Part shown: positions 1 through 64,000 of the stretch, piece after piece
Layout: each line of letters begins with the position of its first letter
Position numbering within the stretch: the stretch's first letter is position 1
Origin: an uncultured Thermoleophilia bacterium
GTDB lineage: Bacteria; Actinomycetota; Thermoleophilia; UBA2241
Direction of reading: 5' to 3'
Length of the DNA: 64,000 nt
Assembly: GCA_963747935.1 (NCBI GenBank)
Contig: CAVVGY010000006.1
Coordinates: forward strand, 105,161-169,160
Program-made: the position numbers and the translations under genes
Notes under the pieces: model-generated
What the model saw: the letters and a program-made list of their open reading frames with translations, nothing else
Told to the model about the DNA's origin: nothing
Database searches by the model: none

Positions 1-1
1 C

Positions 2-628
2 CAGATCTACGTCAAGGCGGACAGCTCCAAGGTCATCACGAGCGTCAAGAGCCAGATCAAGGGCCTCATGCCCAAGGCGACCGTGACGACCTCCTCCGAC
101 CTCGCCAGTCAGGTGAGCGGCTCGCTCTCCAGCGCTTCCACGCTGGCCGACCGCCTCGGCAAGTGGCTCGCCATCGCCGCTCTGGTGGCCTCGTTCGCGG
201 TCGCCAGCCTGCTGACCGTCTCGGCCGTCAGCCGGCGCGTGCGTGAGTTCGGCACGCTCAAGGCGCTCGGCTGGAAGGGCCGCCGCATCGTCGGACAGGT
301 GCTCGGCGAGTCCATGGTGCAGGGCGTGATCGGCGCCGTGCTCGGTGTGGGGCTCGGCATCCTCGCCGCGCGGCTCATCGCCGCCTTCTCGCCGGCGCTC
401 CAGGCGACCATGAGCAACGCGGCGCAGGGCGCCGGCGGGCCTCCCGGCTCGCCGCAGGCCGCGGAGGCGGCGCAGAGCGTCACCGTGGCCCTCACGGCGC
501 CGGTGAGCCTGCAGTTGATCGCCGTCGCCGTCGGCCTGGCGCTGGCCGGCGCGCTCATCGCCGGCGGCTTCGGCGGCTGGCGCGCCTCGCGGCTGCGTCC
601 GGCGGACGCCCTCCGGCGTGTGGATTGA
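2..628 (+). CDS. ABC transporter permease, FtsX/MacB type, C-terminal part (5' end outside window)
   Basis: The frame of ORF 68..628 stays open to the window edge. It has a C-terminal FtsX-like TM bundle ending ...WRASRLRPADALRRVD and is followed by a MacB/LolD-type ATPase gene. Confidence 0.75.
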   Translation, partial: QIYVKADSSKVITSVKSQIKGLMPKATVTTSSDLASQVSGSLSSASTLADRLGKWLAIAALVASFAVASLLTVSAVSRRVREFGTLKALGWKGRRIVGQVLGESMVQGVIGAVLGVGLGILAARLIAAFSPALQATMSNAAQGAGGPPGSPQAAEAAQSVTVALTAPVSLQLIAVAVGLALAGALIAGGFGGWRASRLRPADALRRVD

Positions 629-721
629 CCAGCATTGCCGGGTCAACGAGCGGGGCTCCGCAGGTGCACCGCTCACTGAGCCGCGCCGCACGGAACGACG
701 ACTGACGAGAACGGAGACACC

Positions 722-1465
722 ATGCTCTACGAACTGACAGACGTGACCAAGAGCTACCGCCAGCGCCGCAAGCAGGTGGACGCGCTGGCCGGGATCGACC
801 TGGCCATCGACGAGGGCGAGTTCCTCGCCATCCAGGGCTCCACGGGCTCGGGCAAGACGACCCTCCTTCAGGTCCTCGGCGCGATGGACCGGCCCTCGGG
901 AGGCAGCCTCGACTTCGAGGGCCGCGACCTGGCCAAGATGGGGGAGAGGGACCTCTCGGAGTTGAGGAGCCACTCGTTCGGCTTCATCTTCCAGGGGTTC
1001 AACCTCATCCCCACGCTGACCGCCCAGGAGAATGTGGAGACCGCGCTCGTGCCTTGGCACACGCCTGCGGACGAGCGCCGCCGCCGGGCCGCGGAGGCCC
1101 TGGCCGGCGTCGGCCTCGCCGACCGGGCCAGGCACGTCCCCGGGGAGCTGAGCGGCGGCGAGCAGCAGCGGGTGGCCATCGCGCGGGCGCTGGTCAGGGA
1201 ACCCCGCGTGATCCTCGCGGACGAGCCCACCGGCAACCTCGACGAGCGCACCCGCGACGACATCATCGGACTGCTCGAGCAGCTCTGGCGCGAGCAGGGG
1301 CAGACGCTCATCGTCGTCACCCACGACACGTGGGTGGCCAGCCGGGCCTCGCGGCGCATCTGGCTCGACCGCGGGCGGCTGGAGGCCGAGCCTCTGGCCG
1401 GCCGCCGGCTCTCCGCGGAGCCGAGGATCGCGGATTCGGTGCTCGCGGCGGCGGCCGTCGTGTGA
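722..1465 (+). CDS. ABC transporter ATP-binding protein (MacB/LolD-like)
   Basis: Walker A GSTGSGKTT, signature LSGGEQQRVAIARAL, Walker B ILADEPTGNLD. Confidence 0.9.
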   Translation: MLYELTDVTKSYRQRRKQVDALAGIDLAIDEGEFLAIQGSTGSGKTTLLQVLGAMDRPSGGSLDFEGRDLAKMGERDLSELRSHSFGFIFQGFNLIPTLTAQENVETALVPWHTPADERRRRAAEALAGVGLADRARHVPGELSGGEQQRVAIARALVREPRVILADEPTGNLDERTRDDIIGLLEQLWREQGQTLIVVTHDTWVASRASRRIWLDRGRLEAEPLAGRRLSAEPRIADSVLAAAAVV

Positions 1466-1673
1466 CGCCCTCCCCGTGACCGGCGCTCCGGCGTGCCCCC
1501 GCCTGCCGGTCACTCGCCAGGCGCCGGACATCCGGCGCCGTTCCCCGGGCGGGCGTGGACCTCCCCTCCGCGCCCGCCCGTTCTCACGCTCGGCTCCTCC
1601 GCGCTTCACGTTGCGGGCGCATACGGTCGATGGAGGGAGGTGAGAGAGGGAGGACGCCGACCTGGGAGGGGCG

Positions 1674-2237
1674 GTGACGGCCCACGTCGCACTGTACATC
1701 TCGCCGCTCGTCGTCTCCGGCACGGAGCAGTCGGCGCCGGCCGACAGCGCGCTGCGGCGCGCGCAGGAGGCCGGCGGCAACCAGATCGAGCTCGACGTTC
1801 CGCCTGGTCGACTCGGCGCAGCCGTTCGCCCGCCGGGGCTCATCCCGCAGCAGTTCGGCCCGGAGAAGATGTTCAAGGCCACGCTGCGCTCCGGGCGCGC
1901 CTACGCGCGGTTCTTCGACCACCTGCCGCTGCACCTCACGCGCGTGCTCCGGCGCGCGGGGGAGGGGGAGTTCCGCGTCTCCATCCGGCCCACGGAGTTC
2001 AAGCCGATCATGGACCGCCTGGAGGCCGCGTTCACGCGGCTCGCCTACGCGCTGATCATCGCCGCGCTCATCATCGGGTTCTCGTTCCTGGTGAGCCGGC
2101 CGGGCCTCTCGAGCGCCGAGCGGATCGGCTACCGCATCGTGTTGTTCGTCACGCTGGCGAGCGTGGCGTGGTTCCTCATCAGCCTGGCGCGCATCGAACT
2201 GCGCAAGCGCCGGGAGGACAAGCACCCGACGGACTAG
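1674..2237 (+). CDS. Hypothetical membrane protein resembling the C-terminal tail of ABC1/UbiB-family kinases; possible gene remnant
   Basis: The C-terminal segment FKPIMDRLEAAFTRLAYALIIAALIIGFSFLV plus a second TM helix resembles the UbiB/AarF tail. No kinase domain is present upstream. Confidence 0.35.
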   Translation: MTAHVALYISPLVVSGTEQSAPADSALRRAQEAGGNQIELDVPPGRLGAAVRPPGLIPQQFGPEKMFKATLRSGRAYARFFDHLPLHLTRVLRRAGEGEFRVSIRPTEFKPIMDRLEAAFTRLAYALIIAALIIGFSFLVSRPGLSSAERIGYRIVLFVTLASVAWFLISLARIELRKRREDKHPTD

Positions 2238-2920
2238 TACATCTGCACCGGCGGCGACGCGAGGCACACCGCCAGCTGCCGCTGACCGTCGCCGATCACC
2301 GGCGGCCCGTGGGTGACCAGCACGTGCTCGAGCGGCCGCTCCACGAGCGGCGCCAGACCGGGTGCGAACACGTTGCGGTACCACGCCTCGCCGGTCCCGC
2401 TGCTCTGGTTCCAGAAGCGGAGTCCGCCCTGCGCGCCGACGACGGCGTCGCCGAACACGGCGGCGCGCAGCCCGGGCACGTACAGCGGGTGCTCGCTGCG
2501 CCTCGGCCGGCCGATGGAGTAGGCCTCGGCCGCCCCGCCGGCGATCGCGGCCGCGGTGCCCGCCGGACCCGCCGGCACCACCTCCAGCGGCGTGTCCGGC
2601 CGCAGCCGCTTGCGCACGTTGGCGTGGCCCCAGATGCGCGTGGGGCGCTCCGGCGAGTAGCGGTCGTAGAGCGCCTCGGCGCTGCGCGTGTGGTAGGGGA
2701 TGGTGATGAGCAGCTCGACGCGCGCCGCGGCCGCGGCCATGAGCTCGAGCCGCGCGAGCAGCGGAGAACACCGCTCGTCGCTCTCCGCCGGCAGCAGCGG
2801 GTCGACCAGCAGCAGCGCCTCGCCGGCCACCAGCGCGTACGATCCGACCTCCTCGGCCTGCGGGCGCCACTCGGGGTGCGGCGCCGTCCAGCGGTGGATC
2901 CCGGGCGCCAGCTCATCCAT
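2234..2920 (-). CDS. MBL-fold-like protein with a degenerate metal-binding motif
   Basis: The N-terminal pattern GIHRW...SYALVAGEALLLVDP is typical of the beta-lactamase fold. The position of HxHxDH reads LITIPYHTRS. Confidence 0.4.
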   Translation of the reverse strand: MDELAPGIHRWTAPHPEWRPQAEEVGSYALVAGEALLLVDPLLPAESDERCSPLLARLELMAAAAARVELLITIPYHTRSAEALYDRYSPERPTRIWGHANVRKRLRPDTPLEVVPAGPAGTAAAIAGGAAEAYSIGRPRRSEHPLYVPGLRAAVFGDAVVGAQGGLRFWNQSSGTGEAWYRNVFAPGLAPLVERPLEHVLVTHGPPVIGDGQRQLAVCLASPPVQMY

Positions 2921-3067
2921 CTCCGCCTCCTGTTCTTCGCTCCCGGACCGTACCGCTGTCTTGTCCGCGAGGCGGCGGGAGCAATCCTGCGTCCGTGACG
3001 GCGGCGGCGGAGGCCCTGCGCCTCCGCCGCCGCCACGTGAGCTCGGCCGGCCGGCCCCGGCCGCCGG

Positions 3068-3268
3068 TCAGCCCGCCGGGCCTCGTTGGCCGGCGGCGCC
3101 CGAAGGCTCGTCACCTGCGGCGCGGCCGCCGCGCCGCCTCCGCACCGCGTCGCGCAGGATGTACTCCACCTGCGCGTTGACGCTGCGGAGCTCGTCGGCG
3201 GCCCACTTCTCGACCTCGCCCCACAGGTCGGGGTCGACCCGGAGCAGGTACTGTTTGCGCGCCGCCAT
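3068..3268 (-). CDS. Arc/ribbon-helix-helix family DNA-binding protein
   Basis: 66 aa. [38 protein letters not shown] matches the RHH (Arc/MetJ-like) pattern. Confidence 0.6.
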
Positions 3269-3296
3269 CTCTATCGCCGTCCCACGTCCGCCCGCC

Positions 3297-3512
3297 TCAG
3301 CGTCCGTCGCCTCGCGTCAGGAGGGCGATGAGGAAGTAGCCGACGGTGGCGAGCACGAGCAGCGTCCAGAAGATCCAAGGCTGGGTCGGCGCCACCAGGA
3401 TGGCCAGCACGAACACGGCGGCGACGTAGGCGCCGGTCAGGACCCATCCCTGCCAGGAGACCGGCGTGAACCCCCAGCCGTAGCGCTTGGGTCTGAACCA
3501 CGGCCGCCCCAT
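3297..3512 (-). CDS. Small membrane protein (2 TM helices), function unknown
   Basis: 71 aa with two hydrophobic helices. Codon usage is consistent with its neighbours and it lies between the SPFH and RHH genes. Confidence 0.45.
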
Positions 3513-3560
3513 CGCGTCACCTGCCTTGGGTCGAGTGCGTCGTCGGCTTCATGACCGGCC

Positions 3561-4598
3561 TCACTGGTACAGCGTGCCGGTGTTGACGACCGGGGTGACC
3601 TGACTCTCGCCGCACAGCACGACCATGAGGTTGCTGACCATGGCCGCCTTGCGTTCCTCGTCGAACTGGATGGTCTGGTGCTCGCTGAAGTCGTGGAGCG
3701 CCATCTCGACCATGCTCACCGCGCCGGTGACGATCTTGCGGCGCGCGGCGATGACGGCCTCCGCCTGCTGGCGGCGGAGCATCGCCTGGGCGATCTCCGG
3801 CGAGTAGGCGAGGTGGCTCAGGCGGGCCTGCTCCACGACGACGCCGGCCTGCGCGAGCCGCTCGGTGAGCTCCACGCGCAGCGCCTCGGAGACCTCGTCC
3901 ACGTTGCCGCGCAGCGTGGTCTCGTCCGGGGTGTCGGCGAACGTCTCGCCGGTGTCGTAGGGGTACGCGCTCGCGAGGTGCCGCACCGCCGTCTCGCTCT
4001 GCATGGCCACGTAGCTCTCGAAGTCGTCGACGTCGAACACGGCGCGCGCCGTGTCCTCCACGCGCCACACCACGACGGCCGCGATGTCCACAGGGTTACC
4101 GCGCTTGTCGTTGACCTTGAGCCGGTCGCCGTTCAGCGTGCGCGCCCGCAGGCTGACCTTGTACCGCTTGAGCTTCTTGGGGCCGGCCTGTCCCTGCGAC
4201 TCGTCGCTGTTCTTCTTGCCCCAGTTCCACTGCGTCTGGCTGCCGCTGCCCTGGCCGGCGGGGCCGTTGGCGTAGAACGGGTTGCCCCAGCGGAACCCTC
4301 CCTGCTTGCAGGTGCCCTTGTAGGCTCCGAAGAGGATGAGCACGCGCGCCTCGTTGGGCTGGATGGTGAAGAACCCGGGGCTCAGCAGGATGGCGACGGC
4401 GAGCACGACGCAGCCGGCGATGAGCAGGGGCCACTGGGGGATCGCGCTTCCGGAGGAGCTGGTCGTGCCGTTGACGAACGCGAAGTAGATGAGGACGGGG
4501 CAGAGGGCGTACAGCACGATGGTGACGACCAGCATGGGCCAGCCGCTCATCACGCGCGCCTCTCGCTCCTGGGTCGGGGTCTTCTGGTTCGCTGACAT
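3561..4598 (-). CDS. SPFH/Band 7 (stomatin/prohibitin-like) domain membrane protein
   Basis: N-terminal TM helices followed by an SPFH core ([11 protein letters not shown]...[22 protein letters not shown]...[19 protein letters not shown]). Start set at ATG 4598, preceded by GGAGGTGGGAG. Confidence 0.85.
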
Positions 4599-4745
4599 TG
4601 CTCCCACCTCCGGGGGCCGCGCCGGCGGGTCCCTCCCCGCCCGTGTGGTCGCGCGGCCGCGCTGTGCGCGATACCGAAGTGATATCACATAGGTATCGCG
4701 TAGTCCAGAGCGGCCGCCGTTGCCGCCGGCTGAGTCCCGACCCGA

Positions 4746-4751
4746 TAGAAT
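4746..4751 (+). promoter_or_regulatory. Candidate -10 box TAGAAT placed 7 nt before ATG 4759 (leaderless mRNA candidate)
   Basis: Sequence reads TAGAATCCGGGCGATG. There is no Shine-Dalgarno sequence between the box and the start codon. Confidence 0.4.
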
Positions 4752-4758
4752 CCGGGCG

Positions 4759-6096
4759 ATGGAACCCGCCGCCCCAGCCGCGTCCTCGGCTACATCTGCC
4801 GTCACGGACGCGCCTGCCGTCGCCGCCGAGTTGCCGCTCTCGCGCTACCGGTTCGTCACCCTCGGGGTGGTCTGGTGCGCGTACCTCGTCGTCTTCCTCT
4901 CGCGTCTTTGCGTCGGGCCGCTCGCCCCGTTCCTCAAGGACGCGTTCGACCTGAGCAACGCGCAGATCGGCGGCCTGACCAGCGCGACGGCCGTCGCCTA
5001 CGCGCCGACGCTCATCTTCGCCGGGTGGCTCGTCGACCGCATCGGCGTGCGGCGGGCGCTGCTGATCGGCACCGTCATCACCGGCATCTGCATCGGCGCC
5101 GTGGCGCTGGCGCCGAGCTACGGCACCATGCTGCTCCTGCTCGGCGCCTCCGGGCTGGGCTGCGGGTTCATCTACCCGACGGCCGTGAAGGCGATCATGC
5201 TGTGGTTCCCGCCGCGGGAGCGGGCGACGGCCGTGGGCGTCAACCAGTCGGCCGTCAACGTCAGCGGCATGATGGGCGCCGCGGTCATGCCGTGGCTGGC
5301 CGTCGCCTACGGCTGGCAGGCCGGGTTCGTCTTCGCCGCCGGCCTGGCCTTTGTCGTCTGCGTGGTCGCCGTGCTCTTCTACCGCGACCCGCGGCCGGAC
5401 GAGTGGTCCGGCAGGGCCGCCGCGCCGCTGCCGGTGTCCGAGATCGACCAGGGCCTGCCGGCGGTGACGGGCGACGAGCAGACCGACAAGGCGGTGGTGA
5501 AGTCCGGGTTCGTGGCGGTGCTCCGCTCGCGGGACATCTGGATGATGGGCCTCGCGGCGCTCTTCCTCGGTGTGGTGGAGTTCGCTGCCCTGGCGCACCT
5601 CGTGCTGTTCCTGAACACCGACTGGGGCTACAGCGTGGCGGTGGCCGCCGGCATGCTGGCCTTCTGCCAGTTCGCCGGCGCCGTCGGCAAGCCGCTGAGC
5701 GGGCTCGTCAGCGACCGCCCGCTCCACCGGCGCCGCGTGCCGGCGCTGCTGGGCATGGGCACCCTCGCCGGCCTCTCCTGCGTGGCCTTCGCGCTGCTCC
5801 AGCCGGGGCACGAGTGGCTGCTGTGGGGCGCCCTGTTCCTGCTCGGGTTCGGCGCCGTCGGCTGGGGCGGCCTGATGGGCACGCTCGCCGGCGAGACCGG
5901 CGGCGACAGGGCCGCCGGCGCGGCCGCCGGCGTCTCCGCCGCGTTCTTCAACGTCGGCATCTTCCTCGGGCCGCCGATCTTCGGCTACATCGTCGACCGC
6001 ACCGGCTCGTATCCGCAGGCGTGGTGGACGATGGCCGGCTCGGCGGCCGTGGCCCTCGTGCTGCTGCTCTTCGTCCGCGAGGGCCGCCCGGTCTGA
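4759..6096 (+). CDS. MFS transporter
   Basis: 12-TM pattern. The loop motif GWLVDRIGVRRAL between TM2 and TM3 is typical of MFS_1. The start is uncertain (4720 or 4759). Confidence 0.85.
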   Translation: MEPAAPAASSATSAVTDAPAVAAELPLSRYRFVTLGVVWCAYLVVFLSRLCVGPLAPFLKDAFDLSNAQIGGLTSATAVAYAPTLIFAGWLVDRIGVRRALLIGTVITGICIGAVALAPSYGTMLLLLGASGLGCGFIYPTAVKAIMLWFPPRERATAVGVNQSAVNVSGMMGAAVMPWLAVAYGWQAGFVFAAGLAFVVCVVAVLFYRDPRPDEWSGRAAAPLPVSEIDQGLPAVTGDEQTDKAVVKSGFVAVLRSRDIWMMGLAALFLGVVEFAALAHLVLFLNTDWGYSVAVAAGMLAFCQFAGAVGKPLSGLVSDRPLHRRRVPALLGMGTLAGLSCVAFALLQPGHEWLLWGALFLLGFGAVGWGGLMGTLAGETGGDRAAGAAAGVSAAFFNVGIFLGPPIFGYIVDRTGSYPQAWWTMAGSAAVALVLLLFVREGRPV

Positions 6097-6210
6097 CGAC
6101 GTCCGCGCCGCCGGCGCTCGGTCCGGCGCCAAACGGCACTATCGCTCTCGTATTCCGACCTTCGTCATAGACTCGCATGGTCATCAGTCTCGTGCGGAGG
6201 GGGTGCGGGG

Positions 6211-7557
6211 ATGTCTGGATCGCGCAGGGCCGTGGCGACGCTGGTCGGTGTCGCCGTCTTCATCATCGTGCTGGCGCTGCCGGCGCTGGCCGGAGCGCTG
6301 CCTCCGGAGTACCCGGCTGCTTGGAGCGTGAGCCCGGACGGGCTGCGCCAGCTGGGCGCGCTCACCACCGACGCCGGGCTCTGTAGGGGTCCGTCCGGCT
6401 ACGTGTTCGAGGTGGCGAGCCAGTCGAACGGAGGCACGGTCGCGGCGCTGGTCTCCAAAGTGTCGATCGCCACGGGAGCCGTCGCGAAGTCCTGGACGTA
6501 TCCGGCCTCGCCCGGCGCCTCGGTGCTGCCGCAGGCCATCGCTCGCGACGGCGCCGGCAACGTGGTCGTGGCCATGACGAGCGCGACGGGATGGACGATC
6601 GCCAAGTTCTCGGCGTCCGGGACCTTGCTCTGGGACGAGGACTACGCTGCGGGCGCCGACCGCGCGCCCTATGCGATCGCGTTCGACCGCAAGAACGCGG
6701 TCGTCGTGATCGGGCAGTGCTCGGTGGCCGCGGGCACCGGCGTGGACGCGGCCGTCGTCAAGTGGACGGCGAGCGGGGCGTTCCAGTGGGCGAAGACCCT
6801 GTCGGGGAGCGGCGCCGTGAACGACTACTTCTGGGGAGTCGGCGCCGACGCGAACAACAACGTCTACGTGAGCGGCATGGCCGGCGGCACGCCCTCGGTC
6901 GCGGTGCTCCGCTCCTTCACGCCCGCAGGCAAGCAGCGCTGGAGCGTCGCCGCCGGGCAATCGACCCGGAGCACGCGGTTCGTGGCGCTGGTCGTCAAGG
7001 GCACCGGCGTGTATGCCGCCGGCGACTGCCACGGCGCCGACGGCGGGTTCATCGCGGCGAAGTACACGCTGACGGGCAAGCGGCTGTGGGGCCTGAAGAC
7101 CCGGATCTTCGCGCAGGAAGGGGGCGAGGCGAGGGGTCTTGCGGTCGACTCGACCAACGCGGTGGTGGTGGCCGGCGAGGCCAGCGAAGTGGCGCCGGCC
7201 GGCGTGGACGTCCCGGCGCTCTGGAAGCTGACTCCGGCCGGCAAGACAGCGTGGCATCGCGAGGTGATCGGCAGCGGCTGGAGCAACGGGACATTCGACG
7301 CGCTGGCGCTGGACGCAGCGGACAGGATCTACGCGGCCGGCCTGTCGGGCGCGCATCAGCCGGCCAGCGGCACGCTCCTCATGCGCTACTCGGCGAGGGG
7401 CGCGGCCCAGGCCATGTGGACGCCGGACGGCGGTCCCTCGGCGTTCGGGGAGTTCCTGCACCTGCTCGTCATCGGCAACCAGCAGGTCCTCGTCTCCGGC
7501 ATCATGGAGCAGGGGCAGCGGCAGGCGGTGGTGTACCGGGCGAAGACGGTGCGCTGA
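6211..7557 (+). CDS. Secreted beta-propeller repeat protein (SBBP-like repeats)
   Basis: Signal peptide MSGSRRAVATLVGVAVFIIVLALPALA. Repeated motifs such as ARDGAGNVVVAMTS, GADANNNVYVSGMAGG, AVDSTNAVVVAGEA and ALDAADRIYAAGLSG. Confidence 0.6.
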   Translation: MSGSRRAVATLVGVAVFIIVLALPALAGALPPEYPAAWSVSPDGLRQLGALTTDAGLCRGPSGYVFEVASQSNGGTVAALVSKVSIATGAVAKSWTYPASPGASVLPQAIARDGAGNVVVAMTSATGWTIAKFSASGTLLWDEDYAAGADRAPYAIAFDRKNAVVVIGQCSVAAGTGVDAAVVKWTASGAFQWAKTLSGSGAVNDYFWGVGADANNNVYVSGMAGGTPSVAVLRSFTPAGKQRWSVAAGQSTRSTRFVALVVKGTGVYAAGDCHGADGGFIAAKYTLTGKRLWGLKTRIFAQEGGEARGLAVDSTNAVVVAGEASEVAPAGVDVPALWKLTPAGKTAWHREVIGSGWSNGTFDALALDAADRIYAAGLSGAHQPASGTLLMRYSARGAAQAMWTPDGGPSAFGEFLHLLVIGNQQVLVSGIMEQGQRQAVVYRAKTVR

Positions 7558-7627
7558 CGATCACGGCGGAGCGGGATGCGGGCGGCGGAGGCCGGCGGTC
7601 TCCGCCGCCCGCACCTGCGTACGCCGG

Positions 7628-8314
7628 TCAGGTGCCGGCGAGCAGGTCTCCCAGTCCGCCGGCCCACTCGCGGATGAACTCGAAGTGGCGGCCGTCGCCC
7701 GGCGTCGCGCCGACGACGAGCAGCACGAACAGCTTCTCGAGCACGTTCATCGTCGTCAGGTCGAGGGAGCCGGCGAAGAGGGCCACGGACCGCGGCCGCG
7801 CCGGCGCGCACGCGTCCAGGATGTCGCCCACGTAGTGCGACGGCAGCGCGTAGCGTTCCTTGCGGCCGAGCTTGTCCGCGTTCTTCGGCTTCTTGACCAG
7901 CCACGTGTCCTTGGCGACGGGGACGCCGCGCACCGCGTCGAGGCCGTCCTCGGTGAGCGACGCGGCGGTGACGAACACGGCGAACGGCACGGCGGCGAGC
8001 AGTTCCCTGTGCCGCTTGAGGTACTTCTCCGCTTCCTTGTGCCAGCCCATGATCATCGGGCCGCCGACGACCACGGCGTCGTAACCGCCCGGCGGCGGGG
8101 CGGCCTTCGCCTCGCGCACGTCGATCTCGGCGAACGCCGCGCGCAACTCTTCGGCCACGGCGTCCGCGACCTCGCGCGTCGACCCGTGCCTGGTCGCGTA
8201 CACGAGCAGGGCCCGGCCGCCCGTGGCTACCCCCATACCCGCGGGCGGCGACTGCGGCTGCGGAACAGGCTCCTCGGTGTGCGACCCGTGCGGTTGGTCC
8301 CGCGACTCGTCCAT
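7628..8314 (-). CDS. Flavodoxin-domain protein (HemG-like long flavodoxin)
   Basis: ALLVYATRHGSTREVADAVAEEL is an FMN-binding N-terminal motif. Start set at ATG 8314 after GAAGGGAG. Same strand as hdrB, 160 bp downstream of it. Confidence 0.7.
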   Translation of the reverse strand: MDESRDQPHGSHTEEPVPQPQSPPAGMGVATGGRALLVYATRHGSTREVADAVAEELRAAFAEIDVREAKAAPPPGGYDAVVVGGPMIMGWHKEAEKYLKRHRELLAAVPFAVFVTAASLTEDGLDAVRGVPVAKDTWLVKKPKNADKLGRKERYALPSHYVGDILDACAPARPRSVALFAGSLDLTTMNVLEKLFVLLVVGATPGDGRHFEFIREWAGGLGDLLAGT

Positions 8315-8475
8315 GGCTGCTCCCTTCGCGCGTTCACGCCCGCACTCTACGCCCACGCCGGGCGTGCGCAAGCCCGTCGTCCCGTACGCGAAGAGGGGCG
8401 CCGCGGATGCGGCGCCCCTCCTGGTCTCTCGTCACCCGTGGGCCGGCGGAGCCGGCCTGACGGCGGTGCGATGGG

Positions 8476-9342
8476 CTACGCCATCACCGCCGCGACGTCC
8501 ACGAGGTGCTTCTTGAGGCCGAGTTCCTTGTCGTCGATGCCGATCGCGCGTCCGACGAGCTGGCTCAGGAAGATGACCGGCACGTGCTTCCAGCCGGCGT
8601 CCTTCTTGGCGATCTCCATCTGCCGGCCGTCCAGGTTGACCTGGCACAGCGGGCAGGCGACGGCGATGGCGTCGGCGCCGCGGTCGCGTGCGTCCTTGAC
8701 GATGCGCGCGACCAGGTCGTCGACGATGCCCTGCTCCGTGAGCGCCAGCGCGGCGCCGCAGCAGTCGGTCTTGTAGTCCCAGTCGACCGGCTCGCAGCCG
8801 AGCGCCTTGACGACCTCGTCCATGTGCATGGGGTACTCGGGGTCGTCGGCCAGCGTGACCTTCGGCGGCCGGGTGAGCAGGCAGCCGTAGTAGCAGGCCA
8901 CCTTGAGGCCGGCGAACGGCTTCGTCACCTTGGCTTTGAGCGCCTCGAGGCCCACGGCGTCGTGGTAGATGTCGATGAGGTTGTCGACCTCGACGCCGCC
9001 GTTGTAGGCGCGGCCGACCACGGCACGCACGTCGGCCGCCGTCTCTTCGCTCTCGGTGATCTCGTGGGCGCCGGTCTTGAAGCGGCTGTAGCAGGCGGCG
9101 CACGGGACGGCGACGGCGTCGAGCTTCATGTCCTGCTCGACCTTTGCGAGCTCGTTGACCGGCAGGGCCACGCTGAGCAGGCGGTTGATGGAGTGCGCCG
9201 CGGTGTTGCCGCAGCACTCCCAGCCCGGGATCTCCTGGAGCACCAGGTCGAGCGCCCGGGCCGTGGCCTTGAAACTCCTGTCGAACTCGCCGGAGGTGCC
9301 GTGCAGCGAGCAGCCGGGGTAGTAGGCGAGGGTCTTGGTCAT
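8476..9342 (-). CDS. hdrB: Heterodisulfide reductase subunit B-like protein (two CCG domains)
   Basis: AYYPGCSLHGTS...GWECCGNT plus a second CCG motif, YKTDCCGAA. Overlaps the hdrC stop (ATGA). Confidence 0.9.
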   Translation of the reverse strand: MTKTLAYYPGCSLHGTSGEFDRSFKATARALDLVLQEIPGWECCGNTAAHSINRLLSVALPVNELAKVEQDMKLDAVAVPCAACYSRFKTGAHEITESEETAADVRAVVGRAYNGGVEVDNLIDIYHDAVGLEALKAKVTKPFAGLKVACYYGCLLTRPPKVTLADDPEYPMHMDEVVKALGCEPVDWDYKTDCCGAALALTEQGIVDDLVARIVKDARDRGADAIAVACPLCQVNLDGRQMEIAKKDAGWKHVPVIFLSQLVGRAIGIDDKELGLKKHLVDVAAVMA

Positions 9343-9929
9343 GACCGTCCTCCCGCGCTCGCGGCCCTCGCCTCACGCGCCCTGGTGATGCTGTCGGCGG
9401 TGGCGACCATGCGCTTCATGGCCACCGTGTCGCCGCGCTTGAGGGTGGGGTTGATCTTGCCCTTGAGCAGGTACTTGGGGCCGAGCGTGAACCAGTTCTT
9501 GGCGCTGCTCGGCCGCTTGAGGACGTCGAGGGTGATGAGCTCGACCTCCCACATGCGACCCCAGCGGACGAACGAGTCGTAGTTCCTCTTGAGCATGGTC
9601 GCCGACGGCGTGTCCGCCGGGATGCGGCCCTGCTTGCGCGCCATGATCTTGAGCTCGTCCATGATCGTGGCGATGTCGATGCCCTGGGGGCACCGGGTGG
9701 TGCAGGTCTCGCACCCGGTGCACAGCCAGATGAACCGGTCGTCGAAGATCATGTCGTACTGCCCGAGCTGGACGGCGCGCATGATCATCGCCGGGTGCAT
9801 GTCCGCGTAGCGGGCCACGGGACACCCGGAGGTGCACTTCTTGCACTGGTAGCACTTGTAGGCGTTCTCGTCGCAGCCGGCGGTGACCTGCCGGCTCAGC
9901 GACGGACTCGGTGTGCAGGTGGTGGCCAT
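9339..9929 (-). CDS. hdrC: Heterodisulfide reductase subunit C-like protein (2x[4Fe-4S])
   Basis: CYQCKKCTSGCP and CTGCETCTTRCP motifs. ATG 9929 is preceded by AGGAGGTG. Confidence 0.9.
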   Translation of the reverse strand: MATTCTPSPSLSRQVTAGCDENAYKCYQCKKCTSGCPVARYADMHPAMIMRAVQLGQYDMIFDDRFIWLCTGCETCTTRCPQGIDIATIMDELKIMARKQGRIPADTPSATMLKRNYDSFVRWGRMWEVELITLDVLKRPSSAKNWFTLGPKYLLKGKINPTLKRGDTVAMKRMVATADSITRAREARAASAGGRS

Positions 9930-9938
9930 CCGCACCTC

Positions 9939-10883
9939 CTAGGCGACCGCGGGACGCGGCATGAGGCCGGCCGCCTCCACGATCTCGGGCACTGCCTGTT
10001 CCCACTCGACGGCCATGATGTGCACGCCGGCGACGCCCTCGATCTCGGAGAGTTCCTTGATCATCTCGACGGCGAGCTTCTTGCCCTCGGCGTGCGAGGG
10101 CGGGCCCTTCTCGACGCCGGCCATGCGGTCGATGATCTCGTCCGGCACGTCCATGCCCGGCACGAAGTTCTTCATGTAGCGCGCGCCGCCGACGCCCTTG
10201 AGCGGCGTGAGGCCGGCCATGATCTTGATCTCCTGGTGCAGGCCCTCGGCGCGGACCTCTTCCATCCACTTCTTGAACTTGGGGATGTTGAAGATGCACT
10301 GCGTCTGCATGAAGTCGGCGCCGGCGTTGATCTTCTTCTTGAGCCGGATGCTGCGGAACTCGAACGGGTCGCCGAAGGGGTTCTCGGCGCAGCCGATGTA
10401 GAACTTCGGCGCCACGTCCATCTCGTCGCCGCACTGGAACTTCTTCTCGTCGCGCATGTCCTTGAGCATCTGGATGAGGTTGATGGCGTCGAGGTCGTGC
10501 ACGCCCTTGGCCTCGGGGTGGTTGCCGAAGCTCATGTGGTCGCCGGTGAGGCAGAGCACGTTGTGGACGCCCAGGGTGTGGGCGCCGAGCATGTCGGCCT
10601 GCATGGCGAGGCGGTTCCTGTCGCGGCAGGTCATCTGCATGATCGCCTCGAGGCCGTGCTGCTGCACGGTGACGGCGGACGGGAGGGAGGCGATACGGAC
10701 GACGGCCGTCTGGTTGTCGGTGATGTTGACGGCGTCCACGTAGCCCTTGAGCATGTCGGCCTTGCCGGCGATGACGCTGCCGTCGGCGCTCTTGGGCGGA
10801 CCGCACTCACCGGTGACCGCGAACTTGCCCTCGCTGAAGATCTTCTCGAGGTTCGTGCCAGCCTTGTACTCGGTGGCGGTCAT
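9939..10883 (-). CDS. metF: Methylenetetrahydrofolate reductase, acetogen-type MetF
   Basis: TGECGPPKS...NITDNQTAVVR...MTCRDRNRLAMQAD...CLTGDH is a typical MetF/MTHFR TIM-barrel pattern. Confidence 0.9.
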   Translation of the reverse strand: MTATEYKAGTNLEKIFSEGKFAVTGECGPPKSADGSVIAGKADMLKGYVDAVNITDNQTAVVRIASLPSAVTVQQHGLEAIMQMTCRDRNRLAMQADMLGAHTLGVHNVLCLTGDHMSFGNHPEAKGVHDLDAINLIQMLKDMRDEKKFQCGDEMDVAPKFYIGCAENPFGDPFEFRSIRLKKKINAGADFMQTQCIFNIPKFKKWMEEVRAEGLHQEIKIMAGLTPLKGVGGARYMKNFVPGMDVPDEIIDRMAGVEKGPPSHAEGKKLAVEMIKELSEIEGVAGVHIMAVEWEQAVPEIVEAAGLMPRPAVA

Positions 10884-11563
10884 ACCGGCTTCGCCTCCTC
10901 ACGCACCATCTTCCGTGGGCCGCCGGAGCTGCTCTTGCCCCAGTTCTTCGGCGGCCTGTTCTTGATCATCAGGTCTTCGCGGCCCTGCTCCTTGAGGCGG
11001 TCCCAGATCAGGTGCCAGGCGCAGTCGATGTTCTCCTTCTCAGGAGTGGTGACCTCGCAGAAGCCGTCGTGGGAGCCGCCGCACGGGCCGTTCATGAGGC
11101 TCTTGCTGCAGCGCACGACGGGGCAGATGCCGGCGGTCTCGCCGATGACGCAGTCGCCGCAGGCGCCGCAGCGCTCGAGCCACACGGCGTGCTCCTGGGG
11201 CATGCCCAGCATGTTGGTGTTCACGGCCGGCACGACGAGCTGGGGCGAGAACTTCTCGGCCATGCTCTGGATGCCGATGCCGCAGGCCATGCTGACGACG
11301 ATGTCGGCGTCCTTGACCTTGTCGGCGATCATGTCGAGGTACTCCCACTCGCACTGGCGGATGGCCGCCGTGTGCTCGATGGTGGCCTCACGGCCGTCCT
11401 GCTCGGCCTTGATCCGCAGCTCGCTGGCCAGGATCTCGGCCTCCTTCTCGCCGCCCGTGAGGCAGATGGCGACACAGGTGTCGCATCCGGCCACGAGGAC
11501 CTTCTTCTTGTCGCCGACGAGCGCGAGGATCTCGTCGAGGGGTTTGCGTTCGGCGGTGATCAT
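10880..11563 (-). CDS. metV: MTHFR-associated Cys-rich subunit MetV (methylene-THF reductase C-terminal domain protein)
   Basis: Cys-rich pattern GCDTCVAICLTGG...CGACGDCVIGETAGICPVVRCSKSLMNGPCGG. Overlaps the metF start. Confidence 0.85.
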   Translation of the reverse strand: MITAERKPLDEILALVGDKKKVLVAGCDTCVAICLTGGEKEAEILASELRIKAEQDGREATIEHTAAIRQCEWEYLDMIADKVKDADIVVSMACGIGIQSMAEKFSPQLVVPAVNTNMLGMPQEHAVWLERCGACGDCVIGETAGICPVVRCSKSLMNGPCGGSHDGFCEVTTPEKENIDCAWHLIWDRLKEQGREDLMIKNRPPKNWGKSSSGGPRKMVREEAKPV

Positions 11564-12153
11564 TCTGCGTGTCCTTCCTCACTGATGGCGGCGGACGGAG
11601 CGGGGTCATCGGGCATGGCCGCGCCGCCGAGAGCTTCGCGGGCGGCGGCGTGCACGTCCACACCTTCGCGCTTCACAGGGTTGGGGCCGAGCGCCTTGAT
11701 GCGCTCGGTGAATTCGGTCGCGACCTCGGCGAACTTGGCGCCCATGGCCGACGACATGTTGTACATCTCGACGCGCTCCGGCTCGAGGCCGAGCTCGGCG
11801 AGCAGGTCCTTGACGTGGTTGATGCGCTTGCGCGCCCACAGGTTGCCCTTGAGGTAGTGGCACTCGCCCTCGAGGCAGCCGGCGGCGTACACGCCGTCGG
11901 CCCCCGACTCGATGGCCTTGAGCAGGTGGATGACCTCGAGCTTGCCGGTGCACGGCAGCTTGATCATGCGGATGTTCGTGGGGTACTGCAGGCGCATGCT
12001 GCCGGCCAGGTCGGCCGCCGCATACGCGCAGTAGTGGCACGCGAACACGATGATCTCAGGCTCGAAGTCCGGGTCCACAGGCTTCTTCGGCGCCTCGTCC
12101 GCAGCCTCGGGCGCCTCGCCCTCGGCCACGGTCTTCACGTCGGCGTCGGCCAT
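11560..12153 (-). CDS. mvhD: MvhD-like (methyl-viologen-reducing hydrogenase delta subunit) protein
   Basis: IIVFACHYCAYAAADLAGSMRLQYPTNIRMIKLPCTGK...GCLEGECHY is the MvhD/FlpD signature. Confidence 0.9.
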   Translation of the reverse strand: MADADVKTVAEGEAPEAADEAPKKPVDPDFEPEIIVFACHYCAYAAADLAGSMRLQYPTNIRMIKLPCTGKLEVIHLLKAIESGADGVYAAGCLEGECHYLKGNLWARKRINHVKDLLAELGLEPERVEMYNMSSAMGAKFAEVATEFTERIKALGPNPVKREGVDVHAAAREALGGAAMPDDPAPSAAISEEGHAE

Positions 12154-12154
12154 G

Positions 12155-15100
12155 TCAGCTCACCTCCATGAAGAGCGCCTCTTCCTTGGCGAAGACCTGC
12201 GCGTCGGTGTAGTGGTGCAGCGTGATCGCCTTGACCGGGCACTCGCTCACGCACACACCGCAGCCCTGGCAGGCGGCCGCCTCGATCTTGGCCTTCTTGG
12301 TCTCGAGTTCGATGATCGGCACGTCGTAGGGGCAGACGCGCACGCACGTGAGGCAGGCTGCGCACTTGTCCTGGTCGACCTCCGCCACGACGCCGCCGGC
12401 CTTGAGCGCCGGCTTGGCCAGGATGGCCGCGGCGCGACCCGCGGCGGCGTAAGCCTGCGAGATCGTCTCCTCGATGCTCTTGGGGTAGTGGGCCGCGCCG
12501 CAGAGGAAGATGCCCTCCGAGCCGAAGTCCACCGGACGCAGCTTGACGTGCGCCTCGAGGTAGAAGCCGTCGGCCGTGAGCGGCACCTTGAGCATCTTGC
12601 TCAGCTCGCTGGCGCCCGAGGAGGCCACCGTCGGCGTGGCCAGCACCAGCAGGTCGAGCGGCATCTCGATGTCGCGGCCCAGGTACGGGTCGCGGGCCTT
12701 GAGGCTGACGCTGCCGTTGGCGTTGACCTGCGGCGGGGTGTCGTTGTCGTAGCGCGTGAAGATGACGCCGAGCTCACGCGCCCTGGTGTAGTACTCCTCG
12801 AGGAGGCCGTAGGTGCGCATCTCCTTGAACCACACGTACACCGGCCGCGAGGGGTCCTGCTCCTTGAGCGCGATGGCGTTGCGCACGCTCTGCTGGCAGC
12901 AGGTGCGCGAGCAGTACGGGTGAGACTCGTCGAGCGAGCCTGCGCAGAGGATGAACCCGGCGGACTTGACGTCCTTGAGCGCCGGGTCGTCCTCCTTGAG
13001 CATGCGCTCGAGGTCCATGCCGGTGACGACCTTCTGGCTGCCGCCGAGGCCGTAGAGCTCGTCCGGCCTGTTCTCGACGCCGCCGGTGGCGACCACGACC
13101 ACGCCGTTGTCGACCGGCGTGCGCTTGCCGTCCTTCTCCGCGATGACGCTCGAGAAGTTGCCGATGAAGCCGTGGAAGTCGGCGAGTTCGGCCTCGAGGT
13201 GGATCTTGACGTTGGGGTTGTCGACGAGGCGCTGCTCCAGCTCACCGATCAGCGCCTGCGGGTCGTTGCCCTTGGTCGTCGGGCCGAGGCTGAGCACGTG
13301 GCCGCCGAGCTTGTCCGTGCGCTCGATCAGATGGACCTCGTGGCCCATGTCGCCGAGCGCCGAGGCGGCGGTCATGCCGGCCACGCCGCCGCCGATCACG
13401 ATGGCGGTGTGCGTGAGCGGCACGTCGACCTTGTACAGGGGCTCGAGCAGCCGGGCCCGGGCCACGCTCATCTGGACCAGTTCCTTGGCCTTCTGCGTGG
13501 CCTTCTCCGGCTCCTTGGCGTGCACCCAGCTCGCCTGGTCGCGGATGTTGGCCATCTCGAAGAGGAACGGGTTGAGGCCGGCCTCGCGCAGGGTGTCCTG
13601 GAAGATCGGCTCGTGCGTGCGCGGCGTGCAGCTTGCCACCACGACGCGGTTGAGGTTGTGCTCCTCGATGGCGTCGCGGATGAGCGTGAGGCTGTCCGAC
13701 GAGCACGTGTACATGGTGTCGGTGGCGAACGCCACGCCGGGCAGGCTGCTGGCGTACTCGGCGACGCTCTCCACGCCGATGACGCCGGCGATGTTGCTGC
13801 CGCAGTGGCAGACGAAGACGCCGACGCGAGGCTCCTCGCCGACCACGGTCTTCTCGTCCGGGTACTCCTTGTCCACGGTGAGCGTGCCGCGCGAGTCGGC
13901 CAGGCCGGTCATGACCTGCGCCGCGGCCGCGGAGGCCTGCGCCACGCTGTCCGGGATGTCCTTGGGCTCGCCGAACGGGCCGACCACGAACACGCCCTTG
14001 CGGCTCGTCTCGAGCGGGTTGAACTCGTGCAGCTGGCAGAAGCCGTGGCGGTTGAGCGCGACGCCGATGTGGCCGGCCGCCTCCTGCGCCTTGCGCGCAG
14101 GCTCCAGGCCGGCCGAGAGCACCACCATGTCGTAGCGGGTCTCGTGCAGCTTGCCGGCCTCGTCCTCCCAGCTGATCAGGAGGTCGCCGGTGATGCGGGT
14201 CTTCCTTGATGTACGAGGGGCGCGAACGGACGAACTTGACGCCCTTGTCGATGGCGCGCTGGTAGAAGGCGTCGAAGCCCTTGCCCTGGGCGCGCATGTC
14301 CATGAGGAAGACGGTGGGCTCGCAGTCGGGCTCGTGGTCGATGGTGAGCATCGCCTGCTTGTTGGCGAAGCTGCAGCACACGCTGGAGCAGTACTCGTGC
14401 TCCTGGTCGCGCGAGCCGACGCACTGGATGAAGGCGATCTTCTTGGGGTGCTTGCCGTTGTCGCGGCGCTGCACCGAGCCGATCGTCGGGCCGCTGGCGC
14501 TGAGCATGCGCTCGTACTCGAGCGCCGAGAGCACGTTGGCGTAGCGCTCGTAGCCGTACTCGCTGTTCGGGCCGGGGACGGAGAGGTCGAAGCCCGTGGC
14601 CATGACGACGGCGCCGACGTCGAGGTCCATCTCGGCGTCGCGCTCACCGTGGAGCGAGGGCGCCGGGCCCGCAGGCGCGCACGCACTCCATGCACTCGGA
14701 GCAGATGGCGCAGTTGAGGCAGCGGTTGGCCTCGGCGACGGCCTGCTCGGCGGAGAAGCCGGTGTTGACCTCGTCCCAGGCGATCTTGCGGGCGGCGCCG
14801 GCGAGGTGCGGCATGGGCATGCGCGCCGTGCGCTCCGCGGCCTCGAGGATGGCGTCCTCGGGCTTGGCCTCGTCCATCACGTCGTCCTCGATGGGGAGGA
14901 GCTCCTCGCCGCGCAGGAAGTTGTGGATGCTGCGCGCGGCGCGGCGGCCGGCGGCGACGGCCTCGATGGCCGTCCACGGGGCGCGGGCCGCGGCGTCGCC
15001 GCCGGCGAACACGCCCTTCTTGCCGGTGGCCAGCGTGGCCTTGTCGGTGACGATCTGGCCCTTCACGACCTTGACGCTCTTGGGCGCGCCCTCGAGGAAG

Positions 15101-16609
15101 TCCTCGACCATGCTCTGGCCGATGGCGAAGATGACGGTGTCGCAGTCGAGCTCGTGCTCGGAGCCGGCGATGGCCACCGGCGGGCGCCAGCCGCGCTCGT
15201 CCGGGTCGCCGAGGGAGCAGGCGAGGAACTCGACCTTGCAGGCGCGGCCGTCGGCGTCGGTGACGATCTGCGACGGCATGCACGAGCAGTTGAAGCTGAT
15301 GCTCTCGTCCAGGCCCTCGGTGAGCTCGTCGTCCGAGGCCGGCACGCTCTGGTCGTCCTCGATGCAGTTGATGGTGACCTTCTCGGCGCCGAGGCGGAGT
15401 GCGGTGCGCCCCGCGTCGAAGGCCACGTCGCCGCCGCCGATGACGACGACGTTCTTGCCCATGTCGACCTTCTCGCCCAGCGTGGCCGCCTTGAGCACGC
15501 TGACGGCGTCCAGGACGCCCTTGGCGTCGGCGCCGGGGACGGGCAGCGTGCGGCCGCCCTGCAGGCCGACGGCGAGGTACACGGCCTTGTAGCCGCCGCC
15601 GTCCTTCTTCATGAGGCCGTCGACGGTGAAGTCCTTGCCGGCGGCCTTGTTGACCTGCAGGTCGACACCGAGCGCGAGCACGCGGTCGATGTCCTGCTGC
15701 AGGGCGGCCTTGGGCAGGCGGTACTCGGGGATGCCGAAGCGCAGCATGCCGCCCGCCTCGGGCTTGCTCTCGAACACCGTGACGGCGTAGCCGAGCAGCG
15801 CCAGGTCGCGGGCGGCGGTGAGGCCGCTGGGACCGGCGCCGACCACGGCGACCTTCTCCTTGTACGTGACCTCGGCCTTCTCCGGCAGCGGCACGTTCTC
15901 GAACGCGTAGTCGCTGATGAACCGCTTGAGGCCGGCGATGGCGAGCGGCTCGTCCACGTCACCGCGCGTGCAGTCGGTCTCGCACTTGTGCGTGCAGACG
16001 CGGCCGCAGACGGCGGGGAAGGGGTTGGGTTCGCTGGCCACGGTGTACGCCTCGGCGAAGCGCTCGTCGGCGATGAGCGCCAGATAGCCCTGCGCGCTGG
16101 TGTGTACGGCGCAGGCGCGCTTGCAGGGGCTGTGGCCCTTCTTGGTGACTGCGTAGGTGTTGGGGATGGCCTGCGGGTAGAGCTTGAAGATCGCCTTGCG
16201 CTCGCCCAGGTCCTCGTTGTACGGGTCGGGCACGACCACGGGGCACACGGGAGAGCACTCGCCGCAGCTCGTGCAGATGTCGGGGTCGACGAACCGGGCG
16301 TGGTGGTAGACCTTGGCGCTGAAGCTGCCCGGCTCGCCCTGGAGGCCGATCGAGCTCTGAGTTGGTGATCACGTCGATGTTGAGGTGCCGCCCGGCCTCG
16401 ACCAGCTTGGGCGACAGGGTGCACATCGAACAGTCGTTGGTGGGGAAGGTCTTGTCGAGCTGGGCCATGTGGCCGCCGAGGGCCGGGGACCGCTCCACGA
16501 GGTAGACCTTGTACCCCCCTTCGGCAAGGTCGAGCGAGCATTGGATGCCCGCGACGCCGCCTCCCACGACCAGCGCAGCACCGGTGGACTTGGGCGGTGA
16601 ACCCGACAT
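12155..16609 (-). CDS. hdrA: HdrA-like flavoprotein with an inserted GltD/NfnB-like NAD(P)H-FAD module; reading frame broken at three points
   Basis: Four consecutive ORF pieces (16609-~16351, ~16351-~14660, ~14660-~14195, ~14195-12155) join into one HdrA. The N-terminal FAD fold is [27 protein letters not shown]. The GltD-like block runs [22 protein letters not shown]...[17 protein letters not shown]. The HdrA core contains [21 protein letters not shown] and [11 protein letters not shown]. The C-terminus has 2x[4Fe-4S]. Total length is divisible by 3, consistent with three +1 shifts. Confidence 0.85.
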
Positions 16610-16690
16610 ACGCACTCCTTTGCGACTACGCGGCGGTCCCAGAAAACGAGTGGGGTGACCACAGACTCAACGGCCCACTTGGGTGGGCCA

Positions 16691-16722
16691 AGTATAGCTG
16701 TGCGATTGTGAGCGCGTCCACA
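16691..16722 (-). promoter_or_regulatory. Candidate hdrA promoter (-10 TATACT) with an overlapping lacO-like palindrome TGTGAGCGCGTCCACA
   Basis: On the minus strand, TATACT lies at 16696-16691 and a TGGACG-like -35 lies about 18 nt upstream. The palindrome at 16707-16722 has a left half identical to ATTGTGAGCGC of the lac operator. A GGCCCAC-TTGG-GTGGGCC hairpin lies at 16671-16688. Confidence 0.4.
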
Positions 16723-16863
16723 CGGGCAGGACGCGCGCACGCGAGCCCCGTCAGGCGTCCCGACGTTCGAACTTGCGCGATTGGCGTGACTTGACCCCCG
16801 GGCCGCACACCCGGCGCTTCAGGACATGGGCGGCCGCGACGCCGGGCGTGGCGCTCCGCTCGA

Positions 16864-17880
16864 CTAGCGCCGCGTGGACTCGCGCTCGGCGATGGAGAAG
16901 GGGACGATCTTGCGCGGCTCGTCGATGGGCTGGCCGCGGATGAGCCGGATGAGCATGCACGTCGCCTCGCGACCCTGGCTCTCGACGTCGTACTCCAGGG
17001 TCGTCATGGTGGGCGTGGTCTTCACCGAGAGGCCGAAGTCGCCGGGGCCGGCGACGAGCAGCTGCTCCGGCACCTTGATGCCGAGCTCGCCGGCCCGCCG
17101 CACGACGGCGACGGCGGGCAGTTCGTACAACCCGTACACGGCGTCGGGGCGGTCCGGCCCTTCGAGCAGGCGCGAGGCCGCGGCCACGAGCGCGTCGTCG
17201 TCCTCGTCGCGCACCTCCTCGATGCGCGGCGTGAACCCGCGCTCGCCGCACCAGTCGCGGTAGGTCTTCAGGCCGGTCTGGGTCCAGTAGTCCGTGGTCG
17301 TCCAGGTGACGAGTGCGATGGACCCGGCGCCCCGTTCGGCGAGGTGGTCCAGCATCGCTCGCGTCTCGGCGGCGACGTCGTCGTCCACCCAGTAGCCGTT
17401 CTCGGGATCCTCCGGCCGCCGCCCGATGGTGACGAACGGCAGCCCCTGGCCGCGCAGAAAGGCGACGTTGGAGTCGTCCTCCCACGGGTCGGAGATGACC
17501 GCTCCGTCCACCAGCAGGCGCTCCCAGTACAGGTGGCTGCCGTCACTCGGGACGACGACGAGGGCGTAGCCCTCTTCGTGCGCCACCTCGGTGACGCTCT
17601 GCATGAGGCGGAAGTAGTACTCGAGGTTGGCCAGTGGCGAGTGGGCGGTGGCGTTGACCGCGCAGAGGGCGATGACGCCGGTGCCGCTCGCCTTGAGACT
17701 GCGAGCGCCGGGGTGCGGCCGGTAGCCGAGTTGCTCCACGGCCTCCTGCACGCGCTTGCGCGTGGCCTCCGACACCGGCCGCTGCCCGCCGAGGGCGTGC
17801 GACACGGTGGTGGGGCTCACGCCGGCGAGGCGTGCCACGTCCTTGATGTTCACGCGTTTGCGTCTGTCGTCCATGGTCAT
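16864..17880 (-). CDS. LacI-family transcriptional regulator
   Basis: N-terminal HTH motif NIKDVARLAGVSPTTVSHALGG followed by a periplasmic-binding-protein-like sugar-binding fold. Confidence 0.9.
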   Translation of the reverse strand: MTMDDRRKRVNIKDVARLAGVSPTTVSHALGGQRPVSEATRKRVQEAVEQLGYRPHPGARSLKASGTGVIALCAVNATAHSPLANLEYYFRLMQSVTEVAHEEGYALVVVPSDGSHLYWERLLVDGAVISDPWEDDSNVAFLRGQGLPFVTIGRRPEDPENGYWVDDDVAAETRAMLDHLAERGAGSIALVTWTTTDYWTQTGLKTYRDWCGERGFTPRIEEVRDEDDDALVAAASRLLEGPDRPDAVYGLYELPAVAVVRRAGELGIKVPEQLLVAGPGDFGLSVKTTPTMTTLEYDVESQGREATCMLIRLIRGQPIDEPRKIVPFSIAERESTRR

Positions 17881-18011
17881 CAGATTCCCTCCGGGGCGCA
17901 GAGGAGTCTACATCCGCGTGTTCGTGCCTGTCCTCCGCCGCGCACGAAGAACGCCTGCGTGCCGTCCACCTGCACCTCGGCGGCCGCATCTGATAACCTA
18001 CTGCTACAGAA

Positions 18012-18029
18012 GTCAATCAAGTGATTAAC
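18012..18029. promoter_or_regulatory. AT-rich imperfect palindrome GTCAATCAAGTGATTAAC (candidate operator)
   Basis: 14 of 18 positions are self-complementary. It lies 30 bp upstream of the aminotransferase ATG, in the divergent lacI/aminotransferase spacer. Confidence 0.3.
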
Positions 18030-18058
18030 CAAGCGTCCGCCGAAGGGGAGTCGATAGC

Positions 18059-19351
18059 ATGGGTGTGCAGGAACAGTACCGCGACTACGTCATGACTGGG
18101 TTCGTCAAGCGCGTGGAGCCGGTGGTGGCGGACCACGGTGACGGGGCGTATCTCTACGACGCCGACGGCACCGAGTACATCGACTGCTTCGCCGGCATCA
18201 GCGTCACCAACGCCGGCCACCACAACCAGCAGATCCTGGACGCGGCCATCGCGCAGGCCAACAAGCTCGTCCACGCCTGCTCCTACGTCTACCACGTGGA
18301 GTCGGTCGGCGCCCTGGCCGAGAAGCTCGCCCAGATCACGCCCGGCACGCTGCAGAAGACCTTCTTCGGCAACGGCGGCGCCGAGGCCATCGAGGGCGCG
18401 TTCCGCCTCGCCAAGCGCTACAGCGGCAAGCGCGAGCTCCTCGCCATCGAGTCCAGCTTCCACGGCCGCAGCTACGCGACCCTCTCGGTCACCGGCAACT
18501 CGGGCCGCAAGAAGGGCGGCGGCCCCTACATGCCGGGCGTCGCCTTCACGCCCACGCCGTACTGCTACCGCTGCTTCGCCGAGACCACGCCCGACAAGTG
18601 CGACCTGCTGTGCGCGCGCCGCGTGGCCGAGGTCGCCCGCCTGCACCTCAGCGGCGACGTCTGCGCGTTCATCGCCGAGCCCGTGATGGGCGAGGGCGGC
18701 ATCATCGTCCCGCCGGACGGCTACTTCAAGCGCGTCAAGGAGATCCTTGACGAGATGGGCATCCTGTTCATCGCCGACGAGGTCCAGAGCGGGTTCGGGC
18801 GCACCGGCAAGATGTTCGCCATCGAGCACTTCGGCGTGGTGCCGGACATCATGACGATGGCCAAGGGCATCGCCGACGGCTGGCCGCTCAGCGCGTTCAT
18901 CGCCAGGCCCGAGATCGCCGACGCCTTCCAGATCGGCGACCACCTCAGCACGTTCGGCGGCAACCCCGTCAGCTGCGCCGCCGCGCTGGCCAACATCGAG
19001 TTCCTCATGGACGGCGTGGTGGACGACGCAGCGCGCAAGGGCGAGGCGCTCATGGCCAGGTTCCGCGAGCTGCAGAAGACGCAGCCGCTGATCGGCGACG
19101 TGCGCGGCAAGGGCCTCATGGTCGGCGTGGAGCTCATCGCCGACCCGGCCACCAAGGCCTACGGCACCGCGCAGGCCGGGTTCGTGCGCCAGTACTGCCT
19201 CGACCACGGCGTGCTCATCGGCGTGGGCGGCAACTTCGGCAGCGTGCTGCGCATCCAGCCGCCGCTGGTGATCGACGACGCGCAGCTCGACCGGGTGTTC
19301 GCCACCGTTGCCGACGGCATCGAGGCCTCGGTCAAGGCCGTGGTCGCTTGA
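18059..19351 (+). CDS. Class III PLP-dependent aminotransferase (GABA/acetylornithine aminotransferase family)
   Basis: FIADEVQSGFGRTGKMFA..., MTMAKGIADG (PLP lysine region) and SFHGRS. Confidence 0.9.
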   Translation: MGVQEQYRDYVMTGFVKRVEPVVADHGDGAYLYDADGTEYIDCFAGISVTNAGHHNQQILDAAIAQANKLVHACSYVYHVESVGALAEKLAQITPGTLQKTFFGNGGAEAIEGAFRLAKRYSGKRELLAIESSFHGRSYATLSVTGNSGRKKGGGPYMPGVAFTPTPYCYRCFAETTPDKCDLLCARRVAEVARLHLSGDVCAFIAEPVMGEGGIIVPPDGYFKRVKEILDEMGILFIADEVQSGFGRTGKMFAIEHFGVVPDIMTMAKGIADGWPLSAFIARPEIADAFQIGDHLSTFGGNPVSCAAALANIEFLMDGVVDDAARKGEALMARFRELQKTQPLIGDVRGKGLMVGVELIADPATKAYGTAQAGFVRQYCLDHGVLIGVGGNFGSVLRIQPPLVIDDAQLDRVFATVADGIEASVKAVVA

Positions 19352-19574
19352 CGAAGCGGTAGGATGGACTGAGCCGGGCCGGGAGGCCGGGCACACCGCG
19401 AGCGCCTGCCGGGGGGACGGCGCCGCATCTGCTGCGAGGGGCGGGAGGCCGCAGGGCCTCCCGCCCCTCGCGCGTTCGCAGCCGGCGCGCGACAGTCACC
19501 CGGGTGCGTGCCGTCCGGCAGGGGAGACCGCCCTCACGGCGAACCAAGTCGCGACCACCACGAGGGGGGTAGGC

Positions 19575-19871
19575 ATGAGCTCGACGCAGGACGGCCCGCA
19601 GGTCCAGGTCCAGCGGGACACCCGGGCAGGCGGCCCGAGCTACACCAAGTTCATCGCGCCGGCCGTGATCGCGATCGTGATCCTCATCCTGGTCCTCCAG
19701 AACACCAAGGAGGACTGGCGGATCCACTTCTTCTTCTGGTGGTTCTCGCTGCCGGCGGCGCTGATGCTGCTCGTGCTGCTCGTGGTCGGGTTCCTTGTCG
19801 GACTGGCCGTGAGCGCGCTGCTGCGCCGCAGGCGCCGCCAGCAGCTCAAGCGCAAGGCCGCGGCGTACTGA
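19575..19871 (+). CDS. LapA/DUF1049-like small membrane protein
   Basis: 98 aa, two TM helices, LQNTKEDWRIHFFFWWFSLP motif, basic C-terminal tail. ATG follows GAGGGGGG. Confidence 0.6.
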   Translation: MSSTQDGPQVQVQRDTRAGGPSYTKFIAPAVIAIVILILVLQNTKEDWRIHFFFWWFSLPAALMLLVLLVVGFLVGLAVSALLRRRRRQQLKRKAAAY

Positions 19872-19885
19872 GCCCGGCCGCGGCC

Positions 19886-22800
19886 TCAGGCTGAGGCGGG
19901 CGGCAGGCCGTAGCCGCCGCCGCCCGGCGTCTCGATCACCAGCACGTCGCCCGGCCCCACGCGCACCTGCGCGACGCCCGGCAGCTCCTCCACGCTCCCG
20001 TCGGCGCGCTCCACCGCGTTGCGGCCGCATGCGCCGGGGAGGCCGCCGGCGAGCCCGTAGGGCGGCACCCGGCGGCCGCTCGAGACGATCGCCGCCGTGA
20101 GGGGCTCCAGGAACCTCAGGCGGCGGACCGCGCCGTCCCCGCCGCGGTGGGCGCCATCGCCACCGCTGCCCTCACGCACGCGGAACTCCTCCACGCGCAC
20201 CGGGTAGCGCCACTCCAGCACCTCCGGGTCGGTGAGCCGGGAGTTGGTCATGTGGGTGTGCACGGCGCTGCAGCCATCCCAGTCCCTCCCGGCCCCGGCG
20301 CCGCCGCAGATGGTCTCGTAGTACTGGTAGCGCTCGTCGCCGAAGGTGAGGTTGTTCATCGTGCCCTGACTGGCCGCGGCCGCGCCCAGGGCGCCGAGCA
20401 GCGCGGCCGTCACCGCCTGTGACGTCTCCACGTTGCCGGCCGCCACGGCGGCCGGCGGGACGGGCGAGAGCATGCTCCCCGGCGGGATCACGATGTCGAT
20501 GGGATCGAGGCAGCCGGCGTTGAGCGGGATGTCGGCGTCGACCAGTGTGCGGAACACGTAGAGCACGGCCGCCGTCGTCACGGCCGCCGGCGCGTTGAAG
20601 TTGTCGGCGCGTTGCGGCGAGGTGCCGGTGAAGTCGACGACGGCGCGGCGCGCCTCCGCGTCCACCGTCACCGCGACGACGATCGCGCTGCCGTCGTCGA
20701 GTCCCTGGCGGAAGCTGCGGGTGGCGGCGGGGACGTCCGCACCGGGCGCGCCGCCCCCGACGTCGGCGCCGGCGGCGGGCGCCGCCAGCCGGTCGAGGAC
20801 GCGGCGCACGGCCTCCGCGGCGTTGTCCTGCACGTGGCGCATGTATGCCGTCACCACGGGCAGGCCGAACTCGCCGGCCATGCGTGCGAGCTCGGACGCT
20901 CCGCGCGCGTTGGCGGCCACCTGCGCGCGCAGGTCGGCCAGGTTCTGCTGCAGGTCGCGGACGGGGTAGCGAGCCGAGGTCAACAGTCCCGCGACCTCGG
21001 CCTCTCGCAGCCGGCCGGCGTCGACCAGGTGGAAGTCCTCGATGAGGACGCCCTCCTCCTCGATGGTCCGGCTGCCCGGCGGCATCGACCCCGGCGTGAC
21101 GCCGCCCACGTCGGCGTGGTGGGCGCGGGAGGCGACGAAGAAGAGCGGCTGGCGAGGGCCACGGCCGGCGGCCGTCTCCGTCCCGCCGTCGATGAACACC
21201 GGGGTGACCACGGTCAGGTCGGGCAGGTGCGTGCCGCCCGCGTAGGGTGAGTTGAGCAGCCAGGCGTCGCCGGGGCGCATGCCGCCGCGGTGCCGCTCCA
21301 GTACGGCCTGCACGGACGCTCCCATCGAGCCGAGGTGGACGGGGAGGTGCGGTGCGTTGGCGACCAGTCCCCCGTCGGCGTCGAACACCGCGCAGCTGAA
21401 GTCCAGCCTCTCCTTGATGTTCACCGAGACCGCGGTGTTGGCCAGCGTGGCGCCCATCTGCTCGGCGATGGACATGAACAGGCTGTTGAACACCTCGAGG
21501 AGCAGCGGCGAGACGGTGTCGGGGTCGGCAGAGGGACGGGCGGGCGGCGCGGTCCTGCGCAGCAGCAGCTCGCCGCCCGCCCGCCGCTCTGCCCGCCAGC
21601 CCGGCTCTACGACGGTCGTGCTGGTGGCTTCGCAGATCACGGCCGGCCCCTCGACGACCGAGCCGGCGCCCAGGTCCTCGCGCAGGTAGACCGGCGCCTC
21701 ATGCCGTGCTCCCGCCGTGAAGACGGCGGCGACCTCACGTGGCTCGGCGTGCGTGCTCGGCTTGGGCGTCCGCCGCCCCTGCGCCCGCCTCGCCGCCGAT
21801 CGTCACCCCGCCGCGGGACTCGTCCTCGCCGCCTATCGCCGCCCCTGCTCCGATCGCCTCGGCGGAGACGGCCTCGAGCGTCAGCGCGCGCCCGGGCATG
21901 AGGAAGCCGTACCGCGCCTGGTGCACGCCGAGGAAGGCGCGCTCCATCTCGTCCGGCGCGCCCCAGGGCACCGCCAGCGAGACGTCCGTGCCCTGGTACT
22001 TGACGTGGCCGCGGCGCTCGACGCGGACCTGGGAGGCTGTGAGCCCCTGCCGGGCGAGCTCGTCGAGCGCCGCCGCCTCCACATCTGCGAGAGCGACGGC
22101 CACCTGCGGCGCGCCGGCGTCCGCCAGCGGCGCTTCGACGGTGCGCTCGCGCAGTGCGCGGACGTCCGCGAGGCCCATGCCGTAGGCGCTGAGCACGCCG
22201 GCGAGGGGGTGGAGCAGGATGCTCGTCATGCCGAGCGCGTCCGCGACCAGGCAGGCGTGCTGGCCGGCCGCGCCGCCGAAGCAGCAGAGCACGTGGCCGG
22301 TCACGTCGTGCCCGCGCTGGGTGGAGATCCGCTTGATGGCGCGGGCCATGGACTCGCAGGCCACGCGGATGAAGTCGTCGGCGAGCTGTTCGGGCGCCGG
22401 CGGCTCGACGCCGGCGGCGCGCATGCTCGCGGCCACGGCCGCGAGCGCCTGCCGCGCCGCCTCCTCGTCGAGCGCTCCGGCGCCGTCCGCCCCGAACACG
22501 TGCGGGAAGAACGCGGGCCTCAGCTTGCCCGCCACCAGGTTGCAGTCGGTCACGGTGAGGGGCCCGCCCTTGCCGTAGCAGGCCGGTCCGGGGTCGGCGC
22601 CGGCGCTCCGCGGCCCGACGCGGTACCTCCCGCCTTCGAACGTGCAGATCGACCCGCCGCCGGCCGCCACCGTGTGCACGCGCAGCATCGGCGAGCGCAA
22701 TCGCACGCCACCAACCACGCTCTCGTAGCTGCGTTCCAGCTCGCCCGCGTAGTGGCTCACGTCGGTGGACGTGCCGCCCATGTCGAACCCGATAACCTTG

Positions 22801-23717
22801 TCGAATCCCGCCCGTCCGCTCACCGCGACCGCCCCGACCACGCCTCCCGCGGGACCCGAGAGGACCGCGTCCTTGCCGCGGAACAGCGCCGCGTCGGTAA
22901 GGCCGCCGTGCGACTGCATGAACCGCAGGCGGACGTCGCCCAGCTGAGCCGCCACGCCGTCGACGTAGCGCCTCAATATGGGGGAGAGGTAGGCGTCGAC
23001 CACCGTGGTCTCGCCGCGCCCGACGAGCTTCATCAGCGGGCTGGTGTCGTGCGAGACGGAGACCTGCGAGAAGCCGGCGGCGCGCGCCAGCTCCGCCACG
23101 CGCCGCTCGTGCTCCGGGTGGGCGTAGCCGTGGACGAAGGCGATGGCGCAGGCGTCCAGGCCGGCGCGGCGGGCTTCTTCGAGCCCGCGCCGCGTGCCCT
23201 CCTCATCGAGGGGGCGTACCACCTGCCCGTCCGCGCCCACGCGCTCGTCCACCTCGAGCACGCGCGCGTAGGCGGGCGCGGGCAGGCGGATGTCGAGCGC
23301 GAAGATGTCCGGACGGTCCTGATAGCCGATGCGCAGCGCGTCGCCGAACCCGCGCGTGGTCACGTACAGCGTCGGCGTGCCCTCGCGCTCCAGGAGCGCG
23401 TTGGTCGCCACGGTGGTGCCCATGCGGACCTCGGCGACGAGCGCCTCTGGGATCGGCTCGTCGCAGTCACAGTCGCCGCCGACACCGCCGCCGCCGTCAC
23501 GCTCGCCGCCGCCGCCACCCCGCAGCCCGAGCAGACGCCGCACCCCTTCGATCGCGGCGTCCTCGTACCGCCCCGGGTCTGCCGAGAGCAGCTTGTGGAT
23601 GCGCAGGGAGCCGTCCGGCGCCTGCGCCACCACGTCCGTGAACGTACCGCCGCGGTCGATCCAGAAGCGCCAGCCGGCGCCGCGCGAGGCGTGTTCTGCA
23701 GCCTTGGCTCCCATCAA
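19886..23717 (-). CDS. 5-oxoprolinase/hydantoinase, fused HyuA-HyuB single polypeptide (one frame break near 21750)
   Basis: The N-terminal HyuA part begins WRFWIDRGGTFTDVV. The C-terminal HyuB part contains LEVFNSLFMSIAEQMG...HLPVHLGSM. The HyuB frame is open upstream through the HyuA stop (…PREVAAVFTAGARHEAPVYLREDLGAGSVVEGPAVICEATSTTVVEPGW). Total length is 3n+1. Confidence 0.85.
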
Positions 23718-23840
23718 CCGGCGAGGCTACCACGGGCGCGGGCCGCGAGGGGCGGGCGGCGCGGGCGCGGTCAGGGGCCGCCGCGCCCGCAGGTCGCCGC
23801 CGGGCCGGGTGTGACTGTCCGTCCGGCCATCACGACGCCG

Positions 23841-24155
23841 TCACGGCGCCGTCAGTATCCGTTCGTCCTCGAAGAGGATGTGCTCCCCGAGGTCGCGCAG
23901 CGAGAGGTTGAGGAAGATCCGGTGCCCGTCGAAGTCGAGCACGCGCATGTCGTCGCGCGTCTCCAGTTGCTCGGCGATGTCACGGAACGTGTAGCCGTAG
24001 AGGTCGCGCAAATGGTCGATGGGGACCTCCCACGCCAGGAACTTGGCCAGCCCCTTGACCCGCAGCTTGGCGATGAGCGCCGGGTCGTCGATCGTGGGAT
24101 ACGAGCTCAGGATCAGCAGCGGTCCCGATCCGCTGAGCACGAGGATGCCCTTCAT
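23841..24155 (-). CDS. Hypothetical protein (104 aa), no family recognised
   Basis: Strong SD (GAGGGGGTGA) before the ATG, and a non-GC-biased amino-acid composition unlike the off-frame ORFs. Confidence 0.5.
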   Translation of the reverse strand: MKGILVLSGSGPLLILSSYPTIDDPALIAKLRVKGLAKFLAWEVPIDHLRDLYGYTFRDIAEQLETRDDMRVLDFDGHRIFLNLSLRDLGEHILFEDERILTAP

Positions 24156-24297
24156 GCGATCACCCCCTCTCGAACCTCAGATATCGAGCCTCAGGCTCAA
24201 AGGATTCCCACGGCCGGCCGGCGCGAAATGCGTTTGGGGCGCCGGCGCAAGCGCCGTGGGGGTGGTCGGGCGGCTGCTGTTGCCGTCCTCTGAAGAC

Positions 24298-24392
24298 GGA
24301 TAGCCGGCGGCTACACATTTTCGGCCTACCGTCGGCGCGAAGCGCCGAATGGATAGCCGTCGGCTATCCGCGAACAGAGTGTCCGTCGGTAG
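24298..24392. promoter_or_regulatory. Array of four CCG-N-CGG-centred palindromic sites (consensus TAGCCGnCGGCTA)
   Basis: GGATAGCCGGCGGCTACAC (24298-24316), CTACCGTCGGCG (24326-24337), the perfect palindrome GGATAGCCGTCGGCTATCC (24351-24369) and GTCCGTCGGTAG (24381-24392). Confidence 0.45.
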
Positions 24393-24415
24393 TGCTGGAG
24401 CGGTCGCTCGCCCGG

Positions 24416-24421
24416 TATACT
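24416..24421 (+). promoter_or_regulatory. Candidate -10 box TATACT 8 nt before the GTG start of nth (near-leaderless)
   Basis: Sequence reads GGTATACTCCCGTTTCGTG. No SD is present. Confidence 0.35.
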
Positions 24422-24429
24422 CCCGTTTC

Positions 24430-25111
24430 GTGAGCGCCCCGTCACCCGCAGAACGCCTCAAGCAGGCGACCGACATCCTGGACGACTTCTACGGCCGCCC
24501 CGTGCTCTCGCCGCGCTATCCGCCGGTCGACGAACTGGTGTTCACCGTGCTCAGCCAGAACACCGCCGACGTGAACACCGAGCGCACGTTCGCGTCGCTC
24601 AAGGCGAGGTTCCCGGACTGGACCTGCGGCGCGCGATGCGTCGTCCGAGGAGATCGAAGAGGCCATCGCCCTCGGCGGACTCGCGCACACCAAGGCGCCG
24701 CGCATCAAGCGGATCCTCGAGGCGATCAGCGAGCGGACCGGCGCGCCGGACCTCAGCGAATTGGACGAGATGAGCGACCAGGAGGCCGTGGACTACCTGG
24801 TCGCGTTGCCCGGGGTCGGACCCAAGACGGCCGCGTGCGTGCTGCTGTTCGCGCTCGGGCGGCCGGTGATGCCGGTGGACACGCACGTCCACCGGCTCGC
24901 CCGGCGACTCGGCATCATCGACGAGAAGGTGACGGCCGACCAGGCGCACCCGTTGCTCACGGAGCTGTCCGGCCCGGACGACGCGGAGCAGGTCTACGCC
25001 GTGCACGTGGACTTCGTGCGGCACGGCCGCCGCATCTGCCACGCCCGGCGGCCGGCCTGCGGGGAGTGCCCCCTGGCGCCGATGTGCCCGTCGGCCGGCC
25101 TACCTGCCTGA
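24430..25111 (+). CDS. nth: Endonuclease III (HhH-GPD DNA glycosylase with [4Fe-4S] loop); one frame break near 24620
   Basis: ELVFTVLSQNTADVNTERTF..., then in the next frame LPGVGPKTAACVLLFALGRPVMPVDTHVHR and CHARRPACGECPLAPMC. Length is 3n+1. Confidence 0.85.
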
Positions 25112-27843
25112 CCCGGCGGCCTCCGCGGCAGCCTGGGCCGCCGCCTTGGAGCACGCGTTGCCCGGGTCTTCGGCCGTGCCGAGCCAGCGGTCCAGCAGGT
25201 GGGTCTTCCAGACGAGCAGGCAGAGCTGGCTCCAGACGAACGCGAGCCCGAGCAGCACGAAGTACTGCCACCACGGCAGGGCGGTGATCTCGAACAACGT
25301 GCGCCCGAGCGGCACCACCAGCACCACGAGCATGCTCAGGAACAGGAACGCGACCACGCCCAGCATCCGGCTGTCGTTGCGCACGACGGGCGCGCCGCCG
25401 GCCCACCACTTGCTCGGCGGCACGATGAGCAGGATGAGGAAGATGGCGGCGAAGCAGGCGAAGATGGTCAGCGCCGTCATCGCCTGCGGGTAACCCGTGG
25501 CGGCTAGTTCGGTCTCCGTGGCGGCCGTGCCGGCGGCGACGTGCTCGGCCGGGATGCTCCAGACGAGGTAGACCCCGGTGCCGATCGCCGTCATGAACAC
25601 GACCGCGGGCATCACGAACCGGGCCAGCAGCTTGAACAGGCCGACCTTGGGCGTCGGGCCCGGCTGCGCCCACAGGGCGAAGGCGATGGCGGGCACCGTG
25701 GCGCCGAAGAACGAGAGCAGCGCCGACTGGCGGGGCGCGAACGGGAACCCGCCGATCATGGTGACGATGAGGATCATCGCCGCCTTGAAGAAGATGCGGA
25801 CCATGAAGATGCGCAGGATGTCGTTCATGCCGTTGATGATCCGCTGCCCCTCTGAGAAGGCGAACGGGAGCGGAGCGAACGTGTCCTTCATCAGGATGAG
25901 GTCGCCGACGCTGCGGGCGGCCTGGCTGCCGCCCTGCATGGCCACGGCGACGTTGGCCTGCTTGAGCGCGATGACGTCGTTGACGCCGTCGCCGATCATC
26001 GCGACGTAGCGGCCGCGGCTGCGCAGGGCCGCGACGAGGTCCTGCTTCTGCTCGGGCGTGACGCGGCCGAAGATGGCGGCTTCGTCGGCCTTGGCCGCGA
26101 ACTCGTCCGGAGGGAGCTCGGCGAGCTCGGCGCCGGAGACGGCCACGAGCTCGCGCGGCAGCGGCGCGGTGACGTCGTCGGGCGCGGCGGTGGGCGCGGC
26201 GGACCCGCCGGCGGATGGGCGTCGGGCGCGGAGGTCTCCGCCGCGCCCGTCACGAGGTCGCAGTACGAGTCCACGCCCTCGCGCCGTTGCAGCGTCTGCA
26301 TGCCGGCCTGCTTGGCGAGGGCGACGACCGTCTTGGGGTTGTCGCCGGAGATGACCTTGACGCTGATGCCGGCGTCGGAGAACCCCTTGAGCGTCTCGTG
26401 GACGCCCTCGCGCAGCTCGTCGCTGAAGCAGATGAGCGCGACGGCGCGGAGGCCGTCGGGCAGGACGGGCGGGGTGTCCGGGTCGGGGCCGAAGGCGACG
26501 GCGTCGTCGCGTCCGCAGAAGAGGACGACGCGCAGGCCGCGCGCGGCCCACTCGTCGGCCTGAGCGCGCCAGGCGGCTTCGGCGCCGGCGCCCAGCGCCG
26601 GCGCCAGCATCTCGGGCGCGCCGAGCACGTAGGTGCCCTGCGCGTCGCCGTCCGCGAACGCGAGGCCGCTCCACTTGCGGTCCGAGCTGAAGAAGGCCTC
26701 GTGTGCGGCCGTCACGCGCTCCGCCGGAAGCGCTGTGCGGAGCGCCTCGATCGTCCGGTTGGCGTCGGTGGTGCTGGCGGCGAAGGCGGCCAGCAGGTGC
26801 GTCGCCCGCTGCATGGCCTGCTCGCCGCTCGCGTCCGCGCCCAGCGGCGCCAGCTCCTCGAACTTCACCACGCCCGACGTGAGCGTCCCGGTCTTGTCGG
26901 TGCAGAGCACGTCCACGTTACTCAGGCTCTCGATGGCGTTGAACTGCTGCACCAGCACGTCCTTGCCGAGCAGGCGTACGGCTCCCAGGGCGTAGGTGAG
27001 CGCGATGCTCAGCACCAGTCCGTTGGGGATGAGCGCGAGGATGACGGTGGACATGCGCACGCTCTCCACGAACGGCACGTCCACGAGGATGTTGCGCGCC
27101 CACACGAGGGTCTCGAACACGATGACCACGATGAGCAGGACGCGCACGATCTGCAGCACCTGCCGCTGCAGTGGGGTGAGCTCGCGCTTGTAGGCCGTGG
27201 CCTTGGCGGTGAGCTTGTTGGCGAAGCTCTCGAGGCCGACGCGCTCCGCCTCGTAGAAGCCGCCGCCGGTCATGCAGAAGCTGCCCGACATGAGCTCGTC
27301 GCCGGGATGCTTGGTGACGAGGTCCGACTCACCGGTGAGCAGGCTCTCATCCACCTCCATGCGGCCCTCGCCGACCATCGGCCCGTCCACGACCACCTGG
27401 TCGCCGGGCTCGAGCCGGAGGATGTCGCCGAGCACGACCTGCGACGGGTCCAGATCGGTCAGCTGCCCGTCGCGGAGCACGTCGGCCTTGGGCCGCAGGA
27501 GGATCGCCATCTTGTCCATGACCCGCTTGGCGCGGACCTCCTGGAACAGGCTGATCACGGTGTTGGCGAAGATGACGAACACCACCGCGAACGCGTCCAG
27601 CGGCTTGCCCAGCACCAGCAGCAGGATGCCGAGGATGTAGAAGAGGTTGTTGATGAAGTTGAAGACGTTGTCCCGGACGATGCGCCCGTAGGTGCGCCCG
27701 GCGCGGATCTCGACGTCGTTGCCCTGGCCCGCGGCACGCCGCCGGTCGGCCTCAGCGGTGCTGAGGCCGGTGAGCGGCGGCGCGTCTGTCTCCACTGTGC
27801 TCATCAGGAGGACGGTACCAGAAGAGGGACGAGGGCGCGGCAC
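25100..27843 (-). CDS. P-type (HAD-type) cation-transporting ATPase; frame break near 26190-26215
   Basis: TGESDLV, phosphorylation motif CTDKTGTLT, hinge motif MIGDGVNDVIALKQA, and a C-terminal TM bundle in a second frame. The start is uncertain (27843 GTG or 27804 ATG). Confidence 0.85.
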
Positions 27844-27917
27844 CCTCTGTAGAGTCGCCCGCGCGCGGGCAGGGCAGCATAGTTGACGAGAGCGTCGTCG
27901 AAGCGGAGGGCGAGCGT

Positions 27918-28517
27918 GTGAAGGTACGCGACAGCGGCATGCCTGAGAGGGAGATGTGGGAGCGGCTCTTCGACGTGGAGCTCATACTCGAGCGCCTGCA
28001 GGTGGACGGCGCGCTCCGCGACGTTGCCGAACTGGGCTGCGGACACGGGACGTTCACGATCCCCCTCGCGCGCCGGACAGGCGGACAGGTGCGCGCCTTC
28101 GACGTGGAGCCGGAGATGGTCGAGGCGACGCGCCGGCGGGCGGCGGACGAAGGGCTGCGCAACGTCGCCGTGGAGCGTCGTGACGTCATCGCGGACGGCT
28201 TCGGGCTGCCGCCCGGCTCGCAGGACGCGTGCCTGCTCTTCAACATCCTGCACCACGACGACCCCGTGGCGCTGCTCGCCCTGGCCGCCGAGGTGGTCCG
28301 GCCGGGCGGCCGGGTGCTCGTCATCCACTGGCGGTACGACGCCTCGACCCCTCGCGGTCCCGACCTCAGCATCCGGCCACGGCCGGAGCAGATCGTGGAG
28401 TGGGCCGCCGCGACCGGTGCGCTCGGCGCGGACGGCGGCGTCATCGACCTGCCGCCGTGGCACTACGGGCTGGCCCTCGTGCGGCCGCTCAGGCCGGACC
28501 GGCGAGCGGCAGGCTGA
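27918..28517 (+). CDS. Class I SAM-dependent methyltransferase
   Basis: Motif I VAELGCGHGTF, an acidic loop FDVEPEMV, and post-I/II motifs. Confidence 0.8.
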   Translation: MKVRDSGMPEREMWERLFDVELILERLQVDGALRDVAELGCGHGTFTIPLARRTGGQVRAFDVEPEMVEATRRRAADEGLRNVAVERRDVIADGFGLPPGSQDACLLFNILHHDDPVALLALAAEVVRPGGRVLVIHWRYDASTPRGPDLSIRPRPEQIVEWAAATGALGADGGVIDLPPWHYGLALVRPLRPDRRAAG

Positions 28518-29832
28518 CCCGGAACACCGATCCCTCGCCGGGCACGCTCTCCACGGTCACCTCGCCGCCGTGCGCCTGCACGAGCTCCTTGACGATGGAG
28601 AGGCCGATGCCGGCGCCGCCCGTCTCGCGGGAGCGCGACTTCTCGCCGCGCCAGAACCGCGTGAACACGCGCGGCAGGTCCTCGGGCGCGATGCCGATGC
28701 CGGTGTCGCGCACCTCGAGCTCCGCGCGGTCGCCGTCCGGGCCGGCGGTCACCAGCACCGACCCGCCGGCGTCCGTGTAGCGCAGCGCGTTCGAGAGCAG
28801 GTTCACCGCGACCTGCTCGAGCCGCCGGGGGTCGCCGTCCACGACGGCGGGCCGGACGTCAGAGGCCAGCTCGATGCCCTTGTCCGCGAACGCCGCCGCG
28901 AACGCCGCCGTCTGCGCGGCGGCCACGGCGGCAAGGTCCACCGGCTCGGTCTCGAGCAGCAGGCCCGGCCGTTCGGCCTCGGCGAGCGCGGAGAGGTCGT
29001 CCAGGAGCCGGGCCAGCCGCAGCGCCTCGTCGTGCATCGCCGAGAGGTTGGCCGCCTCGTCCTCCAGCACGCCGTCCTGGGCGGCCTCCACGCGCGCGAG
29101 GACGCCCATCACCGGCGTGCGCAGCTCGTGCGCGAGGTCCTGCACGCTCTCCTTGCGCAGTCCCTCCTCCTGCTGCAGCGTCTCGGCCAGGCGGTTGAGC
29201 GCCGCCGCCACCGAGCGCATCTCGTCGTCGCCGCTCTCGGGCACCCGGGTGTCCAGGTCGCCGGCGGTCATGGCTTCGGCGCCGGCGCGGATGCTGCGCA
29301 GCGGGCGCGAGAGCGTCACCGCGAGGTACAGCGCCACCAGCACGGCGATGGCGGCGGAGAGCGCGCCGGCGACGACGTGCATGCGCAGCAGCTCCTGGCG
29401 GAGCTGGATCTCCTCAGCCGTGAACAGCCGGCCGTCGTCGCGGCTCACGACCACCTTGCCGATCAGCTCGCCGCCGGCCTTGACCGGGGCCGTGGCGGCC
29501 GCCCCCTCCTGCACCGGCCCTGAGGGCGGGTGCGAGAACACCAGCCGGCCCTGTGCGTCGTAGAGGTCCACCGCGAGGAACTCCAGCTGCGCGAGGTGGT
29601 GCAGGGTCTCCACCGCCTGCTGGTCCCACGCCCCGTTGCGCGAGACCACGGCGGCCACGTCGCCGAAGTGGGCGGCGGAGTTGTGCAGGCGGGTCCTGGC
29701 CGAGTCCTCGAGGTGCGAGGTGAGGCTGAAACTGGAGTACAGCGTGGTGATGACGGTGCCGAGCAGGGCCACGACCACGAACGCCGCCACCAGGCGCGCC
29801 CGCAGGCCTCCGTGCCGGCGGCGGGCGCTCAT
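28489..29832 (-). CDS. Sensor histidine kinase (TM-HAMP-HisKA-HATPase_c)
   Basis: H-box AHELRTPV, N-box LLSNALRYT, G-boxes DTGIGIAPEDL and GGAGIGLSIVKELV. ATG 29832 follows GGGAGAGGGAG. Confidence 0.9.
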   Translation of the reverse strand: MSARRRHGGLRARLVAAFVVVALLGTVITTLYSSFSLTSHLEDSARTRLHNSAAHFGDVAAVVSRNGAWDQQAVETLHHLAQLEFLAVDLYDAQGRLVFSHPPSGPVQEGAAATAPVKAGGELIGKVVVSRDDGRLFTAEEIQLRQELLRMHVVAGALSAAIAVLVALYLAVTLSRPLRSIRAGAEAMTAGDLDTRVPESGDDEMRSVAAALNRLAETLQQEEGLRKESVQDLAHELRTPVMGVLARVEAAQDGVLEDEAANLSAMHDEALRLARLLDDLSALAEAERPGLLLETEPVDLAAVAAAQTAAFAAAFADKGIELASDVRPAVVDGDPRRLEQVAVNLLSNALRYTDAGGSVLVTAGPDGDRAELEVRDTGIGIAPEDLPRVFTRFWRGEKSRSRETGGAGIGLSIVKELVQAHGGEVTVESVPGEGSVFRVSLPLAGPA

Positions 29833-29881
29833 GACGCTCCCTCTCCCGGCGTACACGAGCGGGACAACGTAGGTATACCGC

Positions 29882-30580
29882 TCACAGCCTGGCCAGCCGG
29901 TACCCGACGCCCGTCACGGTCTCGATGTAGCGCGGCCTGGAGGGGTCCGGCTCGATCTTCTTGCGCAGGTTCTTGACGTGGACGTCGATGGTGCGCTCGT
30001 AGCCCTCGTAGTCGTAGCCCTGCACGCGGTCGACGAGCTCGAACCGCGAGTAGGCGCGCCCGGGGTAGCGCGCGAGCGCCAGCAGGAGCTTGTACTCGTT
30101 GGGCGTGAGGTCCACGGGCTGCCCGTCGCGCAGCACGGCGCGCTTGACGGTGTCGATCTCGAGGCGCCCCTCGTCGAAGCGGAGGACTTCCACGAGGGGC
30201 GTCTCCACGCCGCCGCTGCGGCGCAGCACCGCGCGCACACGAGCGACCAGCTCGCGCGGGCTGAACGGCTTGACCAGGTAGTCGTCGGCGCCCGACATGA
30301 GGCCGGCGATCCGTTCTTCCTCGCCGGCCTTGGCCGTGAGCATGACGATGGGCACGTCCGACCGGCCGCGGACCTCCTCGCAGATCTCCTCGCCGCTCAC
30401 GTCGGGGAGCATGAGGTCCAGCACGATGAGGTCGGGGTTCTTGCGCTCGGCCAGGGCGAGCCCGTCCCGGCCGTTGGCGGCCGTGAACACGGTGAACCCG
30501 TCCTTCTCCAGGTACGCCTTGACCACGTCCCGGACGGACTCCTCGTCGTCGATCACCACGATCCTCTGCGGTCCGCTCAC
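29882..30580 (-). CDS. OmpR/PhoB-family response regulator
   Basis: Receiver domain (RIVVIDDE...DLIVLDLMLPDVSG...MLTAK) and a winged-helix output domain (TPNEYKLLLALA...TIDVHVKNLRKKIE). Confidence 0.9.
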   Translation of the reverse strand: MSGPQRIVVIDDEESVRDVVKAYLEKDGFTVFTAANGRDGLALAERKNPDLIVLDLMLPDVSGEEICEEVRGRSDVPIVMLTAKAGEEERIAGLMSGADDYLVKPFSPRELVARVRAVLRRSGGVETPLVEVLRFDEGRLEIDTVKRAVLRDGQPVDLTPNEYKLLLALARYPGRAYSRFELVDRVQGYDYEGYERTIDVHVKNLRKKIEPDPSRPRYIETVTGVGYRLARL

Positions 30581-30720
30581 GCTCTCGCCTCACTCCTCGC
30601 GGTCTCTCGCGGCAGCGTACCCACATTTCTACACAACTTCTTCACCTCGACCCCCTACAGTGCCCCCACGCACACCACACCATGCCCGGTCCAGCCAGGC
30701 CTCGCACAGGGAGGAAGACC

Positions 30721-31290
30721 TTGTCATCAAAGCAGACCAAGAGGAACCGCGCCGCCGGTCAGGCTCAAAGCTCCCAGACCGTCCGCCAGGAGAAGCGCGC
30801 GCAGTTCGAGCAGCCCAAGAAGGGCGTCAGCCTGCACCTGGTGCTCGCCGCGGTCGCGCTCGTGATCGTGGTCGCCGTGGCGGCGATCGTCGTCATGAAC
30901 CGCGGAGGCAGCGGCGCCGAGGCGGCCACCGCGACCGCCGCCGCCCCGAGCGGCGACGTGACCATCCCCATCTCCCAGGTCAGCGACGGCAAGGCGCACT
31001 TCTACAGCTACGACGCCGGCGGCACCACGGTCCGCTACTTCGTGCTGGCGGACAAGAACGGCAAGGTCCGCGCCGCGCTCGACGCCTGCGAGGTCTGCTA
31101 CGCGCAGAAGAAGGGCTACACGCAGCAGGGCGACGCCATGCAGTGCAACAACTGCGGCAAGGTGTTCCAGAGCGACCAGATCAACGTCATCACCGGCGGC
31201 TGCAACCCCATCCCGCTCGACAAGACCATCTCCGGCGGTCAGATGACCATCACCCCGGACAGCCTCACCCAGGGCGCGCAGTACTTCTGA
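30721..31290 (+). CDS. DUF2318-like membrane-anchored Cys-rich (CxxC...CxxC) protein
   Basis: One TM helix, then AHFYSY...VRYFVLADKNGKVRAALDACEVCYAQKKGYTQQGDAMQCNNCGKVF...GGCNPIPL. TTG 30721 lies 6 nt after GGAGG; the alternative start is ATG 30682. Confidence 0.7.
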   Translation: MSSKQTKRNRAAGQAQSSQTVRQEKRAQFEQPKKGVSLHLVLAAVALVIVVAVAAIVVMNRGGSGAEAATATAAAPSGDVTIPISQVSDGKAHFYSYDAGGTTVRYFVLADKNGKVRAALDACEVCYAQKKGYTQQGDAMQCNNCGKVFQSDQINVITGGCNPIPLDKTISGGQMTITPDSLTQGAQYF

Positions 31291-31294
31291 TCCT

Positions 31295-32464
31295 GTGAAG
31301 CTCCGCACCGTCGCCTTCAGCAACCTCAAGCGCCGCAAGTCGCGCGCGGCGTTCCTGGTCGCCGGCCTGCTGGTCGGCATCGGGACCGTGGTCGCGCTGC
31401 TCACCCTGAGCCAGGCGCTCACCGTGCAGGCGCAGAACAACCTGGAGACGTACGGCGCCAACATCCTCGTTGTGCCGCGGACCGACGCGCTCTCGCTCAC
31501 CTACGGCGGCGTCACGCTGGGGACGGCGGCGACCGGCAGCCGGGACATCCGCCAGGCCGACCTCGAGCGCATCTCGACGATCGCCAACCGGAGGAACATC
31601 GCGATCATCGCGCCCGAGCTGCTCGGGGCCGTCAAGGTCGCAGGCAAGGACGGCCTCCTCATGGGCGTGCGGCCCAAGGACGAGTTCGACCTCAAGAAGT
31701 GGTGGAGCGTGGACGGGCGGCCGCCGCGGAACGGCGACGAAGTCGTCGCCGGCTCGGCGGCCGCCCGCTCCCTCCGCCTCAAGACGGGCGACAGCGTCAG
31801 CATCGGCGGCAAGGCCTTCACCGTCACCGGCGTCCTGCGCCCGACCGGGTCCGAGGACGACAACCTGCTCATCACCGACCTCGGCGCGGCGCAGACCCTC
31901 CTCGGCAAGCCCGGCAAGGTCTCGATGGTCCAGATCGCCGCCTTGTGCAGCAACTGCCCTGTGGAGAAGATCGTCGCCCAGGTCGGCGGCGTGCTGCCGG
32001 GCACCAAGGTCACGGCCATGCAGCAGCAGGTCAAGAACCGCATGCACGCCATCGACCAGTTCCGCACGTTCAGCTGGATCGTCGCCGGCGTGATCATCGG
32101 CATCGAGGCGCTGGTCGTGTTCGTCACCATGATGGGCTCGGTCAACGAGCGGACGCGTGAGATCGGCATCTTCCGCGCGCTCGGCTTCCGTCGCCTGCAC
32201 GTGACGGGCCTCATCCTCATCGAGGCCGTGGTCGCGAGCCTGCTCGCCGGCGTGCTCGGCTACCTCGCCGGCATGGGCGTCAGCTACGCCCTGCTGCCGG
32301 TGCTGGCCGGCAGCGGCGCCGCGGACGGCGTGACGGTCACGTGGGCGCCGGCGCTCGCCGCCGGCGCCGTGGGCCTGGCCGTCGCCATCGGCGCCGTCGC
32401 CTCACTCTACCCGGCGCTCCGCGCCAGCCGTATGGACCCGACCGTCGCGCTGCGCGCGCTCTGA
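31295..32464 (+). CDS. ABC transporter permease, FtsX/MacB type (copy 1)
   Basis: N-terminal AFSNLKRRKSRAAFLVAGLLVGIGTVVAL, a large extracytoplasmic domain, and a C-terminal FtsX motif REIGIFRALGFRR. Confidence 0.85.
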   Translation: MKLRTVAFSNLKRRKSRAAFLVAGLLVGIGTVVALLTLSQALTVQAQNNLETYGANILVVPRTDALSLTYGGVTLGTAATGSRDIRQADLERISTIANRRNIAIIAPELLGAVKVAGKDGLLMGVRPKDEFDLKKWWSVDGRPPRNGDEVVAGSAAARSLRLKTGDSVSIGGKAFTVTGVLRPTGSEDDNLLITDLGAAQTLLGKPGKVSMVQIAALCSNCPVEKIVAQVGGVLPGTKVTAMQQQVKNRMHAIDQFRTFSWIVAGVIIGIEALVVFVTMMGSVNERTREIGIFRALGFRRLHVTGLILIEAVVASLLAGVLGYLAGMGVSYALLPVLAGSGAADGVTVTWAPALAAGAVGLAVAIGAVASLYPALRASRMDPTVALRAL

Positions 32465-32472
32465 GGCTCCGC

Positions 32473-33630
32473 ATGACCCTGCTCACCGTCGCGCTCACCA
32501 ACCTGCGCCGTCGCAAGGGTCGCGCCGCGTTCCTCGTCGCCGGCCTGCTCATCGGCGTCGGCACGGTGGTGGCGCTCATCTCCCTCACGCAGTCGATGAC
32601 CGGGCAGACCAAGGCCAACCTGCAGAGCTTCGGCGCCAACATCCTCGTGCAGCCCAGGGCCAAGGACGTCGCCCTCAGTTACGGCGGCATCTCGGCCGGT
32701 GGTCTCTCCGTGGGGCAGCAGTACCTCTCGCAGGACGACGTGGCGCGCATCGACGCGATCCCCAGTCGCGCGGACATCTCGGCCGTGGCTCCCCAGCTTG
32801 TCGGCGCGGTGCGGGTCAAGGGCCACCGCGCCCTGCTGCTGGGCGTCGACCCGGCGCAGCAGTTCAAGCTCAAGCGCTGGTGGTCGGTCGGCTCCGGCCA
32901 CGCCCCCCAGAAGCAGGGCGAGCTCATCGCCGGCGCCGCGGCCGCCAGGACCCTCAAGCTGCAGATGGGCGACTACCTCACCATCGGCGGCCGCCGGTTC
33001 ACCGTCACCGGCGTGCTCGGCGAGACCGGCTCCCAGGACGACTCGCTGCTCATCGCCGAGCTCGGAGACGTGCAGCAGGTGCTGGGCGAGCCCGGCAAGC
33101 TCACCCTCGTGGAGATCGCGGCGCTCGAGGCGGGAACCCCCGTCGAGCGCATCGCCCGCGAGCTCGGCGCAGCGCTGCCGCAGGCGAGGGTCACGGCCAT
33201 GCAGGAGGCGGTCAAGAGCCGCCAGCACGCCGTGGACCAGTTCCGGCAGTTCAGCTACGCCATCGTCGGCGTGGTCATCGCCATCGAGGCGTTGGTCGTG
33301 TTCCTCACCGTGATGGGTTCGGTGAGCGAGCGCACGCGTGAGATCGGCGTGTTCCGCGCCATCGGCTTCCGCCGCGTGCACATCACGCGGCTGATCCTCA
33401 TCGAGGCCGTGGTCGCCAGCACCATCGCCGGCGTGCTCGGCTACGTGGCGGGCATGGCGGTCACGTACGTGGTGCTGCCGCTGGTGGCGCACAGCGCCGA
33501 GGTGGCCTGGGCGCCGCTGCTCGGCCTCACCGCCGTCGTGCTCGCGGTGGGCATCGGCGGCCTCGCGTCGCTGTACCCGGCCCTGCACGCCGGCAAGATG
33601 GACCCCACCGAGGCGCTTCGCGCTCTCTGA
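32473..33630 (+). CDS. ABC transporter permease, FtsX/MacB type (copy 2)
   Basis: Paralogous to the preceding gene (ALTNLRRRKGRAAFLVAGLLIGVGTVVAL...REIGVFRAIGFRR). Confidence 0.85.
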   Translation: MTLLTVALTNLRRRKGRAAFLVAGLLIGVGTVVALISLTQSMTGQTKANLQSFGANILVQPRAKDVALSYGGISAGGLSVGQQYLSQDDVARIDAIPSRADISAVAPQLVGAVRVKGHRALLLGVDPAQQFKLKRWWSVGSGHAPQKQGELIAGAAAARTLKLQMGDYLTIGGRRFTVTGVLGETGSQDDSLLIAELGDVQQVLGEPGKLTLVEIAALEAGTPVERIARELGAALPQARVTAMQEAVKSRQHAVDQFRQFSYAIVGVVIAIEALVVFLTVMGSVSERTREIGVFRAIGFRRVHITRLILIEAVVASTIAGVLGYVAGMAVTYVVLPLVAHSAEVAWAPLLGLTAVVLAVGIGGLASLYPALHAGKMDPTEALRAL

Positions 33631-33657
33631 CGCGCGAGACCTCTGTAAGGAGAGAGA

Positions 33658-34455
33658 ATGGTCGTCGTCACCAAGCAGACCAGGATGGAGACCGGACACA
33701 GGATGCCCGGGCAGACGCCGGAGCAGCAGGACGCGCGCGAGCCGCAGGCGCAGGCGCGCGAGGCGGAGCGGGCCGCGCGGTTCATCGACGTGCGCGGCCT
33801 CGAGAAGACGTTCGAGGGCGACGGCGCTCCCGTGCTCGCCCTCCGCAGCCTCGACCTCGTGGTGTCCGAGGGCGCGTTCCTCGGTGTGATGGGGCAGTCC
33901 GGCTCGGGCAAGAGCACGTTCCTGAGCATGCTGGGCGGGCTGTGCCACCCGAGCGCCGGCACCATCGCCGTGGACGGCATCGACCTCTACGCGCTCGGCG
34001 GCGAGAAGCTCGCCGACTTCCGCCGCGAGTACCTGGGCTTCGTGTTCCAGAGCTTCAACCTCGTGCCCTACCTGACGGCGCTGGAGAACGTCACGCTGCC
34101 GTTGGCGGTCAAGAAGATGCCGTCCGCCGAGAAGCGCGAGCGTGCGCTCCAGGTGCTGGAGCGCGTAGGGCTCGCCGACCGCGGCGGCCACCTGCCCGGC
34201 AAGCTGTCCGGCGGCGAGCAGGAGCGCGTGGCGATCGCCCGCGCGCTCGTCAACGAGCCGCCGCTGATCCTCGCCGACGAGCCCACCGGCGCGCTCGACT
34301 CCGAGACGACGGTCGAGATCATGGACCTCTTCGCCGAGCTCCACCGCGACGGCAACACGATCGTGATGGTCACGCACAACCCCGAGATCCAGACGTACTT
34401 CGACCGCACGATCCTGCTGCGCGACGGCCGCCTCGAGGCTGACCTCCCGGGCTGA
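33658..34455 (+). CDS. ABC transporter ATP-binding protein (MacB-type)
   Basis: Walker A GQSGSGKST, signature LSGGEQERVAIARAL, Walker B ILADEPTGALD. SD is AAGGAGAG. Confidence 0.9.
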   Translation: MVVVTKQTRMETGHRMPGQTPEQQDAREPQAQAREAERAARFIDVRGLEKTFEGDGAPVLALRSLDLVVSEGAFLGVMGQSGSGKSTFLSMLGGLCHPSAGTIAVDGIDLYALGGEKLADFRREYLGFVFQSFNLVPYLTALENVTLPLAVKKMPSAEKRERALQVLERVGLADRGGHLPGKLSGGEQERVAIARALVNEPPLILADEPTGALDSETTVEIMDLFAELHRDGNTIVMVTHNPEIQTYFDRTILLRDGRLEADLPG

Positions 34456-34515
34456 CCGCTCGTCGGGTGGGCCACCGGCCGCCGCGCCGGGTGGCGCAGT
34501 GGCGCCACTCTGAGA

Positions 34516-34591
34516 ACGTGTCTACTCTGTAGATACATTTCGGCAGGGGTGAGCGCCTGGGCCTCGGATGTATCTACTCCGTAGACACGTT
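34516..34591. repeat. Two copies of a 23-24 bp AT-rich palindrome (AyGTrTCTAC-N3-GTAGAyACrT), mutually inverted
   Basis: ACGTGTCTACTCTGTAGATACAT (34516-34539) and ATGTATCTACTCCGTAGACACGT (34568-34591). The arms are exact reverse complements of one another. Confidence 0.6.
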
Positions 34592-34652
34592 TGCAGAGGG
34601 GCCTCGGCGGCACTCCCGGGGCGTCGCAGGACTGCCCCCGGGCGACATCGGC

Positions 34653-34658
34653 TAGACT
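34653..34658 (+). promoter_or_regulatory. Candidate -10 box TAGACT 7 nt before ATG 34666 (leaderless mRNA candidate)
   Basis: Sequence reads GCTAGACTAGACGGCATG. No SD is present. Confidence 0.4.
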
Positions 34659-34665
34659 AGACGGC

Positions 34666-35610
34666 ATGGTGACGTCCACGCACAGGAGCGCATCCGCGGT
34701 CTCCCGGCGCCTGCGCGGCGGCCTCTGCGCGCTCGCGCTCGTCGTGGCCGCGGCCGCGCTGCTGGCCGCGCTCCCAGCCACGGCCTCCGCCGGTGTGGAC
34801 GACTGGGTGCACATCTGGGAGGTCGTGCGGCTCGTCGACTACCAGCAGAGCCGGCCCACCCCGCCGGGCGGCGTGTTCGTGTACATGCTCGGCGACTCCA
34901 TCGCGCGCGAATCGACCATCAACGACGCCTCCTGGACGCGCGCCCTGCAGCGCAAGGCTGCGGCGGCCGGCAAGGTGAGGGTCTTCACCGCCCGCGACGT
35001 GGCGGGGCACAACCAGACCTTCGGTATGGACGAGAAGATCGTGGAGGGGCTGCCCCCGACGCCCGCGCGGCAGCCCAAGGGCATCGTGCTCATCGGCGTG
35101 GGCATCAGCCGGTTCATCGGCCCGCCGACGCCCATGGCGCCGGCTTCGTTGCAGCCCCCGGCGCCCGGCCTCGAGCCGCCGCTCAGCCCGTGGGCGCAGC
35201 ACCACTACGACGGCCGCGCGCCTCTCTCCCTCACGCGCAAACGCGAGCTCGTCCCGCGCTGGATGGACCGCCGCTGGGCCGGCTTCCAGGAGAACAAGGC
35301 CAGGAACGTCGCCAAGATCCAGCGGATCATCGACCTCTGCAAGAGCAAGGGTCTGCGCCCGATCATCCTCGACCTGCCGCTCGACCTGCGCGTCGTCGGG
35401 TCCGGCCTCGACAAGCCGCGCAACGCCATCCGCTCGGCCATGAACGGTCTCGCGCGCAGGAACAACATCCGCTACGTCCGCTTCAACGAGTCACTGGGCC
35501 TGCCCAGCTCGTCGTTCTGGGACCTGCATCACCTGCTCAAGCCCGGCTACGAGCGCTGGCAGGCGCGCCTCTCGGCCGAGGTGGTCAAGGGGCTTCCCGC
35601 GGCGCAGTAG
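34666..35610 (+). CDS. Secreted SGNH/GDSL-family hydrolase
   Basis: Signal peptide with an RR motif (SRRLRGGLCALALVVAAAALLAALPATASA) and block I VYMLGDSIARES. Confidence 0.65.
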   Translation: MVTSTHRSASAVSRRLRGGLCALALVVAAAALLAALPATASAGVDDWVHIWEVVRLVDYQQSRPTPPGGVFVYMLGDSIARESTINDASWTRALQRKAAAAGKVRVFTARDVAGHNQTFGMDEKIVEGLPPTPARQPKGIVLIGVGISRFIGPPTPMAPASLQPPAPGLEPPLSPWAQHHYDGRAPLSLTRKRELVPRWMDRRWAGFQENKARNVAKIQRIIDLCKSKGLRPIILDLPLDLRVVGSGLDKPRNAIRSAMNGLARRNNIRYVRFNESLGLPSSSFWDLHHLLKPGYERWQARLSAEVVKGLPAAQ

Positions 35611-35698
35611 CCCTGGGCCCGCGCGGCTGCGCGACGTAGTGACGGGCCGACGACGGGCGCCGTGAGTCGCCCGGGGGCGGGCGGGGAACAAGCCGCCC

Positions 35699-37084
35699 AT
35701 GACGTCCCAGCGCATCATCCGCACGTACTACGGCATCGCTGCGACCACCACGCTCGCGCAGGCGCTCATCTGGGGCGTCAACACGCTGTTCCTGCTGTCG
35801 GTGGGCTTCGACATCTTCGAGGTCATGCTGATCAACGCGGCGTACACCGTGGCGCAGGTGCTGTTCGAGGTGCCGACCGGGGTGGTCGCTGACACGGTCG
35901 GCAGGCGCGTCTCGTACCTGCTCGCGGTCGGCACGATCCTGGTCTCGACCCTGTTGTACGTAGGGTTCGGCCTCGCCGGGTACGGCCTGTGGCCCTTCGC
36001 CGCGGCCTCCGCGATCCTCGGCGTGGGCTACACCTTCTACACCGGCGCCGTGGACGCGTGGATGGTCGACGCCCTCCACTCGGTGGGGTACGAGGGCAAG
36101 CTGGAGCCGATCTTCGCGCGGTACGGCATCACGTTCGGCATCTTCATGCTCATCGGGACCACGCTCGGCGGCCTGCTGGGGCAGGTCGACCTGTGGATCC
36201 CGTACGTGGCGCGGGCCGTCGTGCTGGTGCCCGCGTTCCTGCTCGGCCTGCTGGTGATGCGCGACCTCGGGTTCAAGGGTCGCCCGCTCACGCTCGGCAA
36301 CTTCGGGGCCGAGACGCGCAAGATCGCCACCGCCGGCGTCACGTACGGTCTGCGCGACAGGACCGTGCGCTTCATCATGCTCGCCTCCCTCGTCCAGGGC
36401 GTGTTCTTCATGTACGGCTTCTACTCGTGGCAGAAGTACTTCCTCGACCTGCTCGGCCGCGACCTCGTCTGGGTGACCGGCGTCATCGCGGCGCTGGTCG
36501 GCGTCACGCAGATCGTCGGCAACATGGCGGTCGGCCGCATCGTCGCCCGTTGGCCGGACCGCGGCCTGATCCTCATGGTGTGCGCCGCGGTGACCACGGT
36601 CGCGGTGATCGGCGCGGCGCTCATCCAGAACTTCTGGGTGGCGGTGCCGCTGTACCTGGTCTCGACGGTGGCGTTCGGCATCTCGCTGCCGGTCAAGCAG
36701 GGGTGGCTGAACGCGCGCATCCCGTCGCAGCAGCGCGCGACCATCATCTCGCTGGACGCTCTGTTCGGCGACGGCGGCTCCACGGTGGGGCAGGTCGGCC
36801 TGGGCTGGCTGTCCTCCGCCGTGTCCATCCCCGCCGCGTGGCTGGTGGGCGGCGCGATCCAGGCCATCAGCGTGCCGCTGCTCGGCGTCGCGCGCAAGGC
36901 GGAGAAGGACAGCCCGGCGGAGAGGCTCGTGTGGGCTGAGGAGCCGGCCGGCTCAGGCGCAGCCGCGGCCGGCCTGGCGATGGAAGTCGAGACGCCCGGT
37001 TGTTTCGGTCCGGAGCCGGCGGCGACCTGCGTCGTCAGCGAGGCCGTTTCCGGGCCGGGTTCGGGCGACGAGCGCGTGGCCTGA
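35699..37084 (+). CDS. MFS transporter
   Basis: 12-TM pattern and the TM2-3 loop PTGVVADTVGRRVSYLL. Confidence 0.85.
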   Translation: MTSQRIIRTYYGIAATTTLAQALIWGVNTLFLLSVGFDIFEVMLINAAYTVAQVLFEVPTGVVADTVGRRVSYLLAVGTILVSTLLYVGFGLAGYGLWPFAAASAILGVGYTFYTGAVDAWMVDALHSVGYEGKLEPIFARYGITFGIFMLIGTTLGGLLGQVDLWIPYVARAVVLVPAFLLGLLVMRDLGFKGRPLTLGNFGAETRKIATAGVTYGLRDRTVRFIMLASLVQGVFFMYGFYSWQKYFLDLLGRDLVWVTGVIAALVGVTQIVGNMAVGRIVARWPDRGLILMVCAAVTTVAVIGAALIQNFWVAVPLYLVSTVAFGISLPVKQGWLNARIPSQQRATIISLDALFGDGGSTVGQVGLGWLSSAVSIPAAWLVGGAIQAISVPLLGVARKAEKDSPAERLVWAEEPAGSGAAAAGLAMEVETPGCFGPEPAATCVVSEAVSGPGSGDERVA

Positions 37085-37312
37085 CGCCCGCCCAACCGCT
37101 GCTGAAGCCTGGCGCCGAAGCAGCCCGGCGCCCGCATCCGTCGGCGGGCGAAGCGGCCGGTCGCCGTCTCAGCTCGCGGCCGGGGTCTTGGCCTTTGGGG
37201 AGTATGAGCAAGTGAGTAGGCGCGTCCGCAACGCGCTTCCCGGAAGCTTCTGTGTGTCACGCCGCTCAAAACGTGGAACGGTCCAAGTGACATCCGGAGC
37301 AGAAGGGCTGAG

Positions 37313-38242
37313 ATGAGCACCTACGACATCGCGATCATCGGTGGCGGCCCGGCAGGGCTGTCGACCGCCATGTACGCCGGTCTGCGGGGCCTCGGCGCCG
37401 TCGTCTACGAGGCCGAGGCCTTCGGTGGGCAGCTGATCAACCTGTACCCGAGCAAGCCCGTGAGCAACTTCCCGGCGCAGCCCTCACTGCCGTCGCGCGA
37501 GTTGGCGCTGCGCCTGGCCGACCAGGCGGAGCAGTTCGGGGCGGAGCTCCGGGAGTGGCGGGCCGTCGAGAACGTGACGCCGCAGAACGGCGGCTTCAAG
37601 GTCGACGGTTCGCTGCGCCAGGACGACGCTCGGACGCTCGTGCTGGCGTTGGGCCTCGGCCGCTTCACGCCGCGGCGCCTCGGCCTGCCCGACGAGGAGC
37701 GGTTCCTCGGTAGGGGCCTCGCCTACCGCCTGCCGCCGCTCGAACAGGTGCGTGCTCGCCGCGCCATCGTCGTCGGCGGCGGGGACACGGCGCTCGACAC
37801 CGCGCTCTCCCTGCGCGAGGTGGCGGACGTCACGGTGGTACGCCGGCGTGACGAGTTCCGCGCGTACGCGCACACGCAGGACCGCTTCGCCGACGCCGGC
37901 ATCGAGGTGCTCAGCAACGGGGAGGTGGTCGGGCTCAAGGGCGAGGATCGCCTCGAGAGCATCGTGGTCCGCCGCACCGACGGCTCGACGGACGAACTGC
38001 CGGCCGACCTGGTGCTGGTGAGCATCGGGCAGGTGCCCGACCTCTCCGGGATCGAGCACTGGGGCCTCGGCCTGCACGGCGCCAAGATCGACGTGGATTC
38101 GACCATGGCGACCGGGCTGCCGGGTGTGTTCGCCGTGGGCGACTTCGCCCTGTACCCCGGCAAGGTGCGCATGATCGCGACCGCGGTGGCCGAGGGCACG
38201 ACTGCCGCCGCCTCGGCGCAGCGCTATCTCTCGGCGGACTGA
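37313..38242 (+). CDS. Thioredoxin-reductase-like ferredoxin-NADP+ reductase (YumC-type, no CxxC)
   Basis: YDIAIIGGGPAGLSTAMYAG, GGQLINLYP..., a second Rossmann fold VVGGGDTALDTA, and C-terminal GDFALYPGKVRMIATAVAEG. The redox-active CxxC of true TrxR is absent. Confidence 0.75.
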   Translation: MSTYDIAIIGGGPAGLSTAMYAGLRGLGAVVYEAEAFGGQLINLYPSKPVSNFPAQPSLPSRELALRLADQAEQFGAELREWRAVENVTPQNGGFKVDGSLRQDDARTLVLALGLGRFTPRRLGLPDEERFLGRGLAYRLPPLEQVRARRAIVVGGGDTALDTALSLREVADVTVVRRRDEFRAYAHTQDRFADAGIEVLSNGEVVGLKGEDRLESIVVRRTDGSTDELPADLVLVSIGQVPDLSGIEHWGLGLHGAKIDVDSTMATGLPGVFAVGDFALYPGKVRMIATAVAEGTTAAASAQRYLSAD

Positions 38243-38256
38243 CCAGCCTCGGCCGG

Positions 38257-38922
38257 TCAGTCCAGCTGCCAGGTGGCCGACACCGGCACGGAGTCGGCGG
38301 CCGGCTTGCACACGAACCGGATGGGCGGGGAGGCCCCCACAGAGAACGCCAGGGTGGTCGTCATGCTCTTGCCGGGCTGCAGCGAGGCGCCGAGCAGGCT
38401 GTCGTCGGCGAGTACGGCAGGCGCAAGTTCGTCGTTCTCCATGACGAGGATGAACGAGTCCGCGACCTCGAACGGCAGCGGGACGGCCGCCGTGCCCGCG
38501 GTGCCCTCGGGGGTCACCGTGAGCTTGAGCGTGACCAGCCGCTCACCGGAGTCGGGCGAGACGCCGTCGACCTGGCCGGGGTCCTGGAAGTCGTCCGCGG
38601 TGACGCGCACGACCGCGCCCTCCGGGGTCTCGAACCGCACCGTGTCGCCGAGCGAGACCAGCGGAGGCTTGGTGGAGACGGGCTTGGGGGTCGGCGTGGC
38701 CTTCTTGCTCGCGGTGGCCGAGGCGCCGGCCTGGGTCGTCGCCGGCGCCGGCTGGACGGGCTGATCCGCTCCTCCGCCGCAGCCGCGCAGGAGCAGCACC
38801 ACGACGATGACGACGACGACCACGGCGGCGACGAGCACCGCCAGGCGCATTCGGCCTTGGCGCCGGCGCCGCCGGCGTGCCTCATCTCTGTCCCTGGCGC
38901 TCCTCACGGCGGGCACGAGCAT
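38257..38922 (-). CDS. Membrane-anchored extracytoplasmic protein with a Pro/Thr/Ala linker (DUF4352-like beta-sandwich?)
   Basis: Basic N-terminus, one TM helix, a low-complexity linker, and a C-terminal roughly 130-aa beta-rich domain. The family call is tentative. Confidence 0.45.
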   Translation of the reverse strand: MLVPAVRSARDRDEARRRRRRQGRMRLAVLVAAVVVVVIVVVLLLRGCGGGADQPVQPAPATTQAGASATASKKATPTPKPVSTKPPLVSLGDTVRFETPEGAVVRVTADDFQDPGQVDGVSPDSGERLVTLKLTVTPEGTAGTAAVPLPFEVADSFILVMENDELAPAVLADDSLLGASLQPGKSMTTTLAFSVGASPPIRFVCKPAADSVPVSATWQLD

Positions 38923-39014
38923 CCCCCTCTTCCGAAGGCTGGTGGCTGATTACTTCAAGGCTATCAAGCACCAGCCTTCGCGCACCAACGCCCTCTCGCC
39001 CGACGCTCAGATGC

Positions 39015-39046
39015 GAAAGGGGCGGGCCCGAAGGCCCGCCCCTTTC
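39015..39046 (-). terminator. Intrinsic-terminator-like GC hairpin after the por/stn operon
   Basis: GAAAGGGGCGGGCC-CGAA-GGCCCGCCCCTTTC, a perfect 14-bp stem 42 bp downstream of the porB stop. Confidence 0.7.
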
Positions 39047-39087
39047 GATCGTCCGGCTGGTAGCCGAGACCAGTCTAGCGCAGGCTC

Positions 39088-42000
39088 CTACCGCAGCAGG
39101 CAACCCTCAGCCTGCAGGTACTCCTGCCACTCGGCCTCGCTGGGCTCGCCGCACTTCTTGAGCAGCTTCTCCCACTCGCGGTCCACCCAGGCCTCGAGGT
39201 TGAGCAGGATCTCCTCGTTGCCGGGCTTGAACAGGTGCGCGAACCGCCCCTGCTTCTTGAGCCAGGGGATGAGCGGCTTCTTGTAGCGCGGCCGGTAGGT
39301 CAGGCTGTACTCGCCGTCCACTACCTCGAACAACGGCCAGTAGCACGTCTCGACGGCCTCACGCGCGAGGGCGATCGTCTCCGCGCCGTCCGCGCGCCAG
39401 CCGCGGGGGCAGGGCGCCAGCACGTTGATGAACGTGGCGCCCGGCGTGTCCAGGGCCTTGGCCGACTTGCGCACGAGGTCGCGCGGGTCGTGCGGCGAGG
39501 CCTGGGCCACGTAGCCCAGCTCGTGGGCGATCATGATGTCGGTGAGGTTCTTGCGGTTCTGCAGCTTGCCCGCCTGCGCCTTGCCCACCGGGCTGGTGGT
39601 GGTCCAGGCGCCCTGCGGCGTCGCGCCGGAGCGCTGGAACCCGGTGTTCATGTAGGCGCCGTTGTCGTAGCAGACATAGAGCATCTGGTGGCCGCGCTCC
39701 ATGGCGCCGGAGAGCGACTGCAGGCCGATGTCGTAGGTGCCGCCGTCGCCGCCGAAGGCGATGAACTTGGTGTTCTCCTCGACGAGGCCCTTCTTCTTGA
39801 GGGCCCGGAACGCGGTCTCGACGCCGGAGAGGGTCGCGGCCGAGTTCTCGAAGGCGGTGTGGATGTAGCTGCCCTTCCACGAGGTGTACGGGTAGATGGT
39901 GGTGCTCACCTCGAGGCAGCCGGTCGCCGCGGAGACGACGATCGGGTCTTCTGTGCCCATGAGGATCTGGCGCACCGCCACCGGGGCGCCGCAACCGGCG
40001 CACATACGGTGGCCGCCGGCCAGTTCGCTGCCCTTGGAGACGAGTTCGCGCCACTTGGTGCGCGCGTCCTCGAAGTGGTTGGTCTCCTTGAGCGCGTCCA
40101 CCGGGCACACGTCCACGCACTCGTGGCACATGATGCAGCGGCTCTCGTCGATACGGTACGAGGCCAGGTCGCGCTCGTTGAAGGTGAGCGCGCCGGTGGG
40201 GCAGGCTGGTGACGCAGCGGCCGCAGCTGATGCAGTCGGCCAGCTGGAGGGCGTCGCTGTAGGGCGTGTCGACGTTGATGGTGAAGCCCCGGCCCGTGAA
40301 GTCGTAGCAGGCCGGGCCGGCCACGTCGCGGCACACGCGCACGCACTTGCCGCAGGCGATGCAGCGGCTCATGTCGCGGCGGATGAACGGATGCTCGGTC
40401 TGCGGCTCGACCTGGCGGACCATGTTGCCCTTCACGACCAGCTCGTTGTCGGTGACGTCGTACTCGACGCCGAGCTTCTGCAGGTCGCAGGCGCCGTTGC
40501 TCGGGCACTCGCACTGCAGGCAGCGGCTCGCCTCCGCACGCGCGGCGGCGAGGCTGTAGCCCTTCTCGACCTCGAGGTCGGTGGCCGTGAGGCGCTTCTG
40601 CTTGCCGACCTTGGGCATGGTGGCGCGAGGGGCAGGTTCTGCGCTCGCGCCCATCTTGAGCCACACCGGGCTGCGCTCGGCCAGCCGCTCGCCGAGCTCG
40701 CCGAGCTGCGCCTCGTCGGCGAGCTGGTCGAGGTACGGCAGGCTGTTGAACACGGCGAGCCGCTCCTCGAGCTGCTCGAGGTCCTGGCCGCCCAGCCACG
40801 CGTCGACGGCGAGCGCGGTGCGCTTGCCGCCGGCCACCGCGTGGATGACCGACTGGGAGCCGGTGACGGCGTCGCCGGCCGCGAACACGCCCTGTTCGGG
40901 CGTGCGGCCGGTGTAGTAGTTGCCGAGCAGCCGGGAGTCGGCCAGCGGCAGGTAGTCGGCACTCTCGCCCAGGCGCGGCGCGAAGCCGGTGGCCATGACG
41001 ACCGTGGTGGCGGCGAGCTCGAAGCGCGAGCCGCGGACCTCCTTGCGACGGCCCTTCTCGCGCACCACGCGGACGCACTCCACGCCCTGCGCCTTGCCGC
41101 TCTTGGTCTTGATCTTCTTGGCGAGCGCGCCGTACTCGACCTTGACGCCCTCCTCGAGGGCGGCGGCGAGGTCGCGGGCGCCGGCCGGGATGTCGTCGGC
41201 CTCGTGCTGGGCGATGACGACGACCTCTTTGGCGCCCTTGCGGCGCGCCGTGCGGGCCACGTCGAACGCCGTGATGCCGTCGCCGATCACGGCGACCTTC
41301 TGGGTGAACTTGACGGCACGGCCCTCGCGCACGCGCTTGAGGAGCTCCATGCCGTTCACCGCGACGTCGTCGCCGGGCAGCACGTGCCGCGGCTCCTCCC
41401 AGGTACCGACGCTGATGATCACGGCGTCGATGCCGGCGTCGAACAGGCCGTCGGGGTCGACCTCGTAGCCGAGCTCGGACTCGCCGACGAACCGCGCGCC
41501 GGCGTCCCACAGCGGGGCGAGCTCCTTCTCCACGACCTTGCCGGGCAGCCGGAACTCGGGGATGCTGTAGCGCAACGTCCCGCCCGGCTCCTCGTTGGCG
41601 TCGTAGACGGTGACCTCGTGGCCGGCCTGGATGAGGAACCAGGCGGCGGCCAGACCGGCCGGGCCCGCGCCGATGACGGCGACCCGCCGGCCGGTGGGCA
41701 CGCCCGGCACCAGCAGCGTCTCGCTGTGGTCGGCGGCCGCCCGGTGCAGGGCGCAGATGGCGATGGGCTCGTCCACGTCGCTGCGGCGGCACACGGGCTC
41801 GCAGTAGCGCGGGCACACGCGCCCGAGGATGCCGGGGAACGGCAGCTCGTCGCGCACGATGCCGGCCGCGCCGACGGCGTCTCCCGACGCCAGCGCGGCC
41901 ATGTACGCCGGGATGTCGATGTGCGTGGGGCACGCGTGCGAGCACGGCGCCTCGCAGTACGCGTTGTGGTCCGAGAGGTACATCTTGAGGTAGCTCTCGC

Positions 42001-42264
42001 GGCGCGCGCGTACTCGCTTGGTGTCGGTCTTGACGTTCAGACCGTCCTTGACCCACGTGGTGCAGGCGGCCTGGAGCTTGTCGAGGCCTTCGACCTCGAC
42101 CATGCACAGGCGGCAGGCGCCCCACGCGGCCATGCCCTCCTGGTGGCAGAGCGCGGGGATGTCGATACCCTCACGCCGCGCCACGTCGAGCACGGTCTCG
42201 CCCTCGCGGGCGTTGAGCTGGCGGCCGTCGACCGTGAGCTGGACGGCGGTCTTGGTGCGGGGGC

Positions 42265-42268
<4 letters not shown>
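39088..42268 (-). CDS. Fusion protein: [2Fe-2S] NuoG-N-terminal-like + GltD/NfnB-like NAD(P)H-FAD domain + [4Fe-4S] motifs + TPP-binding 2-oxoacid:ferredoxin oxidoreductase beta subunit (PorB); one frame break near 40207
   Basis: GTG 42268 follows GAAGGGAGG and overlaps the NuoF-like stop. Motifs in order: LTVDGRQLNAREGETVLDVA...CRLCMVEV; NAYCEAPCSHACPTHIDIP...FPGILGRVCPRYCEPVCRR; VAVIGAGPAGLAAAWFL; CIACGKCVRVC; CISCGRCVTS|CPTGAL (frame break); CIMCHECVDVCP; then PorB GGHRMCAGCGAP...FGGDGGTYDIGLQS...YDNGAYMNTG. Length is 3n+1. Confidence 0.8.
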
Positions 42269-44184
<1,916 letters not shown>

Positions 44185-44185
44185 G

Positions 44186-45004
44186 TCAGGCCTCCTTCTT
44201 GCGGAGCTGACGGACGAGCTTGCGCGCCGACTGCGGCGTCACGCGTGCGTGCGTGACCTCTTCGCCGATGCGGACGGCCGGCGCGAGCGCGCAGGCGCCG
44301 ATGCAGTTGACGGTCTCGAGCGTGAACAGCAGGTCGGGCGTGGTGCCGCCGACCGGGACGTCCAGCTCCTGCGCGAACGCCTCGGCTACGAGCGGCGCGC
44401 CGGCGACGTGGCAGGCGGTGCCCATGCAGACGTGGATGACGTTCTTGCCGACCGGATTGAGGCGGAACTGGGCGTAGAAGCTGGCGACGCCGAACACGCG
44501 CGAGAACGGCAAGTGCGCCTCCTCGGCGATGTTCTCGAGCGCGACGCGCGGCAGGAACCCGTAGGCCTCCTGCGTGGCGTGCAGCGCCTGGACCAGGCCG
44601 GTGCCGGAGCGGATGCCGGCCACGACGGGGTCGAAGAGCTTCATGTCGATCTCCGGCACGAACCCGGCCGGCTTCTCGCCGATGACGCAGGCGGAGTTGG
44701 CGCCGCAGCTCTCACCCGGCAGGGTGGCGAGCGCGGCGGCACGCTCGGCCTCGCGGTCGAACGGGAGCTCTTCGAACTCCGGGCAGTAGTCGATCTCGAT
44801 GCAGTCCACGGGGCACTTGCGCTCGCACAGGGTGCAGGCGTAGCACTTGTACGCGCCCGCCTTGTCCTTGACGAGGTCGAACAGACCCACGCCGCGAGGC
44901 TTCTCGACGAGCTCGCGGCGCTCGAAGTCGATGCCCTTGAGGACTTCGTACAGGGCCGAGCCCTTGGGCTCGGTCGCGGTGTTGCCGTCGGAACGTCTCG
45001 GCAT
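44186..45004 (-). CDS. NuoE/HydC-like [2Fe-2S] subunit with an N-terminal ferredoxin-like [4Fe-4S] motif
   Basis: CYACTLCERKCPVDCIEI, then the NuoE core LPRVALENIAEEAHLPFSRVFGVASFYAQF...VCMGTACHVAG...NCIGACALAP. ATG 45004 follows GAGGTGA; the alternative start is GTG 45013. Confidence 0.85.
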   Translation of the reverse strand: MPRRSDGNTATEPKGSALYEVLKGIDFERRELVEKPRGVGLFDLVKDKAGAYKCYACTLCERKCPVDCIEIDYCPEFEELPFDREAERAAALATLPGESCGANSACVIGEKPAGFVPEIDMKLFDPVVAGIRSGTGLVQALHATQEAYGFLPRVALENIAEEAHLPFSRVFGVASFYAQFRLNPVGKNVIHVCMGTACHVAGAPLVAEAFAQELDVPVGGTTPDLLFTLETVNCIGACALAPAVRIGEEVTHARVTPQSARKLVRQLRKKEA

Positions 45005-45014
45005 CCCGGTCACC

Positions 45015-46217
45015 TCAGTCCTTCCGCAGGTTCAGGTACCGACGCTCGGTAGAGACCCGCTTCTTGCTCTTGGCAGCCTTCTCGAGCTCGGCGAACGCCT
45101 GCTCGATGTTGTCTGGGAAGATGTCGCGTCCGCCGAGGCCGTAGATGAACGGCAGGACCTGCGGGCGCGGGTCGCAGTCGTAGAGGGCGCTCCGCACCTC
45201 GAGGAACACGGGGCCGCCCTGGGCGCCGAACGAGTCGGCGCGGTCCATGACGCCCACCACCTTCACGTGCTGGAGCGCCTTGGCGTACGCCTCGTGCGGG
45301 AACGGCCGGAAGACGCGCACGCGCACCATGCCGGCCTTGACGCCGCGGGCGCGCAGCTTGTCGACCGTCATCCGCGTCGTGCCGGCGGTGGAGCCGACGA
45401 CGACGATGGCGATCTCGGCGTCCTCGAGCTGGTACGTCTCGAGCAGGTCGTACTGACGGCCGCTCAGCTCGGCGTACTCGTCGGCGACGTCCTGGATGAC
45501 CTTGAGCGAGCGGTCCATCGCCCGGTTCTGGGCGACCTTGTGCTCGAAGTACCAGCCGTGCAGGCCGTCGAACGGGCCGACGGTGACGGGGTTCTTGGCG
45601 TCGAGCATGGGGTTGGTGGGGCGGTAGGGCCCGATGAACTTCTGGACCTGGTCCTTGGTGAGCATCTGCAGCGGGCCGATGGCGCCGCTGATGACGTAGC
45701 CGTCGTACATGTGCATGACCGGCAGGCGCACGTCCATGTGCTCGGCGATGCGGATGGCCTGGATGCAGTTGTCGTAGGCCTCCTGGTGGTTCTCGCCGTA
45801 GAGCTGGACCCAGCCGGTGTCGCGGCCGCCCATGGTGTCGCTGTGGTCGCAGTGGATGTTGATGGGGCCTGAGAGGGCGCGGTTCACAGTGGTCATGACC
45901 ACCGGGAGCCGGTAGCTCGCGGCGACGAACAGGACCTCCCACATGAGGGCGAAGCCCTGGGAGGAGGTCGCGGTCATCGTCCGCGCGCCGCCGGCGGCGG
46001 AACCGATCACGGCGCTCATGGCGCTGTGCTCGCTCTCGACGGTCACGAACTCGGTGCCGACCTTGCCGTCGGCGACCATCTGCGCGTAGAGCTGGACGAC
46101 CTCGGTCTGCGGGGTGATGGGATAGGCGCAGACGACGTCGGGGTCGATCTGGCCCATCGCCTCGGCGACGGCCTCGTTGCCGGTGACCGCCAGGATCGGA
46201 GACTCAGTGATGGCCAT
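45015..46217 (-). CDS. porA: 2-oxoacid (pyruvate-type):ferredoxin oxidoreductase alpha subunit
   Basis: VTGNEAVAEAMGQIDPDVVCAYPITPQTEVV...VESEHSAMSAVIGSAAGGARTMTATSSQGFALM. Confidence 0.9.
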   Translation of the reverse strand: MAITESPILAVTGNEAVAEAMGQIDPDVVCAYPITPQTEVVQLYAQMVADGKVGTEFVTVESEHSAMSAVIGSAAGGARTMTATSSQGFALMWEVLFVAASYRLPVVMTTVNRALSGPINIHCDHSDTMGGRDTGWVQLYGENHQEAYDNCIQAIRIAEHMDVRLPVMHMYDGYVISGAIGPLQMLTKDQVQKFIGPYRPTNPMLDAKNPVTVGPFDGLHGWYFEHKVAQNRAMDRSLKVIQDVADEYAELSGRQYDLLETYQLEDAEIAIVVVGSTAGTTRMTVDKLRARGVKAGMVRVRVFRPFPHEAYAKALQHVKVVGVMDRADSFGAQGGPVFLEVRSALYDCDPRPQVLPFIYGLGGRDIFPDNIEQAFAELEKAAKSKKRVSTERRYLNLRKD

Positions 46218-46219
46218 GG

Positions 46220-46609
46220 TCACTCCTTCTTGTCGATCTGCATGACGATGGCCTTGGTGGGGCACTCCTTGGCGCAGATGCCGCAGCCCTTGCAGTGCTC
46301 GAGGTCGATGCCGGTCGCCTTGTTGTCCTCGACGACGATCGAGGCGTCGGGGCAGTAGAAGTAGCAGAGCATGCAGCCGTCGCACTTCTCCACGTCGATC
46401 TCGGGGACGAGCGAGCGCCAGCCTCCGGTCTCGTTGTAGACGGAGTTGCCGGCCTCGATGATCGTGGCGCCGAGCTCGTGGCGCTCAGGGCCCCACTGGT
46501 CGACGTCGCTGATGTCCCAGGTCGGCTTCTTCTTGGCGGGCGCTTTGCGCGCCGCAGGCTTCTTGAGCGGCGCCGGCTTCTTGGCGCCTGCCTTCTTGTC
46601 CACGGTCAT
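46220..46609 (-). CDS. porD: 2-oxoacid:ferredoxin oxidoreductase delta subunit (2x[4Fe-4S])
   Basis: CDGCMLCYFYCPD and CKGCGICAKECP motifs, with a Lys/Ala-rich N-terminal extension. Confidence 0.9.
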   Translation of the reverse strand: MTVDKKAGAKKPAPLKKPAARKAPAKKKPTWDISDVDQWGPERHELGATIIEAGNSVYNETGGWRSLVPEIDVEKCDGCMLCYFYCPDASIVVEDNKATGIDLEHCKGCGICAKECPTKAIVMQIDKKE

Positions 46610-47214
46610 TCGCCCTGGACCTCCTCGTAGCTGCGCGTGATGGCGGCGATGTTGCCCTCGACGACCTTGGGCGGGAACTTCTTGCCGAAGTCCTCGCGCA
46701 GGAACGTGACGACGTCATCGATGTCGAACAGTCCGGTGATGCGCGTGAGCGCGCCGACCATCGGCGTGTTGGGGATGGGGCGCTTGATGGTCTCCACGGC
46801 GATGCGCGTGGCGGCGATGGTGTACAGCCGGCCGTGCTCGAGCGCCGAGTCCTTGCGAAGCTGGGCCGGGGAGCGCTCGCTGTTGACGAGCACGATGACG
46901 TCGTCGGGCGCGCCCTTGGTGACGTCGACGATCTTGAGCAGGGAGGAGTCGAGCACGACCACGATCTGCGGGTGCTCGATGCCCGAGTACACCTGGATCG
47001 GCGCGTCGCTGACGCGCGTGAACGCGACGATCGGCGCGCCGGAGCGCTCGGGACCGTACTCGGGGAAGGCCTGGAAGTACTTGCCCTCGCCCAGCGCGAG
47101 CTCCGCGACCATCTTGGCCGCGGTCACGGCGCCCTGCCCGCCGCGGCCGTGCCAGCGGATCTCGGTGAGGGCCGGGGTGGCCTCCGCCTTGTTCTTGCCG
47201 GTCTTCGTCGCCAT
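46606..47214 (-). CDS. porG: 2-oxoacid:ferredoxin oxidoreductase gamma subunit
   Basis: IRWHGRGGQGAVTAAKMVAELALGEGKYFQAFPEYGPERSGAP. ATG 47214 follows GGAGAGGAG; the alternative GTG 47220 overlaps the recR stop. Confidence 0.9.
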   Translation of the reverse strand: MATKTGKNKAEATPALTEIRWHGRGGQGAVTAAKMVAELALGEGKYFQAFPEYGPERSGAPIVAFTRVSDAPIQVYSGIEHPQIVVVLDSSLLKIVDVTKGAPDDVIVLVNSERSPAQLRKDSALEHGRLYTIAATRIAVETIKRPIPNTPMVGALTRITGLFDIDDVVTFLREDFGKKFPPKVVEGNIAAITRSYEEVQGE

Positions 47215-47216
47215 GC

Positions 47217-47825
47217 TCACTCCTCTCCGTGCCGCACGTTCCGTCGCCCTACGAGGGCGCGGCCCAGTGTCAGCTCGTCGGCGTACTCAAGGTCTCCGCC
47301 CACGGGCAGGCCGCTGGCGAGGCGCGTGACGCGCACGCGCTCCGGCAACAGGTCGGCGACGTACATCGCCGTCGCCTCGCCCGTCATGGTCGGGTTGGTA
47401 GCTACGATCACTTCGGTCACGTCCTCGCCCACTCGCGCGAGCAGTTCGGTCATGTGCAGGTCTTCAGGGTCCACCCCGTCGATGGGGCTGAGCGCCCCGC
47501 CGAGGATGTGGTAGTAGCCGCGGAACTCACGCGTGCGCTCGATGGTCACGACGTCGAACGGCTGTTCGACCACGCACAGCACCGAGGGGTCGCGGCGCGG
47601 GTCGGCGCAGATGGTGCAGAGCTCGCCCTCCGCCAGGTTGAAGCACTGTGTGCAGAACCCGATCTTCTCCTTGACCTCGGTGATGGCGGCGGCCAGCGGC
47701 AGCACGTCCTCCGGCCGCAGCCTGAGAAGGTGGAAGGTGAGTCGCTGGGCGGTGCGGGGACCGATGCCGGGGAGCTTGGAGAACTCGGTGATCAGACGCT
47801 CGACCGGGGCTGCATACATTCGCAT
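47217..47825 (-). CDS. recR: Recombination protein RecR
   Basis: LPGIGPRTAQRLTFHLL (HhH), the C4 zinc finger CTQCFNLAEGELCTIC, and a Toprim segment VIVATNPTMTGEATAMY. Confidence 0.95.
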   Translation of the reverse strand: MRMYAAPVERLITEFSKLPGIGPRTAQRLTFHLLRLRPEDVLPLAAAITEVKEKIGFCTQCFNLAEGELCTICADPRRDPSVLCVVEQPFDVVTIERTREFRGYYHILGGALSPIDGVDPEDLHMTELLARVGEDVTEVIVATNPTMTGEATAMYVADLLPERVRVTRLASGLPVGGDLEYADELTLGRALVGRRNVRHGEE

Positions 47826-47907
47826 CTACTCCCGCGAGTAACGACTCGCTATGCAACATCGTTGCATGATTCGGGCGCCACTTACGGCGCCCACAAAACA
47901 GCTTGAC

Positions 47908-47936
47908 AGTCTACTCTCTTGAGGCTGCGGCGGCAA
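47908..47936 (-). promoter_or_regulatory. Candidate sigma70-type promoter P2 (TTGCCG-17 nt-TAGACT) about 75 nt upstream of recR
   Basis: Read on the minus strand: -35 at 47936-47931, -10 at 47913-47908, followed by three short hairpins before the recR SD. Confidence 0.4.
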
Positions 47937-48073
47937 CGCGAAGGGCGCGATTCTCGCTTCGTGTGCCGGGGTGGTGAGCGGCACCCCGGTGTCGGCCGCG
48001 GCGGTGACCTGTGCGGCGCGCCGCGGGCGGCTGCTGAGGACCATCTACCGGACTGATTGAGTCCGATATACAC

Positions 48074-48102
48074 ATTCTAAACGCGCGGTCCGCGGCCTGC
48101 AA
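48074..48102 (-). promoter_or_regulatory. Candidate strong sigma70-type promoter P1 (TTGCAG-17 nt-TAGAAT) in the ybaB-recR spacer
   Basis: Read on the minus strand: -35 at 48102-48097, -10 at 48079-48074, in an AT-rich island of a GC-rich spacer. Confidence 0.5.
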
Positions 48103-48348
48103 ACCGCGGGTGAGGCGCGGCGGCGTCCCATGCGCCGGCGCCCGTTCCGGACCGACGTCGGCCGCCTCCCGGATACCCGGCGGGTACGCTCGTTCAGAGA
48201 GGCGCCCGGAAGGCGGCTCTGCCTGCCTCTGCCCGCCGGGTGAGAGGCGAACAGGTGTTCGTATCGCCCGGCGCTCGCCGCCGGGTCGCCGAGGCCGTGC
48301 GACCGCCGCTGCCGGCCGCGGCCGGACCCGTGGCCGGCCGGCCGGGCC

Positions 48349-48675
48349 TCAGAACAGGCCGGGGATGTTGGGGAGGTCGATGCCGCCGGTGGCGCCGCCC
48401 AGCTTGGTGCTGGCGAGGTCCTGGGCGGCGCGGAGCGCCTCGTTGGTGGCGGCGACCACGAGGTCCTGGAGCATCTCGACGTCCTCGGGGTCCACCGCGT
48501 CCGGGTTGATGCGCACTTCCTTGATCTCGAGGGAGCCGGTGACGACGACGGTCACGACGCCGCCGCCGGCGCTGGCCTCGACGGTCTCGACGGCGAGCTC
48601 CTCCTGAGCCTGCGCCATCTTGCGCTGCATCTCCTGGACCTGCTTCATCATCTTGTTGTACTGCGGGTTGGCCAT
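48349..48675 (-). CDS. ybaB: Nucleoid-associated protein YbaB/EbfC
   Basis: MMKQVQEMQRKMAQAQEEL...GGGVVTVVVTGSLEIKEVRINP...LQDLVVAATNEAL. Confidence 0.9.
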   Translation of the reverse strand: MANPQYNKMMKQVQEMQRKMAQAQEELAVETVEASAGGGVVTVVVTGSLEIKEVRINPDAVDPEDVEMLQDLVVAATNEALRAAQDLASTKLGGATGGIDLPNIPGLF

Positions 48676-48685
48676 GATGGTCTCC

Positions 48686-50565
<1,880 letters not shown>

Positions 50566-50593
50566 CGGATGGCTAGTGTACCTCGGCGGCCGG

Positions 50594-52065
50594 TCAGGAG
50601 ATGACCGCGAAGTCGATGAACCCGCGCTCCGGGTCGGCGTCCACGAGGCGCACGCGCACGGCGTCGCCCACGTCCAGCTCGTCGGCGCCCTCCACCACGC
50701 GGCCCTCCACCGGCGGGTCCACCGCGCGCACCCACGTGCCCTTGGGGCTCGCGCCGGTGACGAAGCCGTCGAACTCGTCGCCGAGGCGCTCGACCAGGAA
50801 GCAGGCGGCGGCCGACTTGCGCACGCGCCGCTCCACCTTCTGCGCCTGGTCCTCCTGGCGCGTGCAGTGGTCGGCGAGCTCCACCAGCCGCTCGCCGCTG
50901 TACGGGCTGCGGCGCGCCGGCGAGCGCCGCCTTGACCAGGCGCTGCGTGATCAGGTCCGGGTAGCGGCGGTTGGGCGCCGTGGAGTGCGCGTAGTGCGTC
51001 ACCGCGAGGCCGAAGTGCCCGTCGATGGGCTCGCCCGGCCGGGTCGCCTCGTACTCGCCGCTGCCGAGCAGCTTGATGATCGCCAGCGAGAGGTCGGGGA
51101 AGCGCTCGGGGTCGGCGGCGCGCCGCTCGCTCGAGGAACGCGTTGAGCGACGGCGCGTCGGGCTCCTCGGGCAGCAGGAAGCCGTAGGTGTCGGCGAGGT
51201 CGACGATGCGCTGCCAGCGCTCCGGCTCGTGCACCACGCGGCGCACCACGGGGAACCGCTTGCCGGCGAGGTAGCGGGCGACGACGCCGTTGGCGGCGAT
51301 CATGAAGTCCTCGATGAGCTCCTTGGCGCGGTCGCGCGGCTCGACCACGAGGCCGCTGACGGCGCCGCCGTCGAAGCGCGCGTGCACCTCGAGCGTCTCG
51401 AGGTCGAGCGCGCCCTGCTCGCGGCGGCGCGCCCGCAGGCGCTGCGCCACGGTGTGCTGCAGCCGCACGTTCTCGGCCAGGCCGGGGACGGCCGCCAGCG
51501 CGGGCGGCATGTCGTCCTCGCCCTGGAGCCACGCCCCGACTGACGGGTAGGCGAGCTTGGCGTGGTTGTGCACGAGGGCGCGGCGCACGTCGTCCGCCAC
51601 CACCGCGCCGTCCTCGCCGACGGTCATTCCGACGACGATCGCCAGGCGGTCCTCACCCGGGTTCAGCGACGTGAGGTCCGTGCTGAGGCGGTCCGGCAGC
51701 ATGGGGAAGATGCGCGCCGGCGTGTAGACGGAGGTCGTGTTGACGCCGGCGTGCGCGTCGATCGCCGAGCCGGGCGCCACGGTCGCGCTCACGTCGGCGA
51801 TCGCCACCAGGATCCGGGTTCCGCCGGCCACCTCGCCCTCGGCCACGGTGAGCTGGTCGAGGTCGAGGGAGTCGTCATTGTCGATGGAACACCACAGCAG
51901 ACCGCGGAGGTCTTCGGCGCCCGCGCCGTCCGGCGGCAGGTCGTCGAGCGCGCGGGCCTCCGCGACCGCGCGCGCCGGGAACTCGGGCTCCAGACCGTAC
52001 TCGACCATCGCGTCGCGCGCGACGCGCATCAGCAGGTCGCGCTGGTCGTCCTGGTGCGCGCTCAC
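50594..52065 (-). CDS. RNase II/R-family exoribonuclease-like protein with a C-terminal S1-like domain; two frame breaks
   Basis: [13 protein letters not shown]..., [44 protein letters not shown] (second frame) and [15 protein letters not shown] (third frame). GTG 52065 follows AAGGAGGAA. Breaks lie at about 51120 and 50916. Confidence 0.75.
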
Positions 52066-52937
52066 CGGCGTTCCTCCTTCTCGGGGCCACAGGTAGCACA
52101 GTCGTCCTCCGCCGTGACCGACCTGGCGATCGCCGGCGCGGCTCGTCCTCGCCCTTCGGCCGCAGGCGCGTGCGCAGCACGGCCATGGCCTCCGCCGGCG
52201 TGTCGACGAAGTGCAGGAGCTTGAGGTCGGCGGCGTCCACCATGCCCTGGCGGACCAGGGCGTCGAAGTCCACGATCTCGTTCCAGTACCGCGTGCCGTA
52301 GAGCAGTGTGGCCGGCGGCGGATCGATCTTGCCGGTCTGCGACAGAGTCAGGAACTCGAACAGCTCGTCGAGGGTGCCGAACCCGCCCGGGAACACGATG
52401 AGCGCCCGCGCGACGTAGGCGAACCACAGCTTGCGCATGAAGAAGTAGCGGAACTCGAACGAGAGGCCCGGGGTGATGAACGGGTTGGGGCGCTGCTCGT
52501 GCGGCAGGCCGATGTTGAGGCCGATGGAGCGGCCGCCGGCGTCCTGGGCTCCACGGTTGGCGGCCTCCATGATCCCGGGGCCGCCGCCGGTGCACACGAG
52601 GTAGCGGTGGGCTGGGCTCTTGAGCCCTTCGGACCACTCCGTGACCTGGCGCGCGACCTCTCGGGCGGCGGCGTAGTACTCGGCCAGGGGTCCGTCTTCG
52701 GTGATGCGCGCGGACCCGAAGAAGACGATGGTGTCGTGGATACGCCGGCGGCGGAACACGCCGAGCGGCCGCAGGTACTCGGCCAGGATGCGGAGCGGCC
52801 GGCCCTCGTCGCTCGTCGATGAACCCGGCGTCGTGGTAGGCGAGCGGGTCGCGGTCCGGCTGCGGGTCATCGGGCTGCTGCTCGCCGGGCTGGGGCTCGG
52901 GCGCGCCGGGAGGGGGAGCGTCGGGCGGGCGGTTCAT
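52062..52937 (-). CDS. LOG/TIGR00730-family (lysine-decarboxylase-like) Rossmann protein; frame leaves and returns
   Basis: The core lies in one frame: TIVFFGSARI, TGGGPGIMEAANRGA, PGGFGTLDELFE. The N-terminal piece AYHDAGFID and the terminal stop, which overlaps the RNase GTG (GTGA), lie in another frame. Total length is divisible by 3. Confidence 0.7.
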   Translation of the reverse strand: MNRPPDAPPPGAPEPQPGEQQPDDPQPDRDPLAYHDAGFIDERRGPAAPHPGRVPAAARRVPPPAYPRHHRLLRVRAHHRRRTPGRVLRRRPRGRAPGHGVVRRAQEPSPPLPRVHRRRPRDHGGRQPWSPGRRRPLHRPQHRPAARAAPQPVHHPGPLVRVPLLLHAQAVVRLRRAGAHRVPGRVRHPRRAVRVPDSVADRQDRSAAGHTALRHAVLERDRGLRRPGPPGHGGRRRPQAPALRRHAGGGHGRAAHAPAAEGRGRAAPAIARSVTAEDDCATCGPEKEERR

Positions 52938-53030
52938 GCTGCGGCGCTCCCTCCCCGGTCGTCAAGAGATGAGAAAAGTGGCCGCGCACCCGCCGTCGAA
53001 GCACGTCCTCCGAGCGTCCTTGTCGTGCGC

Positions 53031-53136
53031 AAGCTCGGGTCAGGCGACCCCACGGCACATGGAATGGCCTGCTTACCGCTGCTTCCTCCCGGACCTGACG
53101 GGGTTCGCAGGGTTCCATTGCGTAGGACCCGACCTT
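53031..53136 (-). ncRNA. ffs: Signal recognition particle RNA (small bacterial 4.5S type)
   Basis: The minus strand reads ...CCCCGUCAGGUCCGGGAGGAAGCAGCGGUAAGC..., matching the conserved domain IV CAGGUCCGGAAGGAAGCAGC with a GNRA loop. Flanking helices pair: AUGGAA/UUCCAU, GGGUC/GACCC and AAGGUCGGGUC/GACCCGAGCUU. The ends are approximate. Confidence 0.8.
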
Positions 53137-53298
53137 CAACGCCGCGACACGACTGACAGCCTCGCGGAACGGCCCCTCGGGCGGGAATTCAGCCCCGCTG
53201 TAGCGGATTGCGGGTACAGGGCACCGCTGGCTCCCCGCCTAGCGCGACCGCCGTTAAGGCTACCCGCGCTCCGCGGGGGAAGCAAACGTCGACGCTGC

Positions 53299-54261
53299 CT
53301 ACTCAGGCTGCTGAGCGGCCGGCGGCTGCCGAGCGTCCGGCCCGGCCGCCTGAGCGAGTCCGGCGAGGGAGGCCGCGCGGCCGACGGCCGCGACCACCGC
53401 GTCGGGGTCCGAGAACTGGGGCATGTGCCCGGCGCCGGGCACGCGCACGAGCTCCGAGCGCGGCACCAGGGTGTGGAGCCGCTCGGACACCGCGGGCGGC
53501 ACCATGCGGTCCTCCGCGCCGACCACGATCACCAGCGGGACCTGCAGACCGGGGTAGCGGGGCCGCAGGGCGGCCAGGCCCTCTTCGGCCATCTGACGGT
53601 CGGCGCCGTCGGTCCTGAGCGCCGCGGGTTGCAGCGCCAGGCGCGGCGCGATGTCGAGGTACGCGGCCGGCGCCGGCGTGGGGGAGAAGGCGCGCTCGAC
53701 GGCGCCGCGTACCAGCGGGCGTCCGAGGCGGGAGCGGCCCAGAGCGCCGACGGCCTGCAGCACGGCCGGGTACCGCATCAGCTTGACCACCCACGGCGGG
53801 GGGCCTCCGAGCGGCAGCGCGTACGCGCCGAGCGTGACCACCGCCGCGACCTCGTCCGGGGCGTCGAGCGCCCAAGCGAGGGCCACAGCGGCGCCCATGG
53901 AGTGGCCCACGAGGATCGGGCGCTCGAGCCCGAGCTGCCGGGCGGCGGCGCGCAGCACCGCCGCCTGTGCCTCGGGCCGGTTCGCCCCGTCCGGCGGCCT
54001 GCCGCTGAAGCCCGATCCCGGACGGTCCATCGCCACGGTCGTGTAGCTCTCGGCCAGTCGCGGTCCCAGCGAGAGCGTGAAGTCGTAGGTGGAGCCTTTG
54101 GCGCCGTGGACGTAGACGAGCGCCGGTCCCTCGCCGGCGCGCACGAAGTGCACGCGCACACCCCCGGCGACGACGAACGAGCCCGGCGGAGTCAGGGCTG
54201 CCGGTCTGCCTGCGGATCCACCCCTCATGCAGGCAGTCTTGGCGGTGACGTCCAGTTGCAA
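53299..54261 (-). CDS. Alpha/beta-fold hydrolase
   Basis: An HG oxyanion region (LVYVHGAKGS), the nucleophile elbow LVGHSMGAAVA, and a C-terminal GAGHMPQF. The start is uncertain. Confidence 0.85.
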   Translation of the reverse strand: MQLDVTAKTACMRGGSAGRPAALTPPGSFVVAGGVRVHFVRAGEGPALVYVHGAKGSTYDFTLSLGPRLAESYTTVAMDRPGSGFSGRPPDGANRPEAQAAVLRAAARQLGLERPILVGHSMGAAVALAWALDAPDEVAAVVTLGAYALPLGGPPPWVVKLMRYPAVLQAVGALGRSRLGRPLVRGAVERAFSPTPAPAAYLDIAPRLALQPAALRTDGADRQMAEEGLAALRPRYPGLQVPLVIVVGAEDRMVPPAVSERLHTLVPRSELVRVPGAGHMPQFSDPDAVVAAVGRAASLAGLAQAAGPDARQPPAAQQPE

Positions 54262-54289
54262 ACCTCTGACCCCCGGCTACAGTGAGGTC

Positions 54290-56597
54290 GTGGGCACACG
54301 TCGTCACCTCTTCGCGGCGCTGATCGTGGCGCTGGTCGTCCTGGCGGTCGCCCTTGCGGTGACACCGTGGGACGCGCCGGGACCCGTCTCGAGCGCTGCT
54401 CCGGCCGACCGGTTCTCCTCGGAGCGCGCCATGGACGTCCTGCGGCACATCGCGGCCGAGCCGCGTCCCATAGGCTCCCGGCAGTCTGCGGTCGTGAGGG
54501 AGTACATCTTCGCCCGCCTGCAGGCTCTGGCGTTGATGCCTCACGTGCAGGCCAACGAGGTGGTGTCCCAGCGCGAGCCGCGCGTGGCCGGGCTCGTACA
54601 CAACGTGGTCGGCCGCCTGCCCGGCCGGGACCCGTCTCGGGCGGTGCTCCTCGTGGCTCACTACGACTCCGTGGCGACGGCGCCCGGTGCCGCGGACGAC
54701 GGCAGCGGCGTCGCCGCCCTCCTCGAGACGGCGCGCGCCCTGCGCGCCGGCCCGCCGCCCGCCAACGACATCATCTTCCTGTTCACGGACGGGGAGGAGC
54801 GGGGGCTGCTGGGCTCCCAGTCGTTCCTGGAGCGGGAGCCGTGGGCGTATGCGGCCGGCGTGGTGCTGAACTTCGACAGCGCCGGCTCGTCGTCTCCGGC
54901 GCTCATGTACGAGACCAGCCCGCAGAACGGCCGGCTGGTCCAGGCCTACCTCGCCGCCGGTCGTCCCTACGGGTCGTCGCTGATGTACGAGGTGTCCCGG
55001 CGCCAGCCCGTGGTGAGCGACTTCCGCCCGTTCGTGGCGAGGGGCATCCCCGGCATGACCTTCGGCATGCTGGACGGCCCGGCCTACGACCACACCGCCT
55101 ACGACTCGCTGGGCTCCTTCCACGAGGCGGGGCTGCAGCACGAGGGCGAGACGGCGCTCGCGCTGGCGCGCCGCCTGGGTGACGCCGACCTCTGGTCGCT
55201 GCGCGGCCCGGACCTCGTCTACTTCGACCTCACCGGGAGCGTGGCGGTCTCGTACCCGACGTCCTACGTGCGCCCGTTCATGTACGTCGCCCTTGCGCTG
55301 TTCGTGGCCGCCGTGGCGCTCGCCGCGCGTCGCAGGCTCCTGACACTGCGCGGGGTGGCCTGGGCGACGCTCGGCACCAGCGCCACACTGTGTGCGTCCC
55401 TGCTGGTCGTGGCGATCGGCTGGTCGATGTACCGCACGGCCTATGAGGAGCGCGTGTGGACCGGCACCGGCGTGGTGATCAGCGACTGGTACCGGCTGGG
55501 TCTGGTGCTGCTGGCGGCGGCCGTGGTGCTCGGCATCTACGCCGGCCTGCTGCGCCGCCTGCGCGCCTGGGACCTCGCCGTGGTGGCGCTCGCCTGGTGG
55601 GCCGCCGGCTCGGTGATCGTCGCGCTGTCGTTCCCCGGCGCCAGTTACCTGCTCACGTGGTCGCTGGCGGGCGGCGCGCTTGGGCTCGCCGGCGCCGCCC
55701 TCGTCGACCGGCCCGGGGACGGCCGTCCGGCGGCCGCGCTCATCGCCCTGGCCGGCGCCGTGCCCGGGCTCATGCTCCTGAGCTCCGCGGTGTACCTGCT
55801 GCTGATGTCCGCCGGGCTCAAGCAGGGCGTCACCGTGCTGGCCGTCTGGCTGCTCGCCGGCCTGCTGATGCTGCCGCTCGCCAGCCGTCCTGCGGGCGTT
55901 CCGGTTCTGGCTGCCGGGGGCGCTCGCCGTGGCCGGCGTGGTGGTGCTGTTCGCCGTCGGGTCCACGGTGGCGTTCGACAGCCAGCACCCCAAGTTCACG
56001 AGCGTCTCCTACCGCCTGGCGCCGAACGGCAAGGCCACCTGGGAGACCATCGACCGCCCCGACGCCTACACGCGCACGTTCCTCGGCGCCTCATCGAGCC
56101 GGCAGATGGTGCCGCAGTACTACCCGCAGTTCGGGTCGCAGGCCATCACCAGCGGGCCGGCGCCCGTCTACGCCTTGCGCAGGCCGGCCATCAAGGTCCT
56201 CTCGGACGTGACGGTCGGCGACCGCCGCACCGTGAAGCTCAGGCTGCGCCCGCAGGGCGAAGCCGCGGTGCTCAGCCTGCTGGTGCACACCGTGGTCGGC
56301 ACCCTGAGCGCGAGCGTCGACGGGCACGCCCTGGCCGGGCGGGACACGACGCTCTTTGACGCCAGCAACGTGCGCTGGTCGTTCGACTACTACGCCCCGC
56401 CGCCGGAGGGCGTCGAGGTCACGCTCGACTTCGCCGCGGGACCCAAGGTGCAACTGCGAGCCGTGGACTTCACGTACGGGTTGCCGGCCGGCGCCGCCGG
56501 GTCCTACCCGGCCCGGCCGGCCGGCATGCTGCCGGGCCGCCTCGGCGACGGCACGCTCACCGAGACGACGCTCAGGCTGCCGGCGACCCAGCGCTGA
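54290..56597 (+). CDS. M28-family metallopeptidase fused to a polytopic membrane domain; one frame break near 55885-55900
   Basis: LLVAHYDSVATAPGAADDGSGVAALLE and FLFTDGEERGLLGSQ, then about 8 TM helices. The C-terminal domain continues in the +1 frame (FWLPGALAVAGVVVLFAV...). The start is uncertain. Confidence 0.8.
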
Positions 56598-56626
56598 CCC
56601 CGGGTGTCGGTGGGTATGCGGCGCTC

Positions 56627-57133
56627 CTACAACACCCTCTGCCAGTAGCCCACGTCGACCCAGCGGCCGAACTTGCGCCCGACCTCGCGGAACAGGCCCG
56701 CCTGCGCGAGCCCGAAGCGCTCGTGGAGCGCCACGCTGGCCGGGTTGGGCAGGGCGATGACGGCGATCACCGCGTGCACCTCCAGCCCTCGGAGCCGCGC
56801 GAACAGCTCCTCATAGAGGCGGGTGCCGATGCCGCCGCCCGTGGCGTCCGGCGCGACGTAGGCCGTGCACTCCACGGTGTGCCGGTACGCGTCGCGCGGG
56901 TTCCACGGCGATGCGTAGGCGTAGCCGGCGACCGTGCCGTCCCGCAGGGCGACCAGCCACGGCAGGCCGCCGTCCCGGACGGCGGCGATGCGCGCGGCCA
57001 TCACGGACGCGGGGACCGCCGTCTCCTCGAAGGTGACGGCGGTCCCCAGCACGTAGTGGTCGTAGATGGCGGCGACGGCGGCCGCGTCGGCCGCCGTCGC
57101 GTCACGGATCTCGAGGTGGGCGCGCCCGGCCAC
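56627..57133 (-). CDS. GNAT N-acetyltransferase, phosphinothricin-acetyltransferase (PAT/ArsN1-like) family
   Basis: IRDATAADAAAVAAIYDHYVLGTAVTFEE...GGGIGTRLYEELF...LPNPASVALHERFGF-like pattern. Confidence 0.8.
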   Translation of the reverse strand: MAGRAHLEIRDATAADAAAVAAIYDHYVLGTAVTFEETAVPASVMAARIAAVRDGGLPWLVALRDGTVAGYAYASPWNPRDAYRHTVECTAYVAPDATGGGIGTRLYEELFARLRGLEVHAVIAVIALPNPASVALHERFGLAQAGLFREVGRKFGRWVDVGYWQRVL

Positions 57134-57134
57134 C

Positions 57135-59819
57135 CTAGAGCCGGAGCACGAGCTCCCGGACCTCCGGCTCGTCGCCCGGGCGCACGTCGAACCCGAGGTC
57201 CTCGGCGAAGCGGGTCATGCCCGGGTTGGCCGCCAGCACGTGCCCGCGGATCTCGCGCACGTGCCGGTCGCGGGCCGCCTGGATGAGCGCGTCCATGAGC
57301 TTGCTGCCGATGCCTTTGCGCTGGTAGGCGTCGCGTACGACGATCGCGAACTCACCCTCCTCCACGTTGGCGGTCTCGATGGTAAGCCGCGCTACGCCGA
57401 TCATCATCATCTTCTTCTTGCCCTTGGGCTCGCGGATGGCGGCCAGGGCGATCTCGCGGTCGTAGTCGATGTGGCAGTAGCGCACCAGCATCGACTTGGT
57501 GACCTCTCTGATCGGCCCGAAGAAGCGGTACTCGGCGGTGGCGGGGGAGAGAGACTCGATCATGTCGCTCCAGAGCGGCTCGTCCTCCGGCTTGATGGCG
57601 CGGATGACGACGTCTTCACCGTCCAGCGGGACTTCCCAGCGATACTTGCTGGGATACATGGAGATCATGAGGTGCGCGCCGGGCAGGGCGATCTTGCGTA
57701 CGTCCTTGGGCTCGATGACGATGCGCGCGTCGAGCGCGCACACACCGTCGGTGCGCACTTGCAGGGGGTTGATGTCCATCTCGAGGATCTCGGGGAAGTC
57801 GACCAGCAGGTAGCTCATCTTCACCAGCGCCTGCTCGAGCGCCACCATGTCCACAGGCGCCTTGCCGCGGTAGCCGCGCAGCAGCTGACTGACCTTGGTG
57901 CTCTGGATCATGGACTGCGCGAGCGCCTGGTTGACCGGCGGGAAGTCCACGGCCACGTCGCGGTAGAGCTCCACGCCGGTGCCGCCCATGCCGAACATCA
58001 TCGCCGGGCCGAACGTGGGATCCTTCTTCGAGCCGAGGATGACCTCGTAGCCGCCGCGGCTCATCGCCTCGACGGCGACGCCGATGATGACCGCGTCCGG
58101 CTTCGCCTCACGGACGCGGTCGGTGATCTTGGCGAACTGGTTGGCCGCCTCGGGGGCGGACCGCACGTTGAGGGCGATGCCGCCCACGTCGCTCTTGTGG
58201 GTGATGTCGTGGCTGAGGATCTTGATGGCGACGGGGAAGCCGATCTCCTCGGCCGCCTTGGCGCACTCCTCCGCCGTCCTGGCGACCAGCGTCTTGACCA
58301 CGCAGATCTGGTACGCGTCGAGCACGTCCTTGGCCTCGGGCTCGCTCAGGATGCTGCGCCCGTCGCGGGCCACGTCGAGGAAGATCTTCTTGACCGCGTC
58401 CCTGTCAGGCTCGAAGTCCGGCAGGATGTCGGCGGGCGTCTCGTAGAGGTTCCCGAGGTTGCGCGTGTACTGGTACATGTACATGTAGGCGCCCACCGCG
58501 TCCTCGGGCGTGCCGAAGGTGGGCACGTGGGCCTCGCGCAGGATCTTCAGCGCCTCCGCCACCTTGATCTCGCCCATGAACGAGGTGAGCAGCGGCTTGA
58601 GCTGGTGGCTGCGGGCGACCTCGATGAGCGCGTTCGCGGTGCCCGTGGGGTCGCTCATCGCCTGCGGCGTGAGGATCGCGAGCACGCCGTCGCAGTTGGG
58701 GTCGTCCATGAGCGCCTGGGCGGCCGTTGCGTACCGGACCGCGTCGGCGTCTCCGGCGACGTCGACGGGGTTGCCGCGCGCGGCGAAGCCGGGCAGCGCG
58801 GCCTTCAGCTTCACGTCGGTCTCGGGATCGAGCTCGGCGAGCTCGCCGCCCAGGTGCAGCAGGCGGTCGCTCGCCATGACGCCGGGACCGCCGGCGTTGG
58901 TGACGATGCCGAGGTGCGGCCCGCGCGGGCTGCTGACGCGGCTCAGCGCCTCGCTCGCGTCGAACAGGTCCTCGATCTGGTCCACGCGGACGACGCCGGC
59001 GCGGCGGAAGACGGCGCTGTAGAGCGTGTCGTCGCCGGCGAGGGCGCCGGTGTGGCTGGCGGCCGCAAGCGCGCTGCGCGCCGTGCGGCCGCTCTTCACC
59101 ACGATGATCGGCTTGCTCTTGGCGAAGTGCCGCGCCGCACTCATGAACTTGCGCGCGTCGGTGATCGACTCGATGTACAGGATGATGCTGCTGGTGTGCG
59201 AGTCGGCGCCGAAGTAGTCGATGAGGTCGCCGAAGTCCACGTCGCTCATGGAGCCCACGCTGACGAAGGCGCTGAACCCGATGTTGTTGGCGGCGGCCCA
59301 GTCGAGGATCGCGGTGCCCAGGGCGCCGCTCTGGCTGAAGAACGCGACCCGGCCCGCCGGCGGGATGACGTGGGCGAACGTCGCGTTGAGGTTCATGGCC
59401 GGGCGGATGTAGCCGAGGCAGTTGGGCCCGACGATACGGACGCCGTAGCTCTCGGCGATGGACTTGACCTCGTCCTCGAGCCGCCGGCCCTCCTTGCCGA
59501 TCTCCTTGAACCCGGAGCTGACGATGACGGCGCCGGCGACGCCGGCCTCGCCGCACTCGCGCATGGTCTGCGGCACGTTCTTGGCCGGCACGGCGATGAT
59601 GGCGAGGTCGATCTTGCGCGGCACCTGGCTGATGCTCGCGTAGGCCTGGATGCCCTGCACGGACTGGGCCGAGACGTTGACCGGGTAGACGATGCCCTGG
59701 TACTCGGCGCCGATCAGGTTGCGGAGGAGGATGTAGCCGACGGACCCCTTCTTGTTGCTGGCGCCGATGACGGCGATGCTCTTGGGGTCGAACAGCTTGT
59801 CCAGATTGCGTGTACTCAT
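57135..59819 (-). CDS. Pat/PatZ-like protein lysine acetyltransferase: NDP-forming acetyl-CoA synthetase-like domains fused to a C-terminal GNAT
   Basis: CoA-binding N-terminus (KSIAVIGASNKKGSVGY), succinyl-CoA-synthetase-like and ATP-grasp segments, and a C-terminal GNAT (FAIVVRDAYQRKGIGSKLM). Confidence 0.85.
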   Translation of the reverse strand: MSTRNLDKLFDPKSIAVIGASNKKGSVGYILLRNLIGAEYQGIVYPVNVSAQSVQGIQAYASISQVPRKIDLAIIAVPAKNVPQTMRECGEAGVAGAVIVSSGFKEIGKEGRRLEDEVKSIAESYGVRIVGPNCLGYIRPAMNLNATFAHVIPPAGRVAFFSQSGALGTAILDWAAANNIGFSAFVSVGSMSDVDFGDLIDYFGADSHTSSIILYIESITDARKFMSAARHFAKSKPIIVVKSGRTARSALAAASHTGALAGDDTLYSAVFRRAGVVRVDQIEDLFDASEALSRVSSPRGPHLGIVTNAGGPGVMASDRLLHLGGELAELDPETDVKLKAALPGFAARGNPVDVAGDADAVRYATAAQALMDDPNCDGVLAILTPQAMSDPTGTANALIEVARSHQLKPLLTSFMGEIKVAEALKILREAHVPTFGTPEDAVGAYMYMYQYTRNLGNLYETPADILPDFEPDRDAVKKIFLDVARDGRSILSEPEAKDVLDAYQICVVKTLVARTAEECAKAAEEIGFPVAIKILSHDITHKSDVGGIALNVRSAPEAANQFAKITDRVREAKPDAVIIGVAVEAMSRGGYEVILGSKKDPTFGPAMMFGMGGTGVELYRDVAVDFPPVNQALAQSMIQSTKVSQLLRGYRGKAPVDMVALEQALVKMSYLLVDFPEILEMDINPLQVRTDGVCALDARIVIEPKDVRKIALPGAHLMISMYPSKYRWEVPLDGEDVVIRAIKPEDEPLWSDMIESLSPATAEYRFFGPIREVTKSMLVRYCHIDYDREIALAAIREPKGKKKMMMIGVARLTIETANVEEGEFAIVVRDAYQRKGIGSKLMDALIQAARDRHVREIRGHVLAANPGMTRFAEDLGFDVRPGDEPEVRELVLRL

Positions 59820-60096
59820 CTTCTTGGTCCCGTCTTTCGTGGTTGCGGTGTTCCGCCGCGCGTATGCGTCCACGACGAACCGTCTTGTGACGATTCGCGG
59901 GGGGTCTCAGGGCGCGAGTGCCGGGCCTCGGCGGAGAGCTTGCCCACGCACGCTGTCGTATCGGTCCAGAGACTCCTTGTGAATCTTAACGCGTGTGCGC
60001 CCGGGATTCACCCTGTCGCGGTCCGTTTCGTGAAGGTTCTGGCGCGGACGGCGCGGGTAAGACCCGGCCCGACACACTCCGGCCCGGGGAGGCGGC

Positions 60097-61464
60097 ATGA
60101 CCGAACCGATCTACGCGCAGCGCTACCACACGCGAAAGCACCTTCCGCCGGGCCGCGCGGCCGCGGCCTACCAGGGGCAGGACGCGCAGGGGCGGCCGGT
60201 GGTCGTGACCGTCCTCCGGCCGTTCGACCCGGACACGTTCCTGCGCACCGTGGGCACCGTCTCCTCGGTGCGCCACCTGGACCTCGCGCCGGTGGTCGAC
60301 GCGGGGCGCGAGGGCGCCGACTGCTTCGTGGTGCAGGAGGACCCGGGCGGGACCGATGCTCTCACGCTGGCCGGCGCCGGGCCGCTGCCGGTGGCGAACG
60401 CGGCGCTCATGGCGGCGTCGGCCGCCGCCGGGCTCACCGCGCTCCACGCGCGCGGCGTCGTCCACGGCGGCGTCGACCCCACGACGCTCACGCGCGCCGC
60501 CGACGGCTCCACCAAGCTGACCGGTGCGGGATTCGCGGAGGCGTACCCGCCGCCGGACCTCCGGCCCGGCACGCCGCCGGGCATCGCCCGGTACCTGAGC
60601 CCGGAGGAGGTCGCCGGACGCGCGCCGTCGCCGGCCTCCGACGTCTACCGTCTCGGGCTCGTCGCCTACCTGCTGCTCACCGGGCACCACGCGTTCGACG
60701 GCGTCGACGCCGCCATCGTCGCTCAGGAGCAGCTGGACGGGGTGGTGCGGCCGCCGCAGCTCCTGAACCCGGAGGTGCCGCCGGCGCTCGCCCAGATCGT
60801 GATGCGCGCGCTGGCCAAGGACCCCGGCGCGCGCGGCACCGCCGCCCAGTTCCAGGCCGACATCGAGCGCGTGCTGCGTTCGGCTCAGGTCGAAGAGGTC
60901 GCCGTGGAGCGCAAGCCCAGCCGCGCCTGGCTCTGGATCCTGCTGGTGGTCATCGCCGCGCTCATCGCGCTCGGCGCCGTCTGGGCGCTCACCCGCGACA
61001 CGGGGGGAGACGTCAAGGTCCCGGACGTGACCGGGATGACGCAGAAGAAGGCAGGCGCCACACTCGCCGACGCCGGTCTCAAGACGGGCAAGGTGACGCG
61101 CGTCCAGAGCTCGGAGCCCGAGGGTACGGTGGTCGCGCAGGACCCGGCAGCAGGCGACAAGGTGGCGGACGGCTCCGCCGTCGACCTCGAGGTCGCTGGG
61201 GCTCCCACCCCGACGGCCACCCCGGTCGCGGTGCCGAACGTCGTAGGCAGCTCGCAGGCCAACGCGCAGGCGCAGCTCGCCGACGCCGGGTTCCAGGTGG
61301 TCGTCACGCAGGCGGCCAGCGACACCGTGCCCGCCGGCACCGTGGTGTCGCAGGCTCCGCAGGCCGGCGTGATCGCATCGCAGGGCAGCACGGTGAGCAT
61401 CGTGGTCTCGACCGGCCCGCAGCCCACGTCCACGCCGACGCCGTCCACCTCGGCCAGCCCGTGA
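60097..61464 (+). CDS. PknB-like protein with a degenerate (pseudo)kinase domain, one TM helix and two PASTA domains
   Basis: Kinase-fold landmarks are retained (YLSPEE, SDVYRLGLVAYLLLTG, ALAKDPGAR). Catalytic motifs are replaced: VAIK->VVVTVL, HRDxKPxN->HGGVDPTT, DFG->GAG. The PASTA repeats are VKVPDVTGMTQKKAGATLADAGL... and VAVPNVVGSSQANAQAQLADAGF... Confidence 0.8.
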   Translation: MTEPIYAQRYHTRKHLPPGRAAAAYQGQDAQGRPVVVTVLRPFDPDTFLRTVGTVSSVRHLDLAPVVDAGREGADCFVVQEDPGGTDALTLAGAGPLPVANAALMAASAAAGLTALHARGVVHGGVDPTTLTRAADGSTKLTGAGFAEAYPPPDLRPGTPPGIARYLSPEEVAGRAPSPASDVYRLGLVAYLLLTGHHAFDGVDAAIVAQEQLDGVVRPPQLLNPEVPPALAQIVMRALAKDPGARGTAAQFQADIERVLRSAQVEEVAVERKPSRAWLWILLVVIAALIALGAVWALTRDTGGDVKVPDVTGMTQKKAGATLADAGLKTGKVTRVQSSEPEGTVVAQDPAAGDKVADGSAVDLEVAGAPTPTATPVAVPNVVGSSQANAQAQLADAGFQVVVTQAASDTVPAGTVVSQAPQAGVIASQGSTVSIVVSTGPQPTSTPTPSTSASP

Positions 61465-61489
61465 GGCCGCCCGGCGAGCAGCAGTGAAA

Positions 61490-61527
61490 GAAGAGGGCGG
61501 GCGGCCTGCCGGCCGCCCGCCCTCTTC
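61490..61527. terminator. Bidirectional terminator-like GC hairpin between the convergent pseudokinase and acs genes
   Basis: GAAGAGGGCGGGCGGCC-TGCC-GGCCGCCCGCCCTCTTC, a 17-bp stem. Confidence 0.7.
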
Positions 61528-61551
61528 GAGCGTTCGTCTCTGAGCGCGAGA

Positions 61552-63516
61552 CTACTGCTTGTTGGCCTTGAGGTCGTCCACGACGGCCGGATCGGCCAGC
61601 GTCGACGTGTCGCCCAGCGCGTCGAACTCGCCCTCGGCGATCTTGCGCAGGATGCGGCGCATGATCTTGCCCGAGCGGGTCTTCGGCAGGCCGGTGGCCG
61701 CGAACTGCATCTTGTCGGGCGTGGCGATGGGGCCCACGACCTTGCGCACGTGCACGACCAGCGACTTCTTGAGGTCGTCGCTGGGCTCCACGCCGTCGTT
61801 GAGCACGACGTAGGCGTAGATGCCCGTGCCCTTGATGGGGTGCGGGTAGCCGACCACGGCGGCCTCGGCGACCTGGGGAGCGCTCACGAGCGCGCCTTCG
61901 ACGTCGGAGGTGCCGATGCGGTGACCGGAGACGTTGAGCACGTCGTCGATGCGGCCCTTGAGCCAGTGGTCGCCGTCTGCGTCGATGGCGCAGCCGTCGC
62001 CGGTGGTGAAGTAGCCCTTGAACATCGAGAAGTAGACGTCCTTGAAGCGCGTGCCCTCATCGTCGCCCCAGGTGCCGCGGATCATGCCGGGCCACGGAGC
62101 GGTGATGACGAGGTGACCGTCCTCGCCGACGCCGGCGGGCTCGCCCTTGTCGGTGAGCACGGCGGTCTGCACGCCGAAGAACGGACGCCCGGCGGAGCCC
62201 GGCTTGAGGGTCATCGCGCCGGCCAGCGGGGCGATCATGTGGCCGCCGGTCTCGGTCTGCCACCACGTGTCGCTCAGCGGGATGCGGCTCTTGCCGACCT
62301 TCTCGTAGTACCACAGCCAGCTGTTGGGATCGATGGGCTCGCCGACGGAGGCCATGAAGCGCAGGCTGTCCATGGGGTGCTTCATCGGCCACTCGTCGCC
62401 CTGGCCGATGAGGCTGCGGATGACGGTCGGCGCGGTGTAGATCGTGGTGGCCTTGTGCTTCTCGACGACCTGCCAGTAGCGGTCCGGCTCCGGATAGGTC
62501 GGCAGACCCTCGTAGAGGAGGCTGGTGGCGCCGAGGGCGAGCGGGCCGTACACGATGTAGCTGTGGCCCGTGATCCAGCCGATGTCGGCGGTGCAGAAGT
62601 GCACGTCGTCATCGTGGATGTTGAAGACGTACTTCGTGGTGTCGTGCGCGTAGAGGAGGTAACCACCGGTGGTGTGGATGACGCCCTTGGGGGTACCCGT
62701 GGAGCCGGACGTGTAGAGGATGAAGAGCGGGTGCTCCGCATCGACCGGCACGCACTCGCACTCGGTGGAGATGTCCGGAGCGGCCATCTCGTCGTGGTAC
62801 CAGAGGTCGCGGCCCTCGGTCATCGGGACGTCGCCGTCGACGCGCTTGATGACGATGACCTTCTCGACCGTCGTCTCGCCCTGGATGGCGACGTCGGCGT
62901 TGGCCTTGGACGGGGTGGACTTGGACCCGCGATGGCCCTTGTCCGCGCAGACGAGGATCTTGGCGCCGCTGTTGTCGATGCGGGCCTTGAGGGCCTCGGC
63001 GCTGAAGCCGCCGAACACCATCATGTGGATGGCGCCGATGCGCGCGCAGGCGAGCATGACGATCGGCAGCTCGGCGATCATCGGGAGGTAGAGGGCGACG
63101 CGGTCACCCTTCTTGACGCCGTGCTTCTTGAGGACGTTGGCGAACTTGCTGACCTCGTCCTTGAGCTGCGCGTACGTGTAGGTGTACGTGTCGCCGGGGT
63201 CGCCCTCGAAGACGATCGCGGCCTTGTCGCCCTTGCCGGCCTCGACGTGGCGGTCGACGCAGTTGTACGCCGCGTTGAGCTCGCCGCCCTCGAACCACTT
63301 GATGTACGGCTTGGGGTCGAAGCTCCAGTCGAGGACCTTGTCCCACTTCTTGGTCCAGACGAGGGCGTCCTCGGCGCGGTCCGCCCAGTACCCCTCGGGG
63401 TCTTCGACGGAACGCTTGTAGTCCGCCTCGTACTGCTCCATCGAGGAGTAATACGCGGTCTTCTGGAACTCGGGCGTCGGCGGGAAGAGCTTAGGCTCGT
63501 CAGCCACCCTGTTCAC
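61552..63516 (-). CDS. acs: Acetyl-CoA synthetase (AMP-forming)
   Basis: Full-length Acs pattern: NAAYNCVDRH, ILYTSGSTGTPKGV, YWQTETGG, and the C-terminal motif SGKIMRRILRKIA containing the conserved acetylatable Lys. Confidence 0.95.
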   Translation of the reverse strand: MNRVADEPKLFPPTPEFQKTAYYSSMEQYEADYKRSVEDPEGYWADRAEDALVWTKKWDKVLDWSFDPKPYIKWFEGGELNAAYNCVDRHVEAGKGDKAAIVFEGDPGDTYTYTYAQLKDEVSKFANVLKKHGVKKGDRVALYLPMIAELPIVMLACARIGAIHMMVFGGFSAEALKARIDNSGAKILVCADKGHRGSKSTPSKANADVAIQGETTVEKVIVIKRVDGDVPMTEGRDLWYHDEMAAPDISTECECVPVDAEHPLFILYTSGSTGTPKGVIHTTGGYLLYAHDTTKYVFNIHDDDVHFCTADIGWITGHSYIVYGPLALGATSLLYEGLPTYPEPDRYWQVVEKHKATTIYTAPTVIRSLIGQGDEWPMKHPMDSLRFMASVGEPIDPNSWLWYYEKVGKSRIPLSDTWWQTETGGHMIAPLAGAMTLKPGSAGRPFFGVQTAVLTDKGEPAGVGEDGHLVITAPWPGMIRGTWGDDEGTRFKDVYFSMFKGYFTTGDGCAIDADGDHWLKGRIDDVLNVSGHRIGTSDVEGALVSAPQVAEAAVVGYPHPIKGTGIYAYVVLNDGVEPSDDLKKSLVVHVRKVVGPIATPDKMQFAATGLPKTRSGKIMRRILRKIAEGEFDALGDTSTLADPAVVDDLKANKQ

Positions 63517-63779
63517 CTCCCATGGATCTTCACATGATCCGTTTCGCTGGATGGTTCCTCCCGCGCGGTGCCCAGGGGGGGAATCGCGCGGGGGGCTCGT
63601 CCACGGCCGGCGGGCTTACCAGGAAATCCGCGCGGCGGGACCTGCCAGCGATGCGACCACAGTCGCCGCTCCGTAATGCCCTCTGGTCCTGGACCGTGTG
63701 GGCCGTGCGGCGTCAATGTGCGCCTCGCTCCTTGGGCTAGGCCAATGGGCAACGCTACTGACGACGCGTGGGAAAAGCA

Positions 63780-63829
63780 AGCTTCGCGGGAGCGGTTCAT
63801 CGGGATGGATGAACCGCTCCCCGCAAGCT
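63780..63829. repeat. Long near-perfect inverted repeat (22-bp arms, 6-nt loop)
   Basis: AGCTTCGCGGGAGCGGTTCATC-GGGATG-GATGAACCGCTCCCCGCAAGCT, about 265 bp upstream of the acs start. Confidence 0.6.
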
Positions 63830-64000
63830 GGCACTTAGGGCGTGCCCATTCCGACATACGGTCGAGTCGTCCGCCAAGCGGATGAGCCATCGGGGTGCCG
63901 CTCGGCCGTCTTCAAACAGGCGGATGAAGGTGTCGCGGCGGTCCGTCAGCCGGGATGCCCCTGATCGGCGAAGACGCGTGGGCGCAATGAGAAGGGAGGA

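Follow-up and report, generated by a model that had tools for sequence, protein, structure and literature searches.

Por-Bfu is a Type 2 Bfu enzyme that has been predicted in Dehalococcoides and syntrophic Proteobacteria but not yet characterised, as set out in the portion of Schut et al. (2022, PMC9304861) on which we draw. The same portion proposes that it couples the interconversion of pyruvate and acetyl-CoA with NAD(H) and ferredoxin, places its BfuB proteins in clades 35, 44 or 45, and gives no Por-Bfu enzyme for which bifurcation has so far been demonstrated; to the extent of this source, the class has until now been predicted only from gene neighbourhood. In NfnA of C. saccharolyticus, the domains follow the order NTD–NfnL–cluster domain (PMC11829005).

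Here we report a por–bfu operon on the minus strand of a 64,000-nt stretch of DNA (the window: the whole stretch that was analysed) from an uncultured Thermoleophilia bacterium, in which the bfuA and porB coding regions are joined. We put at roughly 0.8 the probability that the joint region encodes a single 1059-residue protein, broken by one spurious base at 40204–40209. No description of a fused BfuA–PorB architecture was found in the literature searched.

Operon and domain architecture

The gene order is porG-porD-porA-bfuC-bfuB-bfuA::porB, with the fusion gene last. All relatives keep this order, and in them the bfuB and bfuA genes overlap. The features of the locus are as follows.

46606–47214, minus strand: porG/porC, gamma subunit (NCBIfam PorC_KorC 204 bits, above the cutoff of 81)
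46220–46609, minus strand: porD, delta subunit with 2x[4Fe-4S] and a Lys/Ala/Pro-rich N-terminus (NCBIfam PorD_KorD 93.8 bits, above the cutoff of 60)
45015–46217, minus strand: porA, alpha subunit with POR_N and PFOR_II, start ATG 46217 (NCBIfam PorA_Arch 487.5 bits, below the cutoff of 550)
44186–45013, minus strand: bfuC, NuoE-like [2Fe-2S] subunit with an N-terminal extension of ~135 aa, start GTG 45013 or ATG 45004
42265–44184, minus strand: bfuB, NuoF-like FMN/NAD(H) subunit with N-terminal thioredoxin-like and C-terminal 2x[4Fe-4S] domains
39088–42268, minus strand: bfuA(nfnA-like)::porB fusion, 1059 codons plus stop after removal of one base, two frames as written
40205–42268, minus strand: NfnA-like part of the fusion (codons 1–688), with N-terminal [2Fe-2S], NfnL/GltD-like FAD domain, linker and the first Fe-S motifs (CIACGKCVRVC, CISCGRC...)
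40087–40390, minus strand: Fe-S cluster region across the break, three CxxCxxCxxxC motifs (C636.., C679..C689-P, C711..C721-P)
39181–40026, minus strand: PorB module of the fusion (residues 748–1029), TPP-binding beta subunit of a 2-oxoacid:ferredoxin oxidoreductase
39009–39042, minus strand: terminator-like GC hairpin, GGGGCGGGCC-UUCG-GGCCCGCCCC followed by UUUC, 46 nt past the stop

The hairpin probably marks the end of the operon; a simple terminator scan did not list it, its T run being short.

Both NuoEF-like genes have the features of a Bfu core. BfuB carries the Pfam domains 2Fe-2S_thioredx (36–111), Complex1_51K (189–360), NADH_4Fe-4S (471–555) and Fer4 (572–624), the domains expected of this subunit, and its best PDB matches are the B subunits of bifurcating enzymes (7t2r_B, 7.5e-237; 8a6t_B, 9bov_B, 8oh5_B and 9n5u_B), all near full-length with E-values from 1e-215 to 1e-237. 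BfuC has 2Fe-2S_thioredx at 139–270 (E 6e-41), and its gene adjoins bfuB in all loci, as is characteristic of bfuC. The alpha, beta, gamma and delta modules of PorABDG are all found, the TPP-binding beta included. PorA and PorB fall below the NCBIfam equivalog cutoffs for pyruvate synthase (351.3 bits for PorB, cutoff 405), which makes pyruvate a best guess for the 2-oxoacid rather than an assignment.

After removal of one base, the last gene of the operon encodes a protein with the Pfam domains Fer2_4 (7–83), Fer4_20 (104–182), Pyr_redox_2 (195–481), Fer4_Nqo3 (627–695), a Fer4 dicluster (676–727) and TPP_enzyme_C (782–949). Residues 9–695 are collinear with 9bov_A (C. saccharolyticus NfnA, E 2e-129), 8oh5_C (S. 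ovata) and 9n5u_A (NfnA), with E-values for these NfnA chains ranging from 2e-129 to 1.5e-107. This part has the features of BfuA: an N-terminal [2Fe-2S] cluster (A1), [4Fe-4S] clusters and conserved cysteines, each of the motif cysteines checked being at least 99% conserved. The fusion aligns with 9bov_A and 8oh5_C only as far as query residues 695–706, and the C-terminal Fdh/NuoG-like domain of those chains was not found in the fusion. Its place is taken by the PorB module, which matches PorB chain 9bt4_C over residues 9–287 of 296 (E 2.4e-79) and is complete from about residue 9 of a free-standing PorB. The matches to solved NfnA, NfnB and PorB chains fix the architecture, which is that of the A subunit of a Bfu-type (HydABC/NfnABC-like) module fused in frame to a complete PorB. 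An earlier note on this DNA had labelled the gene 'GltD-like::PorB', which is correct but incomplete, since the N-terminal 695 residues make up a full NfnA/BfuA-type subunit.

The FAD Rossmann motif (RVAvxGAGPAGL) is conserved among the orthologues, and a second nucleotide motif (GDGITAFD) only partly so. The YRR of 9bov_A aligns with AQH, at positions that are variable across 116 orthologues.

The break in the reading frame

The fusion gene has its start codon at GTG 42268, preceded at a distance of 6 nt by GGGAGG; this codon overlaps, as GTGA, with the stop codon of the NuoF-like gene that precedes it. Two further features are needed to describe the break.

40201–40209, minus strand: frameshift site, ACC-AGCC-TGC, with one base more than the orthologues (ACC-NNN-TGC-CCC = T-x-C-P)
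39088–40131, minus strand: 347-aa ORF, which a gene caller would list as 'PorB', starting inside the third cluster motif (MCHECVDVCP)

The frame from GTG 42268 reads ...ADCISCGRCVTS; at the break it reads ...LADCISCGRCVTS and then LPHRRAHLQRARPG..., the turn to nonsense that the earlier note had described. Its GC3 is 0.96–1.00 down to ~40240 and ~0.5 thereafter, and the coding signal is gone at ~40205, switching to the next frame, where it continues to the stop at 39088 (GC3 of 0.88–1.00 from ~40200 to 39100). An independent segmentation placed the GC3 switch at 40205/40206. Deletion of one base gives ...CVTSCPTGALTFNERDLASYRIDESRCIMCHECVDVCPVDAL... and a 1059-aa product with its stop at 39090–39088. 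Frame and Cys-Pro are restored by dropping any base of AGCC (40207–40204) or the second C of CACC. Since orthologues have various residues at position 688 (S/A/T/D/V...), comparison with them does not single out 40207 as the extra base. Everything that the earlier note described is present in the sequence, and its position of ~40207 needs only this small correction.

That a continuous NfnA–PorB fusion gene is real in related soil Thermoleophilia is strongly supported, because the orthologue clusters are full-length, most loci have the gene in one frame and the Cys-Pro is conserved. More than 100 orthologue clusters match the repaired protein at 60–93% identity and 98–100% coverage, and together the fusion family forms a single cluster at 50% identity. 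Among the best 120 matches, nearly all are 1010–1085 aa long with both GltD-like and TPP domains present; one (P0001) is exactly 1059 aa and 93% identical. At the DNA level, 26 out of 31 related genomic loci have a single uninterrupted frame (the closest, L001, is 95% identical), and the extra base is absent from 28 of the 30 loci in a DNA alignment. To see the site in further data from the same population, three proteins of the window were looked up by exact match and metagenomes were scanned for the junction with 2–5 bases allowed at the variable codon; neither gave a match. Cys689 is found in 115 of 116 orthologues and Pro690 in all 116. The earlier note's proposal of a continuous fusion as the true gene is thus upheld by loci other than the one from which it was made.

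The break itself is most likely technical, a probable Nanopore consensus error (the platform is inferred from the closest relatives, which are Nanopore-only MAGs), as the other frameshifts in the window, the frameshift load of these relatives and the equal dN/dS on both sides of the break indicate. On the same grounds, the assembly indel suspected in the earlier note is the probable cause. At least five further frameshifts interrupt conserved genes of the window, giving at least six well-supported sites per 64 kb altogether. For example, in an RNB gene, three different frames are needed to cover RNB domain positions 2–248, positions 259–325 and the S1 domain; the Hydrolase domain of a P-type ATPase is divided between two frames (2–137 and 144–191); an EndoIII-like gene is likewise split; and dnaX, when set against the non-MFD relatives L003, L010 and L020, shows −1 and +1 indels, two of them placeable at ~49402 and ~48941. 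Together with these two, the window-wide error claim covers sites at ~51150, ~50920, ~26200 and ~24640. Counted as protein-level frame junctions, MFD loci (from Nanopore-only MAGs, built with Flye and given a single round of Medaka polishing) have 43 frameshift sites in 328 kb, or 1 per 7.6 kb, as compared with none in 108 kb of non-MFD MAGs, which are presumed to be short-read (P(0) = 7e-7 at an equal rate). This count supersedes a nucleotide-level indel listing against five relatives, which was too noisy in variable regions.

It is unlikely that the extra base is genuine, i.e. a recent frameshift mutation in the strain or population, although it is present in the sequence as given, the event could be very recent, the site is outside any long homopolymer and real pseudogenes do occur in MAG populations. 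Such a mutation would truncate the NfnA-like part after residue 688, add 281 nonsense residues, and leave PorB either untranslated or started from Met 40131 with half a cluster motif, so that the complex would be inactivated. However, the frameshift density of the window, in unrelated conserved genes, is far above usual pseudogene loads and matches that of the Nanopore-only relatives rather than the non-MFD genomes. The part downstream of the break is without sign of decay or relaxed constraint: GC3 stays at 0.9–1.0, the PorB part (residues 741–1059) is 97% identical to that of L001, and dN/dS is 0.13–0.22 after the shift vs 0.16–0.20 before it. Nor did the frameshifted 36-mer match any JGI metagenome contig. 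Far less probable still is a programmed +1 event, ribosomal frameshifting or transcriptional slippage that joins the frames and perhaps tunes how much of a short NfnA-like product is made relative to the full fusion. The two frames are indeed both open across ~160 nt, and two other MAGs carry +1 insertions of their own within ~35 nt of the site (L019 within 10 nt, L028 ~25 nt upstream), but the three insertions sit at different nucleotides, and both MAGs have numerous further frameshifts (five sites in L019, four in L028). In 26 of 31 loci and 115 of 116 protein clusters there is no shift, and this missing conservation largely refutes programmed frameshifting. No known +1 motif was seen by eye (an in-frame stop at the site, or a run of at least seven identical bases), and 10 of 200 shuffled sequences fold at least as well as the RNA 3' of the site (z = −1.55), which gives no sign of a stimulatory structure.

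An equally improbable account has two separate genes, a GltD-like iron–sulfur flavoprotein and an independent PorB translated from ATG 40131. This ATG, the earliest ATG, GTG or TTG of the downstream frame, does open a mechanical ORF of 347 aa, but it lies inside a conserved CxxCxxCxxxCP motif, so that such a PorB would cut its own cluster motif, as the earlier note had argued; it is preceded by ACGAGAG, a poor ribosome-binding site vs the GGAGG-type sites of the other operon genes; and the PorB-frame coding signal begins ~75 nt upstream of it, where there is no start codon. The upstream gene, for its part, would run unedited to a stop at 39361–39359, 845 nt on (~850 nt in the earlier note), giving a 969-aa product whose 281 residues past residue 688 are non-coding-like (GC3 ~0.5). 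Ordinary POR operons do usually have a free-standing PorB, but the sole case among our loci is L029, a plain porGDAB operon without NuoEF-like genes; the Bfu-linked loci include no separate, shorter PorB with its own start, and no orthologue with a stop, a ribosome-binding site and a PorB start was found. The comparison with orthologues that the earlier note had suggested thus favours the single fusion gene.

Two specific causes of the probable sequencing error were considered and rejected. A long homopolymer is the classic context of Nanopore errors, but the runs at the site are no longer than CC and CCCC, and the dnaX indels at ~49402 and 48941 are likewise outside long runs. The corrected site and the L028 insertion lie in CAGCTG, which could point to a methylation motif, but the indels at ~49402 and ~48941 and in L019 lie outside such a motif. 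The errors in the window have the appearance of low-coverage consensus errors in general, not of homopolymer errors. The L019 and L028 insertions near the site are a mild coincidence (estimated at ~0.05), which suggests a locally error-prone context or something systematic.

Proposed mechanism and significance

The comparisons above show the architecture, the homologies, the conservation of the operon and that the fusion is real; the electron path, the substrate and bifurcation we infer as follows. PorABDG would oxidise pyruvate or a related 2-oxoacid with CoA at TPP. The electrons would leave the PorB cluster, travel along the fused chain of clusters to the A1 [2Fe-2S] cluster and so reach the FMN-cluster site of BfuB/BfuC, which would split them between NAD+ and ferredoxin. 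In the reverse direction, pyruvate synthesis could be driven by NADH and reduced ferredoxin. The FAD domain may be a third nucleotide site; its NADPH-specific motif is not conserved, the YRR-to-AQH positions being variable in the orthologues.

We give about even odds to the view that the soil Thermoleophilia fusion is an undescribed Bfu subclass, in which POR is wired covalently, via PorB, to the NfnA-type input subunit of a NuoEF-like core. If so, the fusion would supply the first genetic proof of a single POR–Bfu complex, NADPH specificity would have been lost at its NfnL FAD site (which could be a relic or a fourth redox site), and in other bacteria the BfuA module would also plug into complex I (P0124, below). 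Among abundant soil Actinomycetota, the in-frame BfuA–PorB fusion is conserved in more than 100 sequence clusters; this is direct evidence that the two modules are parts of one machine, and the fusion offers a target of fixed stoichiometry for purification and cryo-EM. If the enzyme is bifurcating, it would couple the interconversion of pyruvate and acetyl-CoA to the NAD(H) and ferredoxin pools, and would bear on the redox balance of these soil bacteria at low oxygen. As deposited, the locus would yield a 969-aa chimera and a truncated 'PorB' call, which would hide a conserved 1059-aa subunit; frameshift-aware gene calling is needed for the window and for many Nanopore-only MAGs of the lineage.

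Comparison with known systems

Four-subunit PorABDG (9bt4; the plain operon of L029) shares all four modules, with the expected domains, with the fusion operon. In the latter, however, the beta subunit is not a separate polypeptide, and porA is separated from porB by bfuC, bfuB and bfuA.

Azoarcus PadEFGHI is reportedly an NADH-dependent phenylglyoxylate dehydrogenase, with a 2-oxoacid:ferredoxin-oxidoreductase core and a GltD-like FAD subunit that links it to the pyridine nucleotide, and its PadI beta subunit is said to have an N-terminal ferredoxin-like extension. Unlike the fusion operon, the Azoarcus enzyme is not known to include NuoE/NuoF-like subunits, and its GltD-like protein is a separate subunit. 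The ORF in the window matches positions 123–430 of the NCBIfam PadI profile; scores against the Pad models are ~200 bits, vs cutoffs of ~700 bits.

P0124 is a metagenomic, Nuo-linked BfuA homologue (L034, L035), 45% identical over residues 3–747. It shares the Fer2_4-GltD-Fer4 module, encoded after Bfu-type NuoE/NuoF genes, but ends where PorB would begin, and it holds the NuoG position in a complex I operon (nuoABCDH...JKLMN). Judged by this likeness, the P0124 operon is a case of the same input module plugged into a different partner.

Residues 9–695 of the fusion have the same layout as NfnA of the NfnABC/Nfn-Bfu transhydrogenases (9bov, 8oh5 and the archaeal 9n5u), and Bfu-type NuoF- and NuoE-like partner genes are common to NfnABC and the fusion locus. 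The C-terminal parts differ: the ~1170-aa NfnA proteins of C. saccharolyticus and S. ovata have an Fdh/NuoG-like pterin remnant, whereas the fusion has an extra cluster motif and a whole PorB, which sits where C. saccharolyticus NfnA has a vestigial formate-dehydrogenase-like domain (PMC11829005). The NADPH 2'-phosphate motif, YRR in C. saccharolyticus NfnA, is AQH in the fusion and unconserved in the fusion family. Unlike nfnA of NfnABC, the fusion gene is located in a por operon.

In the portion of PMC9304861 used here, Por-Bfu is recognised by four POR subunit genes and bfuABC in one cluster, which is the arrangement found in the window. The Type 2 enzyme described there has seven separate subunits and a small BfuA with clusters only and no catalytic or flavin domain; the BfuA of the fusion, in contrast, resembles Type 1 Nfn-Bfu in carrying an NfnL-like FAD domain and is covalently joined to PorB. 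That portion does not name Thermoleophilia (Actinomycetota) for Por-Bfu, and a search of the paper's text for 'Actinobacteria' returned nothing. On the description it gives of the class, we read the fusion operon as a hard-wired variant of the predicted Por-Bfu enzymes.

Reading frames and architecture of the fusion protein

From 42268 to 39088 on the minus strand we found a single long coding signal with one frame change. The gene, an nfnA-like bfuA fused to porB, starts at GTG 42268; GGGAGG lies ahead of this start codon, which shares bases with the TGA that ends the upstream gene. With 70% G+C in this genome, third-position GC (GC3) is a sharp marker of frame: GC3 of the first frame is 0.96–1.00 as far as ~40240 and ~0.5 beyond, that of the next frame climbs to 0.88–1.00 over ~40200–39100, and unsupervised segmentation of the whole window places the switch at 40205/40206. 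The upstream-frame translation, ...YSDALQLADCISCGRCVTS, turns into LPHRRAHLQRARPG... past the break; taking one base out of ACC-AGCC-TGC-CCC gives ...CVTSCPTGALTFNERDLASYRIDESRCIMCHECVDVCPVDAL... and a product of 1059 aa (stop at 39090–39088). The first ATG/GTG/TTG of the downstream frame is ATG 40131, and the unedited upstream frame stays open for another 845 nt (stop at 39359). The earlier note had thus read the frames, the one-base repair, Met 40131 and the long open upstream frame correctly. It had placed the extra base at about 40207: there is one base too many there, but the precise base cannot be named, because Cys-Pro returns whichever single base of AGCC is dropped, and equally if one C is lost from the CACC just before, and the residue preceding the Cys differs between orthologues. 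The break sits within the NfnA-like part, at the last residue ahead of a conserved cluster cysteine, and not at the domain boundary.

Pfam domains of the repaired fusion protein
Residues 7–83: Fer2_4
Residues 104–182: Fer4_20
Residues 195–481: Pyr_redox_2
Residues 627–695: Fer4_Nqo3
Residues 676–727: Fer4 dicluster
Residues 782–949: TPP_enzyme_C

Residues 9–695 align collinearly with A subunits of the electron-bifurcating NfnABC enzymes (9bov_A of C. saccharolyticus, 2e-129; 8oh5_C of S. ovata; 9n5u_A), and residues 748–1029 correspond to residues 9 to 287 of the 296 of a free-standing PorB (9bt4_C, 2.4e-79). The C. saccharolyticus NfnA is ordered as NTD, NfnL-like domain and Fdh/NuoG-like domain with a remnant pterin site (PMC11829005); in the fusion protein, an extra CxxCxxCxxxCP motif and PorB occupy the place of this remnant domain. 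The FAD domain retains the FAD Rossmann motif, and the NfnA NADPH signature VVGGGNTAMD...YRR reads VIGDGITAFD...AQH at residues 325–352 (window ~41295–41210). As the YRR positions vary across 116 orthologues, the domain may have lost NADPH binding; judged by its motifs, it may be a relic, use NADH or serve electron transfer alone.

Conservation of the fusion and its operon

Sequence comparison leads us to conclude that the BfuA–PorB fusion is real, as the earlier note had claimed. A search with the repaired protein returned >100 clusters (60–93% identity, 98–100% coverage, 1010–1085 aa) that carry the flavoprotein and TPP domains together, the top match (P0001) having 93% identity and exactly 1059 aa. 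The orthologues share a junction consensus of C(I/T)(S/T)CGRCVxxCPTG(A/S)L, with Cys689 kept in 115 and Pro690 in 116 of 116 aligned sequences. A scan of species-representative genomes gave 31 related loci, nearly all from MAGs labelled Thermoleophilia or Actinomycetes, of which the nearest (L001) has 95% DNA identity. The gene is uninterrupted in one frame at 26 of the 31 (tblastn), and in the DNA alignment of the junction 28 of 30 loci lack one base that the window has. No stop and restart between the two halves was found among loci linked to bifurcating (Bfu) genes; the sole free-standing porB (L029) belongs to an ordinary porG-porD-porA-porB operon without NuoEF-like genes. Among 50%-identity representatives, the complete fused architecture amounts to one representative plus fragments, and hundreds of proteins of 1000–1300 aa align to residues ~8–725 alone. 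The PorB fusion is therefore a single, narrow invention of one lineage, made on a scaffold that is widespread.

The gene upstream of the fusion encodes a NuoF homologue of the Bfu type, which has a thioredoxin-like domain at its N-terminus and a two-cluster domain at its C-terminus; its top structural matches all come from the B subunits of bifurcating enzymes. Further upstream lies the gene for a NuoE-like subunit, followed by porA, porD and porG. The order recR-porG-porD-porA-bfuC-bfuB-bfuA::porB is kept in the loci that extend far enough. In effect, the layout is that of a classical operon with bfuCBA inserted between its porA and porB, and with bfuA fused to porB. One feature follows the operon:

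39009–39042, minus strand: strong GC hairpin with a 10 bp stem and UUCG loop, then UUUC, 46 nt past the fusion stop

From its sequence this hairpin is a likely terminator, which a consensus terminator scan misses because the U tract is short.

Origin of the extra base

Unrelated conserved genes of the 64 kb window contain at least six well-supported frameshift sites; four further candidate sites lie outside this total.

Other genes in the window with frameshifts or candidate frameshifts
50562–52347, minus strand: RNase II/R-like gene, two frameshifts, near 51150 and near 50920
~49402 and ~48941, minus strand: dnaX, one base missing and one base extra, respectively
25100–27981, minus strand: P-type ATPase gene, split near 26200
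24304–25287, plus strand: EndoIII-like gene, frame change near 24640; HhH-GPD match begins at profile position 35
19886–23726, minus strand: hydantoinase/oxoprolinase A and B ORFs, meeting near 21800, with Hydant_A_C divided between them
12155–16666, minus strand: second GltD-like, FAD and ferredoxin gene cluster (Fer4_20+Pyr_redox_2; Pyr_redox_2+Fer4), candidate switches near 16350 and 14200
54116–56597, plus strand: M28 peptidase gene, candidate switch near 55880

For example, the RNase II/R-like gene has RNB profile positions 2–248 in one frame, positions 259–325 in a second and the RNase_II_C_S1 domain in a third; its first frame continues into dnaX as a false 1079-aa 'RNB+DnaX' ORF (48826..52065). 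In the P-type ATPase gene, E1-E2_ATPase and Hydrolase positions 2–137 share one frame, with Hydrolase 144–191 in the next. The two dnaX indels (called relative to L001 and to L003, L010 and L020, relatives from other MAG projects) offset each other, with a variable Pro/Ala-rich linker between them. The arrangement of the hydantoinase/oxoprolinase pair suggests a frameshifted fused hyuAB gene.

Frameshifts in the relatives follow the sequencing project. Here a frame junction was counted if it was protein-supported with at least four independent query proteins. Microflora Danica, a long-read catalogue (Nanopore-only, Flye assembly, one Medaka polishing round; PMC12313526), contributes 19 loci, in which 43 sites were counted over 328 kb, or 1 per 7.6 kb, with 13 of these loci hit; the 11 loci from other projects, presumed short-read, have none in 108 kb (P(0) = 7e-7 under an equal rate). 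The fusion gene itself is frameshifted at five loci, all five from Microflora Danica, and ENA proteins P0038, P0112, P0115, P0119, P0120 and P0027 have visible frameshifts at other positions.

The case for a technical break is circumstantial but consistent: given the other frameshifts in the window, the catalogue-linked rate and the lack of decay downstream, we favour the assembly indel proposed in the earlier note, at a probability of about 0.85. A recent genuine mutation could also have created the extra base, but nothing has decayed past the break: GC3 remains 0.9–1.0, the PorB part (residues 741–1059) is 97% identical to that of L001, and dN/dS against five relatives is 0.16–0.20 before the shift and 0.13–0.22 after it. 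Two points count against a technical error, namely that the break site is no long homopolymer and that junction alignments place separate +1 insertions of two other Nanopore MAGs nearby, at most 10 nt away in L019 (~10062, CACCG versus CACG) and ~25 nt upstream in L028 (CACGCTG versus CAGCTG), a proximity to which we assign a chance of about 0.05 by our own estimate. Since the L019 and L028 assemblies also contain many frameshifts at other places, these insertions are most simply read as the product of a locally error-prone context. We regard a genuine mutation as unlikely. Far less probable still is recoding, in which programmed frameshifting would join the frames, as it fails conservation, motif and structure tests (RNA fold z = -1.55); just as improbable are two real separate genes, since no split arrangement, with a shorter PorB of its own, occurs at the Bfu-linked loci.

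The neighbourhood of the break could be an error-prone stretch (GCTGCGGCCGCTGCG repeats). No motif shared among the window, L019 and L028 insertions was found, and the methylation motif CAGCTG as a cause did not hold at other sites. The L028 contig (CAVQOO010000064.1), very rich in frameshifts, is labelled Bryobacteraceae (Acidobacteriota), yet holds the Thermoleophilia operon at ~90% identity; it is probably mis-binned.

Proposed function and relation to known systems

The sequences show which modules are present, how they are ordered and that they are conserved; the following route is predicted. PorABDG would oxidize pyruvate with CoA at TPP, and electrons from the PorB cluster would travel along the fused chain of clusters to the A1 [2Fe-2S] cluster and the FMN-cluster site of BfuB/BfuC, there to be divided between NAD+ and ferredoxin. 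The reverse direction, a pyruvate synthase powered by NADH and reduced ferredoxin, may also be possible, a role proposed for Por-Bfu by Schut et al. (PMC9304861). PorA and PorB score under the curated pyruvate-synthase cutoffs, so the substrate could be another 2-oxoacid; as PorD is still encoded, a direct ferredoxin exit may coexist.

The frameshift is ordinary in itself; the gene that it hides is of moderate interest for the field of flavin-based electron bifurcation. Our literature search found no published description of a fused BfuA–PorB architecture, and JGI automatic names of orthologues already mention both halves. A PorB-less homologue (P0124, 45% identity to residues 3–747) stands where NuoG would be in a complex I operon at two loci:

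L034, 8001–10451: P0124
L035, 1237–3687: P0124

The operon reads nuoA,B,C,D,H - nuoE - Bfu-type nuoF - P0124 - nuoJ,K,L,M,N, which shows one input module at work with more than one kind of partner and fits the 'Nuo-Bfu' idea of Schut et al. 2022 (PMC9304861).

Among known systems, an A subunit of the Nfn-Bfu kind underlies the fusion protein, but it lacks the C-terminal Fdh-like domain that the NfnA chains of C. saccharolyticus and S. ovata carry. Through its profile model matches the system recalls phenylglyoxylate dehydrogenase PadEFGHI, which is a 2-oxoacid oxidoreductase that includes a GltD-like subunit. In its predicted working it resembles Por-Bfu, a predicted, uncharacterized class of seven separate subunits reported from Chloroflexi and Proteobacteria (PMC9304861); being fused and having a flavin domain, it departs from the Type 2 Por-Bfu layout.
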